DNA of 64,000 nucleotides, taken from the NCBI GenBank assembly GCA_024239035.1, contig JANBVK010000001.1:171010-235009 (forward strand), read 5' to 3'. Positions 1 to 64,000 of this stretch are shown one piece after another; the first letter of the stretch is position 1, and every line of letters starts with the position of its first letter. The DNA is from Patescibacteria group bacterium (lineage in GTDB: Bacteria; Patescibacteriota; Minisyncoccia; UBA6257; GWB1-50-10). The position numbers were made by a program, and so were the translations under genes. The notes under the pieces were generated by a model, which was given only the letters and a program-made list of their open reading frames with translations, was not told the origin of the DNA and did not search any database.

Positions 1-326
1 CAATCTTCACAATAAATTGTGTAGGGAGATTTTGAATTGTACATTGAGAGCATAGATTTTTTACACAAATCACACTGACGTTTGTAAAGTGTCCGCTCAT
101 TCCGAAACACAAGTTTCCTTTTCATCCGGCAATCAGGGCACAAACCAGGGCTCAGCACTTTCATTTTTTCATAAAACGCGAAATCATCAGGTTCAATCAT
201 GAACTCCTGTTTACAATTCTGGCAGGTCGAAGACGCTGAGCCTTGTCGAAGTGTCGAAGACGCTGAGCCTTGTCGAAGTGTCGAAGACGCTGAGCCTTGT
301 CGAAGTGTTTTATCTTCTTGATTCAT
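1..326 (-). CDS. Cys-rich multi-zinc-ribbon paralog (array copy 1), N-terminal part only; the 3' end runs past the window start
   Basis: Reverse-complement translation from the ATG at 326 gives MNQEDKTLRQGSASSTLRQGSASSTLRQGSASSTCQNCKQEFMIEPDDFAFYEK...CPDCRMKRKLVFRNERTLYKRQCDLCKKS..., the same N-terminal architecture as the downstream copies. Confidence 0.7.
   Translation of the reverse strand, partial: MNQEDKTLRQGSASSTLRQGSASSTLRQGSASSTCQNCKQEFMIEPDDFAFYEKMKVLSPGLCPDCRMKRKLVFRNERTLYKRQCDLCKKSMLSMYNSKSPYTIYCED
226..306 (-). repeat. Three perfect in-frame tandem copies of a 27-bp unit (GTCGAAGACGCTGAGCCTTGTCGAAGT) encoding TLRQGSASS x3 in the N-terminus of copy 1
   Basis: Read directly from the sequence; the unit length is a multiple of 3 and the reading frame is preserved. 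Confidence 0.9.
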
Positions 327-362
327 AATTCTCTATTCTAATTACCGGTCACTAATTACTAG

Positions 363-2135
363 TTACACCACCTCCGTCTGATAGCACGGTTCACAATATA
401 TAATTTCCGGTCTTTCCGGAGTGTATGTAGTATGAAACTCGTTGGAACATCTGTTCTTTAAATGATGTCTGTGTTTGGTAATATTTTTATAAACTTTATA
501 ATCACACATACACCGACGAGAATACCACCTTAACGGATTACGCATTTTTATCCTCTCCTCGTAGCGACACGCGTAACATAAACGCGGTAACGGTAAACCA
601 ATACGCTTATAAAATTGCAGTTCAGGAAGAACGATCCTGTAAGCTTTCTTGCACGATAAACATTCTATAATTTCCTTACAAATACTTCCATTAACGTCCT
701 TGATATGATCTGGCAAGTTCTCAGCAGACACTGTTATTGCAAACTCCCGAACCTCCGGCTCCCGCCAGACAAAACCTTTTTCCACCACCCCTTCCTTATC
801 CAGAGGAAGATAACTCACGGCAACGCTCTCATTATATGCCAAAGGTGAAAACTCCGGTGGAAAAAACTCCCCGTACTTGTATATCCTGTCATGAGAATTT
901 TTATACGGCATCTGGTTCATATGTTCTACAATTTTCTCGCGTAAGGTGTAAAATTCGTTTTTGGTGTACTGTTTATTCAAAATAAAATAAGATTTTTTAT
1001 TTAATCCTATGCATCCGAAAAGATTCGTTGATGAATGGCAATTCACAGAATACTCCAAATCTTCGCAGCCCGGCCAGCAATTAATGCAAAACTTTAATCT
1101 CTTACAGTCGGATCCACATACAACTGCCTCATATATCAACTCAGATTTATCACCCCAGCTTGTGTAATCATACGAATCAAAAACACGGTTAACTATATTC
1201 TGACAGTACTTTACTCTTTCAACTTCAGCGCACTGATAACAAAAGTGGGAATCTTTTGAACGGTATGCGTACTCACCACCCACAACATTAATTGTGTTAA
1301 AGCTGTGTGCGTATTTAAACGGGAATTTAGACCAAAATTTATACACTTTCTTCTTCATTTCAATCAATGAACCGTATGAACCAAGGTTAAATCCATGTAC
1401 TTTCTTATAATACTCCTCCTTAGTATAAGGAGTGTTGAATATATGATATTTCTTATGCCATAAGTTAACGCAGCCAAAACAGTTGTTACAATCCACGCAA
1501 TCCCGCGAAAACCACACATCTCTACAATCAACGCTCTCGGTGGAAAAAAAGGTCTTGTGGCAGCGGGCGCAAGAGAAAACCTCATAACAAAGTTCCAGAT
1601 GGTCACCTTGCGTAAAATCAACCGAACTTTTCGCATTTCTAAATCCTACGCCATACAAACAATCCTCCGAAGCATCACAATCAAAACAAAGATAACAATT
1701 TTTCAAAAAGCCTGCGTGATTGCAATAGTCACTATTTATAAGCTGTTTTATTTCTCGTGAAGGAAGAGGTACCTCATAGAGAAGTTCTCTGAATTGCTCA
1801 AAAAACGGGCGGGAGAAATCATAATCTCTGCCATACTCAAGCGGATCCCACTTGTCCGACCACCAGTAGTCGTGTTCGTAAATTTTAATCGGCGATGCCC
1901 TTGGATACGTAGAAAATATTTCCTTTTCCGTGCGAGCGTCTTTCTTACGAAATAGATTGTGCTCGTTCCAAAAAACAAACCGGCGAGTTGCCCGACATTC
2001 CGGACACCACGTCGGCGGCGGGACATTAATCCTTTTATAAAAACCTAAATCCCCCGGCTCAATTAAAAACTTAGCCCCGCAGTTTTGGCATGCCTGCGCT
2101 GAGCCTTGCCGAAGTGTTTTTGTTTCGTTGGGCAT
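363..2135 (-). CDS. Cys-rich multi-zinc-ribbon protein, tandem paralog (copy 2), function unknown
   Basis: 590-aa ORF. N-terminus CQNCGAKFLIEPGDLGFYKRINVPPPTWCPECRATRR, CxxC-rich core with NCFGCVNL and LFGCIGL repeats, C-terminus CLSCKKAYRIVLPELQFYKRIGLPLPRLCYACR ... VYCEPCYQTEVV. Confidence 0.8.
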   Translation of the reverse strand: MPNETKTLRQGSAQACQNCGAKFLIEPGDLGFYKRINVPPPTWCPECRATRRFVFWNEHNLFRKKDARTEKEIFSTYPRASPIKIYEHDYWWSDKWDPLEYGRDYDFSRPFFEQFRELLYEVPLPSREIKQLINSDYCNHAGFLKNCYLCFDCDASEDCLYGVGFRNAKSSVDFTQGDHLELCYEVFSCARCHKTFFSTESVDCRDVWFSRDCVDCNNCFGCVNLWHKKYHIFNTPYTKEEYYKKVHGFNLGSYGSLIEMKKKVYKFWSKFPFKYAHSFNTINVVGGEYAYRSKDSHFCYQCAEVERVKYCQNIVNRVFDSYDYTSWGDKSELIYEAVVCGSDCKRLKFCINCWPGCEDLEYSVNCHSSTNLFGCIGLNKKSYFILNKQYTKNEFYTLREKIVEHMNQMPYKNSHDRIYKYGEFFPPEFSPLAYNESVAVSYLPLDKEGVVEKGFVWREPEVREFAITVSAENLPDHIKDVNGSICKEIIECLSCKKAYRIVLPELQFYKRIGLPLPRLCYACRYEERIKMRNPLRWYSRRCMCDYKVYKNITKHRHHLKNRCSNEFHTTYTPERPEIIYCEPCYQTEVV

Positions 2136-2187
2136 AGGTCATTTAAAAATTAGAGGACCTTTCTTCCCTTATTATTCTACCTCAAAT

Positions 2188-3954
2188 CTATACTATCTCG
2201 CTCTGATAGCATTGCTCGCAATAAACGACCTCTTTCCTCTCTGGGGCGTAACTTGTTTCAAACTCATTGGGGCACCTCCCTTCCAGATGATGGATATGTT
2301 TCGCGGTATTTTCGCGCACTTTGTAATCACATACGCATTGTCTGTGCCAAAGTTTAAGAGGGTTTCGCATTGCAAATCGTTCCTTATAACGGCAGTTTTC
2401 GCATTTCCTAGGAAGCGCTATCTTTCTCATTCGCAGGAAATCAAGTTCTAGTTTCACTATTCGATACGCGCGTCCACAATCATTACAACCGATCACTTCT
2501 TTAATAATCGAGTCCTCTACGTCTTTTATATCCATAGGTAATTGCGATGACTGCATTGTAGGCGTATAAGGATACTTGTCTGGTTCTCGCCATGAATATC
2601 CCTTTCTTTCAGCCTGCTCTTTTGTAAGAGGCATATATTCCTGGGCAATTGTTTCGTTGTACGCATATAAGCTCAATCCAATTGGAAAAAATTCGCCGTA
2701 TTTATACACACATCCTGTTTTATCAGTATATGGCTTGTCATTCATATGCTCTTTAATTTTAGCTACGAGGGCACCATACTCTTCTTTAGAGTATTGCTTA
2801 TTAAAAATACAATATTCCTTTTTCCTCACACCCGAGCAGCCGAACATGTTGGTAGAATTAAGACACCAATACGCATAGTTACTATCCCTTGTTGCCTCAC
2901 CAAACATGGAAAAAAGAGTCTTATAGCATCCGAAGCCTCCAGCCATGAATTCGTACATTAATTCAGATGTCGCACAGCCAAACATGTCGTAAATCTCTTT
3001 AGCGCCAATTATCCTCGAACTATACTTAATGTTTTCCGATTCATACGCATCAAAAGTGAAATGGGCGTTTTTTGAATTTTCAATATTATCCCCTGTGCAA
3101 TTTATAGTTTTTGTGAAATTAGCGAACTTGTGAAGAGAAGATCTTATAAGCTTCTTGAATTCCTTTTTTAACTCTTGAAACTGGTTATGATTCCCCATGC
3201 TGATTTTATTTATCTCTTTTGAATATTCTTCTTTCGAGCACCGCCTATTTCTAAAAACATAACGTTGATTTCTCAAATTCGAGCTCATGAAACAATTTTG
3301 GCACCCCGAGCAGTCAAAAAGATATGCCGACTCGATGCATTCTCTTGAACGTAACGTAAAACTTGTCCTATTATTACGATCCCCGTCTATATTCTCGTAA
3401 ACCATTTCCGAACCTTCAATATTAAAACTATCAAAGCAGGTCTTGTCTTTGTCCATAAAGCGAGAGTAATATACGTCCTCACTTTCCAATACCGAGTACG
3501 AAAGGTATATGTTCTTGTTGTCAGCAATGAAATTTGCGTAATCTGAATTAATATTTGTATGATATTGTGCAATGGCAATTTGAGGAACTCTCACCAGCAG
3601 TTCTCTATATTGCTGAAAAAACGGCTTATCCCAATTGTATTCCACGCCATATTCAAGCGGATCCCACTTGTCGGAAAACCAACATTCACGGCAATAAACC
3701 TTATACGGTTTATCCGGCGAATACATTGAAATTATAGACTTACCACAAAGGTCACATGAGTCCTTATACAAAGTCCTCTCGTTTCTTACTGCCATACGTC
3801 TCTGTTGTCGGCAGTCCGGACAAAATGTCGGCGGTGGAACACTAATCTTCTCGTAAAACGAGAAGTCATCCGGTTCAATAGTGAACTGGTTTTTACAATT
3901 TTGACAGGTCGGAGATGCTGAGTCTTGTCGAAGTGTTTTGGTTTCGGTATTCAT
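2188..3954 (-). CDS. Cys-rich multi-zinc-ribbon paralog (copy 3); the core is Cys-depleted relative to its siblings
   Basis: The ORF track starts at 3975, but the conserved MNTETKTLRQDSASPTCQNC start is at 3954, in an ATGA overlap with the stop of copy 4. The termini match the family. The core has about half the Cys count of copy 2. Confidence 0.75.
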   Translation of the reverse strand: MNTETKTLRQDSASPTCQNCKNQFTIEPDDFSFYEKISVPPPTFCPDCRQQRRMAVRNERTLYKDSCDLCGKSIISMYSPDKPYKVYCRECWFSDKWDPLEYGVEYNWDKPFFQQYRELLVRVPQIAIAQYHTNINSDYANFIADNKNIYLSYSVLESEDVYYSRFMDKDKTCFDSFNIEGSEMVYENIDGDRNNRTSFTLRSRECIESAYLFDCSGCQNCFMSSNLRNQRYVFRNRRCSKEEYSKEINKISMGNHNQFQELKKEFKKLIRSSLHKFANFTKTINCTGDNIENSKNAHFTFDAYESENIKYSSRIIGAKEIYDMFGCATSELMYEFMAGGFGCYKTLFSMFGEATRDSNYAYWCLNSTNMFGCSGVRKKEYCIFNKQYSKEEYGALVAKIKEHMNDKPYTDKTGCVYKYGEFFPIGLSLYAYNETIAQEYMPLTKEQAERKGYSWREPDKYPYTPTMQSSQLPMDIKDVEDSIIKEVIGCNDCGRAYRIVKLELDFLRMRKIALPRKCENCRYKERFAMRNPLKLWHRQCVCDYKVRENTAKHIHHLEGRCPNEFETSYAPERKEVVYCEQCYQSEIV

Positions 3955-5651
3955 ATCACTTCCTTTTGATAACACTTCTCACAATAAACTATTTCCTTTT
4001 TCTCTGGAGCGTAACCCGTCTTAATTTCCTGACCGCATTTGGCGCATTTACGGTCCCACAGGCGCGGCGGATTGACACGACTCATCCGCTCCATGTGCCT
4101 GCAATCCGGACACTTCCTCGGTAAAGGGAATTCAAACCTGCGAAGCAGATCGAGTTCCGAACGCACTACGCGATATGCTTTTTTACAATCCATACATTCC
4201 AAAACTTCCTGAAGAATAGAATCCGTAACGTCATTGATGCTGTCGGGCATTTTTTCAGATAGTAATGTAATCTTATGCTCAGCCGGCGTTGGTTCGTGCC
4301 ACCGCCAGCCTTTCTCTAGTATCTGCTCCTTCGACAACGGGTAATACTGGTGCGCCGTGGTTTCATTATAATCGAATAAGCTTAGATCGTACGGAATAAA
4401 TTCTCCATATTTCCATACTCTGCCCTTGCTATCAACGTACGGACGCTCATTCATATCCTGAATGATTTTCCCTCTGAGCCTGCTAAAAGATTCTTTGTCG
4501 TACTGCTTGTTTAAAATACAATACCGTTTCTTCTTTACGCAGACACAGCCGAATACATTTGAAGAGGAAACCGCGAACATAGAATACTCATTCTCTAGAG
4601 CGGTATCCCACGTTCCAAAACAAAACCGTATGGTATCAGCCCCTTCTCCAACGGTGATAGAATCACACACACGCTGCACGCCATTCCCCCATTCACTGAG
4701 GTCATAAATATCCTTCGCCGGCTTCAAAGTCATAAACTGACAAAACTTCCCGTCTTCAACAAATCGAGTTTGGTACATATAGTGCGCATTCTTACACTCA
4801 TACACATAGTCTCCGGAAACGTTCACGTTATGAAACCCGTGTATAAATTTACGCGGAAATTTCTCCCAGAAAGTATGGGTTTTTTTCTTCTCTTCTATAA
4901 GAAAGGTATGTGAATCCAACTTTAATGCTTTTAATTTTTCCTCATACTCCTCTTTTGGGTACGGTTTATTGAATATATGATAGTTCTTGTTCCGCAGATT
5001 AACACAGCCAAAACAGTTGTTGCATCCAATGAGACTCTTCGAGAAATATACATCACTGCAACCACTGCAGTCTTCAGAAAAAAACGTCCGGTAACATTTC
5101 CGGCAGTTGATCACTTGATAACATAACTCTGACTCGTCAAGGATAAGCGCGTCCATGGAATCCTTGTCATAATTTACCGTCGTACCATAGAGAACGTTCT
5201 CGCAGTGGTCTGAGTTGAAAATAAGATAACAGTTTTTCGCATACCCTGCGTGGTTTACGTACTCACTATTTACGAGGGTGCTATATCCGGTGACCAAGCT
5301 CATATGCGGCACTTTTCTCTGAACTTCCTTAACCTGCTCAAAGAAATTCCGGCCGGAATCATACTCCATCGCATAATCATCAGAATCCCACTTATCAGAC
5401 CACCAGCACGGCTGGCAGTAAACCGTGTAGGGCTTATCCGGAGAAAAAATAGAAACCACGCTCTTACCGCATAAATCGCACTTACGTTTGTAAAAAACCC
5501 GTTCGTTGCGAAATATCAAACGCCGCTGAAACCTGCACTCCGGACAAAACGTCGGCGCTGGAACGTTCATTTTCTTATAAAAATCAAAATCTTCTGATTC
5601 AATCGTGAACTCCTTCTTACAATTTTGACATTTCTTAACTTCTTGATTCAT
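3951..5651 (-). CDS. Cys-rich multi-zinc-ribbon paralog (copy 4)
   Basis: 566-aa ORF beginning MNQEVKKCQNCKKEFTIESEDFDFYKKMNVPAPTFCPECR. It has the family core and C-terminal zinc ribbons. Confidence 0.8.
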   Translation of the reverse strand: MNQEVKKCQNCKKEFTIESEDFDFYKKMNVPAPTFCPECRFQRRLIFRNERVFYKRKCDLCGKSVVSIFSPDKPYTVYCQPCWWSDKWDSDDYAMEYDSGRNFFEQVKEVQRKVPHMSLVTGYSTLVNSEYVNHAGYAKNCYLIFNSDHCENVLYGTTVNYDKDSMDALILDESELCYQVINCRKCYRTFFSEDCSGCSDVYFSKSLIGCNNCFGCVNLRNKNYHIFNKPYPKEEYEEKLKALKLDSHTFLIEEKKKTHTFWEKFPRKFIHGFHNVNVSGDYVYECKNAHYMYQTRFVEDGKFCQFMTLKPAKDIYDLSEWGNGVQRVCDSITVGEGADTIRFCFGTWDTALENEYSMFAVSSSNVFGCVCVKKKRYCILNKQYDKESFSRLRGKIIQDMNERPYVDSKGRVWKYGEFIPYDLSLFDYNETTAHQYYPLSKEQILEKGWRWHEPTPAEHKITLLSEKMPDSINDVTDSILQEVLECMDCKKAYRVVRSELDLLRRFEFPLPRKCPDCRHMERMSRVNPPRLWDRKCAKCGQEIKTGYAPEKKEIVYCEKCYQKEVI

Positions 5652-5659
5652 GGTTCATG

Positions 5660-7450
5660 CTATACCACCTCTGCGTTGTAACACTGTTCACAGTACACAA
5701 TCTCTTTCCTCTCCGGTGCATATGATGTCTCAAACTCATTGGGACACCTACTTTTACCATGGAAGTGTTCTGTGGTGTTTTCATATCTTGTAGCTTGCCC
5801 TGAGCCTGTCGAAGGGTCACACACGCACTGGCGATGCCAGAGTTTTCGCGGCGGACGCAGGGCAATTTTATTAAGGTAGCGACAGTGGGGACATAATCGG
5901 GGAATTGGTATTTTTTCCCTGCGATATAAATCAAATTCAGAACGTATAATGTTGTAATTTCTCTTGCACTTAACACACATAAGAACTTCATTCACAATAG
6001 AGTCCTCTACATCTTCTATTTTGTCAGGGATATCGTTCGGCTTCACTGTTTCCTTACCAAACGTGCCGGGAACCTGATCTTCCCATCTCCATCCCCTTTT
6101 CATTACTTCTTCTTTGCTAAGCGGCATGTAGATTTGCCCCTGTGTTTCGTTATAACCAAACGGAGAAATCTTTGCAGGGAAAAATTCCCCAAACTCTCCC
6201 GTCTCACTCATGTGCGCAATAATTTTACGTTTCAGCTCCTTATACTCCTCTTCGTTATAACGCTTGTTAAAAATTGAATATTTCCCTTGTTTCACCCCAA
6301 CACAACCGAATAAATTCTCGCTATTGTGGCAACTATCACAGTACATAATATGAGAATCATCATAACTCAGATTCGTGAACAATACGTTATAATCTCTAAT
6401 TAGTGCATGGCATTCATAAATTAATTCACAATTAAACCCAAAATGATACGAATCCATGCACTCCTTGGAATCAATGGCGACAATCAAATATTTTGCATCC
6501 TCTATTCCACTCGCATCAAAAGAATGATGAATATTCTTCGAATTGAATATCATGTTACCGGTGGCATTTGCTGACTGCAAAATTACCGCGGCACGATGTA
6601 ATACGTTATCACGAATTATCGCAAGCCACTTCTCATAAAGCTTTACCCTGCTCTCATACGAGCTCAAATTAAATTCTTCTATTTTCTTCTGGTATTCCTC
6701 TTTAGTATAGGGCTTGTTCAAAATATGATACTGCTTATTGCGGAGATTGTATGAAAGAAAACAATTTGAACAACCGCGACAATCGTAGCAATAATAACAA
6801 TTCGTGCAACCCTCCAACAAAAAACCGTACTGACTTTGATAACATTTATATGAATTAATACATTCGTAAAGAAGTTCATTGCTCTCTTTTTCAATACGAT
6901 AACAATCAATGCAATCTCGCGCAGGAAATATATTAGTGGAATACATCACGTTTTCCGACCAGCCACAACCAAAGCACAAGTAACAATTCTTGTTATCCCA
7001 CGCGTGGTTTGTATATTCTGAATTAACGCTGTTTTTTGTAAGGAGCGCGATGCGAGGCACCTGTAACTGTAGCTCCTGCCACTGCCCAAAAAATGGGCGC
7101 GAGAAATCAAAATCCCGCCCGTATTCCAGCGCATCCCATTTATCACTCCACCAACAAGGCGGGCAATACACCTTAAACGGTTTGTTTAGAGAATATATTG
7201 TTACCGTGCTTTTGCCGCATAAATCACATCTGCGGCGATAGAGCACCCGCTCATTCCGCCACGCATAACGCCTCTGCTGCCGGCAGTCAGGGCACAAAGT
7301 CGGCGGCGGGACACTTATCTTCTCATAAAACGCGAAGTCATCCGGCTTGATGGTAAATTTTTGCTCACAGCTCCGGCATACCTGCACTGAGTTTTGTTGA
7401 AGTGTCGAAGATGCTGAGTCTTCTCGAAGTATTTTAATTTGATTCTCCAT
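5660..7450 (-). CDS. Cys-rich multi-zinc-ribbon paralog (copy 5) with a degenerate 2x N-terminal repeat and a C-terminal 36-nt insertion
   Basis: The likely start is MENQIKILREDSASSTLQQNSVQVC at 7450, in a TAATG overlap with the copy 6 stop. The C-terminus carries CDPSTGSGQATRY. Confidence 0.75.
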   Translation of the reverse strand: MENQIKILREDSASSTLQQNSVQVCRSCEQKFTIKPDDFAFYEKISVPPPTLCPDCRQQRRYAWRNERVLYRRRCDLCGKSTVTIYSLNKPFKVYCPPCWWSDKWDALEYGRDFDFSRPFFGQWQELQLQVPRIALLTKNSVNSEYTNHAWDNKNCYLCFGCGWSENVMYSTNIFPARDCIDCYRIEKESNELLYECINSYKCYQSQYGFLLEGCTNCYYCYDCRGCSNCFLSYNLRNKQYHILNKPYTKEEYQKKIEEFNLSSYESRVKLYEKWLAIIRDNVLHRAAVILQSANATGNMIFNSKNIHHSFDASGIEDAKYLIVAIDSKECMDSYHFGFNCELIYECHALIRDYNVLFTNLSYDDSHIMYCDSCHNSENLFGCVGVKQGKYSIFNKRYNEEEYKELKRKIIAHMSETGEFGEFFPAKISPFGYNETQGQIYMPLSKEEVMKRGWRWEDQVPGTFGKETVKPNDIPDKIEDVEDSIVNEVLMCVKCKRNYNIIRSEFDLYRREKIPIPRLCPHCRYLNKIALRPPRKLWHRQCVCDPSTGSGQATRYENTTEHFHGKSRCPNEFETSYAPERKEIVYCEQCYNAEVV

Positions 7451-9135
7451 TATCCTACTTCTTGAAGATAACATTTATCACAGAAGATTTTATGTTCTTT
7501 CTGTTCTTCCTGCGAATAAGAGGTTTGAAAACCAGCCCCACAGTTAGCACACGTTCCCGGCCAGAGCTGCCGTACATTTCTTGAGCCCATTCTTCTTTGA
7601 TGACGGCAATTAAAACATTCTCGCGGGAGGGGAAGCCCCACTTGTTTATAGAAATTAATTTCCGGTTGAATAAAACGGTAATTTCTGCCGCAGGCATCAC
7701 ACCTCAGAACTTGTTTTATTAAATCTCCCGAATATCCTTTCGGATTCGTCGGAAGTTCATCATGCGAAATAGTTTCCTGTCCGCTAGTTATAGGAATGTC
7801 TTCTTCCCAGCGAAATCCCTGCGCGAGCGCTTCTTTTTTCGCAAGCGGCATATATTCATTAACAATTGATTCATTGTAGGCGAACGCTGAAAGTTCCGGG
7901 GGGTGATACTCCCCCCACTCCCCCGTTTTCTTCATATACTCTATAATTTTCGACTTCAAAGATTCATATTCATCTTTGGAATACTGCTTGTTTAAAATGC
8001 AGTACTCCGCGCTTTTTAAGCCTACACAGCCAAAAATATTATGAGAGTTAAAACAATCTTCCGAATAATAGGCATCTGTAGAATTCACGCAATTCCGGGT
8101 AAAAAACTGTCGCATGCCTTGACCCGCGAGAACTTCGTAACACAGCTCCAAGTCGGGCGAAAAAGAAACATCATAGTCATCAACAGCTTTTCTGAGTGTG
8201 AAAACATATTTAGAATTCTCCCCGCTTTTTACGTCAAATGAATAATGGACGTTTTTAGAATTGTAAATATGGTTGCCGGAAACATCATTATTATGAGATC
8301 CAAAAAAGTATCTCTGCGGAAGTTTTTTCCTAAGACCCTGTTGTTTATTCAAAATTAGAGATATCGTCCTTGGGTCATGTAAAGGGTGTTCGGTCAGAAA
8401 CTTTTCGTATCCCTCCTTCCCAACATTTTCATTAAAAATATGGTAGGACTTCTGCTTCAAACCAACACAGCCTATGCATTGCGTACATCCTCGGCAGTCA
8501 TACAAGCCCACACTATCAGCGCAGTCCTCACACTCTTGTGAATAAAGAAGTCGATATGAACCCAAACAATCCACGCATTCATAACAGAGTTCCCCTTTAA
8601 ACATATAAAGATTGTCAAAACAATCCTTGGAATTCCACACTATATGCCCGTATGCACAATCCTCATCATCAACACAACCAAATACCAGATAACAATTCTT
8701 ACTCTCAAATGTAAGATTCGAATAGACGCAGTTCTCACTCCTTGTGTTCATAACCGCATAATGCGGGACCACTTTTTGCAACTCGGCAAATTGCAGAGAG
8801 AAAGGACGACTAAAATTAAAATCCCGCCCGTACTCCTTCGCGTCCCAGTCATCAGCCCACCATTCCTCATGGCTCCACACCGGAAACGGAGCCTTTTCGG
8901 AATACATTGATATCACTGATTTCCCAGACTTGTCGGATTTTCGCTTGTAGAGCGTCTTAAAATTTCTAAATAATATTCTCCTTCGCTGCCGACATTGGGG
9001 ACAATTCTTCGGCGGCGGAACGCTTATCTTCTCATAAAACGCGAAGTCGTCCGGTTCAATCACGAAAGACGTCCTACAGCTCTGACAAGTCGAAGACACT
9101 GAGTCTTGCCGAAGTGCTTTAGTTTCCTTATTCAT
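7450..9135 (-). CDS. Cys-rich multi-zinc-ribbon paralog (copy 6)
   Basis: 561-aa ORF beginning MNKETKALRQDSVSSTCQSC. The family architecture is present, with a divergent C-terminus CANCGAGFQTSYSQEEQKEHKIFCDKCYLQEV. Confidence 0.8.
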   Translation of the reverse strand: MNKETKALRQDSVSSTCQSCRTSFVIEPDDFAFYEKISVPPPKNCPQCRQRRRILFRNFKTLYKRKSDKSGKSVISMYSEKAPFPVWSHEEWWADDWDAKEYGRDFNFSRPFSLQFAELQKVVPHYAVMNTRSENCVYSNLTFESKNCYLVFGCVDDEDCAYGHIVWNSKDCFDNLYMFKGELCYECVDCLGSYRLLYSQECEDCADSVGLYDCRGCTQCIGCVGLKQKSYHIFNENVGKEGYEKFLTEHPLHDPRTISLILNKQQGLRKKLPQRYFFGSHNNDVSGNHIYNSKNVHYSFDVKSGENSKYVFTLRKAVDDYDVSFSPDLELCYEVLAGQGMRQFFTRNCVNSTDAYYSEDCFNSHNIFGCVGLKSAEYCILNKQYSKDEYESLKSKIIEYMKKTGEWGEYHPPELSAFAYNESIVNEYMPLAKKEALAQGFRWEEDIPITSGQETISHDELPTNPKGYSGDLIKQVLRCDACGRNYRFIQPEINFYKQVGLPLPRECFNCRHQRRMGSRNVRQLWPGTCANCGAGFQTSYSQEEQKEHKIFCDKCYLQEVG

Positions 9136-9152
9136 ATTCTTGGTCGCGGAGT

Positions 9153-10628
9153 TTAGAAACCTCTCAAAAATTGCACAAGAAGCGCTACCGGTGCACCGGC
9201 TGCACCTTTTGCCAAATAATCACCTTCAATTGCAGTCATCCGCGGCGCAATATCAAGATGAACCCAATTATGACCTTTGATAAACTGCCAGAGAAATGCC
9301 GCACTCGTACTAACGCCTCCGGTGCGATTCTTGCCGGTTGTAGTATTTGCTACATCCCCGAACGTCCCTTTTATGTCCTCCTCATACTCTTCCCAAAGCG
9401 GCATAGGCCAGACAAAATCACCGGTGACCTCTCCGGCTATCCGCAATTTCTCACTCACCCTATCGTCGGTAGCAAAGAGAGCCGACGCGCGCTGGCCAAG
9501 AGCAACTACCGCTGAGCCTGTAAGCGTCGCAACGTCAATAACAAGCCGCGGCTTGTACCGCTTCGCATACTCCAGCGCATCGGCAAGTATCACCCTCCCC
9601 TCGGCATCGGTGTTTAAAACTTCAATTGTCTTGCCGGACATGGTGCGGAGAACGTCACCCGGGCGATAACTTGAGCCCGAAGGCATATTCTCGACCGCCG
9701 GGACAAGACCAATAATGTTTCTCTTTGACTTAAGCTTCGCAAGTGCAGCGAGCGTATGAATCACCGCCGCTCCACCCGACATATCCATATGCATCTCATA
9801 AATTCCCTCAGTCGGCTTCAAGTTCAACCCGCCGGTGTCAAACGTCACTCCCTTACCCACTAAAACCACGGGTTTCTCACTGCGCCTGCCTTTTAGGTAC
9901 TCCATAACGATAAAGCGAGGACGCTCGTCTGACCCGCGCGACACACCGAGCACACCCCCCATTTTCAGTTTGCGGATCGCCCTCTCATCTAAAACTTTTA
10001 CTTTAAACCCTGCACTGCGGCCGGCCCGCCGCGCGGCATCAGCAAGTTTTGATGGAGTCATATCCCCACCGGGAGTATTTGAGAGAATTCTTGTGTGATT
10101 AATCTCTTCTCCTACAACTTTCCCGCGTCTAAGTGCTGCTTTAATCTTCACGCTCCTCCCGGATGAAATAATTTGGACCGCATTTACAAAAAACCAACCC
10201 TCTTTCGGTTTAGTCTTATACTTAACAAACTCAAAATTAGCGATCTCAATCTGTGTCGCAAGCATCTCAGCCACGGACTCACGTAAAATACCCGATTCTT
10301 TAACCAGAAAATCATCTAAATACAGGGCAAGATTACCAATCTTCTCGCGCCGGGCGAGTGTCACCACCTGCCGCATTGTACGCAGCGCCCTTCGGTGATT
10401 AAATCCTTCTGGGACGCTAATCACTAAAACCCGCCTCCCGCGGGACAACAAAAGCACATGACTCTCATTCCCTTCCTGCTTAGCGTTACTTTTAAGAAAG
10501 CGTAGGTTCACTTGGTCCTCTTTTGAGAGCGTTTTAAAAAACGGATGCAATTCAATTTTTTGCTTATCTCTTAAAACAAAAACAGGAGCGGTCTGCCGTG
10601 AAAATTCTTTGGTGTGTATTATTTTCAT
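9153..10628 (-). CDS. pepA: Leucyl aminopeptidase, M17 family
   Basis: 491 aa carrying the M17 signature NTDAEGRVILADALEYA plus VGKGVTFDTGG and the surrounding LAP catalytic-domain conservation. The gene is visibly more GC-rich than the flanking paralogs. Confidence 0.9.
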   Translation of the reverse strand: MKIIHTKEFSRQTAPVFVLRDKQKIELHPFFKTLSKEDQVNLRFLKSNAKQEGNESHVLLLSRGRRVLVISVPEGFNHRRALRTMRQVVTLARREKIGNLALYLDDFLVKESGILRESVAEMLATQIEIANFEFVKYKTKPKEGWFFVNAVQIISSGRSVKIKAALRRGKVVGEEINHTRILSNTPGGDMTPSKLADAARRAGRSAGFKVKVLDERAIRKLKMGGVLGVSRGSDERPRFIVMEYLKGRRSEKPVVLVGKGVTFDTGGLNLKPTEGIYEMHMDMSGGAAVIHTLAALAKLKSKRNIIGLVPAVENMPSGSSYRPGDVLRTMSGKTIEVLNTDAEGRVILADALEYAKRYKPRLVIDVATLTGSAVVALGQRASALFATDDRVSEKLRIAGEVTGDFVWPMPLWEEYEEDIKGTFGDVANTTTGKNRTGGVSTSAAFLWQFIKGHNWVHLDIAPRMTAIEGDYLAKGAAGAPVALLVQFLRGF

Positions 10629-10633
10629 AAATC

Positions 10634-12328
10634 TTAGATAACTTCAGCTTGATAACACTTCTTGCATAATATGTATTCTACTTCCTCTTTAGGGTAATTG
10701 GTCTCAAACTCACTGCCGCACTTGGAGCACACTCGTTTAAAGACTCTTAAATTCTTCACCCATTGCTTGAACTTTTCATCAATGCGGCAGAAGGGACATT
10801 CTCTGGGCAGCGGCAGGTTCATCTTCCGTAAAAATTCAAGCTCCATCTGAATAATCTTAAATCCTTTACCGCACTTTTTGCAACTAATCACCTCTTTCAA
10901 AATATCATCGGGGGTATCCCGGATATGATCAGGTAGCTTGTCATGAGTTATTGTTATCACATACTGCCTCGACTCCAGTTCTCTCCATCGGTAACCTTCT
11001 TTCTCCGTCTGTTCACGAGAAAGTGGGAAAAAGTCATTCGCAACTGTCTCATTGTACGCAAATGGACTAAACTCAATAGGAAAAAACTCACCGTATTTAT
11101 AAACTCTTCCTTTCTTATCTGTGTATGGCATCTCTTCCATGTGCGCTACAATCCTTTCTCTTAACTTTTCAAATTCCTCCTTGGAGTATCGCTTGTTTAA
11201 AATGCAGTAATCACCTTTATTTATCGACACACAACCAAAATGATTTGATCCTGCAAGAGAAAGTTTAGAATATTCAGTGTCGTACAAACCAAGGCCCGCC
11301 TCTTGAGAAAATCTTACATTTGAAGCGTCTTCCCCAACCACACAGCATTCATATGCGAGGGTAAGATTATGTCCCCAGCTTGAAATATCGTAACAGTCTT
11401 TCATCGGCGGCTCTGTGATAGAAATAAATTTACAATCTTCGGCGCCAACTACTTCAAAGCACTCTTTACAGTTTTTTGATTGAAAAACATGGCTGCCGGT
11501 AGAGTTAATCGCAAACTCGTCCATTGTTGGTTTTGGCGGAAACATTTTCCAATGCTCCTCGGCGCGTTTCTGTAACTCTTTATATGTTTTGTAAGAACCC
11601 AAGTCCCACTTTCCGATCTCCTTGAAATACTCTTCTTTGGTATACGGTTTATTGAAAATGTGGTATTTCCTGCCTCGCAGGTTAGCTGATGCAAAACAGT
11701 TCTGGCAATTCATAGAATCTTTCAAGAACACGCAGTCAAGCGACTCTGTTACCTGGCTTCTCGTTCCAACACATCGGTTATTCTTATACGAATGCATCGA
11801 ATCATAACATAGCTCAGACGAATTAATTAAAGAACAGTCAAGTACTGATCTGTTGTGAGTTACTACCACGCCATAAGCGCAATCCTCATCGACATCAGCA
11901 TGAAAAAGAAGATAGCAGTTTTTAAGATGGCCGGCATGGTTGTTGTGGGGTGAGGTTGCAAGAGTCTCCAAACCAAGCGAGAGCCCCAGCATTGGCACTT
12001 CGTGCCAGAGTTCATTGAATTGTTCAAAAAACGGCCGCGAGAAATCATAATCACGCCCATATTCAAATGCGTCCCAATTATCCGACCACCAACAACGAGG
12101 ACAATACACGCGGTACGGGCTCTCTGGCGCATACATCGAAATCACATCTTTCCTACAAAGATCACAAGGGCGCTTATAAAGATTAATTAAATTAAAAAAC
12201 GCAAGCCGCCGTTGCAGACGGCATTTTGGACAAAACGTCGGCGCCGGAACGTTAATCTTTTGGTAAAAACTCTGGTCTTCGGTTGTGACCTCAAACTGTG
12301 TTTTACAATTTTGGCATTGTTTGGTCAT
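10634..12328 (-). CDS. Cys-rich multi-zinc-ribbon paralog (copy 7)
   Basis: 564-aa ORF beginning MTKQCQNCKTQFEVTTEDQSFYQKINVPAPTFCPKCR, with the family core and C-terminus. Confidence 0.8.
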   Translation of the reverse strand: MTKQCQNCKTQFEVTTEDQSFYQKINVPAPTFCPKCRLQRRLAFFNLINLYKRPCDLCRKDVISMYAPESPYRVYCPRCWWSDNWDAFEYGRDYDFSRPFFEQFNELWHEVPMLGLSLGLETLATSPHNNHAGHLKNCYLLFHADVDEDCAYGVVVTHNRSVLDCSLINSSELCYDSMHSYKNNRCVGTRSQVTESLDCVFLKDSMNCQNCFASANLRGRKYHIFNKPYTKEEYFKEIGKWDLGSYKTYKELQKRAEEHWKMFPPKPTMDEFAINSTGSHVFQSKNCKECFEVVGAEDCKFISITEPPMKDCYDISSWGHNLTLAYECCVVGEDASNVRFSQEAGLGLYDTEYSKLSLAGSNHFGCVSINKGDYCILNKRYSKEEFEKLRERIVAHMEEMPYTDKKGRVYKYGEFFPIEFSPFAYNETVANDFFPLSREQTEKEGYRWRELESRQYVITITHDKLPDHIRDTPDDILKEVISCKKCGKGFKIIQMELEFLRKMNLPLPRECPFCRIDEKFKQWVKNLRVFKRVCSKCGSEFETNYPKEEVEYILCKKCYQAEVI

Positions 12329-12447
12329 ACGATTTTTTTGCTGTGCCCGTCCGTAGCCTTGGGCGAAGGAGGGTAAAAATCAAAATCCTCCGGTTCGATC
12401 TGAAAAACTGATTTACAATTCTGACAATTTCTAGTTTCGCTATTCAT
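12325..12447 (-). pseudogene. Orphan N-terminal fragment of the paralog family (40 codons), out of frame with copy 7; its stop overlaps the copy 7 ATG
   Basis: Reverse-complement translation from the ATG at 12447 gives MNSETRNCQNCKSVFQIEPEDFDFYPPSPKATDGHSKKIV*. The first 25 aa match the family N-terminal zinc ribbon and the remainder is junk. It is below the ORF-track length cutoff. Confidence 0.45.
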
Positions 12448-12474
12448 AGTCTTAGTCTGAGGTGGTATGACATG

Positions 12475-14244
12475 TTATACCACCTCCGTGTTATAGCAGG
12501 TCTCACAATACACAATCTCCTTCCTCTCCGGTGCGTATGATGTCTCAAACTCATTGGGACACCTGCCCTCTGGGTGATGAGAATGTTTTGTGGTGTTTTT
12601 ATATCTTGTAGCTTGCCCTGAGCCTGTCGAAGGGTCACAAAGGCACTGGCGGTGCCATAACCTATTCGGTCCGCGTGCATTGAATCGCCGCGCGTGCCGG
12701 CAATCGGGACAAAGACGGGGCAAAGGAATGTGCAGATTTCGGTAGAACGAAAACTCGTTTGATATAATCTTATAGTTTTTCTTGCAGTTAAGACAGACAA
12801 AAATCTCGCGCTTCACGTCCAGGTCGTGAACATCGTAAATAGAGTCAGGAACTTTATCCCACGAAATGGTTTCTTTACCAAAAGTACCTCTAGGATAATC
12901 TTCCCATTTGAATCCTTGCTTCAACGCTTCTTCTTTCAATAAAGGGAATTGTTCCTGAACGCATGCCTCATTGTATCCAAAAGTACTAAGCGGCGGCGGG
13001 AAAAATTCTCCATAAACGCCCTCTTTTTTCATATCTTCTATAATGGTTGTCTTTAGTTTCTCGAAAGTCCCTTTGTCATATTCTTTATTTAAAATGCAGT
13101 ACTGCCTCTTCCGCAAACCCGCTGAACCAAAGCAGTGCTGAGAATCATAACAGTACATGCAATATGTTAAAAAGCTGTTTCCCCAACATAAGCTGCAACA
13201 AATACATTGAGAGCTATTGAGTCCGGTATTTGTGGAATTATAGACCAATTCCGCTCCCCGACCAGCGGTGTCACAATCAACACAATCTTTGGCGTTTCGC
13301 CACACATGCACGCTGTATGCGCAATCTTCGGCGTCGTATGCGTGAAAACAGGAACGACAGTTTTTTACATTCTTGATATAATTTCCCGTTGTATTAGTTG
13401 CATTCACGATTTCAGCAAATTTTTGAGGTTGCGTAGCTGCAAATTTTTGAAATTCCTTGCGAAGTTTCTCCACACCGCTATACGTATCTAACTTTGCTGA
13501 TTCCAAAAATTCCCCGTATTCTTTCTTTGAAAGCGGTTTATTAAAAACATGATATTGCTTATTGCGAAGGTTTACGCACCCTATACAATTTGATGAACCA
13601 CGACAATCAAGGAGAAAATAACTCTCGTTTGAATCATGACAACCCTTGCTGTAGAAAAGTTTGTACGAATTATAACAATCGTCGGACTCATAAGAGAGCT
13701 CAGTTTGGTGAGCAAATGAAACGTCAACGCAACTTTTACAGACTTGTATCCAATAACAGTGGGTGCAGTCTTCGTTGTTGGAAGATTCAACAATCATGTA
13801 GCAATTCTTGTTATCCGCAGAGATATTAATGTATTCCGAATTAACGCTTCGCACATGAATGAGGGCTACTTTAGGAACGACTTTCCACAATTCATGAAAC
13901 TGCTCAAAAAAGGGCTTTCCTGAAATATAATTGCGCCCATAATCTCTTGGGTCCCAATCGTCCGAGAACCAGCAGTCATGACACCACACGGTGTATGGCT
14001 TGTTAGGATTATACATTGAGACAATATCTTTCTTACAACGATCACATGGACGTTTATAAAACACTCTCTCGTTCCGGAACGCTAAGCGCCTCTGCGCACG
14101 GCACAAGGGGCACATCTGCGGTACTAGAGTCCCTATTTTCTTATAAAACGAAAGATCATCCGGTTGGATGATGAATTGACTTCTACAGTTTTGGCAGGCC
14201 TGCGCTGAGCTTTGTCGAAGTATTTTATTTTCCGCCTTTTTCAT
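12475..14244 (-). CDS. Cys-rich multi-zinc-ribbon paralog (copy 8) with the C-terminal 36-nt insertion
   Basis: 589-aa ORF beginning MKKAENKILRQSSAQACQNC. The C-terminus carries CDPSTGSGQATRYKNTTKH...NEFETSYAPERKEIVYCETCY. Confidence 0.8.
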   Translation of the reverse strand: MKKAENKILRQSSAQACQNCRSQFIIQPDDLSFYKKIGTLVPQMCPLCRAQRRLAFRNERVFYKRPCDRCKKDIVSMYNPNKPYTVWCHDCWFSDDWDPRDYGRNYISGKPFFEQFHELWKVVPKVALIHVRSVNSEYINISADNKNCYMIVESSNNEDCTHCYWIQVCKSCVDVSFAHQTELSYESDDCYNSYKLFYSKGCHDSNESYFLLDCRGSSNCIGCVNLRNKQYHVFNKPLSKKEYGEFLESAKLDTYSGVEKLRKEFQKFAATQPQKFAEIVNATNTTGNYIKNVKNCRSCFHAYDAEDCAYSVHVWRNAKDCVDCDTAGRGAELVYNSTNTGLNSSQCICCSLCWGNSFLTYCMYCYDSQHCFGSAGLRKRQYCILNKEYDKGTFEKLKTTIIEDMKKEGVYGEFFPPPLSTFGYNEACVQEQFPLLKEEALKQGFKWEDYPRGTFGKETISWDKVPDSIYDVHDLDVKREIFVCLNCKKNYKIISNEFSFYRNLHIPLPRLCPDCRHARRFNARGPNRLWHRQCLCDPSTGSGQATRYKNTTKHSHHPEGRCPNEFETSYAPERKEIVYCETCYNTEVV

Positions 14245-14248
14245 AAAC

Positions 14249-15901
14249 TTATGATATCTGAGTTTGATAACAGTCTGTACACATAACTTTCCGGTAACCC
14301 CACTTCCGAGGATAGAAGTGATTAACTTTCCTGGAACAAAAGATGCACGATCCCCGGTAAGACTTTAACACAGTGAGCGGCTTGAACCGTTCACGTGTTC
14401 GCCAGTCAGGATGATGACGTGGAAGAGGAATTCCGTGCTCCTTATAAAAAGCGAGTTCGTGGCGAGCTATATTAAAGCGCCAGCCGGTTTCAGGACAGAT
14501 AATTGCCTGCGCAGTTATATCATCTCCTACGTTATCAATTCTATCCGGCAGGTCATCCCCGCTTATTCCCTCATAAGCTGTTTCCCGAACATCATCCCAT
14601 CGCCCTCCAATTTTCTCAATATCCTCTTTAGTTTTAGGGAAATACCATTGGGCAAGAGTTAAATTATATCCTGAATACGCAAACGAATATGGAAGAAACA
14701 ATCCCCATTCACCTCTCTGCTTCATCTGTTCTTTAATTTTTGATGTGAGTTTTGCATACTCATCTTCGGTATACTGCTTGTTTAAAATACAATGCTTTTT
14801 CTTTCTTAATCCCACACAGCCAAAACAGTTCTCACAATCCTCACAATAATCTAAATATGCCGAGTGGCGACAATTCGAGCACCACACGTTTACAATTGCA
14901 TCATAATAGGTAATCCCTATACTCATCGCACTCTTTTCTGCCCTGCCAATACCGACAGAATCAATCACATCCTTGTTTTCTAATCCCCTGAATACATATC
15001 TGCAATTCTCTGATTTTTCTAAAAAGTAACACGAGAAACAATCTTTACACTCATTGATAAAGTTTCCGATGGAATTAGTAACTTTAACGTTAAAATTTTC
15101 TCTATGTACGGCCTCTCTCGCCGTAATATCGCTGAACTCTTTCTTGAGTTCTTGAACCTTCTTATATGAATGAGTGTCAAACTTCTTAAGTTCTTCAAAA
15201 TATTTCTCCTTGGAATACGGTTTGTTGAGAATATGATATTGCTTATTTCTCAAATTCCAGCACATAAAACAGTTCTGGACATTGCGACAGTCATAAAGGA
15301 ACATACTCTCCATACAATTTCTAGCATCAAAGGCGTATTTCACCCTGTAGCACTTAAAACAGTAGAGACAATCATAAGACAACTCTGAGTCGAAACAGTA
15401 GGCAAGATCAATTGAATTTTTGCACCCAAAAGCGCGATAGCTATAGCTCAAATATTCACTGCCTATCATTGCTCGACACAAATAGCAGTCCCTACATTCC
15501 CATATGTCGTCACACCAATCACAATTTACGTTCTTTACCCCCTGCTGATGGGGGTGTGGAACACTGGAACGCAACTCCCCAAATTGTTCAAGGAAAGAAC
15601 GTGAAAAATCATATTCTTTTCCATAATCCGTCGGATCCCAGGCATCAGACACCCATTCATTCCGGGCATAAATAGGAAATCCAGCACTCTCCGGTAGTAC
15701 CGTAATTATTGTCTTCCCGCTCAAATCAGACTTTGTTTTTCGAAACTTTCCGAATGTCCAGAAAGCTAACTGATGTCTCCAGCGACACCTCCGGCACTCC
15801 TTTGAGGGAGGAGTGCCTATTTTCTTATACAGGTTAAAATCCTCCGGTCTGATAGTGAACCGCCGCTCACAACTTTTACAAGTTTTAATCTCAGCTATCA
15901 T
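14249..15901 (-). CDS. Cys-rich multi-zinc-ribbon paralog (copy 9, divergent)
   Basis: 550-aa ORF beginning MIAEIKTCKSCERRFTIRPEDFNLYKKIGTPPSKECRRCR. It has the conserved NCFMCWNLRNKQYHILNKPYSKEKY and CFGCVGLRKKKHCILNKQYTEDEY internal repeats. Its start shares an ATGA overlap with the copy 10 stop. Confidence 0.75.
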   Translation of the reverse strand: MIAEIKTCKSCERRFTIRPEDFNLYKKIGTPPSKECRRCRWRHQLAFWTFGKFRKTKSDLSGKTIITVLPESAGFPIYARNEWVSDAWDPTDYGKEYDFSRSFLEQFGELRSSVPHPHQQGVKNVNCDWCDDIWECRDCYLCRAMIGSEYLSYSYRAFGCKNSIDLAYCFDSELSYDCLYCFKCYRVKYAFDARNCMESMFLYDCRNVQNCFMCWNLRNKQYHILNKPYSKEKYFEELKKFDTHSYKKVQELKKEFSDITAREAVHRENFNVKVTNSIGNFINECKDCFSCYFLEKSENCRYVFRGLENKDVIDSVGIGRAEKSAMSIGITYYDAIVNVWCSNCRHSAYLDYCEDCENCFGCVGLRKKKHCILNKQYTEDEYAKLTSKIKEQMKQRGEWGLFLPYSFAYSGYNLTLAQWYFPKTKEDIEKIGGRWDDVRETAYEGISGDDLPDRIDNVGDDITAQAIICPETGWRFNIARHELAFYKEHGIPLPRHHPDWRTRERFKPLTVLKSYRGSCIFCSRKVNHFYPRKWGYRKVMCTDCYQTQIS

Positions 15902-17694
15902 ATTACTTCACTTTGATAACATTGTTCGCAGTATACAATCTCTCTCCTTTCTGGAGCATAACTTGTCTCAAATTCATTGGGACACCTGCCTTCCAGGTGA
16001 TGATCATGCTTCGTGATATTCTTATATCTTGTAGCTTGCCCTGAGCCTGTCGAAGGGTCGCATACGCACCGGCGATGATACAACTTACTCTTATTTCTCT
16101 GGGCAACCCTCGCATTGTGCCTACAGTCCACACACGTCCGGGGCGCAGAAATCTTTTCTACACGCAGGAAATCAAGTTCCGGTTTAATGAGCCGATACGC
16201 CCTTTTACAATCACTGCACCGAATAATCTCCTTTAAAATACTATCCTGAATATCGTTTATGGAGTCGGGTATATCTTCCGATTTCATCGTAATCTCATAC
16301 TCCCGCGATGACGGTTCCTGCCATTTATATCCTTCTTCCTCTGCCTGTTCTTTCGTCAACGGAAAATGCTCGTTGGCAATGGTTTGATTGTAACCAAAAG
16401 GAGAAAGTTCTATGGGGAAAAACTCACCGTATTTATAGATCCTTCCTTTTTTATCAATATATGGCTTTTCACCCATTTGCTTCTTAATTCTCTCTACCAG
16501 CATTTCATACTCCTCTTTAGAATATTCTTTGTTTAAAATACAATGTTGCTTTTTACGCAAACCAACGCAACCGAATAAATTTGATGCCGAATGACAATAT
16601 ATACAATATTCCATATCCCGAATGTCCGTCCATGACTCGACGCAGAACTTCACGTTAAACGTCCCCATACCGGTAACAGCATTCTCATACCCCAATTGAT
16701 TGTTCTGACCCCAAACCGTCACATCATAGCAGTCTTTATTGGGTGGAAACTGGTAATATTGAACATATTTTAAGTTTTCACCTTCTCTAACTAAGTAACT
16801 TTGGCGGACATTTTTAGAGTTGGTAACGTACTCACCGCTCACGTTAGTGTTTTTAATCCCTTGTAGATACTTATTGGGAAACTTCTTCCAAAACTCACTT
16901 ACACCCCCTTTCACCGCAGTAAGGCCGTTCCACGAATGCAAATTCATCCCCTTAATCTTTCTTTCATATTCCTCCTTGGAATAAGGAGTATTATAAATAT
17001 GATACTTTTTATTGCGGAGGTTAACACACCCAAAACAATCACTGCAACCTTTGCAATTCTTTGAAAACCACACGCCGTGACAGTCCTCGCACTGTGAAGA
17101 AAAGTGCGTTTGATAACAATTCTCCAGCCAGAACGAGTCATAGCAACGCTCACACCTACCGATATGTGAATTGTCAAAACAGTTCTTACAATTATCCACT
17201 CCGTTACCATAGGCACAATCTTCGTCCTTATTTGAGTTAAACATCAAATAGCAGTTTCTCAGATAGCCGGCATTGGCGCAATATTCGCTGTTTACCATAT
17301 TAAGCACTGAAAGATTAAATCTTGGTACCACTTTAGCAAGTTCGAAAAATTGTTCAAAAAAGGTTCGTGAAAAATCGTAATCCCTTCCGTAGGAGGTTGC
17401 ATCCCAATCATCAGCCCACCACTCTTTCTCTTCATATAAAGTAACTTCTGATTCCGGAGGATAGAGAGCTAAAATTTCCTTCCCGGATTTTGCGCTCTTT
17501 GTTCTAAAGAGTTTCCGCTCGTTGCGAGACGCAATCCTTCTCTGAAATCTACACTCCGGACAAAACGTCGGCGGCGGGACGCTGATTTTCTTGTAGAAAT
17601 CAAGGTCCTCCGGTTCGATGGTGAACTCTGTTTTACAGTTCTGGCAGGTCGAAGACACTGAGTCTTGTCGAAGTGTTTTGGTTTCAGTATTCAT
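15898..17694 (-). CDS. Cys-rich multi-zinc-ribbon paralog (copy 10) with the C-terminal 36-nt insertion
   Basis: The likely start is MNTETKTLRQDSVSSTCQNC at 17694, in an ATGA overlap with the copy 11 stop. The C-terminus carries CDPSTGSGQATRYKNITKH. Confidence 0.75.
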   Translation of the reverse strand: MNTETKTLRQDSVSSTCQNCKTEFTIEPEDLDFYKKISVPPPTFCPECRFQRRIASRNERKLFRTKSAKSGKEILALYPPESEVTLYEEKEWWADDWDATSYGRDYDFSRTFFEQFFELAKVVPRFNLSVLNMVNSEYCANAGYLRNCYLMFNSNKDEDCAYGNGVDNCKNCFDNSHIGRCERCYDSFWLENCYQTHFSSQCEDCHGVWFSKNCKGCSDCFGCVNLRNKKYHIYNTPYSKEEYERKIKGMNLHSWNGLTAVKGGVSEFWKKFPNKYLQGIKNTNVSGEYVTNSKNVRQSYLVREGENLKYVQYYQFPPNKDCYDVTVWGQNNQLGYENAVTGMGTFNVKFCVESWTDIRDMEYCIYCHSASNLFGCVGLRKKQHCILNKEYSKEEYEMLVERIKKQMGEKPYIDKKGRIYKYGEFFPIELSPFGYNQTIANEHFPLTKEQAEEEGYKWQEPSSREYEITMKSEDIPDSINDIQDSILKEIIRCSDCKRAYRLIKPELDFLRVEKISAPRTCVDCRHNARVAQRNKSKLYHRRCVCDPSTGSGQATRYKNITKHDHHLEGRCPNEFETSYAPERREIVYCEQCYQSEVI

Positions 17695-19436
17695 ACCACT
17701 TCCGCCTGATAGCACTCCTCACAATAGGGCTTGTAGCCATCAGTAGATTTATAACTGGAGTAAATTTCCTTGTTACAATTGTGACACTTTTCGGGGAAAA
17801 TCCGATAGTTGTTCAAAATGGCAAATCGATCAACTATCCTTTGGTAGGGATATCTGGTTGGGATAGGCAGTTTTTTTCTTCTGTAAAACTTGAGTTCGGA
17901 AGAAATAATCCGAAAGGGATAGCCGGTCTTCTCGCAAATAAGAGCTTTATTTACAATATCATCAGTGACATCTTTAATATCTTTTGGAATATCACGAACA
18001 GAAACCGTCTCCATTCCCTTGACATCAATATTGACTTCTTCTTGCCACAGAGCACCAAACTTCTCAATTTGCTCTTTATTTAACGGAAAGATGATCTGGG
18101 CCATCGAATCATTGTAGGCGAAGGTACTAAATTTCAAGGGGAAAAATTCTCCATACTCTCCCCTTTCTAAAAGCTTTGTTTTAATGTCATCAACTATTGC
18201 CCAATATTCATCCTCCTCATACTGTTTATTAAAAATACAATACTGTTTATTCTCTACACCGACACAAGCGAAACAATTAATGCAATGGAGACAATTTATC
18301 AAGTACTCCGATTCGATAATAAACTTTGAAGCGAAAGAAAACTTGACCCTTGAACCCTCGGAACCTACTCCTACTGTCTCATATAGTAATTCCGAACCAC
18401 CCGAAATGCTGTAGTCCATTGAATCTTTATTCCTAACGGTTATTTCAGCAAATCTGAGGTTCTCTGACTTCTCAGCGTGAAAAACGTTGTCACAATTCTT
18501 GCAGCTGGCAATTTGATTCCCAAACGAATTATGTGACTTATCAATTCTAGTAGCTCTGACGGGAGACTCCTTAACCAGATTCCAAAACTTAGCTTTATAG
18601 CCCTCGAGTAATTCCCTATCACCAAGGTAAATTTTCTTTCTCTCTTTTCTATATTCTTCTTCGGATAATTGTTTATTAAAAATACAATATTTCTTATTCC
18701 GAAGGTTAACACAGCCAAAGCAGTCACTGCAGTTACGGCAATCATAAATGAAGGCGCAATCTAAGCAATCATTTGAAAAGTAAGCATAATCACATCGGTA
18801 GCATTTCTTGGTAAGAACGCTTTCATAACACTGTTCACATTTCCAAATACTATAACAATCAATGCTGTCCCTGGAGTTAAAAACTGACATGCTATAAGAT
18901 ATATTCTCGGAACGCCAGCCTCCTGAGACATAGTAGCCATTTTTCAAATCTCTCCCTCCTAGGGTGTAGTCGCTGTTTATACAATAAGGATCACGAATAA
19001 TAGTGGGTTGAGGAACAACGCTTCTCAATTTTTCATAATAAGTATCAAAAAATGGCTCGCTAACCTCATATTCCTGGCCATATTTCAGGGGATCCCAGCC
19101 GGCTGACCGATAAAATTTAAAATCATATACGGTAAAATCTTTCACGGGCGAAACAAAAGAGACAACTTGCTCATCATGCCGGGGAGCATCACAGGACCGT
19201 TTATATAATTTAATAGTGTGTCCGAAGGTCAAACGTCTCTGCCGACGGCAGTTAGGACAGAGGGTGGGCGGGGGCACGCGGAGTAAATTATAAAACTCAA
19301 TATCCCTTTCTATTATTTCAAACTCTTTCAAACAATAAGGTGATTTCCCCGACCAAGCACATTTCCTGGTATGCGGCTTGATATCCTTCAATATCTCATC
19401 AAGCGCCCTGTCAAATTGTGGCGTTTTAGATATCAT
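17691..19436 (-). CDS. Cys-rich multi-zinc-ribbon paralog (copy 11, most divergent)
   Basis: 581 aa. The N-terminus KCAWSGKSPYCLKEFEIIERDIEFYNLLRVPPPTLCPNCRRQRR and the core motifs CSDCFGCVNLRNKKYCIFNKQLSEEEY and CINCFACVGVENKQYCIFNKQYEEDEY are retained. Confidence 0.75.
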   Translation of the reverse strand: MISKTPQFDRALDEILKDIKPHTRKCAWSGKSPYCLKEFEIIERDIEFYNLLRVPPPTLCPNCRRQRRLTFGHTIKLYKRSCDAPRHDEQVVSFVSPVKDFTVYDFKFYRSAGWDPLKYGQEYEVSEPFFDTYYEKLRSVVPQPTIIRDPYCINSDYTLGGRDLKNGYYVSGGWRSENISYSMSVFNSRDSIDCYSIWKCEQCYESVLTKKCYRCDYAYFSNDCLDCAFIYDCRNCSDCFGCVNLRNKKYCIFNKQLSEEEYRKERKKIYLGDRELLEGYKAKFWNLVKESPVRATRIDKSHNSFGNQIASCKNCDNVFHAEKSENLRFAEITVRNKDSMDYSISGGSELLYETVGVGSEGSRVKFSFASKFIIESEYLINCLHCINCFACVGVENKQYCIFNKQYEEDEYWAIVDDIKTKLLERGEYGEFFPLKFSTFAYNDSMAQIIFPLNKEQIEKFGALWQEEVNIDVKGMETVSVRDIPKDIKDVTDDIVNKALICEKTGYPFRIISSELKFYRRKKLPIPTRYPYQRIVDRFAILNNYRIFPEKCHNCNKEIYSSYKSTDGYKPYCEECYQAEVV

Positions 19437-21124
19437 ACAACCTCACTTTGATAACATGGTTCGCAATATACAATTTCGGGTCTGTCAGGAGCATAGGTAG
19501 TCCTTATCTTCTTCTTGCACTTCGCGCACTCGCGGTCATAAAGCTTCATTGGATTGAGTTTCTTCACGCGCGCATAATCCCGACACAGCGGGCATTTTTG
19601 CGGAATAGGAATCTGAAATCTGCGATAGAGGTTCAATTCACCCTTTATTAACTTATAGTTCTTGCCGCATTTTTCACACTTGAGAATCCCTTTCAAAATG
19701 TCATCCGTCACGTCTCTAATATGGTCCGGTACACTCACGGTTGCATCCTGATACTCCCGTAAATCGGGGTCTCGCCACCGAAATCCCTTCTTTAAGGCCT
19801 CTTCCTTACCGAGCGGATACCATTCGTATGCGGTAGATTCATTGTATGCCCACGGGAGAAACTCCGCAGGAAACAACTCGCCATACCTATACTCTCTGCC
19901 AAGCTTATCCCGATATGGGACCTCTATCATTTGCTTTTTTATTTTCTGGACTTTATCCTGATATTCATCTTTTGAATACTGCTTATTTAAAATACAGTAT
20001 TCAGAACTTCGTATTCCAACACACCCAAAAATATTTCCGGAGCCATGGCATCCGAAACAATACTCTACATCGTGACAACGATAAACCCACTCTCCAAATT
20101 TCACATTATTAACGTTGATACCCGTCCAGGAACTCTCATAAATCCATTCCGCTTTATCCGCAAACATCGTGTAGTCATATGATTGCGCTACGGGACCATC
20201 CTTTAGCAGCTGACAATATCTGCAATTCTCACCGTTTCTGACCATAAATGAATCTTGTACGTTTTTGCAGCTAAAAATGTAATCCCCGGAAGAATTTGTG
20301 TTTTTCCTCCCATGAAATTCTTTACGAGGAAATTTTCTTATAAAATCGTTAACCTTTTTCTTGAATTCCCCAACGCTTTTCGCCGAACCGAAGTTAAATT
20401 CACCAACCAGTCGCTCGTACTCCTCTTTTGAGTAAGGTTTATTAAAAATGTGATAACTTTTATTCCTTAAATTGATACAGCCGACACAAGAAGAACACCC
20501 CATAAGATCTTGAGAAAACCATATATCGTGGCAATCCTCGCAATCCTGTGAATAAAACGTCCGGTAACATTTATTAATCGTCACCGATCCGTAGCAGAGC
20601 TCACAGTTATTAGAAAACGAAACGTCAAAACAATCCTTCATATATTGGATTGTATTCAAATATGCGCAATCCTCGCTGTGATCTGCTTTGAAACATAAAT
20701 AACAATTCTTTAACGTAGCGGCGGCATTACAGTACTCGCTGTTTATCATCGTTGTATATTCGGTGTAGAGCGCCGGGAAGGGAACCTCCTGCAACAATTC
20801 GTGGAACTGTTCAAAAAATGATCGGGAGAAATCATAATCCCGCCCATAACTTTTAGAATCCCACTTATCAGACCACCATATATCTTGGCGGTATACCTTA
20901 TGCGCCAAGTCCGGAGAATGAACGGATATCACCATATCCCCTGTGAAATCACACTTACGCTTATAGAGAACGCGGTATCCTTGTGCTGCTACTCTCCGTA
21001 TGAACCGGCACTCCGGACACCATGTCGGCGGCGGCACATGTATTGTCTCATAAAACCCAAAATCATCCGATTCAATCGTGAACTTTTGCTTACAGCTTTG
21101 ACACTGTCGAGTTTCTTGCTTCAT
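19433..21124 (-). CDS. Cys-rich multi-zinc-ribbon paralog (copy 12), the first gene of the array in the transcription direction
   Basis: 563-aa ORF beginning MKQETRQCQSCKQKFTIESDDFGFYETIHVPPPTWCPECR, with the full family architecture. Its stop shares an ATGA overlap with the copy 11 start. Confidence 0.8.
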   Translation of the reverse strand: MKQETRQCQSCKQKFTIESDDFGFYETIHVPPPTWCPECRFIRRVAAQGYRVLYKRKCDFTGDMVISVHSPDLAHKVYRQDIWWSDKWDSKSYGRDYDFSRSFFEQFHELLQEVPFPALYTEYTTMINSEYCNAAATLKNCYLCFKADHSEDCAYLNTIQYMKDCFDVSFSNNCELCYGSVTINKCYRTFYSQDCEDCHDIWFSQDLMGCSSCVGCINLRNKSYHIFNKPYSKEEYERLVGEFNFGSAKSVGEFKKKVNDFIRKFPRKEFHGRKNTNSSGDYIFSCKNVQDSFMVRNGENCRYCQLLKDGPVAQSYDYTMFADKAEWIYESSWTGINVNNVKFGEWVYRCHDVEYCFGCHGSGNIFGCVGIRSSEYCILNKQYSKDEYQDKVQKIKKQMIEVPYRDKLGREYRYGELFPAEFLPWAYNESTAYEWYPLGKEEALKKGFRWRDPDLREYQDATVSVPDHIRDVTDDILKGILKCEKCGKNYKLIKGELNLYRRFQIPIPQKCPLCRDYARVKKLNPMKLYDRECAKCKKKIRTTYAPDRPEIVYCEPCYQSEVV

Positions 21125-21144
21125 ATGACCCTACTTTGAATCAT

Positions 21145-21176
21145 AAAGAATACTAGATTTAAATCTAGTATTCTTT
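21145..21176. promoter_or_regulatory. Perfect 32-bp palindrome (AAAGAATACTAGATTT|AAATCTAGTATTCTTT) 21 nt upstream of the array start codon. Candidate operator and/or terminator of the upstream ATPase gene
   Basis: The 16/16 inverted repeat is read from the sequence. On the minus-strand sense it overlaps a weak -35/-10 pair (TTTAAA ... TATGAT), followed by AGGG and then ATG. Confidence 0.45.
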
Positions 21177-21208
21177 AAATTTCAGGAAGGTAAGAACCCT
21201 AAACCCTA

Positions 21209-22702
21209 CTAAATAAGCGGCTCCTCTAACTGAGATGCCTGCTCTTCGGCTGGGGCGCCGGCAGGCCCTCGACTGAGCTCGGTCGAAGTCCCGCCAGCAG
21301 ACGGACTACCGGTAATTGCTGCTTTTTCCTGGGCGCTCCGAATAATTGTCGCTTCCTCTTCCTCAATAAGCTTCTTGGCAGCATCGGCGGAGATAGTATA
21401 TTTCCGCCGTGACGCGGCAATGACCTCTTCCTTAAACGACCTGTGGGGCGGGGGTAATACTTTTAGCGTCTCAGCTGAGAAAGGATCATACGATTCACCA
21501 TCAATCATGAGTTTAATATAGAATTCCTGCATACCGAGGTTAATCATGTCTTTTGTCTTAAAAATCGGTGCCATCTCTGGTTCCAATGTCTTCGCATCCT
21601 CGCCGCCAACCCGGAATATAATAATACTCCCCACATTACCTAAAACCGCTGCCCGCACTCTCTCAATAAGCTGGCCGATGTATTGATGAGCAATCGTAAT
21701 ATTAAGTGCATATTTTCTAGCCTCGGACAATAAATTCTCAAACGTCTCGGTAACCAAATTATGGAACTCATCAACGTACAAGTAAAAGTCGTGGCGTTCC
21801 TTTTCAGGTAGCTTTGCCCTAGCCATTCCAGCCTGTTTAATTTTTGTAATAAACATCGAACCAAAAAAACTCGAGTTCTCCTCCCCCAGCTTTCCCTTAG
21901 AGAGGTTTATTAGAATAATTTTTTTCTCTCCCATAAGTTTTTCAAGATCTACTTTATTCTCTTTCTGACCAAAAATATTCCGCAGCATTGGGTCAGAAAG
22001 AAATTGACCAAGTTTATTCACAAGCGGAATGATAGCATCGGTATCAAACTTCTCTGACCAATCAGCAAACTCGATTGCCCAAAAGCGTTTTACCATATCG
22101 TCCTCAATATATTCCACTACTTTTTGCCGATAGTTCCTGTCGGTAAGCATGGATATCATTCCTCGCATCGTCGCATGAGGATAGTCAAGAAGAGCGAGAG
22201 AAGTAAACCGGAAGACGTGCTCAAGTCGAGGTGTCCAGTTTGCGCCAAATTGCTTCTCCATAACCTCAATCAATCCTTGAGTCAACTGGTGCTTAAATAA
22301 AGGATCTATGTTCGACAATGGATTAAATGAAACTGGATAGTCGTTATCTGAGGGGTCAATAATAACTACGTCTTCAATCCTATCCTCCGGAACAAAATCT
22401 AAAGTTTCCTCAATAACGTCTCCGTGAGGATCTATAAGACAAAGACCGTGCCCGTAAGCAATGTCCTGACGAATAAGAAGTTCCAAAAGCTTAGACTTTC
22501 CAACGCCGCTTTTCCCTATGATGTATAGATGGCGCCGTCGATCCACCCGTTTGATGCCGAAAATAAATTTTTTCTCCTCAAGAGCAGCCACATAGTTAGT
22601 GCGGCCGATAAATGAAGTTTCTTTAGGATCAATGCGCCCATACGTCGGTAGTTCCGGCGGCGGCGGCGCATATCTAATTATTTGGATTTTACTTCTAGCC
22701 AT
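21209..22702 (-). CDS. TraD/VirD4/TraG-like (DUF87/FtsK-HerA superfamily) ATPase, stand-alone ATPase domain
   Basis: 497 aa with Walker A IIGKSGVGKSKLLE, LIDPHGDV, Walker B YLYVDEFHNL and ARKYALNITIAHQYIGQL. It is a paralog of the C-terminal half of 54676..57030. Confidence 0.75.
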   Translation of the reverse strand: MARSKIQIIRYAPPPPELPTYGRIDPKETSFIGRTNYVAALEEKKFIFGIKRVDRRRHLYIIGKSGVGKSKLLELLIRQDIAYGHGLCLIDPHGDVIEETLDFVPEDRIEDVVIIDPSDNDYPVSFNPLSNIDPLFKHQLTQGLIEVMEKQFGANWTPRLEHVFRFTSLALLDYPHATMRGMISMLTDRNYRQKVVEYIEDDMVKRFWAIEFADWSEKFDTDAIIPLVNKLGQFLSDPMLRNIFGQKENKVDLEKLMGEKKIILINLSKGKLGEENSSFFGSMFITKIKQAGMARAKLPEKERHDFYLYVDEFHNLVTETFENLLSEARKYALNITIAHQYIGQLIERVRAAVLGNVGSIIIFRVGGEDAKTLEPEMAPIFKTKDMINLGMQEFYIKLMIDGESYDPFSAETLKVLPPPHRSFKEEVIAASRRKYTISADAAKKLIEEEEATIIRSAQEKAAITGSPSAGGTSTELSRGPAGAPAEEQASQLEEPLI

Positions 22703-22724
22703 GCGATGTTTTAATTTTTAATTT

Positions 22725-23243
22725 TTACAGCACTCCCACCTCCTTAAGAAAGGACTCGTAACTCCTCAAAACCATCTTGGCGTCTGTCGGTGATAAAACA
22801 AAGCCGGGTGTGTGAACTAAATTATTGCGAATCTTGTGAGCCTTCCATAAACTCTCTACTGTTTTCAGGTCTCGAGTCCCTAAACGCTCCAATCGATCGG
22901 CCATGTGTTCACCTTTCAAATCCATACGTTTTAATATGTCGTCAATAAAACTATCTGCCTCAATAATACCGAGCGTTAATGACTGCGGCGGAGACCTGTG
23001 GGCTTTCTCCACAACCTGCTGCCAGCGTCCCTTCAGTACCGCATCTTTTAAAAGTAGGCCTCCTTTAGCCGGCTTAGGATTAAAAACAAATTTCGGACGA
23101 AACGGTAATGATTTAATAAAAACGAACACAAATAAGATTATTAGAACAATATCGAGAACTATAAAAACAACCCTTAAAGTAAAAAATATGTCTCTCCAAG
23201 GGATACCCGAAAACCATTGAAAAGCAGATTGGATAAAATTCAT
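22725..23243 (-). CDS. Small N-terminally membrane-anchored protein with a possible HEPN-like R-x4-H motif (AHKIRNNLVH)
   Basis: 172-aa ORF with a hydrophobic N-terminus (FTLRVVFIVLDIVLIILFVFVFI). The C-terminal motif assignment is tentative. Confidence 0.5.
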   Translation of the reverse strand: MNFIQSAFQWFSGIPWRDIFFTLRVVFIVLDIVLIILFVFVFIKSLPFRPKFVFNPKPAKGGLLLKDAVLKGRWQQVVEKAHRSPPQSLTLGIIEADSFIDDILKRMDLKGEHMADRLERLGTRDLKTVESLWKAHKIRNNLVHTPGFVLSPTDAKMVLRSYESFLKEVGVL

Positions 23244-23245
23244 AT

Positions 23246-24652
23246 TTATCTAAATTTCTCTATTTCCCCTTCTTCGCCGAAAATCGCAAGTCCGGATGGT
23301 GGTCCCTTCCGGCGACTCTCCAAGTGTTTAATGTGCGGCTCTGTTAAAACTATTGAGGTCGGCGGGTGGAAAAGAGTAGCCAATCCTTCAATGTTCATAA
23401 CAAAACGGCGAGAAGCAAAGTTCCAGTTCATTAAATAAGCAAGCACAAGCCGTCCCAGCCGCGTCTCCGGCGGCATCTCTCGCCTAATGAAATTGTAGAG
23501 TACACGCTGCTTCCTGTACTCATTACGCCACTTTGGAAAAAGATGCGGCCAGTTCCAAATTAAAGCTCTGGTACTTATGGGCCAATTCTGACGAAAGAAA
23601 TTAAGATTCAGGGCGCTGTATTGATTAAAAGCGCCGGCCAAGCCGCGACGAGCAAAACTATCATAGAATATGGACTTGGGCGATAAATATATAAAGCGTA
23701 TCAACGTCTCAAAGGCGGATTTAGAAAGGTTGTTCTCAACGGCTTCCAGAATTTCAGTTTCACCCGGCGATCTCGCAATAAACTTAGCGAAACTCTCAAC
23801 TTGACCCTCAGCACCAGTTTTAGTCCCTTTTTGGGTTTTCGGTTCTTTTAATCTATTAAGCATACCATCCCATTTATTTACCCATTCGTTACCAGTAGGA
23901 GCAATCAATATCTGAATACCCACAACTTCCTCTTCTTTTAATTTACTCAACACCTCCAAAAAAGTTGATATGGGATCAATCAGTTTTTCTTCTTCTTTTT
24001 CTTGTCTTTCAAAAGCGGGGTAGGTCTTAATCGGATACAGATCTTCTCTTGCAAGAACCATCTCTGAACCCCACAAATCCATGCCTCGGCCATACATCTC
24101 TGGAACGCTTGCCGGAAACTTATCAACATAATCATCCACTTCCACTATCTCAATGTCCGGGTAATAAGAAAAGAACGCTGACTCAACTAAGTTTCTTTGT
24201 TTATGGTAAATCCTAACGTAAAAATGAACTTCTCCGCCGAAACTCACTATCTCAAGACTAAACCACCTTGTAACCTCGCCATCAAAATATTTTTCCCCGA
24301 AATTACTTGGAAGATTCCGCAGGGAATGCAGAGCAGCTAAAACTTGCTCCATTGATTGCGAGCTCTTCTGAAGTTCTCTGGGAATTATGAGTTCTAAGAG
24401 AACAGTCTTAAAATGAATTTTTTTATAAAGCTCTTGCCGCCAAAAAAGCCAAATAGACCTAAATGCAGGAAAAATAATTAGGAACAGTAAAAACGGCAAC
24501 AACAAAACCAAGACCCGAATTAAAATACCCCCCGGCAGAGCAACTACTAACGCTCCTCCGAGAAGTATAACAAATAAAAGAAACCAAATCTCTTCCTGTT
24601 TAAATAACTCCTCAATGATATCAACAAAATGGCCTAAGAGATGACGAAACAT
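23246..24652 (-). CDS. Membrane protein homologous to the N-terminal domain of the 784-aa TraD-like ATPase at 54676..57030
   Basis: 468 aa with an N-terminal TM segment. Blocks shared with the 784-aa protein are FSLEIVSFGGEVHFYV~FVFEVAVPYIGEEIHFFI and LATLFHPPTS~LASIFHFPTP, with a C-terminal RRKGPP~KEAPPP. Confidence 0.6.
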   Translation of the reverse strand: MFRHLLGHFVDIIEELFKQEEIWFLLFVILLGGALVVALPGGILIRVLVLLLPFLLFLIIFPAFRSIWLFWRQELYKKIHFKTVLLELIIPRELQKSSQSMEQVLAALHSLRNLPSNFGEKYFDGEVTRWFSLEIVSFGGEVHFYVRIYHKQRNLVESAFFSYYPDIEIVEVDDYVDKFPASVPEMYGRGMDLWGSEMVLAREDLYPIKTYPAFERQEKEEEKLIDPISTFLEVLSKLKEEEVVGIQILIAPTGNEWVNKWDGMLNRLKEPKTQKGTKTGAEGQVESFAKFIARSPGETEILEAVENNLSKSAFETLIRFIYLSPKSIFYDSFARRGLAGAFNQYSALNLNFFRQNWPISTRALIWNWPHLFPKWRNEYRKQRVLYNFIRREMPPETRLGRLVLAYLMNWNFASRRFVMNIEGLATLFHPPTSIVLTEPHIKHLESRRKGPPSGLAIFGEEGEIEKFR

Positions 24653-24663
24653 ACCGTTCTAGT

Positions 24664-25686
24664 TTATGTTTCTCTAACGTGATAACGTCCATTATCCAAA
24701 CGCCTGAAGTGGCTCCGATTTTGAAGGCTGAGCAAGATAGTATTCTCTCTCAAAATTCTCTGCTCGTTGACTAAGTTAACAACCGCGCTTGAGGTTAATG
24801 GTCCTTGTTTCTTTAATAACCTCACTATCACCTCCCGAACCGTCCCCGGCTCAAAACCATGCTCCACTAAAGCGTACATTCCGCGGCCGACCAAAACAAA
24901 TCGATCATCTTTAATAAGTTCGTTATGGACGGTTTGAATGTGAGCTGGTTTCTTATCAATGCCATAGTGATTAATGTGCTTGGCAATACCACTAAAGTGA
25001 AGTGGTTCACTGTGTTTTTTTAAAACGAGATATGCCTTATCCCGAATAGTCTTGGGTTCAATTTCTGGCCAGGTTCTCAAACCAAAGTCACCAAAAACAT
25101 TCATCCCTAGATGCTTAGGAACAGAAAGGAAATGATAGAAAGAACAATTTTTACATTCCGTCAGATAACTCTTCTCACTCAACGCTTTCTGTCTATCACC
25201 GGCTTTTAGAGACTTAGTAATCTTTTTAACGAAATTTAAAAACTTATTCTTCGAGCCTTCGTCGGAATACCAAAAACCAAACATTGAATCGTCTTCTTGA
25301 AAATAAAAAGGTTCTTCGGCAACCAAGAATAAAAACCTTAATTTTTGAGCAGGGTGTTTCACTTTTTTCAAAGTCATCCCTAAAACGTACTGCAAATCAC
25401 CAACGAAATAATCGTCCCGCCGTACACCGCCAACCCTAACCAAATAAGTTCTGGCTTGATCTAGGATTTCCGCGGCCTGTTCTTTAACTCTAGACCTTAG
25501 CCGATCTACGGCTTGTGCCTCAATTTGTCTCACCCTCTCCCTGGTAATGCCCAAATCATCCCCTATTTTCTGGAGGGTTACCCGACTGCCGGACTTTAGG
25601 CCGAAACGGCCATCAATAACTCTGCGTTGTTTGGCGTTGAACTCCCGGAGCAAACTATCAATAAATTGGTCGATATTTCCAATCAT
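24664..25686 (-). CDS. Protein with an N-terminal sigma-70 region-4-like HTH (LQKIGDDLGITRERVRQIEAQAVDRLR) and a C-terminal domain of unknown function
   Basis: 340-aa ORF. The HTH motif is characteristic of sigma-70 region 4. Confidence 0.55.
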   Translation of the reverse strand: MIGNIDQFIDSLLREFNAKQRRVIDGRFGLKSGSRVTLQKIGDDLGITRERVRQIEAQAVDRLRSRVKEQAAEILDQARTYLVRVGGVRRDDYFVGDLQYVLGMTLKKVKHPAQKLRFLFLVAEEPFYFQEDDSMFGFWYSDEGSKNKFLNFVKKITKSLKAGDRQKALSEKSYLTECKNCSFYHFLSVPKHLGMNVFGDFGLRTWPEIEPKTIRDKAYLVLKKHSEPLHFSGIAKHINHYGIDKKPAHIQTVHNELIKDDRFVLVGRGMYALVEHGFEPGTVREVIVRLLKKQGPLTSSAVVNLVNEQRILRENTILLSLQNRSHFRRLDNGRYHVRET

Positions 25687-25750
25687 AATAAGTGTTAATA
25701 CTTTAGCATATTTAGTTTAAGGGGTCAAGGTGGACGCTATAATAGTGAGG

Positions 25751-26641
25751 TTAATCCTTTTTTCCCTTCCCCCAAATATATAGTATTGGGCTTGCAACAA
25801 AAATTGATGAATAGGTGCCGACAACCGTCCCCACTAAAATAACCAAAATAAAGAAAAAGAGGGAAGGTGGACCGAAGAAAAGCAAAGCCGCCAATATAAA
25901 TATAAGAGTAAGAGACGTATTAATAGAACGGGCAAGCGTATCTCTAACGCTCTGGTTTATTATACTACTCAAGGGAACGTCCTTGCCGCGGTTAATTAAC
26001 AAATTCTCCCGAATCCGGTCAAAAACAACAATGGTATCGTGAACCGAAAATCCCATCACCACAAGAAGAGCAACAATAAAATTGGTGTCAATTTCAATTC
26101 CCTGCCACCAGCCCAAGAACGCCAGCATACCGATCGGGATACTGACATCATGAAATAGAGTTATAAGAGTGACTACGCCATATTTCCAAGACCTAACCGG
26201 CTCCGAAACTTTTCTGAAAGCCCAAGTAACAAAAATAGAAATACCAACAAGGACTAAAATCATCGCCCAGACTGACCTACGCCGAAGATCCGAACCGATG
26301 GTCGGACCGATGCTTGAAAAATTTTTTTCCTCCAGTTCTCCTAAACTCTGTTTCAAAACCACTAAATATGCCTGGTGATCCTCTTCGCTCAAGTCTGGCA
26401 ACCGAATAATGAAACTTCCATCACCAGCTGTTTTAACAGACGCCTCTAAACCAGCTATTTCTCTAAAAACCGATTTAATCTCTTCGACGCTAACAGGGTC
26501 TGCGAAAGACACCTGCCATGAGGTACCCCCTTTTAAATCGATGCCTGGTTTTACTCCTAAAAATATAACTAAAAGCCAACTCACAAGCACAAATGCTCCG
26601 GCAATACCTAAATATATTTTTCTTTTAGCTACAACATTCAT
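25751..26641 (-). CDS. secF: Protein translocase subunit SecF
   Basis: 296 aa with GIDLKGGTSWQVSF and a six-TM C-terminal half typical of SecF. It is adjacent to secD. Confidence 0.8.
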   Translation of the reverse strand: MNVVAKRKIYLGIAGAFVLVSWLLVIFLGVKPGIDLKGGTSWQVSFADPVSVEEIKSVFREIAGLEASVKTAGDGSFIIRLPDLSEEDHQAYLVVLKQSLGELEEKNFSSIGPTIGSDLRRRSVWAMILVLVGISIFVTWAFRKVSEPVRSWKYGVVTLITLFHDVSIPIGMLAFLGWWQGIEIDTNFIVALLVVMGFSVHDTIVVFDRIRENLLINRGKDVPLSSIINQSVRDTLARSINTSLTLIFILAALLFFGPPSLFFFILVILVGTVVGTYSSIFVASPILYIWGKGKKD

Positions 26642-26659
26642 ATCTTTAGTAACTAGTGA

Positions 26660-27937
26660 TTAAGCGTTTCTTAAGAATACCCTCAGTAAAGTTCTGGTAA
26701 TAGTAATGGCTGAAAACATACTCACCACCACACCAATAAAAAGCGCCAGCGCGAAACCCTGAACAAAACTAGAAGTAAAATAGTAAAGTACCGCCGAGGT
26801 AATCATGGTGCTTATGTTAGAATCGCGAATTGAAGTCCATGCTCGACGAAACCCTTCCTCAATTGCTGCTGCTTTTGATAAACCTTTCTTTAACTCTTCT
26901 TTAGTCCTCTCGAAAACTAAAATATTTGCATCCACTGCCATGCCAATTGAAAGGATCACGCCAGCTATTCCAGCAAGAGTTAAAGTAATCGGAATAATTT
27001 TAAAAACAGCCAGAGTAAGAGCGATGTACATCAAAAGGGCAACGGCAGCAAAGAGACCTAAACGCCGGTAATACAGAATCATAAAGAATATTACCACCAC
27101 CGTTCCTAAGAACCCCGCTGTAACGGCTCTCTCCAAAGAATCCTTACCAAAATCCGCACTAACCGTTTGCTGGTTTACAAGCTTAATCGGCGCCGGTAGA
27201 GCACCGGCATTAAAACGCTCAACGATCTGCCGAGCTTCTTCAATGGTAAAACGGCCGGTAATCTGAGCGCTGCCGCCGGAAATTTTCCCCTGCACAATAG
27301 GACAATCATCTTCAAAACTTCTAATCTCGTTATCTAAAAATATACATAAAGGGTTACCCACATTCCGAGCAGTTACCTCCTCAAAAATTTTCGCTCCTTC
27401 TTTATTAAACTCAAGGAATATCTGCGGCTGCCGCGTAATTTGGTCAAAGGTAAGTTGAGCCCCTTTGATGTAACGACCAGTGAGATCAGTAGGAACAAAC
27501 GTAACCGTAGCGGTATCTTCCTCTGTCTCGCTTGGTGTTTCCTCCACAACGACTTCTCGAAAATCCAGAAATGGCGTAGCGCCAATCTCTTCTATAGCCT
27601 GATTTACATCTTTAATACCTGCTAATTCCACAACTAGTCGGTTCCTACCCCGGACAGTTTCTGTGTACACTTTTGGTTCACTTACTCCGAAGAGGTTAAC
27701 ACGTTTTTCAATAACGTCACGCAGACCCTTCACAACCGATTCTCTGTCTAGCCCTGATATCTGGCCTAGATCAATCTCGTAAACTAAAAAACTACCGCCG
27801 ACCAAATCTAAACCTAACCGCCAAGGCCTAAAAGAGCTAAATTTACTCCAAAACGGCTGATAATCAAAAATACCGGCAATAAGAGACAGTCCAATTAAGA
27901 TTATTAAAATAAAAACTAATCGCTTCCGATTAGGCAT
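26660..27937 (-). CDS. secD: Protein translocase subunit SecD
   Basis: 425 aa with GLDLVGGSFLVYEID, a periplasmic domain and a C-terminal TM bundle. It sits immediately upstream of secF. Confidence 0.8.
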   Translation of the reverse strand: MPNRKRLVFILIILIGLSLIAGIFDYQPFWSKFSSFRPWRLGLDLVGGSFLVYEIDLGQISGLDRESVVKGLRDVIEKRVNLFGVSEPKVYTETVRGRNRLVVELAGIKDVNQAIEEIGATPFLDFREVVVEETPSETEEDTATVTFVPTDLTGRYIKGAQLTFDQITRQPQIFLEFNKEGAKIFEEVTARNVGNPLCIFLDNEIRSFEDDCPIVQGKISGGSAQITGRFTIEEARQIVERFNAGALPAPIKLVNQQTVSADFGKDSLERAVTAGFLGTVVVIFFMILYYRRLGLFAAVALLMYIALTLAVFKIIPITLTLAGIAGVILSIGMAVDANILVFERTKEELKKGLSKAAAIEEGFRRAWTSIRDSNISTMITSAVLYYFTSSFVQGFALALFIGVVVSMFSAITITRTLLRVFLRNA

Positions 27938-27949
27938 GATTAAGACAGT

Positions 27950-30634
27950 CTATTGTTTTCGCAAAAATTTGTAAAGTTCACCGAACCAAAAAACCGACGA
28001 GGTAAGGGCAATAATCATTAACCATTCACCTAAATTTAGAGGTTCAAAGCGAAAAGCTTTTTGCAAAAAAGGAATGTGAATAACCGCAACTTGAACCGCT
28101 ATCGCCGCAAGCAAAGCCAGATTAATAAACTTATTGGTGAAAAAGCCTATTTTGAACACGGAATTTCTAAGCGAGCGCATATTTAACACGTTAAAAAGCT
28201 GAAAAAATGCCATAACGGTGAAAGCGACTGTCCTCGCTTTCTCAAGCCCTTGGGGTAAATACAAAAAAAATATAACGATCGTCCCCACCACCATCAATCC
28301 CGCCATCAACAAAATATACGGTACTACTTCCTTAGATAAAATTTTCTCTTTCGCGCTACGTGGCTTCTCGCTAAGCTCGTGATGGTGTCCCCGCTCCATA
28401 GCTAAACCTATGGTTGGGATGCCGTCGGTTACCAAATTCAACCACAACAAATGAATCGGAAGTAGTGGCAATGGCAAAAATAAGAGTAGTGTACCAATAA
28501 CAGTAATGCCCTCGGCAATATTTGTAGTGATAAGATAAAAACTAGTCTGGCGAACATTAGTAAATACAATCCTGCCTTCTTCAATTGCGTCTACAATTGA
28601 AGCGAAATTATCATCAGCAAGCACTATCTCACTTGTCTCCCGCGCGACATCAGTACCAATTACGCCCATAGCAATGCCGATATCTGCCTTTTTAAGAGCT
28701 GGTGCATCATTTACGCCATCGCCGGTCATAGCCACCGTTTCCCCCTGCTTTTGAAGCGTCTCAACAATCTTCAGCTTCATCTTGGGGGATACGCGCGCAA
28801 AAATGGGAACGGTCCGAACAGCTTCCTCAAACCCTTCCTCCCCAAGCTTCAAAAGATTCGTAAGATCATCTTCGGTCAAAACAACTTTCTCCAGCTTTAC
28901 ATCAGGATCAACAAGTCCAATCTCACGTGCAATCGCAACGGCGGTTTTCTTATGATCACCGGTCTTCATAATAACCCGTAAACCGGCTTGTTTCGCTCGA
29001 GTGATTGCGTCTTTGACCTCCGGCCGCGGAGGATCAATCATACCAACAACACCAACAAAAGTAAGTTGTTTTACAAGGGTAGGCGAGATTTTCTCGGTAC
29101 GAGCCGGCACTTCTCTAAAGCCTAACGCAAGTACACGTAAGCCCTCTGCCGCCAAATTTTCAGCGCTATAGAGAATCTGCTGACGCTCGCGGTTAGTAAG
29201 GATTACTTTCTTACCACCCCGCAACGCGTGGCTGCTTAAGGTAAGTATGTTTTCAAAAGCACCGACAACGCAGATAGTTTTCCTTCTATGTTTTGTTAGT
29301 ACCGCTCTGTACTTCCTCTCCTGATCAAATGGAAGCTCATCAAGCACCTGCTCCTCCTCCAGAACAATATTTTTTCGGAGACCGGCTTTTTCCGCTAAAA
29401 CAGCAAGAGCTGCCTCAGTAGGATCGCCTATAATCTCAAAATGGTTATCCGTTTTAAACACCTTACTTTTGTTGCACACCGCCGCTATATGCAAAAGTCT
29501 TGAAAGGTCTCCATGTCTTAAAGGATGAATTGACTCATTATCTCTAAAAAAAGAGCCTGAAGGTTTCCAACCGCTGCCCGAGACAGTGATCTCATCTCCC
29601 CCGGCCATAATAATCTTCTCTACCATCATTGAATTCTGAGTAATCGTCCCTGTCTTATCGGTGGCGATCACCGTTGCAACACCTATTGTTTCCACCGCGG
29701 GTAGGTGTTTAATAATAGCTTTCTTCCTAGCCATGCGATAAGCTCCAATAGCAAGCACTATTGCCATTACCGCCGGCAATCCTTCAGGAATTACTGAAAC
29801 CAATAACGCAACAGAAAAAATAAAAATTTCAGACAGCTCCAACCCGCGAATAAAAAAACCTATAAAGAAAGTTATCGCTGCTCCGGCAACAGCAATAATC
29901 CCCATCTGAAACGCAAGTTCTTTTGTTTTTTTTTCAAAGTGGCTTTTCGGGCGTTTCACCTTAGTAATTGATTCGGCAACCTGCCCGATAGCAGTCCCCG
30001 CCCCCGTAGCGGTAACAACGGCTTTTGCTTCTCCGCCAACAACTACCGTTCCCATCCAAACCATGTTTTTTTGGTCCGCTAAGGACGTTGATTGTTCCAA
30101 TTCATTAGTGGTTTTATCAACCGGAAAAGACTCCCCTGTTAGTGATGCCTCGCTGGTACGGAGATTTTTAACGTCAATAAGTCTTGCGTCGGCCGATACT
30201 TTGTCGCCTTCTTCTAAAAAGAGAATATCACCAGGCACCACCTCGCTTGCAGGAATCCGTAACAGCTCTCCGCCGCGATATACCTTAGCAAAAAGAACTA
30301 GTATCTTCTTCAACTGTTCTATCGCATTCTCTGCTCTCAACTCCTCAAAAAAACCGATCAGGGCGTTGAAGAAAATAACGGCTAGAATAACGTAAACATC
30401 AACAATGTGATCTAAAAAGAAAGAAAGCAGAGCCGCGCCAAAAAGGATATAGATAAATGCGCTATTAAATTGTTTTAAAAAAATAAGGGCTGGGCGAATC
30501 TTCTCGGTGGGGGGTAACTCATTAAAACCTGATTCTAGGAGACGTTCACTCGCCTCTTTTTTTGAAAGACCGTCTGGATTCGAATCTAAACTTTTGAGTG
30601 TCTCTTCAACGGTTTCGGTATGAAAAATATTCAT
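27950..30634 (-). CDS. Cation-transporting P-type ATPase (type II, Ca2+-type)
   Basis: 894 aa with the phosphorylation site ATDKTGTITQN, VIPEGLPAV, TGDHKKTA and the hinge TGDGVNDAPALKKADIGIAMG. Confidence 0.85.
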   Translation of the reverse strand: MNIFHTETVEETLKSLDSNPDGLSKKEASERLLESGFNELPPTEKIRPALIFLKQFNSAFIYILFGAALLSFFLDHIVDVYVILAVIFFNALIGFFEELRAENAIEQLKKILVLFAKVYRGGELLRIPASEVVPGDILFLEEGDKVSADARLIDVKNLRTSEASLTGESFPVDKTTNELEQSTSLADQKNMVWMGTVVVGGEAKAVVTATGAGTAIGQVAESITKVKRPKSHFEKKTKELAFQMGIIAVAGAAITFFIGFFIRGLELSEIFIFSVALLVSVIPEGLPAVMAIVLAIGAYRMARKKAIIKHLPAVETIGVATVIATDKTGTITQNSMMVEKIIMAGGDEITVSGSGWKPSGSFFRDNESIHPLRHGDLSRLLHIAAVCNKSKVFKTDNHFEIIGDPTEAALAVLAEKAGLRKNIVLEEEQVLDELPFDQERKYRAVLTKHRRKTICVVGAFENILTLSSHALRGGKKVILTNRERQQILYSAENLAAEGLRVLALGFREVPARTEKISPTLVKQLTFVGVVGMIDPPRPEVKDAITRAKQAGLRVIMKTGDHKKTAVAIAREIGLVDPDVKLEKVVLTEDDLTNLLKLGEEGFEEAVRTVPIFARVSPKMKLKIVETLQKQGETVAMTGDGVNDAPALKKADIGIAMGVIGTDVARETSEIVLADDNFASIVDAIEEGRIVFTNVRQTSFYLITTNIAEGITVIGTLLLFLPLPLLPIHLLWLNLVTDGIPTIGLAMERGHHHELSEKPRSAKEKILSKEVVPYILLMAGLMVVGTIVIFFLYLPQGLEKARTVAFTVMAFFQLFNVLNMRSLRNSVFKIGFFTNKFINLALLAAIAVQVAVIHIPFLQKAFRFEPLNLGEWLMIIALTSSVFWFGELYKFLRKQ

Positions 30635-30646
30635 GATCGAAGAACG

Positions 30647-32284
30647 TTACGACCGACTAATGTGTTCCAAAGAGTAATTGGGGTCGGCATAGACCTTCTT
30701 TCCTGGATTAAATAAGTTCTCCGGATCAAAAATATTTTTCACCTCTTCAAAAAAGCCATAAACTCTGTTCCCATACATTTTCTTTAAATAAGGACTGCGA
30801 ATTATACCGTCATTGTGTTCAGCAGTGATTGAACCGCCATATTTAATAACTAAATCGTAAATTTTATCTGCAACTTCCGGGATTTTTTTACGCTCGGATT
30901 CTTTAGTAAGATCCATTAAGGGGATTATATGGAAATTGCCGCTTCCTGCGTGCCCCGCAAGCGTCGCCTTAATATTGTAGTCCTTAAGAATCTTTTGTAC
31001 TTTGGGTAATAATTCCGGAAGTTTTGAGGGTTGAACGATAATATCATCAACAAAAGGCGCGGTTCTTTTCCCTTTCACGTGCTGACGTAAAAGATTAAAA
31101 CTTTCTCTCCTTATTACCCAATATTTTTCTGCCTCTTTCTCCGTGTGTAAAATACGTCTGTGAACTTTAAATGGTTTAAGTTTGTCTTCAAGTTGCTGTA
31201 ATTTACGTTCCGCTTCTTCATTAGAATTCTCAGCAAACTGAACTAAAACTACTAGCTTTGCAAGACGAAACATACGCAGCTGTATCAGCGCGTCAGGAAG
31301 AAATTGCCAGGCAAAGGTAATGAGGTTCTGCGATTTCACCTTTTTAGCAATAGCCGGGAAAAAACGGATTGCTAATTTTAATGTATTATCATCAAACATC
31401 TCGAGACCCTCTGGCTCAAGCGGCAAAATTGTGTTAATAATCTCAGGAAGTGATTTCAAGTCTTTTAAAAAGAGTATCGCCATTTTCCTGTGCTCTTTAG
31501 TTTTAATAAGTTGGAATTTAACCTCAGTAATAATACCCAATGTTCCTTGGGAACCCACAAATAACTGTGTTAAATCAAAACATTTTCTATCCCACACGTT
31601 CCAAAGAGCATATCCTGCAGAGTTTTTTGAAACTTTTGGTTTAGCGTCTTGAATAACATCGTAATTATCCTCAAGTAAATTGTACATTTTGCGGTATATC
31701 TCGCCTTCAAAATCAGACTGTGCCATCTTCTTTTTCAATTCTTTCTTATTAAGACTATTTAATGCATACTCGTTGCCGTCAGATAGTACAACCTTCAGTT
31801 CTTTTACGTATTTTTCTGTTTTGCCGTACCGCAACGTTTTTTCCCCACCGGCATTATTTGCCACCATCCCGCCCACCGTGCAAATCTCTCGCGAGGCGGG
31901 ATAAGTTGGCAACAAAAGACCCTCTTTTAGTGTTTCTTTCTCAAAATCACGATAAAAAACACCGGGTTCAGTCACGACAGATGAATCTTTTATTCTCTCG
32001 ATGTGATTAAAGTGCCGAACAAAATCAACGACAATTGATTCACTAAGCGGTCCGCCACTCATATCAGTTCCACCTGAACGAGCGGTAAGCGAAAGATTAC
32101 TTGAGGTTTTTTTTCTCTTCTTGATAAAACGAACTAAATTTTTAACATCTTCAACGTCTTTAGGAAAAACTACCGCCGCCGGCCTTACCTCAAAAAGACT
32201 TGCGTCGCGGCTGTATTTTGTAAGAGTTTCGTTGTCATCGGCTACTTCTCCTCTTAAAACTTCTCTTAGTTCGTTTGTTATCAC
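30647..32284 (-). CDS. FAD-linked oxidase (GlcD/D-lactate dehydrogenase family)
   Basis: 545 aa with the FAD-binding PCMH-type N-domain (ARSGGTDMSGG, TVGGMVANNAGG) and a C-terminal HAGSGNFH. The apparent start is GTG. Confidence 0.75.
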   Translation of the reverse strand: MITNELREVLRGEVADDNETLTKYSRDASLFEVRPAAVVFPKDVEDVKNLVRFIKKRKKTSSNLSLTARSGGTDMSGGPLSESIVVDFVRHFNHIERIKDSSVVTEPGVFYRDFEKETLKEGLLLPTYPASREICTVGGMVANNAGGEKTLRYGKTEKYVKELKVVLSDGNEYALNSLNKKELKKKMAQSDFEGEIYRKMYNLLEDNYDVIQDAKPKVSKNSAGYALWNVWDRKCFDLTQLFVGSQGTLGIITEVKFQLIKTKEHRKMAILFLKDLKSLPEIINTILPLEPEGLEMFDDNTLKLAIRFFPAIAKKVKSQNLITFAWQFLPDALIQLRMFRLAKLVVLVQFAENSNEEAERKLQQLEDKLKPFKVHRRILHTEKEAEKYWVIRRESFNLLRQHVKGKRTAPFVDDIIVQPSKLPELLPKVQKILKDYNIKATLAGHAGSGNFHIIPLMDLTKESERKKIPEVADKIYDLVIKYGGSITAEHNDGIIRSPYLKKMYGNRVYGFFEEVKNIFDPENLFNPGKKVYADPNYSLEHISRS

Positions 32285-32290
32285 GATTCC

Positions 32291-32299
32291 ATTATACCA
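32291..32299 (-). promoter_or_regulatory. Extended -10 box TGgTATAAT placed 6 nt before the GTG start of the FAD oxidase; possible leaderless transcript
   Basis: The minus-sense sequence cgTGGTATAATggaatcGTG is read directly. No convincing -35 element is present. Confidence 0.4.
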
Positions 32300-32307
32300 C
32301 GTTATTT

Positions 32308-32404
32308 ATCCGCCTTCGGTCGCCGTAGCGACCTTCGGCGGATGAAATCCGCTTAAGAAGGTTGCGAAGGAGATCTTCTCGCCCGCCAGCGGGCTTCGGC
32401 GGGC
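32308..32404. other. Two GC-rich stem-loops downstream of uvrC; candidate transcription stop or insulator between uvrC and the oxidase promoter
   Basis: The first is atccgcc-ttc-ggtcgc-cgta-gcgacc-ttc-ggcggat at 32308..32342. The second is gcccgcc-agcgggcttc-ggcgggc at 32381..32404. Neither has a classic T-run, and both stand out in an AT-rich genome. Confidence 0.4.
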
Positions 32405-32431
32405 TCCACCTCTCTGTTTCGAAACATTACT

Positions 32432-33718
32432 TCAATTTCTTAAAAAATCACCGCTCCTTATCTTTTTATGATAAGTGTGCGCAAAACGATGAGCTTCATC
32501 ACGAATCCTAATTAAAGTATTAGTCCCCACACGCCGCGGAACAACCCCCACAAAAACATTCCTCTTTCTTTTAGGGCCTTTTGCAATACCCACCACCGGG
32601 ATTCTCAACCCAAACTCCGACAAAACATTCCTCACGGCATTAACCTGTGGTTTACCCCCATCAACTAAAATGATATCAGGTAGGGGCCAGGGGTTATTAA
32701 AACGACGACTTAGTACCTCTCTGAGCATCCCAACATCGTCTGGTTGGGTGATAGTTCTAATTTTAAATTTCCGGTACTCGCCTTTAGCCGGTTCACTATC
32801 AATAAAAACAACCATTGCTCCTACCGCCGACTGCCCTGAAATATTGGAGACATCGTACCCCTCGACCCGTACCGCAACTTGCGACCTGCGATCTGCAATC
32901 TGTGATTTACTAACTAACGAGACATCCTGAATGTGCTGTAGGGCAAAAATCTGACGACGCAGTGTCCGAGCTCTTTCAAATTCAAGGATCTCACTAGCCA
33001 GGCTCATTTCCTTCTCTAAATTCCTTAAAATCCTTTTCTTTTTTCCTTCAAAAAGAAGTTTGATATTCCTAATATTTTTCAGGTAATCCGATCGAGTCAC
33101 GCTATCAATGCAGGTCCCAGGACAAAGACCGATTTCAAAGTCGAAGCAAGCCCTTCGATGTGACTCAGGGTAAAGTCTCTTTTTTCTCGGGGGACCTGCC
33201 CTGAGCTGCGTCGAAGGGTGGATACTGTAAGGAAATATCCGGCGGATAATCTTAAGCGCCTCCCGAATGCCGGAGGCAGACGTAAACGGCCCGAACACTT
33301 CGACTCGCTTACGCTCGCCGAGCGCAAGACGTTGACCCCGCACAAGAAGCACGCGGGGAAATTTATCTTTCGTAATCTCAACATAGAGAAAGCTCTTATC
33401 ATCTTTTTCTTTAATGTTGTAAGGCGGCTGTTGTTTCTTAATGAGATCTGCTTCTAAGATTAATGCTTCAAGAGCGGTGTCCGTTTTTTTATAATTTATG
33501 CTTTTAGTTTCGTGAACTAATTTTTCAGTTCTTGAACCGTGGGTCCGCCGGCCAGCGGAGAGAAAATAACTAGAAACTCTACGCTTCAGGTTTGCAGCTT
33601 TCCCAATATAAAGAGTCTGTCCCCGACTGCCTTTCATTAAATAAACTCCCGGTGTCCCCGGCAGATTCTTATAAAGATTTCTAATTTTGACCATACGCTT
33701 ACAACACGACAATATCAT
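32432..33718 (-). CDS. uvrC: Excinuclease ABC subunit C, short form
   Basis: 428 aa with a GIY-YIG N-domain (GVYLMKGSRGQTLYIGKAANLKRRVSSYF), the Cys motif CFDFEIGLCPGTC and the UvrC endonuclease domain. It appears to lack the C-terminal HhH region. Confidence 0.8.
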   Translation of the reverse strand: MILSCCKRMVKIRNLYKNLPGTPGVYLMKGSRGQTLYIGKAANLKRRVSSYFLSAGRRTHGSRTEKLVHETKSINYKKTDTALEALILEADLIKKQQPPYNIKEKDDKSFLYVEITKDKFPRVLLVRGQRLALGERKRVEVFGPFTSASGIREALKIIRRIFPYSIHPSTQLRAGPPRKKRLYPESHRRACFDFEIGLCPGTCIDSVTRSDYLKNIRNIKLLFEGKKKRILRNLEKEMSLASEILEFERARTLRRQIFALQHIQDVSLVSKSQIADRRSQVAVRVEGYDVSNISGQSAVGAMVVFIDSEPAKGEYRKFKIRTITQPDDVGMLREVLSRRFNNPWPLPDIILVDGGKPQVNAVRNVLSEFGLRIPVVGIAKGPKRKRNVFVGVVPRRVGTNTLIRIRDEAHRFAHTYHKKIRSGDFLRN

Positions 33719-33773
33719 TTTTATAGTACGATAGTATCACCTCAAAGGAAAAATAAAAAATATTCAAGTGGTA

Positions 33774-33815
33774 TAAAAAAGCAAAAGCCCCCGTTCTACA
33801 TAAAGGGGCTTTTGC
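33774..33815 (-). terminator. Rho-independent terminator: an 11-bp perfect stem (gcaaaagcccc / ggggcttttgc) followed by TTTTTT on the minus sense
   Basis: Read from the sequence. It lies directly downstream of the small ORF 33845..34030. Confidence 0.6.
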
Positions 33816-33844
33816 TCCTGTAAATAAGACAGGTAATAACTATA

Positions 33845-34030
33845 CTAATTGCCTTCACCAGAACCGGGCTGCGCTGGTTGGTCTCCGCCTGGCTGCCCTT
33901 CACCTTCTGACGGCTGCGGTGCTGTTGGCTCAGCCGGAGTTGGTGTCTGACCTGGCTCTCCAGCTGGCGTGCCACCTGGAGCATTCGGATCTTGATTAAT
34001 AACGTCCATAAAACTTTTCACTCTCTGCAC
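33845..34030 (-). CDS. Small Pro/Gly/Glu-rich, low-complexity protein (61 aa)
   Basis: The ORF MQRVKSFMDVINQDPNAPGGTPAGEPGQTPTPAEPTAPQPSEGEGQPGGDQPAQPGSGEGN has its own downstream terminator and a long upstream intergenic region. The segment is locally GC-rich. Confidence 0.5.
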   Translation of the reverse strand: MQRVKSFMDVINQDPNAPGGTPAGEPGQTPTPAEPTAPQPSEGEGQPGGDQPAQPGSGEGN

Positions 34031-34316
34031 AGCAGTCGTGCAAAAAGCAATGTTAATCTTCTAATCTTTTCGACCTTTCATACCTGTTAAAAAGGTTTCT
34101 TAATTGTATATTAAAGATAATTATTATGTCAATCCCCCACACAAGCGCTTATATGGAGATTAACCACGTTTAATCAACTAACTCTGCCCCAAATGTAGTT
34201 CATAAACCTTTTCTGCAGTATAATTGGAGCCGGAGCAAGAGTTATATCCCCCTAACACCCATTTTCTAAAGTTTTTTGTTTCCGGAGACTTCTGCTGATG
34301 AGGAAAGCAGAAAACT

Positions 34317-36827
34317 TTATAATACTTTCCTTAAGTACTCTCCCGTAAAACTTCCGGCCCTTTTTGAAACGCTTTCCGGAGTACCAATGGCCACTACCTC
34401 ACCACCCCCATCTCCTCCTTCGGGCCCTAAATCAATAACCCAATCCGCAGTCTTTATAACATCAAGATTATGCTCAATTACAACCACCGTATTCCCGCGA
34501 CCAACCAATCGCTGAAGCACCTTAAGAAGATTTTCAACGTCAGCAAAGTGAAGTCCGGTCGTCGGCTCATCTAGCAAATAGAGAGTTCTCCTCGTATCAC
34601 GTTTCCCCAGTTCAGCTGAAATCTTAACTCGCTGAGCCTCCCCCCCCGAGAGCGTCGTTGCCGACTGGCCCAATCCTAAATATCCCAAACCAACTTCGTC
34701 TAAAATTTTTAGGCGGTCATGAAGCCACGGAATATCTTTAAAAAATCGCGCCGCCTCCTCAATAGTCATCTGCAGCACCTCATAAATATTTTTACCATTA
34801 TACTTCACCTCTAAAGTTTCCCGATCAAAACGCTTTGCCTTACACACGTCACATTCAATATAGACGGTCGGCAAAAAATGCATCTCAATCGCAATCGTCC
34901 CATGCCCTCTGCAATTTTCACATCTCCCGCCCTTCACGTTGAAACTAAATCTCCCTGGTTTATAACCGCGAACTCTGGCATTTTCTGTAGCGGCAAAGAG
35001 ATCTCGAATATATGTCCATGCCCCAACGTAGGTTGCGGGGTTTGAACGCGGCGTTCTCCCGATCGGCGATTGATTAATGTTCACCACGCGATTTACATAC
35101 TCAAGTCCTAACATCGCCTTATGCAATCCGGCTTTATAATTTGCGCCGTTCCATTTATTAGCAAGTGCTTTATAGAGAACGTCATATACGAACGTGCTCT
35201 TACCGGAGCCGGAAACGCCTGTTACCGCCGTAAGACGTCTTAGAGGAATTTGGATATCAATGTTTTTAAGATTGTTCGCCGTCATTCCTTTAATTTTTAA
35301 AAAGTCGTGATTTTTCGTAACGTTGCGACGCGTCTTCGGGACTCCTATGAATGTCTTTCCTTTTAAATAATCAATGGTTAATGAGGAAATTTTCTTATTC
35401 TCCAGGATATCAGGGATAGGGCCCGCAGCAACTATTTTCCCGCCATGCACGCCGGCTTTAGGGCCAATATCTACCAAATAATCCGCTGATCTAATTGTTT
35501 CTTCGTCGTGCTCGACAACGATGATGGTATTACCCAAATCCCGCAGATCGTGAAGCGTCTTGATAAGCTTTGCATTATCCCGTTGATGGAGACCGATAGT
35601 TGGCTCGTCTAAGATATAAATCGTGCCGGTGAGCCGCGACCCAATCTGCGATGCAAGTCTTATCCGCTGCGCCTCGCCGCCCGAGAGTGTTCTAGTCTTG
35701 CGATCAAGGGTGAGATACTCAAGCCCCACGTCATTCATAAACTTAAGACGATTTTTTATTTCTCGGATCGGAGCTTCAGCGACTACTGAGTTAAGACTTT
35801 GTGATTTCTCTAGATTATTGAAAAATTCAAATACTTCTCCGATTGATAAAGCTGTTACCGCGGCAATATTTTTACCGTCTATCAAGACGCTCAAAGCTTC
35901 TTCCTTAAGTCTTTTCCCAAAACAAGTCTTACAAATTTTTTCTGACCATGCGTGTTCGGTGCCTAATCCATGGCATTCTTCACAGGCCCCATAAGGACTA
36001 TTAAAAGAAAAGAGACGCGGCTCAATCTCGGGAAACGAAAAGCCGTCGTGAGGACAAGTAAACTTAGCTGAAAGCGATGTTTCTTTATCGGCGATAATCG
36101 TCACCACGTCGTTCCCATACTTAAGCGCCGCCTCAACCGCCTCGGCAAGCCTCAGTCGGTTATCCTTATCTTTCATAAGAAGACCGCTCGGCAAACGGTC
36201 GATAACAAGTTCAATGGTGTGTCGCCCATAACGGCTCAAATCTATCTTATCGCGAAGTGAGTAATACGTGCCGTCAATCCGAACCTCAGAAAATCCAGCA
36301 TTTAAAAAATCATATAAAAGTTGATAGTATTCTCCTTTTCTCCCCCGAACCGCCGGCGCTAAAACTACCAGATTTCCATCCGACTTCCGTCTCTTATATA
36401 ATTGCACTACCGCATCAACAATTTCTTCACTCGTCATCTTTCGAATCTCCCTACCGCACTTCGGGCAATGTGGTTTTCCTCCTCTGGCAAAAAGCACCCG
36501 CAGATAGTCGTATATCTCGGTGATGGTTGCAACTGTTGAACGGGGATTCGACGTGTGACTTTTTTGATCGATTGAAATCGCGGGTGATAAACCCTCAATT
36601 TCATCAACGTCCGGTTTATCCAGTCGCCCTAAAAACTGCCTTGCGTAGGCTGAGAGTGACTCAATATATCGCCTCTGTCCCTCGGCAAAAATCGTATCAA
36701 ACGCCAAGCTCGACTTTCCTGACCCTGAAAGCCCGGTAAACACAATCATTTTGTTCCGCGGAAGCTCTAAATTTATATTTTTTAGATTATGCTCCCTCGC
36801 TCCTTTGATACGTATAAATTCACTCAT
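34317..36827 (-). CDS. uvrA: Excinuclease ABC subunit A
   Basis: 836 aa with two ABC modules, each carrying the LSGGEAQRIRLA/LSGGEAQRVKIS signature, and the zinc-finger Cys pairs. Confidence 0.9.
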   Translation of the reverse strand: MSEFIRIKGAREHNLKNINLELPRNKMIVFTGLSGSGKSSLAFDTIFAEGQRRYIESLSAYARQFLGRLDKPDVDEIEGLSPAISIDQKSHTSNPRSTVATITEIYDYLRVLFARGGKPHCPKCGREIRKMTSEEIVDAVVQLYKRRKSDGNLVVLAPAVRGRKGEYYQLLYDFLNAGFSEVRIDGTYYSLRDKIDLSRYGRHTIELVIDRLPSGLLMKDKDNRLRLAEAVEAALKYGNDVVTIIADKETSLSAKFTCPHDGFSFPEIEPRLFSFNSPYGACEECHGLGTEHAWSEKICKTCFGKRLKEEALSVLIDGKNIAAVTALSIGEVFEFFNNLEKSQSLNSVVAEAPIREIKNRLKFMNDVGLEYLTLDRKTRTLSGGEAQRIRLASQIGSRLTGTIYILDEPTIGLHQRDNAKLIKTLHDLRDLGNTIIVVEHDEETIRSADYLVDIGPKAGVHGGKIVAAGPIPDILENKKISSLTIDYLKGKTFIGVPKTRRNVTKNHDFLKIKGMTANNLKNIDIQIPLRRLTAVTGVSGSGKSTFVYDVLYKALANKWNGANYKAGLHKAMLGLEYVNRVVNINQSPIGRTPRSNPATYVGAWTYIRDLFAATENARVRGYKPGRFSFNVKGGRCENCRGHGTIAIEMHFLPTVYIECDVCKAKRFDRETLEVKYNGKNIYEVLQMTIEEAARFFKDIPWLHDRLKILDEVGLGYLGLGQSATTLSGGEAQRVKISAELGKRDTRRTLYLLDEPTTGLHFADVENLLKVLQRLVGRGNTVVVIEHNLDVIKTADWVIDLGPEGGDGGGEVVAIGTPESVSKRAGSFTGEYLRKVL

Positions 36828-38848
36828 GTTTTTGAAATTGCTTTGATATTAATTTTCTTGCTTAACACTCTGACTTCATCCCTCAAAATCGCTGCGAGTT
36901 CAAAATCTAAACGTTCTGCGGCCTCTTTCATCTCTTTCTCCTTTTTATTAAGAAGTTCGCGAATAGCTGTGCGCGACCTCGGCAGCGGTTTCGTCTCTAG
37001 TTCCAAAATATCCTCAACTGGAATGATGTCGCTGATTTTCTTAACAATTGTCTTTGGTGTAATTCCGTGTTTCTTATTATATGTAATCTGCAACTTACGC
37101 CGCCGATCGGTTTCATCTATTGCGCGTTTCACCGAACCGGTAATTTGGTCAGCATACATTATTACCTCACCCCGAACATTTCGTGCCGCCCGACCAATAG
37201 TTTGGACAAGAGATGTCTCACTCCTTAAAAATCCTTCTTTGTCAGCATCTAAAATCGCCACCAGAGATACTTCCGGCAAATCAAGCCCTTCCCGTAAAAG
37301 ATTTACTCCCACAAGCACGTCAAATCCGCCGGACTTAGCGGATCCTTTTCTTAAATTTGTTAAAATCTTTATGCGATCCAGAGTCTTCACATCACTGTGG
37401 AGGTAAGTAACCTTAATCTCCCGCTCCTCAAGATAGTTAGATAAATCCTCTGCCATACGTTTAGTGAGCGTTGTTACAAGCACTCTTTCTTTTATTTTCA
37501 CACGCTCTTCAATGCGCGGAATTAAATCATCAACTTGGCCGCGTGCGGGACAAATTGTTATCTTTGGGTCAACAAGGCCGGTCGGCCGAATAACCTGTTC
37601 TACAACCCCTCGACTTCGCTCAGGGTAAGTTTGCCCACTCTTCCTCAGTTCATACGGGCCGGGTGTTGCTGAGGTATAGATAACCTGCCCAATCCGATTC
37701 TCAAATTCATGAAATTTAAGTGGCCGGTTATCAGCAGCAGACGGCAATCTAAATCCATACTCAATAAGAGTTTTCTTCCGTGATGCGTCACCTTCAGACA
37801 TACCGTTCAACTGCGGAACGGTGACGTGCGACTCGTCAATCACAGTCAAGAAATCACCGTTATAGTAGTCCAGGAGCGTTGCAGGCGGTTCACCAGGGGC
37901 GCGGCCCGAGAGGTGACGTGAATAGTTCTCAATACCGTTGCAATACCCAATCTCTCGAAGCATTGAGAGATCCGCTCTTGTGCGACGCTCAAGCCGTTCA
38001 ACTTCAAGATATTTTTTTTCTTTCTCAAAATATTTCAATTGATTACTTAGTTCCTCTCTAATCACATTAAGAGCTCTTTCACGTTCTGGGCGCGGGGTTA
38101 TGAAATGTTTGGCAGGAGCAACGTAAACTTCTGAAAGTGTAGGAGTATTACCCGGTTGAAATCCCTTCACGGGATCTACTTCATAAATTTTTAGAATAGT
38201 ATCACTTCTTACCTCAAAATTATAAATAACTTCTCTATCCGGCGGCATAATTTCCCAGTTATCGCCTCGCAAGCGAAAAGTCCCTCTCTTCAAGTCAGCG
38301 TTCGTTCTTATAAATTGAAGTTCAATAAGTTTACGAGTAAATGCCTTACGATTAATAATGTCTCCTACTTTTAAGTGAAAAATATTCCGGGCATACACCT
38401 CGGGTGATCCCAAACCATAAATACATGAGACCGAGGCAACAACGATTACATCTTGACGCGTAAGTAAAGCCATTGTTGCCGCATGTCGAAGCTTGTCAAT
38501 TTCATCGTTAATCATCGCCTCCTTGCCTATGTAAGTGTCTGTATTAGGAAGATACGCCTCTGGTTGGTAATAATCATAGTAGGAAACAAAATAGTGCACG
38601 GCATTCTGAGGGAAAAGCTCACGAAATTCGTTGCAAAGTTGTGCCGCAAGAGTCTTGTTATGCGCAATAACAAGCGTAGGTTTATTCACTTTCTCAATTA
38701 CATTGGCAACCGTAAACGTCTTCCCGGAACCAGTAACCCCCAAAAGTGTCTGGTGCTTAAAGTTTTTCCCTAAACCCGAAACAAGCGCCTTTATCGCTTT
38801 AGGTTGATCCCCAGATGGTTTAAATTGAGAAGAAAGATTAAATCTCAT
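36824..38848 (-). CDS. uvrB: Excinuclease ABC subunit B
   Basis: 674 aa with the helicase motifs GVTGSGKT and DESH, and a C-terminal UvrB/UvrC interaction helix. Its stop shares an ATGA overlap with the uvrA start. Confidence 0.9.
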   Translation of the reverse strand: MRFNLSSQFKPSGDQPKAIKALVSGLGKNFKHQTLLGVTGSGKTFTVANVIEKVNKPTLVIAHNKTLAAQLCNEFRELFPQNAVHYFVSYYDYYQPEAYLPNTDTYIGKEAMINDEIDKLRHAATMALLTRQDVIVVASVSCIYGLGSPEVYARNIFHLKVGDIINRKAFTRKLIELQFIRTNADLKRGTFRLRGDNWEIMPPDREVIYNFEVRSDTILKIYEVDPVKGFQPGNTPTLSEVYVAPAKHFITPRPERERALNVIREELSNQLKYFEKEKKYLEVERLERRTRADLSMLREIGYCNGIENYSRHLSGRAPGEPPATLLDYYNGDFLTVIDESHVTVPQLNGMSEGDASRKKTLIEYGFRLPSAADNRPLKFHEFENRIGQVIYTSATPGPYELRKSGQTYPERSRGVVEQVIRPTGLVDPKITICPARGQVDDLIPRIEERVKIKERVLVTTLTKRMAEDLSNYLEEREIKVTYLHSDVKTLDRIKILTNLRKGSAKSGGFDVLVGVNLLREGLDLPEVSLVAILDADKEGFLRSETSLVQTIGRAARNVRGEVIMYADQITGSVKRAIDETDRRRKLQITYNKKHGITPKTIVKKISDIIPVEDILELETKPLPRSRTAIRELLNKKEKEMKEAAERLDFELAAILRDEVRVLSKKINIKAISKT

Positions 38849-39045
38849 TATGTTTGAAGTAAAACTTGTAGAAATCGAGTTAAATAAATCGCAGTTCTAC
38901 TACTCGATCATGACGAACACGCAAAGACCCCCCGAAACAAGACTATAGGGGGACATATACGCCAAGTTTAGTTTCTAATACCCGAGAAGTCAATGAAAGA
39001 AGCCCGCCAAACTTCTGACGGACTTAAAACATTAGACAAGACTGG

Positions 39046-39627
39046 TTAGCCCTCCCTAACTACTTCTGCTTTCCCTGGCATATAAGATTTCAATAAACGT
39101 CTCACAATTAAAACGGATACAAATGCTATTACCACAGCTCCTAAAATATCGCTTAGCCAATGAATACCGACAAACACTCTAGCCAAACTGTTCAAGGCTG
39201 AAAATCCTAAAAACCACCACCCCCAACGTCTTCCGTCAAAGGCGGAAAAGTAAAATATTGCTATTGATAGAGCGAAGAAAAATGCGGCATGACCCGACGG
39301 GAAAGAAGGATTAATATCCAGAATTAGTGGATTAAAATCTAAAACCTCAAAAGGTCTTGATCTATCATAAAAGAAACGGATCACCTCCGTAATAATGCCC
39401 CGCGAAAGAATAACGCTTAGCGCCAACGTTACAAAAACAAAAATTTTCTCTCTCAGGGGTTTTATGCGAAAAACAAAAATAAGAGCAACGATTACCAAAA
39501 TATATGGAAGGTGCTTAGCAAAAAAAATGGCCAAGCTGTCTAAAAAATACAACCGGCCGGCCAAAGAATGGATGATTTGAAAGAAAAAAAGATCCATACC
39601 AAATTTACTTGTGAGCAAAGCGAACAA
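39046..39627 (-). CDS. PAP2 family membrane phosphatase
   Basis: 193 aa with the PAP2 motifs RSRPF, PSGHAAF and ARVFVGIHWLSD. Confidence 0.75.
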   Translation of the reverse strand: MFALLTSKFGMDLFFFQIIHSLAGRLYFLDSLAIFFAKHLPYILVIVALIFVFRIKPLREKIFVFVTLALSVILSRGIITEVIRFFYDRSRPFEVLDFNPLILDINPSFPSGHAAFFFALSIAIFYFSAFDGRRWGWWFLGFSALNSLARVFVGIHWLSDILGAVVIAFVSVLIVRRLLKSYMPGKAEVVREG

Positions 39628-39647
39628 TCATAGATTAGACAAAACCC

Positions 39648-39848
39648 CTACTTCCTAACAAACGGTAATAGACCCATTATTCTCGCGCGCTTTATGGCTC
39701 GAGCCAGCTGGCGCTGGTGTTTTGCGCACACCCCCGTATGCCGTGGGTCAATAATCTTTGCCTGACTTGAAATATATCGTTTCAAAATATCAATGTCCCG
39801 ATAATCTATCGCTTTAACATTTTTAGAACAAAAATTACACTGTTTCAT
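39648..39848 (-). CDS. rpsR: 30S ribosomal protein S18
   Basis: 66 aa; [41 protein letters not shown] is typical bS18. It sits in the rpsF-ssb-rpsR order. Confidence 0.85.
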
Positions 39849-39879
39849 GCTGATAAGGTTTACTATCAGAGCAATCTCT

Positions 39880-40329
39880 TCAGAACTGTATATCCTCGGG
39901 TTTTATATCGTTATCATCAATATTAATCTCGGGTAAACTATCTTTTTCTCCGCCCTGATTTTGGGGAGAAGGAGTTCCTTGAGAAGGAATGTTCGCACCG
40001 GCCGACCGCGGCCCAAATTGAACTCGCTCGCAGATAACTTCTGTAGTTCTCCTATTTTGACCTTGATTATCCTGCCAGGTCCGGGTTTGCATTCGGCCTT
40101 CAATCATCGCCAAGCTGCCTTTTTTTAAAAACTGATTAACAATCTCTGCTTGGCGTCCCCATACCACCACATTATGAAATTGAACGTCTTCCTGGCGCTG
40201 ACCCGTTTTATTGGTCCAAACTCTGTTCGTAGCGAGCGATATAGTTGCCACTGACTGACCCGCCGGAGTAGTCCGTAGCTGCGGATCCCCCGTGAGACGC
40301 CCAATTAAAAATACTTTATTGAAATTCAT
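39880..40329 (-). CDS. ssb: Single-stranded DNA-binding protein
   Basis: 149 aa with an OB-fold N-terminus ([28 protein letters not shown]) and an acidic C-terminal tail ending DIQF. Confidence 0.85.
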
Positions 40330-40334
40330 GAAAA

Positions 40335-40739
40335 CTATTGCGATATTTCTTCAATCTTCTTCTCAAGATCTTCGTTTGTTAAAACCGGCTCTAAAGACTT
40401 TCTGGTCTCAGCCTTTAGAGGTTCTCTTCTACTAATTGGTACAGCACGGGTTAATTTTCTCTCTCCTCTCTTCTCCACTTCACTGGTCTTAATCTTATTG
40501 ATCATGTAACGAATTATATTCTCTGCTAATTTCATATCAGAAAACATATTTCTTATATGTTCAGGATCAACCTTAAATCTAAAAACCCCTAAAAAACCAT
40601 AATTTTGCTTCTTTATGGGATATGATAAACGAACCTTTTTAAGTTCTTCTTCACCTACAATATCCGCTTTATTTTTTTCTAGAATCTTTCTTATCTCGGA
40701 TAAATCCTCCTGTCTCAAAACAAATGCGATCTCATACAT
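40335..40739 (-). CDS. rpsF: 30S ribosomal protein S6
   Basis: 134 aa. MYEIAFVLRQ is a typical bS6 start, and the gene sits upstream of ssb and rpsR. Confidence 0.7.
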   Translation of the reverse strand: MYEIAFVLRQEDLSEIRKILEKNKADIVGEEELKKVRLSYPIKKQNYGFLGVFRFKVDPEHIRNMFSDMKLAENIIRYMINKIKTSEVEKRGERKLTRAVPISRREPLKAETRKSLEPVLTNEDLEKKIEEISQ

Positions 40740-40789
40740 AATTCCTAAAATCTATCAATATTTTGTTCTAAAGTCAATTAGAAAAAATA

Positions 40790-43700
40790 TTAGGGGGTTC
40801 CTATCTCCTGAGGTTGTGGGATTAAATCGTCCTCACCCTCACTATCGGTAACTGGGGGATAAAACGTTTTCTTAAGCGTTTCCAGCTCATCCTCGGGAAT
40901 TCCCCGGTATCCGGTGCCAACAGGAATTAGTTTTCCAATGATAACGTTCTCTTTGAGCCCCCGGAGAATATCAGTCTTGCCGGCAACTGCAGCGTTCACT
41001 AACACTCTACTTGTCTCCTGAAAAGACGCCGCTGAAAGAAAACTCTCAGTGGTAAGAGATGTCCTTGTGATACCCAAAATTAATTGGGTACCTTTGGCAA
41101 CGGCTTTCCCTGTTTTTTTCACTTCTTGATTAACTTGCTTAAATTTAGATTTCTCAACCACGTCGCCAACCATAAAATCGGTATCCCCTGAGTCCTTAAT
41201 AAGTATCCGCGATAACATTTGGCGGACAATGATTTCTATGTGTTTATCGTTAATAGAAGTGCCCTCCGGAACGTAAATTTTCTGAACTTCATTTACAATA
41301 TAATGTTTCACGGCTTCAATGTCTCTATACATTAGAAGCTCCTTTAAATCCAAAGGCCCCTCACTAAGCGGCTGTCCCTTTACAACCATATCCCCTTCTT
41401 TAACATTTAAGTTAACGCCCGAGGGAACTGAATACTCGGAAATAGATTTTTTACTGTCTTTATCTTTTAGAGCAGTTTCCTTAACTTTAACAACTCGGGT
41501 AAGGCCTTGATCTTCAATAGATGCCACCCGACCATCAGCTTTGGCAATAAAAGCTTTTCCTTTAGGTGGTCTCGCTTCAAATATTTCCTCAACCCGGGGT
41601 AAACCGGCAGTAATATCAACTCCAGCTACTCCGCCTATGTGAAAAGTTCGCAGAGTAAGCTGTGTCCCCGGCTCGCCAATTGACTGGGCAGCAATGATAC
41701 CAACAGCCTCGCCTTTATTAATTAACTTTTCTGTAGAGAGATCCCAACCGTAACAAGTTGAACAAATGCCATAAAGGGTTTTACAAGTTATAGGGGAACG
41801 AACTTTTACCATCTCTATTTTTAAATCCTTTATCTCTTTAGCTTTCTCTCGACTAATAATCTCACCCGCTTTGACGATAATCTTACGACCGACTTTTACA
41901 TCTTCAAGACTGGTCCGCGAATAAAGACGTTCTCTGAAAGAATAACTGTATTCGTCTCCTTCGCTCTTTACTATTTCCATTCCTCGGCGAGTCTTGCAAT
42001 CAACCTCTTTAATAATCAAGTCTTGGGCAACATCCACTAAACGACGGGTAAGATATCCAGCCGAAGCGGTCTTTAAGGCAGTGTCAGTTGAGCCTTTCCG
42101 GGCGCCGTGAGTAGAAATAAAATATTCCAAAATTTTCAACCCCTCTTTGTATGACGACTTAATTGGCAACTCAATTGTCTCGTTCTTTGGGTTGCTCACA
42201 AGCCCTTTCATCCCCATTATCTGGTGTGATTGAGCCCAACTACCCCGAGCGCCGGAATCAATGATGGCGTATATAGGATTATAAGAATCTAATATAACCC
42301 GGTCCCCTATTTCTCCTTTAATCCTGGTCCAAACGTTAATAATGTTTTCTTTTCTCTCTTTTTCAGTTAAAAGTCCTTCATTGAACTGACTCTCAATCAA
42401 AGACACCTCCTTGTTTCCTTTCAATATTATATCTTCTTTTTCCTTGGGTGAAACAGTATCACCCATGCCCAAGCTAATTGAAGAAAGGGTAGCATAAACA
42501 AACCCAAGATCTTTCACGCGATCAAGATACCTGTGGGCGAAGTCGACCCCATATCTATTAATAACTTGAGTAACCACCGAGGAAAGTGAACCTTTATTAA
42601 GGTGCTCATTAACAAAACCGAATCCCTCGGGTAAAGACCGATTAAAGATAAGGCGGCCATAAGAAGTTTCTATAAGTTTCCCTTCCTGGAAAATTTTTAT
42701 CTCTGCATTTAAATCCAAAAGTCCCGTTTCATAAGCAAGGGTAGCTTCAGTAAAACTTGAGAGTACCATTCCTTCGCCCCGGCTACCCGGTTTTATTTGA
42801 GTCAAATAGTAACAACCGAGCACCGTGTCTTGGGTGGGAGAAACAATTGGATCGCCGCTTGCTGGTTTTAGAAGATTCCGAGCTGCATCCATCAAATTTC
42901 TGGCCTCGTATTGAGACTCCACCGTAAGCGGTAGGTGAACAGCCATCTGATCACCATCAAAATCAGCATTAAAAGCAGCACAAACCAAAGGAGGTATCCT
43001 GATGGCTAAATCTTCAATCAAGAGCGGCTTAAAAGCTTGAATACCAAGTCGGTGGAGCGTCGGAGCACGATTTAAAAGTATTTTCTTATTAGCAATAACC
43101 TCTTCAAGAATGGCCCAAATATCAGACGTGCCCTGCTCGATTAAGCGGTTTGCTTGCTTAATATTATAAGCCAAACCCCGCCCAATGATTTTATTAATAA
43201 CGAAGGGTTTAAAAAGCTCGAGAGCTAAATTTTTGGGCAAGCCGCATTCGTTAAGTTTAAGCTGCGGTCCAACTACAATCACTGACCGGCCCGAATAATC
43301 CACTCTTTTACCGAGTAAATTCTGACGAAAACGACCTTGTTTACCTTTCAGCATATCTGCCAAAGATTTTAAGGGACGCCGCCTGGTTGAAAGTATCTGC
43401 GTTCCTAAACTAGGTGAATTATCAATAAGCGCATCAACGGCTTCCTGCAACATCCTTTTTTCGTTGGTGATAATTACTTCCGGGGCTTTAAGATCAGTAA
43501 GCTTTTTTAAACGGTTATTACGATTGATGACCCGACGATAGAGATCGTTTAAGTCAGCGGTGGCATACCTACCGCCGTCTAAAGCCACCATCGGTCTGAG
43601 TTCCGGAGGTAAGATCGGCAAAACTGTGAGAATCATCCATTCTGGTCTGATACCAGCTTTAATTAAGGAACGAACAAGTCTTAGTCGCTGCAGAATGCGC

Positions 43701-44428
43701 CGTATTTTATTGGCATCTCTCAGCTTTTCTAATTCTTGATAAAGTTCCTTTACAACTTTCTCTAAATCCATCTTTTCTAAAATTTTTCGCAAAGCTTCAG
43801 CCCCCCGATCAGCCTCAAAAACGTCGCCAAACAGCTTGGCTAAAGAGTAATATTCCTGCTCAGTTAAAATAAGTCCCGGTCGGAGCACGGACAAAATTTC
43901 CTCATGCCGCTCTTTTACCTCTTCTAAATCTTGGGTATCGCCTTTTTCTTTCTTTAAAGATTTAAACTCTCGTTTGAGCTTTTCCAGAACCCGAGTCTTA
44001 CTCTCTTCATTAACCGAGGTAACAATAAATGCCGCGTAGTAGAGAACTTTTTCAAGTTTGGGGACGGAAATATCAAAAAGTAGACTAAGTTTTGAAGGAA
44101 CCGTTTTTAAAAACCAGATATGGGCAACTGGTGTCGCGAGTGTTATATGACCCATCCGCTCGCGACGGACAACGGATCGAGTTACTTCAACTCCGCACTT
44201 TTCACAAGTAATTCCTTTATACCTGACTTTCTTATACTTGCCGCAGTAACATTCATAGTCTTTGGTGGGACCGAAAATACGCTCAGAAAACAAACCATCT
44301 TTCTCTGGTCTCTGGGTTCGATAATTCAGGGTTTCCGGTTTTATCACTTCTCCGTGAGACCACTTAACAATCTCCTCGGGTGATGCCACCCGTATGGAAA
44401 TAGATTTTAAATCTAGGCTTCTATTCAT
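40790..44428 (-). CDS. rpoC: DNA-directed RNA polymerase subunit beta prime
   Basis: 1212 aa with the zinc-binding CYCGKYKKVRYKGITCEKCGVEV, the catalytic NADFDGDQM and the remaining conserved beta-prime regions. Confidence 0.95.
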   Translation of the reverse strand: MNRSLDLKSISIRVASPEEIVKWSHGEVIKPETLNYRTQRPEKDGLFSERIFGPTKDYECYCGKYKKVRYKGITCEKCGVEVTRSVVRRERMGHITLATPVAHIWFLKTVPSKLSLLFDISVPKLEKVLYYAAFIVTSVNEESKTRVLEKLKREFKSLKKEKGDTQDLEEVKERHEEILSVLRPGLILTEQEYYSLAKLFGDVFEADRGAEALRKILEKMDLEKVVKELYQELEKLRDANKIRRILQRLRLVRSLIKAGIRPEWMILTVLPILPPELRPMVALDGGRYATADLNDLYRRVINRNNRLKKLTDLKAPEVIITNEKRMLQEAVDALIDNSPSLGTQILSTRRRPLKSLADMLKGKQGRFRQNLLGKRVDYSGRSVIVVGPQLKLNECGLPKNLALELFKPFVINKIIGRGLAYNIKQANRLIEQGTSDIWAILEEVIANKKILLNRAPTLHRLGIQAFKPLLIEDLAIRIPPLVCAAFNADFDGDQMAVHLPLTVESQYEARNLMDAARNLLKPASGDPIVSPTQDTVLGCYYLTQIKPGSRGEGMVLSSFTEATLAYETGLLDLNAEIKIFQEGKLIETSYGRLIFNRSLPEGFGFVNEHLNKGSLSSVVTQVINRYGVDFAHRYLDRVKDLGFVYATLSSISLGMGDTVSPKEKEDIILKGNKEVSLIESQFNEGLLTEKERKENIINVWTRIKGEIGDRVILDSYNPIYAIIDSGARGSWAQSHQIMGMKGLVSNPKNETIELPIKSSYKEGLKILEYFISTHGARKGSTDTALKTASAGYLTRRLVDVAQDLIIKEVDCKTRRGMEIVKSEGDEYSYSFRERLYSRTSLEDVKVGRKIIVKAGEIISREKAKEIKDLKIEMVKVRSPITCKTLYGICSTCYGWDLSTEKLINKGEAVGIIAAQSIGEPGTQLTLRTFHIGGVAGVDITAGLPRVEEIFEARPPKGKAFIAKADGRVASIEDQGLTRVVKVKETALKDKDSKKSISEYSVPSGVNLNVKEGDMVVKGQPLSEGPLDLKELLMYRDIEAVKHYIVNEVQKIYVPEGTSINDKHIEIIVRQMLSRILIKDSGDTDFMVGDVVEKSKFKQVNQEVKKTGKAVAKGTQLILGITRTSLTTESFLSAASFQETSRVLVNAAVAGKTDILRGLKENVIIGKLIPVGTGYRGIPEDELETLKKTFYPPVTDSEGEDDLIPQPQEIGTP

Positions 44429-44430
44429 AA

Positions 44431-47400
44431 TTACTCTAGTTTTTCAGCTTTTATATCATCTTCCCTACCATAATCAACGCTCAAGCCCAAGGATTTCAAT
44501 TCGCTAACTAGAACATTGAAAGATGCTGGGATGTTAGGTTTTTTGATGTCTTGACCGCGGATAATTGATTCAAAAGCAGCTGACCGCCCGATTATGTCGT
44601 CGGACTTAATAGTCAGCATTTCCTGGAGGGTGTGGGCGGCGCCATAACCTTCAAGTGCCCAAACCTCCATCTCACCAAAACGCTGACCACCAAGTTGAGC
44701 TTTCCCACCAAGCGGCTGCTGGGTAATTAAAGAATAAGGACCGGTTGAACGCATGTGAATTTTATCTTCAACTAAATGACTGAGCTTCATTATGTATATG
44801 TAGCCAACGGTAACCGGCCGATTAAAAGCTTTACCTGTTAAGCCGTCGTAGAGAGTAATCTTGCCGCTTGGAGGTAAACCAGCATTCACGAGTTCTTGTT
44901 TAATATCATCTTCAGACGCCCCAACAAAGTTGGGGACAACAGCTCTAAAACCAAGACGTTTAGCAGCAAAACCTAAGTGAGTTTCCAAAATCTGACCAAG
45001 ATTCATTCGGGAAATCACCCCCAAGGGGTTTAGAATAACGTCAACCGGCGTACCATCCTCTAAATAAGGCATGTCTTCAACGGGGCGAATTTGAGAAATG
45101 ACTCCTTTATTCCCATGGCGGCCGGTTAATTTATCACCAGCCATAATCTTTCTAATCTGGGCTACCTCAATTTGTATTTTCTTAATAATACCCGGTTCTA
45201 GTTTATCACCCTTATCCCTTGAGAAAATCTTAATACCTATAATCCTACCCTGCTTACCGTGGGGTAGAGTAAGTGAGGTATCTTTAACATCGCGGGCTTT
45301 CTCACCGAAGATAGCCCGGAGAAGCCGTTCCTCAGAATTAAGCTCAGACTCGCCTTTTGGCGAAATTTTTCCGACCAAAATATCGTTAGAGCGGACCTCA
45401 GCCCCAATCCGAACGATGCCCTCCTCATCTAAATTCCTAAGTTTTTCTTCGGCAACATTCGGGATATCCGGCGTGGTTAACTCCGGTCCCAGCTTTGTAT
45501 CCCGAACCGAACAAACCGAAGTTTCGATGTGAATAGACGTAAATAAATCATCTTTTTGAACACGCTCGGAGAGAATAATTGCATCCTCAAAATTTCCTCC
45601 ATGCCAGGGCATAAAAGCGACCAGTAGATTTTGACCCAACGCGAGTAAACCCCCTTCCGTAGCGGGACCGTCGGCTAAAAGAGTTCCTTTTTTAACCCTG
45701 TCCCCGACGCTCACTACTGGCTTCTGAGAAAGACAGGTAGATTGATTGGAACGTTTAAATTTTGAAATCGGGAAAATTTTTTCTTTAGAGTCGGCTTTAA
45801 TAACAATTGACTCTCCATCCACCAAACTAACAACTCCTTCAATATCAGAGATCACTACTTGTTTAGAGTCTCTAGCAGCTTTTTCTTCCTGACCTGTTCC
45901 AACAAGCGGCGCTTGAGGAAGAATAGACGGCACAGATTGACGTTGCATGTTCGAACCCATTAGTGCTCGGTTCGCGTCGTTGTGCTCTAGAAACGGTATA
46001 AGCGAAGTAGAGACACTGATAAACTGATCAGGTGATACATCGATGAAATCAAGTTCATCCCGCGAACAATTTCCAGGTTTCCCTTTGATCCTTGATGGAA
46101 TCCGTTTTTTTATAATAAGGTTCTTCTCGTCAGTTTTAATATCAGCTTGACCGATGTTGTATCTTTGCTCCTCTACCGCATCAAACCATACTATCTTATT
46201 CGTCACCCGGCCCTTTTCAACCTTAAAATAAGGCGCTTCCAAAAACCCCAGCTCATTAACCCTTGCATAGTTCGCTAAGTAGTTGACCAACCCAATGTTT
46301 GCTCCCTCAGGAGTCTGAATTGGACAAACACGGCCATAATAAGAAGGATGAACATCTCTAACTTCAAAGCCAGCCCGCTCGCGAGTAAGCCCTCCCGGAC
46401 CCATCGCCGACAGACGCCGCTTATGTTCGAGCTCAGCCAATGGATTTACTTGGTCCATAAACTGAGAGAGTTGAGAAGAAGTAAATAGGTCTCTTACAAC
46501 GGCTGTCAGCACTTTATAATTAACCAGTTGAGCTGGTTGAAAATTTTTTCTGTCTAATGTTGACATCCTGTCCTGAACGCCTCGGCGCATCCTCGCAAAC
46601 CCCACCCTTAATCTTGCTTGAACTAATTCACCGACGGCTCGAATGCGACGATTCCCTAAATGATCAATATCATCCGCCTCAGCATACTTATCATTGTTCA
46701 AGCGAATAATCTCTTTCACCATCGCCACTATATCCCCCAGATCTAAAACCCCTCCCTTCTTTTTCTTTAAACCAAGCCGCTGATTAAATTTAAACCTGCC
46801 CACCGCACCCAAATCATAACGATCAAAACGCTGAAACATTGGCTCAATAAGAGATCGGGCGTTATCAGCGGTTGCTAGATCTCCGGGCCTTAACCGTTTA
46901 TAAATTTCAACAAATGATTCATCAACGGTTTTCGTTTCGTCCTTATCAAGTGTCGCTTTAATATGTTCAACTTCACCGGTATCAACGCCTTTGAAAGTTC
47001 TAATTATTGCTTCGTTTGTTTCAAGCCCAAAAATTCTAAGAAGTTGTGTCACGGGCGCTTTGCGTTTCCGGTCAATTTTAACGCTGATTAAACCGCTCGC
47101 ATCGGTTTCGAGCTCAATCCACGAACCGCGGCTCGGAATAACTTTCGCGCCAAAAAGTTTCTTTCCTTTAAAAACACTAGCCGTGAAGTAAACGCCGGCA
47201 GAACGAATAAGTTGGGAAATTACCACCCGCTCAACACCGTTAATAATAAATGTTCCCCTCTCCGTCATTATTGGGAAATCTCCAAGATAGACCTCCTGAG
47301 TCCTAACTTGTTTAGCTACTTTATCAACTAACTTAAGGTTAACTCTGAGAGCGGCTTCATAAGTTTGGTCTTTCTCTTTGGCCTGATTCTCGGTGTATTT

Positions 47401-47631
47401 AGGCGAATCAAATTTATAATCCAAAAAATGAAGTTCTAATTCATTACCAGTATGATCTTTGATGGGAGATGTCTCACTAAAAAGTTCCTTCAAACCCTTT
47501 TCGCGGAACCATTTGAAAGAATTGAGCTGAACCTCAATAAGGTTGGGGCCCTTAAAAGCATGGCCTTTGTAAAATGAAAAAACTTTGGTTTTAAGCATAT
47601 AATGGCTAACCATGACAATACAGAGCAACAA
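44431..47631 (-). CDS. rpoB: DNA-directed RNA polymerase subunit beta
   Basis: 1066 aa with the conserved beta blocks, for example GRHGNKGVIS and LGGQRFGEMEVWALEGYGAA. The exact start is uncertain; MLKTKVF is also possible. Confidence 0.95.
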   Translation of the reverse strand: MLLCIVMVSHYMLKTKVFSFYKGHAFKGPNLIEVQLNSFKWFREKGLKELFSETSPIKDHTGNELELHFLDYKFDSPKYTENQAKEKDQTYEAALRVNLKLVDKVAKQVRTQEVYLGDFPIMTERGTFIINGVERVVISQLIRSAGVYFTASVFKGKKLFGAKVIPSRGSWIELETDASGLISVKIDRKRKAPVTQLLRIFGLETNEAIIRTFKGVDTGEVEHIKATLDKDETKTVDESFVEIYKRLRPGDLATADNARSLIEPMFQRFDRYDLGAVGRFKFNQRLGLKKKKGGVLDLGDIVAMVKEIIRLNNDKYAEADDIDHLGNRRIRAVGELVQARLRVGFARMRRGVQDRMSTLDRKNFQPAQLVNYKVLTAVVRDLFTSSQLSQFMDQVNPLAELEHKRRLSAMGPGGLTRERAGFEVRDVHPSYYGRVCPIQTPEGANIGLVNYLANYARVNELGFLEAPYFKVEKGRVTNKIVWFDAVEEQRYNIGQADIKTDEKNLIIKKRIPSRIKGKPGNCSRDELDFIDVSPDQFISVSTSLIPFLEHNDANRALMGSNMQRQSVPSILPQAPLVGTGQEEKAARDSKQVVISDIEGVVSLVDGESIVIKADSKEKIFPISKFKRSNQSTCLSQKPVVSVGDRVKKGTLLADGPATEGGLLALGQNLLVAFMPWHGGNFEDAIILSERVQKDDLFTSIHIETSVCSVRDTKLGPELTTPDIPNVAEEKLRNLDEEGIVRIGAEVRSNDILVGKISPKGESELNSEERLLRAIFGEKARDVKDTSLTLPHGKQGRIIGIKIFSRDKGDKLEPGIIKKIQIEVAQIRKIMAGDKLTGRHGNKGVISQIRPVEDMPYLEDGTPVDVILNPLGVISRMNLGQILETHLGFAAKRLGFRAVVPNFVGASEDDIKQELVNAGLPPSGKITLYDGLTGKAFNRPVTVGYIYIMKLSHLVEDKIHMRSTGPYSLITQQPLGGKAQLGGQRFGEMEVWALEGYGAAHTLQEMLTIKSDDIIGRSAAFESIIRGQDIKKPNIPASFNVLVSELKSLGLSVDYGREDDIKAEKLE

Positions 47632-47685
47632 CGACCACTAGCAGCTTTTTAAGCTGTTATTGTTATGGTTATTATTATTGTAAAA

Positions 47686-48747
47686 CTAGAGGTATCTCAC
47701 CCGATTGCGATTATGCTCTTCCAGTGTTCTGGAAAATATTGTTTCTTTTGTTTCTTTTGCTGAAAGGTAATATAGGTAAGGACTTGCTTGAGAATTAAGA
47801 GCGGCGGAGATCGCGGACTGACCAGGATTTGCAATAGGCGTCGGTGTCCATCCTAGTCGCTGATAGGTATTGTAAGGGGAAGAAAGAGTCAAATCTTTCC
47901 TGGTCACTACCGCTTGGGAACACTCCTTAAGTTCACCACCGCATCTAAAGTAACTAACTGTCGCATCTACCTGTAATGGTATGCCGAGACGCAAACGCTT
48001 AAGTAAAATACCAGCCACCACCTGCCGGTCATTAAAATCAGGAACTTCTCTCTCTAAAAATGATGCAAGAATGAGAAAGTCATACCAATTCTTTTCTGTC
48101 TGAAGAAGTGACCAGGCTTTGATTTTAAAGTTATCAAGAAAACGCTCCACAACCCTATCTATTCCAGAATCAACTTCAAATCGATAAGTATCGGGAAAAA
48201 TAAAACCCTCTAAAGAAGTAACTTGGGCAAGAAATGGATAATTATCTGCAAGTTCATCAAAAGAATAATTAATTAAAGCGCCCTTTTCAATTACCCCTGC
48301 CGCTCTTAAAATACCATCAATGTCTTTAAAGGTTGTTCCCTCGGGTATAGTGACAGTAACCTCATTCTTACCTCTCGTTGTTAGTAGATTGACAACCTGA
48401 GGCACGCTCATGGTCTCTCTAAGCTCGTGAATTCCGGGTTGGAATTTCTGGGCTTTGCCAGTTAGTAATGAATATAATTTAAACACAGTAATAGATTTTA
48501 TAAGTGACTGACTAGAAAGACGAGCGCTAATTTCTTTAAGACCTTCCCCTTTGGAAATTTTGAAAATAGTCGGCTCTATATTTTGGGCTGCACCGTCCAC
48601 AACCTCCTCCGATACGTTTGGCTGCAAACCATAAAAAAAATAGGCAGTCATCAGTATCAAAAATAAAACCGCTCCCAAACTTATCAGAAGACGTAAATCT
48701 AATAAGCCTCTTTGTTTAGTATGAGGATTCAAGCTTAATTTTCTCAA
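47686..48747 (-). CDS. mltG: Endolytic murein transglycosylase MltG/YceG-like
   Basis: 353 aa with an N-terminal TM and a YceG-like domain whose C-terminus reads ...YYLSAKETKETIFSRTLEEHNRN. The annotated start overlaps the ftsW 3' end by about 30 nt. Confidence 0.65.
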   Translation of the reverse strand: MRKLSLNPHTKQRGLLDLRLLISLGAVLFLILMTAYFFYGLQPNVSEEVVDGAAQNIEPTIFKISKGEGLKEISARLSSQSLIKSITVFKLYSLLTGKAQKFQPGIHELRETMSVPQVVNLLTTRGKNEVTVTIPEGTTFKDIDGILRAAGVIEKGALINYSFDELADNYPFLAQVTSLEGFIFPDTYRFEVDSGIDRVVERFLDNFKIKAWSLLQTEKNWYDFLILASFLEREVPDFNDRQVVAGILLKRLRLGIPLQVDATVSYFRCGGELKECSQAVVTRKDLTLSSPYNTYQRLGWTPTPIANPGQSAISAALNSQASPYLYYLSAKETKETIFSRTLEEHNRNRVRYL

Positions 48748-49789
48748 TTATACTTATAAGGACTGAAATCGTCAATATGCTCGACCCGCCATAGCTCAAA
48801 AAAGGAAAGTTAATCCCGGTTACGGGCAAAAACCCCAGATTTGAGCCAATATTAACAAAAAAGTGTATAACCAATATTAACCCAACGCCTAAAACAATGA
48901 ATTTCGAATCATTATTTCTGGCTTTTATGCCAATACCCACCATTCTAAAAATAATTAAAAGAAACGTCAAGACAACGAAAATTCCCCCAAATAAACCCCA
49001 CTCTTCAATAAAGGCCGCGAATAAAAAATCGGTCTGAGCTTCCGGTAAAAAATTAAGTTGAGTCTGAGTCCCCTCGCCAAATCCCTTACCCCAAAAACCG
49101 GCTGACCCTATAGCAATCTTAGATTGAATAACATTATAATTGACACCCAACGGATCCGACTCTGGAAAAATAAAACCTGTAAGGCGATCTTTTTGGTAAG
49201 GTTTAAGAAAAAACATCCAAAGCAGGGTTACCACAAGAACGGCAACAACAAGACCTAAGACTAACCTTTTTTTGTTAATACCGCTTATAAGTAAAAAACC
49301 GATCCAAATACCTAAAATTACCAGAGCCGAACCAAAATCGGGTTGTATAGCAACAAGAACGACTGGGATAAGAGTATAGAATAAAGAAAGAGCAATGTTC
49401 TTCCCTAACCACGCCGCGATGTACCGGCGCGAAAAAAAACCCGCCAAAACTATAATGAGCGCTAGTTTCGCGAGCTCCGCAGGTTCAAATTGGAGACCCC
49501 CAAATTGAAGCCAGCTTTTTACTCCGCGAACCGTCCCTGTCTGTAGATTAGATAAAACGAGAAGCAAAACACTAAACCAATATAGACCATAGCGAAACCG
49601 TGGCTGACTAATTAATCTTCTCCAATCTAGACGGCTGGCTCCCAAAATAATAATAAAACCCAAAATATACCAGACCAATTGCCGCCAGAAAAAACCTATA
49701 CTGGAACTTGCAAGAGAAACGAGGCTTGCAACCGCAAGCACTAAAAGACCAACAAATAAGACCCAATCAAAATTACGTAACGTACCCAT
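48716..49789 (-). CDS. ftsW: SEDS family peptidoglycan glycosyltransferase (FtsW/RodA)
   Basis: 357 aa polytopic membrane protein carrying the conserved FQPAELAK and NFPFLSYGGSS motifs. Confidence 0.8.
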   Translation of the reverse strand: MGTLRNFDWVLFVGLLVLAVASLVSLASSSIGFFWRQLVWYILGFIIILGASRLDWRRLISQPRFRYGLYWFSVLLLVLSNLQTGTVRGVKSWLQFGGLQFEPAELAKLALIIVLAGFFSRRYIAAWLGKNIALSLFYTLIPVVLVAIQPDFGSALVILGIWIGFLLISGINKKRLVLGLVVAVLVVTLLWMFFLKPYQKDRLTGFIFPESDPLGVNYNVIQSKIAIGSAGFWGKGFGEGTQTQLNFLPEAQTDFLFAAFIEEWGLFGGIFVVLTFLLIIFRMVGIGIKARNNDSKFIVLGVGLILVIHFFVNIGSNLGFLPVTGINFPFLSYGGSSILTISVLISIIEKIKLESSY

Positions 49790-49954
49790 TATTTGTAAGA
49801 AATCCTAGCATCGTTTACAATTTTTCGTTATACAAGCCGAAGTAAGTAGTTCCGATTCGCGAGGGTAAGACCGGGCTAGCGCCCTCGGAGCGCACGAGCG
49901 AGTGGAACTATTTGCTGAGGTGAAAGTGTAAACAACGCTCTATATTCTTACACA

Positions 49955-50722
49955 TTATTGAACGTTAAAAAACACCTTTGTTGCCTCCTCGTCAATCTGC
50001 TCACTAAAACGAGTGTCCGCTGGGAAAAAAATATTAAACGGGGCCTCTTCAAACCCACCAATTCTTGCAATAACCGTCTGCGATGCAAAGAGTTCTGCCC
50101 CGTGAACATTGTCCAAAATAACTGCCACAACGTTCACGGTTGGAGCAATAACCGGTGATCTGTTTCTCATTATCCCCGCCACTCGCACCTTCCCATCTTC
50201 CTCCACTACTGTGTCCACTTCCGATATAATAAGCGAAGGATATGGCATCTCCGAAGCAACCACCCAGTCGGGCTTACTAAAAACAAGTTCTACGTGCGAA
50301 ATGTCAGGAGTTTTCACGACAACATTCGGCTCATACATATACGTTCTCTCTGAAGGATACAAATGTTCTTCTCCTACAATAGTCTCAATAAGCGCGCCGC
50401 CCCGATTATAAAGACGAAATCGGTAATCAACTATTGCGCCGTAGGTAGAGTTAGGATTCACAATCTCAGCCAAAAGAACAGTTTGTCCTGAGGATAGACC
50501 GAACACCCGCACCGGCCCCGTTACCTTGGGCGCTTTAAGGTTTAGCTCCTCACACGATATACAAGGACCATCACAGTCTATCCCCTTCTCATCCTGGTTA
50601 ATCTTATTATCAAAACAACTGGGACTTGGTTTAAACGCCGACGAATAAATACTGAGTAAAATCAATGCAAAAATTGCCAGATAAAAAATGCCATAGACGA
50701 ATTGTTTAAGAGAACGAGACAT
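49955..50722 (-). CDS. Hypothetical exported or membrane-anchored protein
   Basis: 255-aa ORF with an N-terminal TM and a Cys-containing extracytoplasmic domain. No family was recognised. Confidence 0.5.
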   Translation of the reverse strand: MSRSLKQFVYGIFYLAIFALILLSIYSSAFKPSPSCFDNKINQDEKGIDCDGPCISCEELNLKAPKVTGPVRVFGLSSGQTVLLAEIVNPNSTYGAIVDYRFRLYNRGGALIETIVGEEHLYPSERTYMYEPNVVVKTPDISHVELVFSKPDWVVASEMPYPSLIISEVDTVVEEDGKVRVAGIMRNRSPVIAPTVNVVAVILDNVHGAELFASQTVIARIGGFEEAPFNIFFPADTRFSEQIDEEATKVFFNVQ

Positions 50723-50727
50723 GATGC

Positions 50728-51495
50728 CTAGAACTTACTCGCTATTCGTACTATCTTCCTAAACTCCAGTTGCTTCAAACTCGCTCCTCCAACGAGCGCG
50801 CCGCCTATCTCATCGTGCTTTAAAAACCCCTCAGCGTTTTTTGCATCCACCGATCCTCCATATAATATCCCAGCTTCCGGCTTAACCCTGGCTTTTAGCA
50901 CTCTTTTTATAAATTGGATCATTCTGACGGCATCTTCTGGCGTATCGCTTTTTCCCCCACTGACCGAAGAAATTGCCCAAATGGGTTCATAAGTAACAAT
51001 TAACCGATTAGTGTTTAGTAGGTAACTCTTAATTCCATACAGATTCTTCGATAATTGCTGTTTAACAAACCGCTTCGCAGCGGCGAGACCTCTTCTCCGA
51101 ACCGCTGGAGGTTCGCCAACGCATAAAATTACTTTTAAGCCTGCAGTGAGAACTGCAATCACCTTTTTATTTACTTGGTTTTCTGTTTCACCGAGCGCAC
51201 GGCGTTCAGAGTGACCAACTATAACGTATTTCACCCCAAGCGATTTCAGCTGTGAGGAGGACACTTCTCCTGTATACGCTCCTCCGCCGGCTGACGGATT
51301 CTCCCAAAAAACGTCTTGAGCGCCAAGCTTAGCTTTTTTCATTACCTGATTCAAAGGCGATAAAAATGGGAATGGCGGTGCTATCACCACTTCCACACCG
51401 CGAGGAATTTCCCCATCAATTTGTCTCGCAAGACGCTCCGCTTCTTTCTCGCTGGCTGGATTCATCTTCCAGTTTGCAATAATTATCTTTTTCAC
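50728..51495 (-). CDS. tpiA: Triosephosphate isomerase
   Basis: 255 aa with IIANWKMN, VIVGHSERR and a GGASL-type C-terminus. Confidence 0.9.
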   Translation of the reverse strand: MKKIIIANWKMNPASEKEAERLARQIDGEIPRGVEVVIAPPFPFLSPLNQVMKKAKLGAQDVFWENPSAGGGAYTGEVSSSQLKSLGVKYVIVGHSERRALGETENQVNKKVIAVLTAGLKVILCVGEPPAVRRRGLAAAKRFVKQQLSKNLYGIKSYLLNTNRLIVTYEPIWAISSVSGGKSDTPEDAVRMIQFIKRVLKARVKPEAGILYGGSVDAKNAEGFLKHDEIGGALVGGASLKQLEFRKIVRIASKF

Positions 51496-51600
51496 CCCGT
51501 TAGAAAATTAAAACCAGTGTCTTTCCGACCCAAAAGACGCTTTGTTCTTGTATGAAGCCCTGAATTAGAATAAACATTTTTGTTAATTTTCTAACGGGGT

Positions 51601-52065
51601 TCATAAAAAGAGTAGTGTCGTCTCAGATAATGATAAAACAACTAAACCGGAAATGATAATCCCGAATGCTATTATAAATGTCGCTCGTCTCGGGGGTACT
51701 CCGAAGACGAATGCGGCCACCGTCCCGCTCCACGCACCGGTAAAAGGCAGCGGTATGGCAACAAAAAGTAAAAGCGCCAACTCTTTCCAAACCTCAAAGC
51801 GTTTTTCATGCCTCGCCCGCGTTCGCTCAAAGAGCCACGCGAAGAAACGGTTAAGAAAGTACAACCGGTGAATAAGCTTCTCATAGAGAAAATTCCAGAA
51901 AAAAAGTAGTGGAATAACCGGTAAAAAGTTCCCCACCACGCCCAAAACGTACGCCTCAAATGAAGGAATGCCAAAAGCAAAAATAGCCACCGGTATCGCC
52001 CCTCTTAACTCCAACACCGGCGAAGCAGCTATAAGAATAGTGAGTATTTCTTTAGAAAAAAACAT
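51601..52065 (-). CDS. Small polytopic membrane protein, possibly of the small multidrug export (COG2426) family
   Basis: 154 aa with four hydrophobic segments and an ELRGAIP motif. The family assignment is tentative. Confidence 0.45.
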   Translation of the reverse strand: MFFSKEILTILIAASPVLELRGAIPVAIFAFGIPSFEAYVLGVVGNFLPVIPLLFFWNFLYEKLIHRLYFLNRFFAWLFERTRARHEKRFEVWKELALLLFVAIPLPFTGAWSGTVAAFVFGVPPRRATFIIAFGIIISGLVVLSLSETTLLFL

Positions 52066-52083
52066 AAATGTAATGTCTTAAAC

Positions 52084-52191
52084 TCTACTTTCTTTTGTTG
52101 CTGAGTATCTCGGAGTGAGGCTACAAATTACCGAAGCGAGTGAGGATAATTTGTCCGAACGAAGAGCACGAAACAACAAAAGAAAGTAGAG
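52084..52191. other. Long nested stem-loop: an 18-bp perfect inverted repeat (ctctactttcttttgttg / caacaaaagaaagtagag) enclosing an inner 8-bp stem. Candidate terminator or structured RNA
   Basis: Read from the sequence. It sits 6 nt after the galT-like stop, and the next gene's ATG is about 20 nt beyond it. Confidence 0.5.
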
Positions 52192-52196
52192 ATAAC

Positions 52197-53192
52197 TCAC
52201 TTCTTTACCCGTAAAAGCTGTGCTGCTTCGTCCGGGTCAACTACGTTAATATCAATGCCAGTCCCCAATTCAAAACCAGCCGCAATACTTATCTTGGGTA
52301 AAATCTCAATGTGCCAATGGTAATGTTTATATCTTTTCTTGTTTAGAATAGGACTCGTATGAATGAAAAAATTATAATCAGGATCACTCAAATTCTTCTC
52401 CAGCGTTAAAAGCGATTTCTGGAGCGCTTCTACCACCCACTTTAATTCTGAACGAGAAACATCTTCAAAAAATGGCTGATGTCTCTTTGGAAAAATTCTT
52501 AGCTCAAAGGGTGCGCGCGAAACAAAAGGAGCAAATGCAATGCTTCCTCGATTTTCATAGATAACTCTGGATCGCCCTTTCTGTTCCCATTTAATCATCT
52601 CACAGTGAACGCATTTCTTATGTTTTTTAGAATAATTAAATGAACCATGAATAGAATGTTCCACGTCCGGCGGGATAATCGGAAGTGCAATCATCTGGTA
52701 GTGGGGATGATAAATTGAAGCCCCCGCGCTCGGTCCCCAATTATGAAACATGGAAATATAAGCTATACAAGCGTCATCACCAAGCATTAAATAACGCTCC
52801 TTAAAAACTTCAAAAACCTGATTAGCACGCTCGGTACTAAGATGGGGAAAATTCCTATTGTGGTCGCGTGTAACTACTAAATCCTGATGGCCAATATCCC
52901 CGACCATTGAATAGGGCCCCTTTTTAAAGATCTCTGCGCAGACTTCCTGATGAATTAAAATAGGATATTTATTCTCAAAAACCTGTACCTGCCAATCACT
53001 TCCATTTTTCTTAATAATAAAAGGTTCTCCATGGCCGGTTTTCTGGGGATTTTCAAAAGGACACCCTTTTAAAGGTGCTTTTCTCCTTTTTGCTTTTTTT
53101 TTAATGATATCGTGAGGACGTTTGCGGCGACCCGGGGCAATAACAATCCAATCACCGGAAACGGGGTCTTGCCGTAATTGTGAACGCCTCAT
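52197..53192 (-). CDS. Galactose-1-phosphate uridylyltransferase-like HIT-superfamily nucleotidyltransferase
   Basis: 331 aa with the N-terminal CPF zinc motif, HPHYQM and a C-terminal HYHWHIEILPK. Confidence 0.6.
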   Translation of the reverse strand: MRRSQLRQDPVSGDWIVIAPGRRKRPHDIIKKKAKRRKAPLKGCPFENPQKTGHGEPFIIKKNGSDWQVQVFENKYPILIHQEVCAEIFKKGPYSMVGDIGHQDLVVTRDHNRNFPHLSTERANQVFEVFKERYLMLGDDACIAYISMFHNWGPSAGASIYHPHYQMIALPIIPPDVEHSIHGSFNYSKKHKKCVHCEMIKWEQKGRSRVIYENRGSIAFAPFVSRAPFELRIFPKRHQPFFEDVSRSELKWVVEALQKSLLTLEKNLSDPDYNFFIHTSPILNKKRYKHYHWHIEILPKISIAAGFELGTGIDINVVDPDEAAQLLRVKK

Positions 53193-53920
53193 GATTTAAT
53201 ATTGTACTTTCCTCCCCATAACCACCACCGTACTCTCACCACATCCCAAAGCGTTGAAATATAACCTTTTATGCCTACGTGCGAGTACGGATCGTTAACC
53301 CACGTTACGGGAATTTCTTTAATCTTATAACCTAACTTTTTAGCCAGAGCGAGAGCTTCAACATCAAACCCCCAACGGTCAATTTTAACCAAGTTAAAAA
53401 TCTTTTTCGCAGACTCTTCAGAAAAAGACTTAAAACCGCATTGAGTATCCCAGATACCGGGTAAAACAAGCGCTTGAATAAACAAATTGCCGAGATTACC
53501 CAACAGTACTTTGTACCATGGCTGCGGCGGTACTAATTTAGCTCCTTTTATGTCCCGAGAACAAATCACCACGTCATAACCTTTTTCAAAATAAGGAATC
53601 ATTTTATTGAAATGATCAACAGACGTTGAATTATCTGCATCCGTAAACAGCCGCCAACTCCCTTTAGATTCAAGCATTCCCTGACGAACCACCCAACCCT
53701 TACCATGATTTTCTTTATTATCAATCACCCTCAAGTTTTTCATCAAATTACTAAATTTCTTCACAACTTCCACTGTGGAATCCTTAGAACCATCACTCAC
53801 CACAATAACCTCCGAAGAATACTCGGCTTTAGAAAGATGACGATTAACATCAACAAGCGTCGGGATTATCCGCTTGGCTTCATTATAGGCAGGGATAATG
53901 ACAGAAAGAAAAGGTTTCAT
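53189..53920 (-). CDS. Family 2 glycosyltransferase (polyprenyl-phosphate sugar synthase-like)
   Basis: 243 aa with VIIPAYNEAKRI, DGSKD and a DAD motif. Confidence 0.7.
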   Translation of the reverse strand: MKPFLSVIIPAYNEAKRIIPTLVDVNRHLSKAEYSSEVIVVSDGSKDSTVEVVKKFSNLMKNLRVIDNKENHGKGWVVRQGMLESKGSWRLFTDADNSTSVDHFNKMIPYFEKGYDVVICSRDIKGAKLVPPQPWYKVLLGNLGNLFIQALVLPGIWDTQCGFKSFSEESAKKIFNLVKIDRWGFDVEALALAKKLGYKIKEIPVTWVNDPYSHVGIKGYISTLWDVVRVRWWLWGGKYNIKS

Positions 53921-53983
53921 ATATTAAAATTCCAAATCACAAGTCCCAAATTATAAACAATATCAAAATTCCAAATTCAAAAT

Positions 53984-54646
53984 TCAAGACACGTTTTGGT
54001 CATTTGAATTTCGGTCATTGGTACTTATTTGTGATTTGGTGCTTGGTGCTTGGGATTTAAATACAATGTACCTGTATGCCAAAAAGTTCCATAAAAGAGA
54101 GATGACGGTAGCAATGAGTGCTCCAATATTAACCCATAGTCTTGGATCTACCTCAAAAACAGGTCCTAAGACGGTAACTATAAAAGAAGCGATACTCACG
54201 TTAATTAAAAGACCTATGATTGTAAAGAAAATAAACCGGCTGAATTCCTTCAATTTAACAGGTATTTTACTCTGGAACGTCCAGAATTTATTCCAAAAAT
54301 AGCTGTTGACCGTAGCCGCCAAAAAAGAAATGGCTTTGAAAACGCTAAAATAAATCCCGGCGTAAACACCTGTCAGTAATATCAAAAAGTTCAGTACTCC
54401 TAAATCAATCACTGTGTTCAACGCTCCCACTGCCGCGAATTTCCCAAATTGATAGAGCACCGCCCAAAAACGGCTTAAAAATTTGAGAATCAAAAGTGCG
54501 ATCGGAGCTAATACGGTAAAGCCGACAACTGAGATGAGAGCCAATTTAGGAGTAACTACAAGACCTAAATTTTTAGCCGGTAAGAGCACCAACAAACCAA
54601 ACAAAAACCCAATAAGTGATACAAGATATAAATCTTTTTTGGTCAT
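53984..54646 (-). CDS. GtrA-like polysaccharide-synthesis membrane protein
   Basis: 220 aa with four TMs and a GALNTVIDLGVLNFL block typical of the GtrA family. It is adjacent to the GT2 gene. Confidence 0.5.
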   Translation of the reverse strand: MTKKDLYLVSLIGFLFGLLVLLPAKNLGLVVTPKLALISVVGFTVLAPIALLILKFLSRFWAVLYQFGKFAAVGALNTVIDLGVLNFLILLTGVYAGIYFSVFKAISFLAATVNSYFWNKFWTFQSKIPVKLKEFSRFIFFTIIGLLINVSIASFIVTVLGPVFEVDPRLWVNIGALIATVISLLWNFLAYRYIVFKSQAPSTKSQISTNDRNSNDQNVS

Positions 54647-54675
54647 TTATAATTAATAATACGAGCTACTATCTG

Positions 54676-57030
54676 CTAACCTCTTAGTCTTTTATAAATT
54701 TCTTCTTCAACTTCTTTGCGGTTCCGACCATATTTCTCTCGCGAGATTGCTTTTATCTCATCTGCAACCTCTCTATTGCCTGCATGGGCTGGGATAGTTT
54801 TAATATTAAAAGGCTTAGTTGTTTCCCCTCGTATTAAAAGTTTAACATAAGCGTTGAAATTATCTATGTTGACAAGATCTTGCTCTCCGAAAACCGGTTT
54901 AAATTGTTTAACTAAAAACTCAGCATCCAGTTCACCCACTCTAAAAGCGATTGTTGAACCCACGTTACCGAATACGGCATCTCTAATTTCTTCACTAAGC
55001 TGGCCGATAAATTGGTGGGCAATGGTTAAGTTTAGGCGATACTTCCTGGCCTCAGAGAGAATAACGGCAATGGAATCGGTAGTAAAATTCTGAAATTCAT
55101 CAATATAAAGGTTAAAATCACGCCTCTCGTCCTGAGGCATGTCAACGCGTCCCAGAGCAGCCATAAGAAGCTTACCCACAATAATCATCCCCAAAAGATT
55201 AGCATTAATATCTCCAATTTTCCCTTTAGAAAGATTAACTAATAAAATTTTTCCCTCGTCCATCACAGAACGGAAATTAAAAGCAGATTTAGTCTGACTA
55301 ATAATAACCCGCATATAGTCATTGGCCGTGAAATTATTGAACTTAGAAGTAATGTAGGGAGTCATATTTGCCAATGATGCTTCCCCTCCAGCTTTTACCG
55401 CTTCTTTCTTCCAAAAATCAATAACGGCGGGATTATTAATGCGTTCCAATTTACGCTCCCTAAAATCGGCGTCGGTGAATACCCGCGACACCTCCATTAG
55501 AGTAGCGGGTTCTTCTGTAGAATCTTCCATTAAAAGCAAAAGCGCATTCCTCATATATTGTTCAAACATAGGTCCCATTGTTTCAGCGGCAAAAAGTTTG
55601 TTAAACATGTTCTGCATCTCATTTACAATAAATGTCTTCTCTTCCGGCCGTTTGAGGTCGTATTCGATTATATTCAAACCTGATGGCCTATCAATATCTC
55701 CCGGATTAAATACAATCACGTCCTTAAAACGCTTCTTCGGAATTAAACTCAAAATATCTTCCGTAAAGTCCCCGTGAGGATCGAGTACCGCTACTCCTTT
55801 GTCGTTACTAACGTCATCAATTACCATGTTAGTTAGCAAGTTAGATTTCCCGGTTCCGGTCTGGCCGACAATATAGATATGGCGCCGACGATCCTCATTG
55901 CCGACACGTATCTTTTTTACTTCACCGCGATAAACGCTCTCGCCGATCAAAACACCTTTCTCCGGCAAATTAGAAGGAGGTGGCGCTTCTTTAGATTTTA
56001 ACTCTTTAATCTTCGGAATATCTGTAAAAGGCGTCGGAAAGTGAAATATACTCGCAAGCTCTTCGCTGTTTAAAACCATTGCTTGTTTGCTGTTAAATTC
56101 ACGAAAAGAAAACCGGTGAACCAAATTCTTAACATTCCTGGATCGTACAAGTTTAAATCCGTTGCGCTCCGGCGCGCTGAACTGAGAAAAACCAGCCGCA
56201 ATGCTACCCAGAATACTATCTGCTTGACTCTGGCTTGGCGCTGAAGAAACCACACGCACGTTAACTTCAAAAAAAGGTTTTGATAATTTCAGCTCTAGTG
56301 CTTTAACGGCTTGCTCATCAACCAGTTTTTCATAACCTTCCTCTTCTTTTTTAGGTTTAGGTGAGATTGCTGCGGTAACATCAGATAAAGAAACTGATAA
56401 AGGATGACGTAGGACATAATCCAGTCTATTTCCTTTCTTTAGAAATCTTAAAGCTACTTGGGTTTCTTTTTTATAGGCGCGGGTGGCCGGGCGAACAATA
56501 AATTGAAGAGCCGCTCCTTCTCCTAGTTCGTTAATTTTTGTAAAACCTCCTAAAAGTGGCGAGAAAGTGTCTGCGTCAAACTCTTGATACGTCCGAATGG
56601 GTAAAACAAAACGTTTTTTAAGGTCTAACCAAGCGCCTAACGTTACGCCCGAATAATTAAAGATATTATAGTCCTCTACTGCTCTCACTTCAGCGTCATT
56701 CCAGAGAGATTGGACTTGACGAACAAATGATTCACTAAGAGAACTCTGAACAGCAATAAAAAAATGAATTTCCTCACCTATGTAAGGAACTGCTACCTCA
56801 AATACGAATGGTTTTTTGAAAGCGGCGAGAGCACTGAAAAGCTGTTCGGTAACGTTAATTTCTTGCTTTAAATCTTTTCCTTCTTTACTTACCCACGGCA
56901 TTCGAACTAAAAACAGTTTTAGTTGTAATGTCTCCAGGATTCTCTTTTTACGAATTATCCGTCCTACAAAGTAAAAAACAACGCCGAACCCGAGCACTAT
57001 CAAGACAATTATGAGAACAGAAAGGGGCAT
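54676..57030 (-). CDS. TraD/VirD4/TraG-like ATPase with a fused N-terminal membrane domain
   Basis: 784 aa. The N-terminal TM and about 350-aa domain are homologous to 23246..24652. The C-terminal ATPase (IVGQTGTGKSNLL, LDPHGDF, NLYIDEFQNF, ARKYRLNLTIAHQFIGQL) is homologous to 21209..22702. Confidence 0.75.
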   Translation of the reverse strand: MPLSVLIIVLIVLGFGVVFYFVGRIIRKKRILETLQLKLFLVRMPWVSKEGKDLKQEINVTEQLFSALAAFKKPFVFEVAVPYIGEEIHFFIAVQSSLSESFVRQVQSLWNDAEVRAVEDYNIFNYSGVTLGAWLDLKKRFVLPIRTYQEFDADTFSPLLGGFTKINELGEGAALQFIVRPATRAYKKETQVALRFLKKGNRLDYVLRHPLSVSLSDVTAAISPKPKKEEEGYEKLVDEQAVKALELKLSKPFFEVNVRVVSSAPSQSQADSILGSIAAGFSQFSAPERNGFKLVRSRNVKNLVHRFSFREFNSKQAMVLNSEELASIFHFPTPFTDIPKIKELKSKEAPPPSNLPEKGVLIGESVYRGEVKKIRVGNEDRRRHIYIVGQTGTGKSNLLTNMVIDDVSNDKGVAVLDPHGDFTEDILSLIPKKRFKDVIVFNPGDIDRPSGLNIIEYDLKRPEEKTFIVNEMQNMFNKLFAAETMGPMFEQYMRNALLLLMEDSTEEPATLMEVSRVFTDADFRERKLERINNPAVIDFWKKEAVKAGGEASLANMTPYITSKFNNFTANDYMRVIISQTKSAFNFRSVMDEGKILLVNLSKGKIGDINANLLGMIIVGKLLMAALGRVDMPQDERRDFNLYIDEFQNFTTDSIAVILSEARKYRLNLTIAHQFIGQLSEEIRDAVFGNVGSTIAFRVGELDAEFLVKQFKPVFGEQDLVNIDNFNAYVKLLIRGETTKPFNIKTIPAHAGNREVADEIKAISREKYGRNRKEVEEEIYKRLRG

Positions 57031-57050
57031 GTGAAAATCTCTGCGAAACT

Positions 57051-57470
57051 CTATTTGAGTATTCCTTTCTTCTTTAGCTCCGGTAATAATTTATCTACCA
57101 GAGCATCATGAAATGCGTCTTCAATAAAGGGTGAATGCTTGCTAGCCTCTTTAAGAGCCTTCTCGAGGCCTTTGTGGAAGACCAAATCCACCAAGCGCTC
57201 AACCTCGAGTTTAACCCGACTATCTACGCCTTCACCTTGGAGATATGTTGGTAGTAACTCGCTTTCACCGGCCGAAGGAACGTCCTCGGGTGGCGTACCA
57301 CCGTTATCTTTAGTGGTCACTGAGCTAGAGAAGGACTTAATGGATCGCTTAACCAGTTCCCGTTCTGGAAGTGCTTTAGTCTCAGAGTGCTGTCTCTCTG
57401 TTTCAATTTGCTGCCCAAGTCTCTCTAAACTTCTCTCAAGCTCTTCGTGAAAATTTCTGACTTTAACCAT
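57051..57470 (-). CDS. Hypothetical charged/helical protein
   Basis: The ORF-track start at 57536 is a GTG inside a hairpin. The ATG at 57470 (MVKVRNFHEE...) is the more likely start. Confidence 0.45.
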   Translation of the reverse strand: MVKVRNFHEELERSLERLGQQIETERQHSETKALPERELVKRSIKSFSSSVTTKDNGGTPPEDVPSAGESELLPTYLQGEGVDSRVKLEVERLVDLVFHKGLEKALKEASKHSPFIEDAFHDALVDKLLPELKKKGILK

Positions 57471-57520
57471 GCTAATGTTGTCTAAATTTAAGAGTTTTGT
57501 AAATAAATTTACACCCGCCC

Positions 57521-57551
57521 GCCTTGACTTCGCCACGTCAAGTTCATTTTT
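57521..57551 (+). other. Stem-loop (cttgac-ttcgccac-gtcaag) followed by TTCATTTTTTT on the plus strand, within a divergent intergenic region
   Basis: Read from the sequence. It is terminator-like, yet no plus-strand gene lies upstream. The segment gacttcgcc is complementary to ggcgaagtc at 57606..57614. Confidence 0.35.
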
Positions 57552-57672
57552 TTGACTGACGGGAACGTTAATAAGATATAACCATTAATTTTCATTTTCA
57601 GTCAAGGCGAAGTCGGGCGTGGTCGCCTCTGGCTCGAAAATTTAAACAAAACTCTTTATAATTATAGAGTAA

Positions 57673-59169
57673 ATGAGCCCCCATTGGAAAATAACAACTC
57701 TTGTCTTCATAATTTTTCTCGCTTTATTTTTCAGGTTGTTTGACCTAAAAAACACTCCGCCTGGTCTTTATCCCGACGAAGCGATGAACGGGAACAACGC
57801 TGTGGAAGCACTCGAGGAGACTTCGCCAACCGGCGGATTCAAGGTATTCTATCCTGAAAACAACGGCCGCGAAGGACTCTTTATGAACATCCAGGCCGGC
57901 TTTTTGAGTCTTACAAAACTTATAAGTCCCGGGGGCCTCATTAATGAGCCGTGGGCTCTAAGACTGCCAAGCGCACTTTTCGGAATACTTACGGTACTGG
58001 GAGTATTCTTTTTAACCAAAGAATTATTTGGAAATTATGAAATTGCTCTCCTTGCCTCCTTTCTAATTGCGATCTCATTCTGGCATATTAATTTCTCCCG
58101 CATTGGTTTTCGTGCCATTATGGCACCGGCGTTTCTCACATGGGCACTATATTTTCTGCTGCTCTCTCTCCGAAAAAACAGCAAGTGGTTTCTGCCAGCT
58201 CTTGGAGGACTAATCTACGGCCTTGGTATGCATTCCTACATCGCCTATCGGGCCACACCGCTTTTAATAGTCCTCGGGTTTTGGTTTTTAACTTTTAGGT
58301 ATGGCTGGAAAAGTGTTTTGAGAATAGGGGCGATATTTACTTTGGCTGCAATAATTGTCTTTCTGCCTCTTGGATTTTACTTCTTGGATAATCCTCAAGA
58401 TTTCTTCGGCAGAACAAGTCAAATTTCAATCTTCAGTTCCGCCACGCTTTTTAAAGATTTGAGTATCAACGTTCTAAAAACTGCCGGGATGTTTAATATA
58501 AGCGGCGACTGGAACTGGCGGCACAATATTGCCGGCCAACCGCTGCTCTTCTGGCCGGTAGGAATATTGTTTTTGGTCGGTGTGCTCTTCGGGTTACGAG
58601 CGGTGTTTAGGAAGGTGTCCCGCAGCGTTCCTCGAGAACAATACTTGCAATCCTATATATTGCTTTTTTCGTGGCTCATTGTTGCTGCTCTCCCGGTAGT
58701 TATCTCCAACGAAGGTCTCCCCCACGCTCTCCGCGCCATTATAATGATTCCTCCGGTTTTTATCCTCGCCGCAATCGGCGGACGCGAGGTATACAACTGG
58801 TTATCAAAAAAAATATCAAAACGAATCCTACTCAACACTACCTACACACTGCTTGCCCTACTCATCATCGAAGCCTACGTCAGCTATTTCATAATTTGGG
58901 GAAGAAACCCCGAAGTTGCCGGATCATTTAACCAAAACTATGTTGAAATTGGACGTGAATTAAACAACCTGCCTCAAGAATTACCAAAATATGTCTTAGT
59001 TGAAGCAAGAGGTACTGATGTCCGGGGGATTCCTATGCCCACCCAAACTGTAATGTTTATCACCGACACCTTCTCGCTGGAAAAACAACAAGAGAAAAAT
59101 ATTCATTACGTGCTACCTTCTGACGTTGCTACTATCCCTCCGGGAAGCTTCGTTGTAACGCTTAATTAA
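57673..59169 (+). CDS. GT39/ArnT-like polytopic glycosyltransferase
   Basis: 498 aa with about 11 TMs and an N-terminal LYPDEAMNGNNA loop motif of the ArnT/PMT type. This is the only plus-strand gene in the window. Confidence 0.55.
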   Translation: MSPHWKITTLVFIIFLALFFRLFDLKNTPPGLYPDEAMNGNNAVEALEETSPTGGFKVFYPENNGREGLFMNIQAGFLSLTKLISPGGLINEPWALRLPSALFGILTVLGVFFLTKELFGNYEIALLASFLIAISFWHINFSRIGFRAIMAPAFLTWALYFLLLSLRKNSKWFLPALGGLIYGLGMHSYIAYRATPLLIVLGFWFLTFRYGWKSVLRIGAIFTLAAIIVFLPLGFYFLDNPQDFFGRTSQISIFSSATLFKDLSINVLKTAGMFNISGDWNWRHNIAGQPLLFWPVGILFLVGVLFGLRAVFRKVSRSVPREQYLQSYILLFSWLIVAALPVVISNEGLPHALRAIIMIPPVFILAAIGGREVYNWLSKKISKRILLNTTYTLLALLIIEAYVSYFIIWGRNPEVAGSFNQNYVEIGRELNNLPQELPKYVLVEARGTDVRGIPMPTQTVMFITDTFSLEKQQEKNIHYVLPSDVATIPPGSFVVTLN

Positions 59170-59182
59170 TGTGATTGTCAGA

Positions 59183-59217
59183 TTCTATAAATATTAGAGT
59201 CCTTCAATTTTTATAGA
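59183..59217. terminator. Inverted repeat (ttctataaa ... tttatagaa) between the convergent GT39 and pilin genes; candidate bidirectional terminator
   Basis: 9-bp arms with an 17-nt loop. The right arm overlaps the last codons of the pilin gene. Confidence 0.35.
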
Positions 59218-60513
59218 ACCTACGGGATTACTTACGCCCGTCGCGCTTGAGTACTTACTACCCGGATTAGTAAGCGGCCCTTCTTCTCCCGATCCGCCGG
59301 ACCAGTCGGTTTGGTTAAAAACTCTATTACTCCAACGAGTAATGTAATCAACTATTTTAACCTGACCCACTGCGCTTCCTGCTCCTGGCCATTCAACGTA
59401 TGTGGTAATTTTCTGGGTTGAAGGATCATCGTCGCCACCCGATGCGACGATATTCCCACTGCTGTCCCGGTTCACATTTTCCAGGTTTAAGTATCTTGTA
59501 AAAACCGTACTGCCATAGAGCCGGTTTATCTCATCAGCTGAAAGGGCACGGTTGTAAACACGAACGTCGTCAATGAGGCCTTGCCACATATCGACGGAAA
59601 AATCACTTCTACCAACTCTAAAATTATTACTGTCGTCAAAAGACCCATCCACCGTCCCCGAACCATCAGTTACACCGTTCAAATACACCATCATCGTAGT
59701 ACCAGACCTCACTGCAGCAACATAGTACCACTGATTCAAACCCAGAGAAGTATTCCCGATCGTATCGTTTTGTGGGGTTAATCTGTCTCTAAATATAAGT
59801 CTCCCAGGATTGGCAGCATTAATTCCAAATCTCCAACCAGTTGTATCAACTGCACTATTGTCTTTTGCTAAAATCCAAGCCCAACCACTCACGTTAGCGC
59901 TATAAACCCACGCTGACAAAGTAAAATCATTGCTGCCGAAATCAAGCACACCGCTTGATGGATCACCTACATCAACTCCATCATTAACCCCGTCAAAATC
60001 CAAACAGTGGCTCACCTGACATGTTGACGTCGCTCTCGATGTGCCGCCGACAAGTGTCCCATTATTGCTATTACCTGAGGCATCATACGTAGTGGTACTC
60101 GCCGTACTCGTCGCCTCATCAAATTTCCAATGCCCGACCAACCCACTTGAAATATCATCACCCAAAACTCCTTCCTTCCCCTCTAGAATAATCAGTTCTG
60201 TACCGGAAGCATTTATAAAATACGCCGTACTCGTCCCTTTGGTTAGTCCGTAAACGTTCTGCCAATCAGCAGAAGAAACCGAACGTGCCCTTTCAACTAG
60301 ATCCCGCGTGAGTCCTGAGGCGCTCTGCAATTTCTGGTTCGCGGTGCTTGAGCGAAGAACAAAAGCAATGCTTAAACTTGCAGTACCAATCAAAATCGCA
60401 CCGATAGCAAGAGCAATCATAATTTCTATGAGTGATTGACCGGCTTGACCCTTGGCTGATAACCAATGACTAATGACTGTTCTCTTTTGTTGTTGTGTTT
60501 TGTTATTTGTCAT
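59194..60513 (-). CDS. Type IV pilin-like protein with a C-terminal LamG (concanavalin-like) domain
   Basis: 439 aa. Prepilin-type N-terminus GQSLIEIMIALAIGAILIG, and a LamG_3-like block GLVGHWKFDEATSTAS...YDASGNSNNGTLVGG...FTLSAWVY. Confidence 0.6.
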   Translation of the reverse strand: MTNNKTQQQKRTVISHWLSAKGQAGQSLIEIMIALAIGAILIGTASLSIAFVLRSSTANQKLQSASGLTRDLVERARSVSSADWQNVYGLTKGTSTAYFINASGTELIILEGKEGVLGDDISSGLVGHWKFDEATSTASTTTYDASGNSNNGTLVGGTSRATSTCQVSHCLDFDGVNDGVDVGDPSSGVLDFGSNDFTLSAWVYSANVSGWAWILAKDNSAVDTTGWRFGINAANPGRLIFRDRLTPQNDTIGNTSLGLNQWYYVAAVRSGTTMMVYLNGVTDGSGTVDGSFDDSNNFRVGRSDFSVDMWQGLIDDVRVYNRALSADEINRLYGSTVFTRYLNLENVNRDSSGNIVASGGDDDPSTQKITTYVEWPGAGSAVGQVKIVDYITRWSNRVFNQTDWSGGSGEEGPLTNPGSKYSSATGVSNPVGSIKIEGL

Positions 60514-60530
60514 AAATTATCAGTCATTTG

Positions 60531-61631
60531 TTATTTTAAATCGTTGTAATGATTTAAAATCTCCTCCGCGCTAAGCGCACGATTGTAGATACGGACTTCA
60601 TCAATGCGACCGTTAAAATTCTCTGTAGCTCCTTCGCCACCAATACGTGGAGTAAATACAGAAAACGACCCACTTTTCGTTGAAGATGCCACCGCGCTGC
60701 CATCAACGTACAAGACAGCAATCGAACTATCATACGTTCCCACCACATAATGCCATGCTCCATTGATATTCGTGGTGTACGTTATCGGGTTAAAAGGATC
60801 GTTACATTGTCCACCAAAAGCAAGGTTATTATTGGAAAACCCGAACAAAACGTTTCCACAACCGCCCACCACAATGTCATCCCAATCAGAAGTTGAATTA
60901 TGGAAAACCCACGCCGAAACAGTCACAGCATCCGCATAAGGTTGAGAAGCGCCTAATTGAATATAATCATTCACCCCATCAAAACTCAAACACTCCCCAG
61001 CTTTACAATTTGAACTTGTCTGCCATGTCGGACCATTGGTTAATGTACCGGTGTTACCAAAACCCGAAGAATCATAGGATTTAGTACTCGTCGCCTCATC
61101 AAAATGCCAGTAACCGACGACACCAGTCTCCAATCTGGTCGTAATTTTACCTTGGGGGAGCATAGTAACGTCTCCCACTAAGTTATCCCGTCTCTGGCTA
61201 ACAAGGGAGATAATTCTCGTCTCCCCAAGTTTTCCGCTTATGGGATTGAAAATCGCATCCACATTTAATCCGTCACTGGGATTACCAAACGCAACACCAC
61301 GCTTTAAGGGATATAAACTATTCACCGTGCCTGAGGCATAACTCACCCCGCTAAAAACCTCATATGAATGAATAGTGCTTGTTGAGTTTATAAAACGCAG
61401 ACCCCACCGTTTACCGTCTTGTTCTGTAATTGAACGTCTCTGGACGTCTTTTATTACCGCTGCCAACTCGCTCATGGTAAGCCTAACATTCTGGCTGCCT
61501 TTATAACTTGTGAATGCAAAAAAACCGACCGTTGAGACGGTTACAAGCACAGCAATAGCGATAAGAATTTCAATTAACGTAAATGCCGATTTCTTATAAA
61601 TTTTAGAACGAAGTGATGAAAATTTATCCAT
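60531..61631 (-). CDS. Type IV pilin-like protein with a C-terminal LamG domain (paralog of the previous gene)
   Basis: 366 aa. Class III signal KSAFTLIEILIAIAVLV, and LamG block GVVGYWHFDEATSTKSYDSSGFGNTGTL...VTVSAWVF. Confidence 0.65.
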   Translation of the reverse strand: MDKFSSLRSKIYKKSAFTLIEILIAIAVLVTVSTVGFFAFTSYKGSQNVRLTMSELAAVIKDVQRRSITEQDGKRWGLRFINSTSTIHSYEVFSGVSYASGTVNSLYPLKRGVAFGNPSDGLNVDAIFNPISGKLGETRIISLVSQRRDNLVGDVTMLPQGKITTRLETGVVGYWHFDEATSTKSYDSSGFGNTGTLTNGPTWQTSSNCKAGECLSFDGVNDYIQLGASQPYADAVTVSAWVFHNSTSDWDDIVVGGCGNVLFGFSNNNLAFGGQCNDPFNPITYTTNINGAWHYVVGTYDSSIAVLYVDGSAVASSTKSGSFSVFTPRIGGEGATENFNGRIDEVRIYNRALSAEEILNHYNDLK

Positions 61632-61660
61632 AAAAATCGAGCACCTCCCCTCCTTTCTCT

Positions 61661-62872
61661 TTAAAACTGCGTAGTCAACTGATAAATCGGGACAATAATG
61701 GCAAGCGCAATCAGACCAATCACAAGACCAATAAAGAGAAGGAGGGCCGGCTCCAAAAATGAAACCAATGTCTTTAAGGAACTGTCAATTTCGCTGGTGT
61801 AAAAGTCAGCGAGCGTGCCCAAAACTTCTTCAATATGACCCGCTTTTTCAGATATCGCCATTAAATTTACTATTGTCCTTGGGAAAAACGGCTCTTTCTT
61901 AAAAGCCTGACCCACAGTTAAACCTTTCAATAATCCCTCGCGAGAAATTCTAAGCAGGGCCCGCCTAAGCTCAACATGACCCACTGTCTCAGCAGTAATC
62001 TCAAGAGCATCTGTTAAAGGCATTCCTGCTCTAATTAAAGAGGAGAGAGTTGCAGCAAAACGCTGAAGAGCGATCTTATTAACAATGTCTTTAATAAGAG
62101 GGATTTCACTAACAATAGTAGAAATAAATCTTTTAAATAGAAGAGAGGAACGATATGCAATAAATAAAGCAATTGCTCCTACTATGGCGGCGACAAGAAT
62201 AAGGATGCCGAACTTTCCAAAAAATAATCCAACACCGAAAACAATTCTAGAAAAGAGAGGTGGTTCGAAACCCGATTCTAAAAATACGCCGGCAATCCTT
62301 GGCAAAGCGAAAGTAACCAAAAAAATCAAAATCAAAACCGAGGTAGCCAAAAGAAGAATAGGATAAACAAGTGCGCTCCGCACTTGATCTTTAAGCTTTT
62401 TCTCCTTACTCAATGAACCCGTAAGATTATCAAAAATCTTCTCTAAATTACCCGATGTCTCCCCTGCTTTAACCAAATTAATATATACCTGGCTGAAAAC
62501 CTTGGGATGACGGGCAAATGTTAAGTAAAAAGGCAGTCCTTTCTCAAGATTAGAACGAATCTCTATTAAAAATGACCGGAGAGAGGCTTTCTGGAAATCC
62601 TCAATCAAAATATTAATCGCCTGGAGAAGACTGGTGCCGATCTTCAGCATTAAAGTCAAATATTTAGAAAGGAAAATCTGATCGGTTAAATTTATCCGAC
62701 CTCCAAATAATGTGGAGAAACGTTTTTTAACATCCTTTTTTAAGGGTTTAACGCTTACTGGTTTTAAATTACGCGAAGTTAAGAAACTTAAAACCTCAGC
62801 CACGTCTTTGGCGTCCATCTCACCCTCAACAACTTTACCATCCGTTTGTGAAGCTATGTATTTAAACTGCAT
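61661..62872 (-). CDS. pilC: Type IV pilus assembly / type II secretion platform protein (GspF/PilC family)
   Basis: 403 aa with two GspF-type repeats (LLKIGTSLLQAINIL..., LSSLIRAGMPLTDAL...) and three TMs. Confidence 0.8.
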   Translation of the reverse strand: MQFKYIASQTDGKVVEGEMDAKDVAEVLSFLTSRNLKPVSVKPLKKDVKKRFSTLFGGRINLTDQIFLSKYLTLMLKIGTSLLQAINILIEDFQKASLRSFLIEIRSNLEKGLPFYLTFARHPKVFSQVYINLVKAGETSGNLEKIFDNLTGSLSKEKKLKDQVRSALVYPILLLATSVLILIFLVTFALPRIAGVFLESGFEPPLFSRIVFGVGLFFGKFGILILVAAIVGAIALFIAYRSSLLFKRFISTIVSEIPLIKDIVNKIALQRFAATLSSLIRAGMPLTDALEITAETVGHVELRRALLRISREGLLKGLTVGQAFKKEPFFPRTIVNLMAISEKAGHIEEVLGTLADFYTSEIDSSLKTLVSFLEPALLLFIGLVIGLIALAIIVPIYQLTTQF

Positions 62873-62886
62873 ACCTAAACGTTATT

Positions 62887-64000
62887 TTACTCTCTTATCA
62901 CTCTAAACAGTTCTTCAACCGTTGTTAACCCCAGCTCGACCTTTTTTAAGCCGTCTTCAAACAAAGTTATCATCCCCTCTTGATGGGCAATTTTTTTTAA
63001 ACTATCCAAATTAAATGCCGGGTCAATAATAAGTTTCCGAATCGGCTCAGTTACATTCAAAACCTCATAAATACCCGTTCTTCCCGAATAGCCAGTGTAA
63101 TTATCAGCCGCACAGCCCTTACCCCGATAAAAGGTTTTAGGTAATTTAAAGGTTTCAGTGTTCACGCCTATCTCATTTAGCGTCTTCTTAATCGTGGAGA
63201 GTACACCCTGATCAGGAACATAAGATTCAATACAATCTAGATGGATCCGACGGGCCAAACGCTGGGAACTTACTGCATTCAAAACAGCGGCCACTAGAAA
63301 GGGTGGTATACCCATATCAATCAAACGAGGAATGGCCGTCGGTGCATCATTGGTGTGCAAACTCGATAACACTAAGTGACCCGTGAGCGCCGACTGCACT
63401 GCAATATCAGCAGTTTCTTTGTCGCGAATTTCCCCAATCATAATAATATTAGGGTCCTGCCTTAGAATTGAACGAAGACCCGTTTCAAATGTGATGCCGG
63501 CCGTTGCATTAACCTGCACTTGATTAACATAACGCATGTCATATTCAATTGGGTCCTCTATTGTAACAATATTGACCTCGGGACGATTCAAAATATTCAT
63601 AATTGAGTAAAGAGTGGTGGTTTTACCAGAGCCGGTAGGACCGCAAGCTAATACCATTCCATAACTTTTCTTAATTGCTTCCTGAATAACTTTAACCGTC
63701 CCCTCGAACATACCCAATTCAGCTAAAGAAAGTGGCTTTTGAGCGGCTGAAAGAAGTCTTAACTCTATTTTCTCGCCATAAAAAGTCGGGATTATCGAAA
63801 CCCTAATGTCAACAATGTCATCCCCAATTTTATAACGGAACCTGCCGTCTTGAGGATGGGTATGCTCATCAACCCGAAGACGGGATAATATTTTCATTCT
63901 TGCAACCACCGCCGGGTGAATCTCTTTAGGCATCCTGATAACTTCATGTAAAACGCCGTCAACACGATAACGAATTAAAATTCCGTCATCCAAAACCTCA
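62887..64000 (-). CDS. pilB: Type IV pilus assembly ATPase (GspE/PilB family), C-terminal part; the N-terminus lies beyond the window end
   Basis: Walker A GPTGSGKTT, the Asp box, Walker B IIMIGEIRD, the His box and the tetracysteine-like motif region. The in-window M at 63993 lies in mid-domain, so the gene continues past 64000. Confidence 0.8.
   Translation of the reverse strand, partial: EVLDDGILIRYRVDGVLHEVIRMPKEIHPAVVARMKILSRLRVDEHTHPQDGRFRYKIGDDIVDIRVSIIPTFYGEKIELRLLSAAQKPLSLAELGMFEGTVKVIQEAIKKSYGMVLACGPTGSGKTTTLYSIMNILNRPEVNIVTIEDPIEYDMRYVNQVQVNATAGITFETGLRSILRQDPNIIMIGEIRDKETADIAVQSALTGHLVLSSLHTNDAPTAIPRLIDMGIPPFLVAAVLNAVSSQRLARRIHLDCIESYVPDQGVLSTIKKTLNEIGVNTETFKLPKTFYRGKGCAADNYTGYSGRTGIYEVLNVTEPIRKLIIDPAFNLDSLKKIAHQEGMITLFEDGLKKVELGLTTVEELFRVIRE

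Follow-up and report, generated by a model that had tools for sequence, protein, structure and literature searches.

The 64-kb stretch of DNA analyzed here (the window) contains, on the minus strand at 32432..33718, a uvrC gene encoding a short-form UvrC (an ORF of 428 aa, deposited as 420 aa), the product of which lacks an HhH domain and comprises GIY-YIG, UvrC_M, and RNase H-like domains. The sequence-only reading had placed a motif in frame within this gene, and the 29-mer GGACCTGCCCTGAGCTGCGTCGAAGGGTG was indeed found on the plus strand at 33192-33220, being read as HPSTQLRAGP in the minus-strand ORF. It contains a repeat unit of ~20 nt with the consensus CCCTGAGC-N2-3-GTCGAAGGG. In this copy, unit M (33192..33220, plus strand, core at 33199-33218), the form is CCCTGAGC-TGC-GTCGAAGGG, antisense to uvrC and read as HPSTQLRAG. 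That reading had noticed only one arm, however. An inverted second unit, M' (CCCTGAGTCACATCGAAGGG, with 2 mismatches), occupies 33151..33170 on the minus strand, which is the sense strand of uvrC, and is read as YPESHRRA. Since this inverted copy sits 28 nt from the first, uvrC carries a hairpin of ~70 nt. The whole two-arm element (33150..33219, not assigned to either strand) consists of M', a 28-nt A/G-rich loop read as GPPRKKRL, and M. Both strands folded into a long hairpin, with values of −43.8 kcal/mol (z of −4.9) for the plus strand and −32.3 kcal/mol (z of −4.1) for the mRNA strand. Pairing of the spacer of one arm with that of the other favored the plus strand in this gene and the mRNA strand in several orthologs.

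When the window was searched for CCCTGAGC-N2-4-GTCGAAGGG, allowing up to 3 mismatches, 12 copies of the bipartite unit were obtained, all 12 within ORFs, against an expectation of 0.2 (the mean of 30 first-order Markov simulations). This count excludes a chance match, which had been named beforehand as an outcome that would speak against the motif. The words said to be common to uvrC and an insert in a paralog, TGCCCTGAGC and GTCGAAGGGT, proved to be exact in uvrC and in three Cys-rich paralogs, the former at 5796, 12614, 16037, and 33197 and the latter at 5808, 12626, 16049, and 33210. When 1 mismatch was allowed, TGCCCTGAGC occurred at 7 sites in the window (2.0 expected; 1 of 100 shuffles attained 7), and GTCGAAGGGT occurred at 12 (3.2 expected; no shuffle attained 12). 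The peptides read from the unit in the window, in several frames and in both orientations, were PSTGSGQ, PSTQLRAG, YPESHRRA, YPERSRG, and LRQGSAQA.

Of the Cys-rich paralogs, 5660-7474 carries the unit in its C-terminal module, at 5798..5816 of the plus strand, where it is read as PSTGSGQ, and the same unit occurs, also on the plus strand, at 12616..12634 of paralog 12475-14244 and at 16039..16057 of paralog 15898-17715. The insert of 21 nt is identical in these three paralogs and is missing from paralogs 363-2135 and 2188-3975. In all three carriers, the 30 nt around the unit are identical and the flanking codons differ, and the spacer of the unit is CT, compared to TGC in the uvrC arm. Degenerate units were found at paralog N termini, again on the plus strand. 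Three of them stand in tandem at 234..307 (CGCTGAGCCTTGTCGAAGTG, with a period of 27 nt, read three times as TLRQGSASS), in a paralog that extends past the start of the window, and single ones occur in paralogs 363-2135 (2097..2116, read as KTLRQGSAQAC), 12475-14244 (14203..14222, read as ILRQSSAQAC), and 15898-17715 (17656..17675, with the compensated stem CACT/AGTG). Paralogs without an N-terminal degenerate unit start with M..K(K)CQNC, and most of the three carriers of the 21-nt insert have such a unit.

For its part, uvrB (ORF 36824-38848) contains a single unit at 37606..37625 of the minus strand, CCCTGAGC-GAA-GTCGAGGGG, in frame and read as TYPERSRG. The loop that includes it is 8 aa longer than that in solved UvrB structures.

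The uvrC insert corresponds to residues 168 to 190 of the protein. It had been placed ahead of the Cys motif, but it lies within the Cys-rich motif, between His167, which is invariant and replaces the first Cys, and Cys191. In 120 CPR orthologs of UvrC, the length of this segment was 43 aa in 42 cases and 41 to 45 aa in 67, and its base state reads FP..HPxxKIGKFKRPCFDY, with a His-X11-Cys spacing. The alignment of orthologs, proposed earlier as a check, thus favored an insertion, given the modal 43 aa against 55 aa in the protein studied here and the existence of sisters without the insert. The in-frame gain that had been claimed was borne out, although its net size is 12 aa and not ~10 aa. 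Motif-free relatives retaining the same extra residues, which would have spoken against an insertion, were not seen among the 120 CPR orthologs. Of the 120, ~15 shared this two-arm insert, HPSTxL(G/R)A...(L)YPERSRRACFDY. These carriers were dispersed across a neighbor-joining tree of UvrC and adjoined insert-free sisters, a scatter that, on so crude a tree, may partly reflect unresolved phylogeny, loss, or recombination of uvrC alleles.

In the AF2 model of this UvrC (mean pLDDT of 85), residues 162 to 191 were predicted as coil with pLDDT near 50, the values falling below 50 for residues 170 to 176. [quoted passage not shown] As judged from the model, the insert occupies a low-confidence, putatively tolerant loop. 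The natural X6-14 range, together with the unrelated extra residues that many CPR orthologs carry at the His-Cys site, some of them belonging to other hairpin families, could be taken to indicate a commonplace loop of the protein, specific to certain lineages and either ancestral or adaptive, that resembles the paralogs in its DNA by coincidence. We regard this as hardly credible, given that the motif counts exclude chance, that other genes read these nucleotides in different frames, that model confidence is low across the region, and that codons in the arms are conserved above the gene background. In 10 UvrC orthologs with 59 to 77% amino acid identity, a comparison restricted to columns in which the residue is conserved gave a codon identity of 0.75 for the arms (13 columns) and 0.40 elsewhere (211 columns); the observed value was not attained in any of 10,000 permutations.

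Comparison of uvrC genes revealed gain and turnover of inserts at the site. In the uvrC gene of locus L129, a single arm was gained (+24 nt) in a loop otherwise in the base state, for which L130 and L131 provide empty sites. No clean target-site duplication was found at the L129 insert, an AGG repeat there being only suggestive. The UvrC proteins of P0010 and P0023 are ~98% identical outside two variable segments but differ in the insert family found at this site, and the P0010 unit is itself interrupted in its spacer by a nested unit (+24 nt) with a TGGT/ACCA stem. The UvrC of the window and that of P0002 have a derived PESHR arm in common. In ~100 kb around the uvrC genes of relatives, strong copies of the unit beyond uvrC were confined to one, in GDH.

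These orthologs bear on the possibility that the uvrC copy was acquired from, or homogenized with, the array of Cys-rich paralogs of the same genome through gene conversion or recombination, the array's recombination motif having been mentioned in the sequence-only reading. The three paralog copies, identical over 30 nt despite their differing flanking codons, would suit such a process, as would the extended TGCCCTGAGC...GTCGAAGGGT shared with the uvrC arm; moreover, conversion among dispersed copies would also account for the conservation of the arms. However, the element is present in uvrC in ~15 lineages in all, with derived changes included (P0002, PESHR arm), so that it predates the array of this genome. 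The difference in spacers (CT versus TGC) and the occurrence of the family in genomes named for many phyla also argue against this origin, which we consider very unlikely.

Across CPR UvrB orthologs, at least seven sites carry the unit, the seventh coming from locus L133. One of them holds either PSTxLGAG or PFDSAQGE, and the site occupied in the window holds [AST]CPE[PR]SRG or, when the reverse complement is read, DPSTGSGSRG, so that single sites show both orientations and several frames, the orientation of the unit at UvrB sites being deduced from the peptides, not from the DNA. A set of UvrB sequences from a metagenome search with UvrB, mostly non-CPR because the universal YYDYYQPE stretch drove the scan and usable as a control only, showed a short loop in 74 of 77 cases. 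Other CPR hosts of the unit are PepA (in the catalytic domain, Peptidase_M17), PurL, a ComM-like protein, and GDH, and the unit was also found in a pilin leader; these host genes are mutually unrelated.

The dispersed repeat family is real, is conserved at the nucleotide level, and has a covarying stem. Each unit consists of a variable stem of 4 to 6 bp and a conserved loop of 11 to 12 nt, (T)GAGC-N2-3-GTCGA(A). Among 142 TGAGC-N2-3-GTCGAA cores, namely those with stems differing from the stem used in the search, 108 had at least three further complementary pairs, compared with 19.7 in shuffles, and 28 distinct stems were represented among the paired cores. The unit occurs singly, in tandem, as an inverted doublet, and nested within another unit. 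The unit was matched at no fewer than 120 loci in genomes and no fewer than 120 in viral contigs, the genomes bearing the names of many bacterial phyla. Among the matches listed, the spacers were far from random (TT in 47 and CT in 34 of 133), and an inverted partner lay within 60 nt in about a quarter of 130 genome instances. The 5' flanks included TTCG, CCTG, GTCA, CGGT, and CTCA. A perfect GTTCG...CGAAC flanking stem was considered and rejected, CCGTTCG being a conserved 5' flank for which the 3' partner is missing in most copies. Because the ORFs spanning them are mostly short, the copies outside CPR seem to be mostly intergenic, a location judged from how long an ORF spans them at low-GC loci and not from annotation.

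No Rfam family was detected in the whole window at gathering thresholds. With the uvrC hairpin at E values up to 10, only hairpin-shaped chance matches were obtained (miRNA precursors and TCV_Pr), and 19 genome loci yielded only SRP RNA, 5S rRNA, and one tRNA, all distant from the motif. By inspection, a ribozyme was rejected, the hammerhead CUGAUGA...GAAA core being absent, as was a K-turn, which would have a 3-nt bulge. In BLAST searches, the composite element had no match in GenBank phages, and among plasmids it matched only unannotated DNA of Moraxella, Sphingobium, Comamonas, and Methylobacter. No IS200-like transposase was detected by tblastn in 2.6 Mb of fetched loci with an approximate IS200 TnpA query, a weak probe, and neither a RAYT nor any other mobilizing enzyme was found. 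Full-text literature searches on the motif, on its peptides, and on palindromic or in-frame repeats in CPR yielded no pertinent paper, the matches being to primers and lactoferrin peptides.

The conservation of the loop with a covarying stem across genomes named for so many phyla, and that of synonymous sites in arms of orthologs only 59 to 77% identical, would be expected if the hairpin were a functional nucleic acid signal under selection and not a selfish insertion. Such a signal might be the target of a widely conserved protein acting on single-stranded DNA (in priming, recombination, or repair) or on RNA, and might be regulatory in uvrB and uvrC; in RNA it could serve stability, RNase processing, or translational pausing between domains. 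The stable folds (z of −4 to −5) agree with this, as do the weak similarity of a related composite element to the Rfam sRNA family RF02901 and the filling of the same UvrC and UvrB sites in many lineages, with copies elsewhere on those contigs being rare. Nevertheless, the unit occurs in both orientations at single sites, so that the mRNA loops would differ. Furthermore, sister lineages manage without the element, unrelated hairpin families fill the same site, the hosts are unrelated (PepA, PurL, GDH, the pilin leader, and the Cys-rich paralogs), and no Rfam family was detected at threshold. Selection for a signal is therefore, in our opinion, unlikely.

The uvrC sequence is probably made up of two inverted copies of a very short dispersed hairpin repeat, similar to REP sequences and Rickettsia palindromic elements (RPEs), that is tolerated in frame. 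Under this dispersed-repeat explanation, copies would have entered the coding DNA of Patescibacteria, the genomes of which are compact and gene-dense, and would have survived only where each unit added 21 or 24 nt, a length divisible by three, where the reading frame was one of the five of six that are free of stops, and where the site was a loop able to accommodate extra residues. The product would be a short, poorly ordered peptide, presumably without a function of its own, with a sequence set only by frame and orientation. Spread would take place as DNA, most plausibly through a single-stranded hairpin the conserved loop of which is read in trans by an enzyme, in the manner of RAYT with REP and REPIN; alternatively, copies may undergo gene conversion or template switching with one another. 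Several observations run counter to this explanation. The weak transposase search brought no mobilizing enzyme to light, and a clean target-site duplication is missing. The unit is sparse in CPR relatives, whereas greater abundance would be expected of a selfish element, and the arms have been kept over ~35% protein divergence, which could mean selection for function.

A broader proposal, which we put forward tentatively and hold to be somewhat doubtful, is that this ~20-nt hairpin ranks among the smallest mobile DNA units. It would be non-coding and common to bacterial phyla and their viruses, would be moved in trans by an enzyme reading the loop of the single-stranded hairpin, and would be able to insert into the loops of other copies. 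In Patescibacteria, it would repeatedly make or replace lineage-specific loops of essential enzymes (UvrB, UvrC, PepA, PurL, and GDH), fast enough to set apart genes that are otherwise ~98% identical. If these interpretations are correct, peptides that annotators regard as junk (LRQAQG, PFDKLRA, LSLSKG, and PSTSSG) would belong to a single structured element found across bacterial phyla, and Patescibacteria would constitute, after Rickettsia, the second independent case of hairpin repeats within essential proteins. Many "CPR-specific insertions" in conserved proteins would be accounted for, with consequences for the way in which alignments are trimmed and genes are called in CPR genomes, and caution would be required before treating such inserts as adaptive or as phylogenetic markers. 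The 11- to 12-nt loop on a stem of 4 to 6 bp would offer a precise target in the search for a recognizing protein.

Several classes of known elements can be compared with this family. MITEs carry the terminal inverted repeats of a parent IS, produce target-site duplications, and measure ~100 to 400 bp; assignment to them was rejected, the insertions being of 21 to 24 nt with no clear target-site duplication. A DNA uptake sequence was also rejected, the density being ~1 per 5 to 10 kb, compared to ~1 per kb for such sequences, which are lineage-specific words, and the core being spread across many named phyla. RF02901 (AaHKsRNA41, Aggregatibacter sRNA 41) has a consensus in which CUGAgCUUGcCGAAG is paired with its own reverse complement, an inverted doublet that contains the loop core of the present unit. 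Membership was rejected, since composites from other loci scored 22 to 31 bits against a gathering score of 97 and the uvrC element of the window gave no match. Among organelle hairpins are the GC clusters of yeast mitochondria, "byps," and the repetitive hairpin-forming elements of sponges (PMC2800124). Like the CPR units, these are short GC-rich hairpins that enter AT-richer compact genomes, including coding regions. They belong to eukaryotic organelles, however, and byps are bypassed by the ribosome, whereas the CPR inserts keep the frame and are devoid of stops, which suggests that they are translated.

The small dispersed repeats (SDRs) of heterocystous cyanobacteria, reportedly described by Elhai et al. 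in 2008 ([quoted passage not shown]), resemble the CPR unit in being units of ~21 to 27 nt that act as insertions, even nesting within copies of other repeats. They were set apart by their description, differing in sequence and lineage, and to our knowledge SDRs have not been described as in-frame inserts in conserved enzymes. REP sequences and their REPIN doublets, said by Nunvar et al. (2010) and Bertels and Rainey (2011) to be mobilized by RAYT transposases, are likewise short imperfect palindromes (20 to 40 nt) that occur as singletons, tandems, and inverted doublets forming a longer hairpin. They share with the present unit a variable stem with conserved recognition bases and, in most phyla, copies that appear to be extragenic. 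REPs are typically species-specific, whereas the core of the unit is common to genomes named for many phyla. The GTAG/GTGG head of REPs was missing from the 5' flanks of the unit, and REPs are extragenic, whereas in the window the 12 copies are intragenic without exception; we know of no REPs in frame within essential genes.

RPEs, reportedly found by Ogata et al. in 2000 in frame in protein-coding genes of Rickettsia, are ~100 to 150 bp long and restricted to that genus. The likeness to them suggested by the sequence-only reading holds in kind, amended to an inverted pair, a hairpin of ~70 nt, and a family spanning many named phyla. It consists in a dispersed family of hairpins lying in frame in many unrelated, conserved housekeeping genes of a small, gene-dense genome, missing from orthologs of those genes, and translated as an extra surface segment, both translation and surface position being predicted here. 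RPEs are mentioned in PMC1779305. Membership of the Rickettsia RPE families proper was rejected on length, 100 to 150 bp being far from a unit of ~20 nt and a doublet of ~70 nt. The CPR unit further differs from RPEs in its insertions of 21 to 24 nt, in its conserved loop with a covarying stem, and in the breadth of its family, which extends to genomes bearing the names of many phyla and, outside CPR, seems to be mostly intergenic.

The segment 33192-33220 fell within a minus-strand ORF (32432-33718) of a Patescibacteria MAG, corresponding to uvrC, and the two words quoted for it in the sequence-only reading were found there exactly, both recurring at 5796-5817, 12614-12635 and 16037-16058. 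With the bipartite repeat unit M defined as CCCTGAGC-N2-4-GTCGAAGGG, the window contained 9 copies when up to 1 mismatch was allowed in each half and 12 copies when up to 3 were allowed in total. For the latter search Markov simulations gave 0.2 copies on average, which excludes a chance match. A second, inverted unit (M', CCCTGAGTCACATCGAAGGG), overlooked in that reading, was located on the minus strand at 33151-33170, 28 nt from the first; the uvrC element is therefore M'-loop-M. It folded into a hairpin of ~70 nt (-43.8 kcal/mol, z -4.9, for the plus strand; -32.3 kcal/mol, z -4.1, for the mRNA strand) and encoded the peptide H-PSTQLRAG-PPRKKRL-YPESHRRA-C. Of its six reading frames, the unit had a stop codon in just one, and outside uvrC the same nucleotides were read as PSTGSGQ (Cys-rich paralogs), YPERSRG (uvrB) and LRQGSAQA (paralog N-termini).

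A single in-frame unit was present in uvrB (37606-37625, read TYPERSRG), in a loop that exceeds its counterpart in every solved UvrB by 8 residues. Among the Cys-rich paralogs of region 1-21124, most carried a degenerate unit at the N-terminus (KTLRQGSAQAC and similar), triplicated at 234-307 with a period of 27 nt. Intragenomic conversion with this paralog array as the source of the uvrC copy is, in our judgement, quite improbable. The array itself comprises 12 paralogous proteins in tandem, 11 of them complete (550 to 605 aa) and one truncated where the window begins, with many CxxC motifs and only a weak zf_Tbcl match; a leucyl aminopeptidase gene (9153-10628) interrupts the series, and the array is directly adjoined by a 497-aa ORF (21209-22702) with TraG/TrwB/VirD4-like coupling-protein domains (DUF87, T4SS-DNA_transf and TrwB_AAD_bind).

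The segment bounded by the conserved R..IFP and GLCPGTC was measured in an alignment of 120 UvrC orthologs from Patescibacteria (CPR). It was 43 aa long in 42 of the 120 and 41 to 45 aa in 67, reading HPxxKIGKFKRPCFDY, versus 55 aa in the window protein, in agreement with the short in-frame insertion proposed from the sequence. The two-arm insert was also found in ~15 orthologs, as HPSTxL(G/R)A(S/G)P, a K/R-rich stretch and (L)YPERSRRACFDY. One ortholog (P0046) contained three left arms in tandem, and another (P0086, locus L129) the right arm only, adding 24 nt to an otherwise base-state loop. No ortholog among the 120 had these extra residues while lacking the motif, the outcome that the sequence-only reading had named as refuting, and an ordinary protein loop is hardly credible as an explanation. 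In a neighbour-joining tree built after masking of the variable segment, a crude tree that leaves the number of gains uncertain, insert carriers were scattered and adjoined insert-free sisters (window UvrC/P0005, P0008/P0024, P0004/P0120 and P0046/P0085).

The host protein (32432-33718), a short UvrC, has 428 aa and combines GIY-YIG, UvrC_M and RNase H-like domains; neither it nor its ~400-aa CPR orthologs possess the (HhH)2 region found at the C-terminus of 600-aa UvrC. The published consensus of the UvrC Cys-rich motif is C-X6-14-C-X3-H/Q-X3-C-X3-C, and the motif bears an Fe-S cluster and sticks out from the enzyme core (PMC10085695). In the window UvrC an invariant histidine, H167, occupies the expected place of the first cysteine of this motif; by our own reading of the alignment, His167 would align with the first cysteine of E. 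coli UvrC, so that, given the published consensus, the insert would extend the first spacer, which varies naturally, from X11 to X23. The AlphaFold2 model derived from the alignment was confident overall (mean pLDDT 85) and predicted residues 162-191 as coil, with 170-176 below 50.

To study conservation at the nucleotide level, the DNA of nine insert-bearing uvrC orthologs and two empty sites was retrieved. The right arm was nearly invariant, third positions included (TAC CCT GAG CGN AGT CGA AGG GCT), and the left arm read CAC CCT TCG ACN NNN CTC (G/A)GG GCA. Pairwise codon identity at amino-acid-conserved columns was 0.75 in the insert (13 columns) versus 0.40 across the remainder of uvrC (211 columns), a value matched by none of 10,000 permutations, among UvrC proteins just 59 to 77% identical. 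The insert is conserved at the DNA level. Such conservation of the arms over deep divergence, together with the sparseness of the unit outside uvrC in related contigs, leaves some room for the main rival explanation, a hairpin kept by selection as a signal; but the insert is dispensable in sister lineages, single sites hold two orientations, the host genes are unrelated and unrelated hairpin families occur in the same site, and we regard a selected signal as unlikely.

The UvrC proteins P0010 and P0023 were ~98% identical outside two variable segments, and their insert families differed at the His...Cys site. In the DNA of P0010 (L332) the spacer of the unit was interrupted by a nested unit with another self-complementary stem, CCCTGAGCG[GCCCGTGGTGAGTGGTATCGAACCA]AGTCGAAGGG, adding 24 nt. 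After its FPRVLLVR codons, this gene also bore an unrelated, perfect or near-perfect hairpin insert of ~75 nt (-67.7 kcal/mol), in frame, reading GIGNGLAPSLKERHSSTASARARRRSALFSAG and missing from P0023. The repeat family nests and turns over between near-identical genes. A second, unrelated palindromic family, reading DPKNPN..IRIIR..HSDAFVDW (by back-translation, CCGAAAAATCCGAAT paired with ATTCGGATTATTCGG), was seen at the His...Cys loop (window 33150-33219) in P0011, P0023, P0029, P0089, P0096 and P0104.

Among 120 CPR UvrB orthologs, motif-derived peptides filled six variable sites, located by residue of the window UvrB. After residue 215, some orthologs had PSTxLGAG and another had PFDSAQGE, two frames of the same DNA; FDKAQGR followed residue 232, S/GSGQA residue 331, PSTG residue 451 and the two-arm GGERSRTTEKRTLRQAQGEG residues 475-477. 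At the window protein's own site, after residue 406, ~15 orthologs had [AST]CPE[PR]SRG and others DPSTGSGSRG or DPSTHSGQG, the reverse-complement reading; in a control set of 77 UvrBs, mostly non-CPR, 74 had a short loop (14 to 15 residues) there. A seventh site, with a doublet read PPSTSSGSNYSPSEVEG, was recognized from DNA (L133). Two further in-frame hairpin families, KVRPL..SQGRTL and RINADxIGVNQR..KSAS, both distinct from the studied motif, were observed after residue 331 (window about 37850). CPR loci from the genome scan had the unit in other genes: within the catalytic domain of Peptidase_M17 (L049), between domains of PurL (L039) and, in a ComM-like protein (L048), between ChlI and AAA. 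It also split the N-domain of glutamate dehydrogenase (L129). In a Parcubacteria genome (L061:1836-1854) it encoded the prepilin leader MALSQSKG, directly ahead of the type IV pilin FTIVELL N-methylation motif, where the repeat may have been co-opted as a leader peptide. In-frame insertion of the unit is a general CPR phenomenon. In a Staskawiczbacteria locus (L021:414-432) the unit abutted the apparent 3' end of a putative tRNA gene (cggtcccatcgggatttgaacccga, read by eye).

Scanned for the exact pattern, genomes taken one per species gave at least 120 loci and viral contigs at least 120 more. By record titles, the genome matches listed included Bacteroidota, Cyanobacteria, Chloroflexota, Acidobacteriota, Actinomycetota, Pseudomonadota, Planctomycetota, Spirochaetota, Nitrospirota and CPR. 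Among the matches listed, spacers were far from random (TT 47, CT 34, GGA 10 and GAA 6; n = 133) and 5' flanks fell into few classes (TTCG, CCTG, GTCA and CGGT). In low-GC non-CPR genomes the longest ORF across a copy was short (median near 60 codons), which by itself suggests intergenic sites for non-CPR copies; no annotated feature lay under any plasmid match. All TGAGC-N2-3-GTCGAA cores in 2.6 Mb of fetched loci were then considered, with flanks other than CCC/GGG so as to avoid the stem of the search pattern. The pairing continued for 3 or more additional contiguous complementary pairs in 108 of 142 cores versus 19.7 in shuffles, with 28 distinct stems (including GGC/GCC, TGG/CCA, TGC/GCA, TCC/GGA and CAC/GTG); the unit is thus a hairpin in which a conserved loop of 11 to 12 nt is closed by a variable stem that covaries. 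A common composite form joined two units with different self-complementary stems (CCCT/AGGG and TGGT/ACCA), which favors two local hairpins rather than one long hairpin.

The unit belongs to a real, structured repeat family, conserved at the nucleotide level and placed in frame at putatively tolerant loops, where both orientations and several reading frames are represented; the uvrC element itself is probably an insertion of this dispersed hairpin repeat. Enzymes that act on single-stranded hairpins, the HUH and RAYT families among them, recognize a conserved loop carried on a variable stem, and by analogy the units may be moved by an HUH/RAYT-like enzyme; a weak search of the fetched loci for a candidate gene of this type gave no match. 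Alternatively, gene conversion or template switching between copies could account for their spread and homogeneity.

No Rfam family reached threshold in the window, the uvrC hairpin or the genome loci, and full-text literature searches for the motif peptides, the DNA words and CPR in-frame palindromic repeats returned nothing relevant. Composites at other loci (doublets at L283:1175-1278, L308:61-183 and L273:231-399) gave consistent, far sub-threshold matches to RF02901, Aggregatibacter sRNA 41 (22 to 31 bits versus 97), whose consensus holds an inverted doublet of the same CUGAgCUUGcCGAAG core; this 'sRNA' may be a transcribed copy of the repeat family. Like Rickettsia palindromic elements (RPEs), the unit is in frame and tolerated, but RPEs measure 100 to 150 bp and are confined to one genus. 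Like REP/REPIN sequences, it is a short hairpin with doublets, whereas REPs have a GTAG head, are extragenic and depend on RAYT. It resembles cyanobacterial small dispersed repeats in size (21 to 27 nt) and nesting, and organelle hairpin elements are also among the four closest in kind. Because the element departs from each of these systems in at least one defining feature, it is filed separately, as a variant within the in-frame palindromic-repeat kind, apart from RPE, REP/REPIN, cyanobacterial and organelle elements proper.
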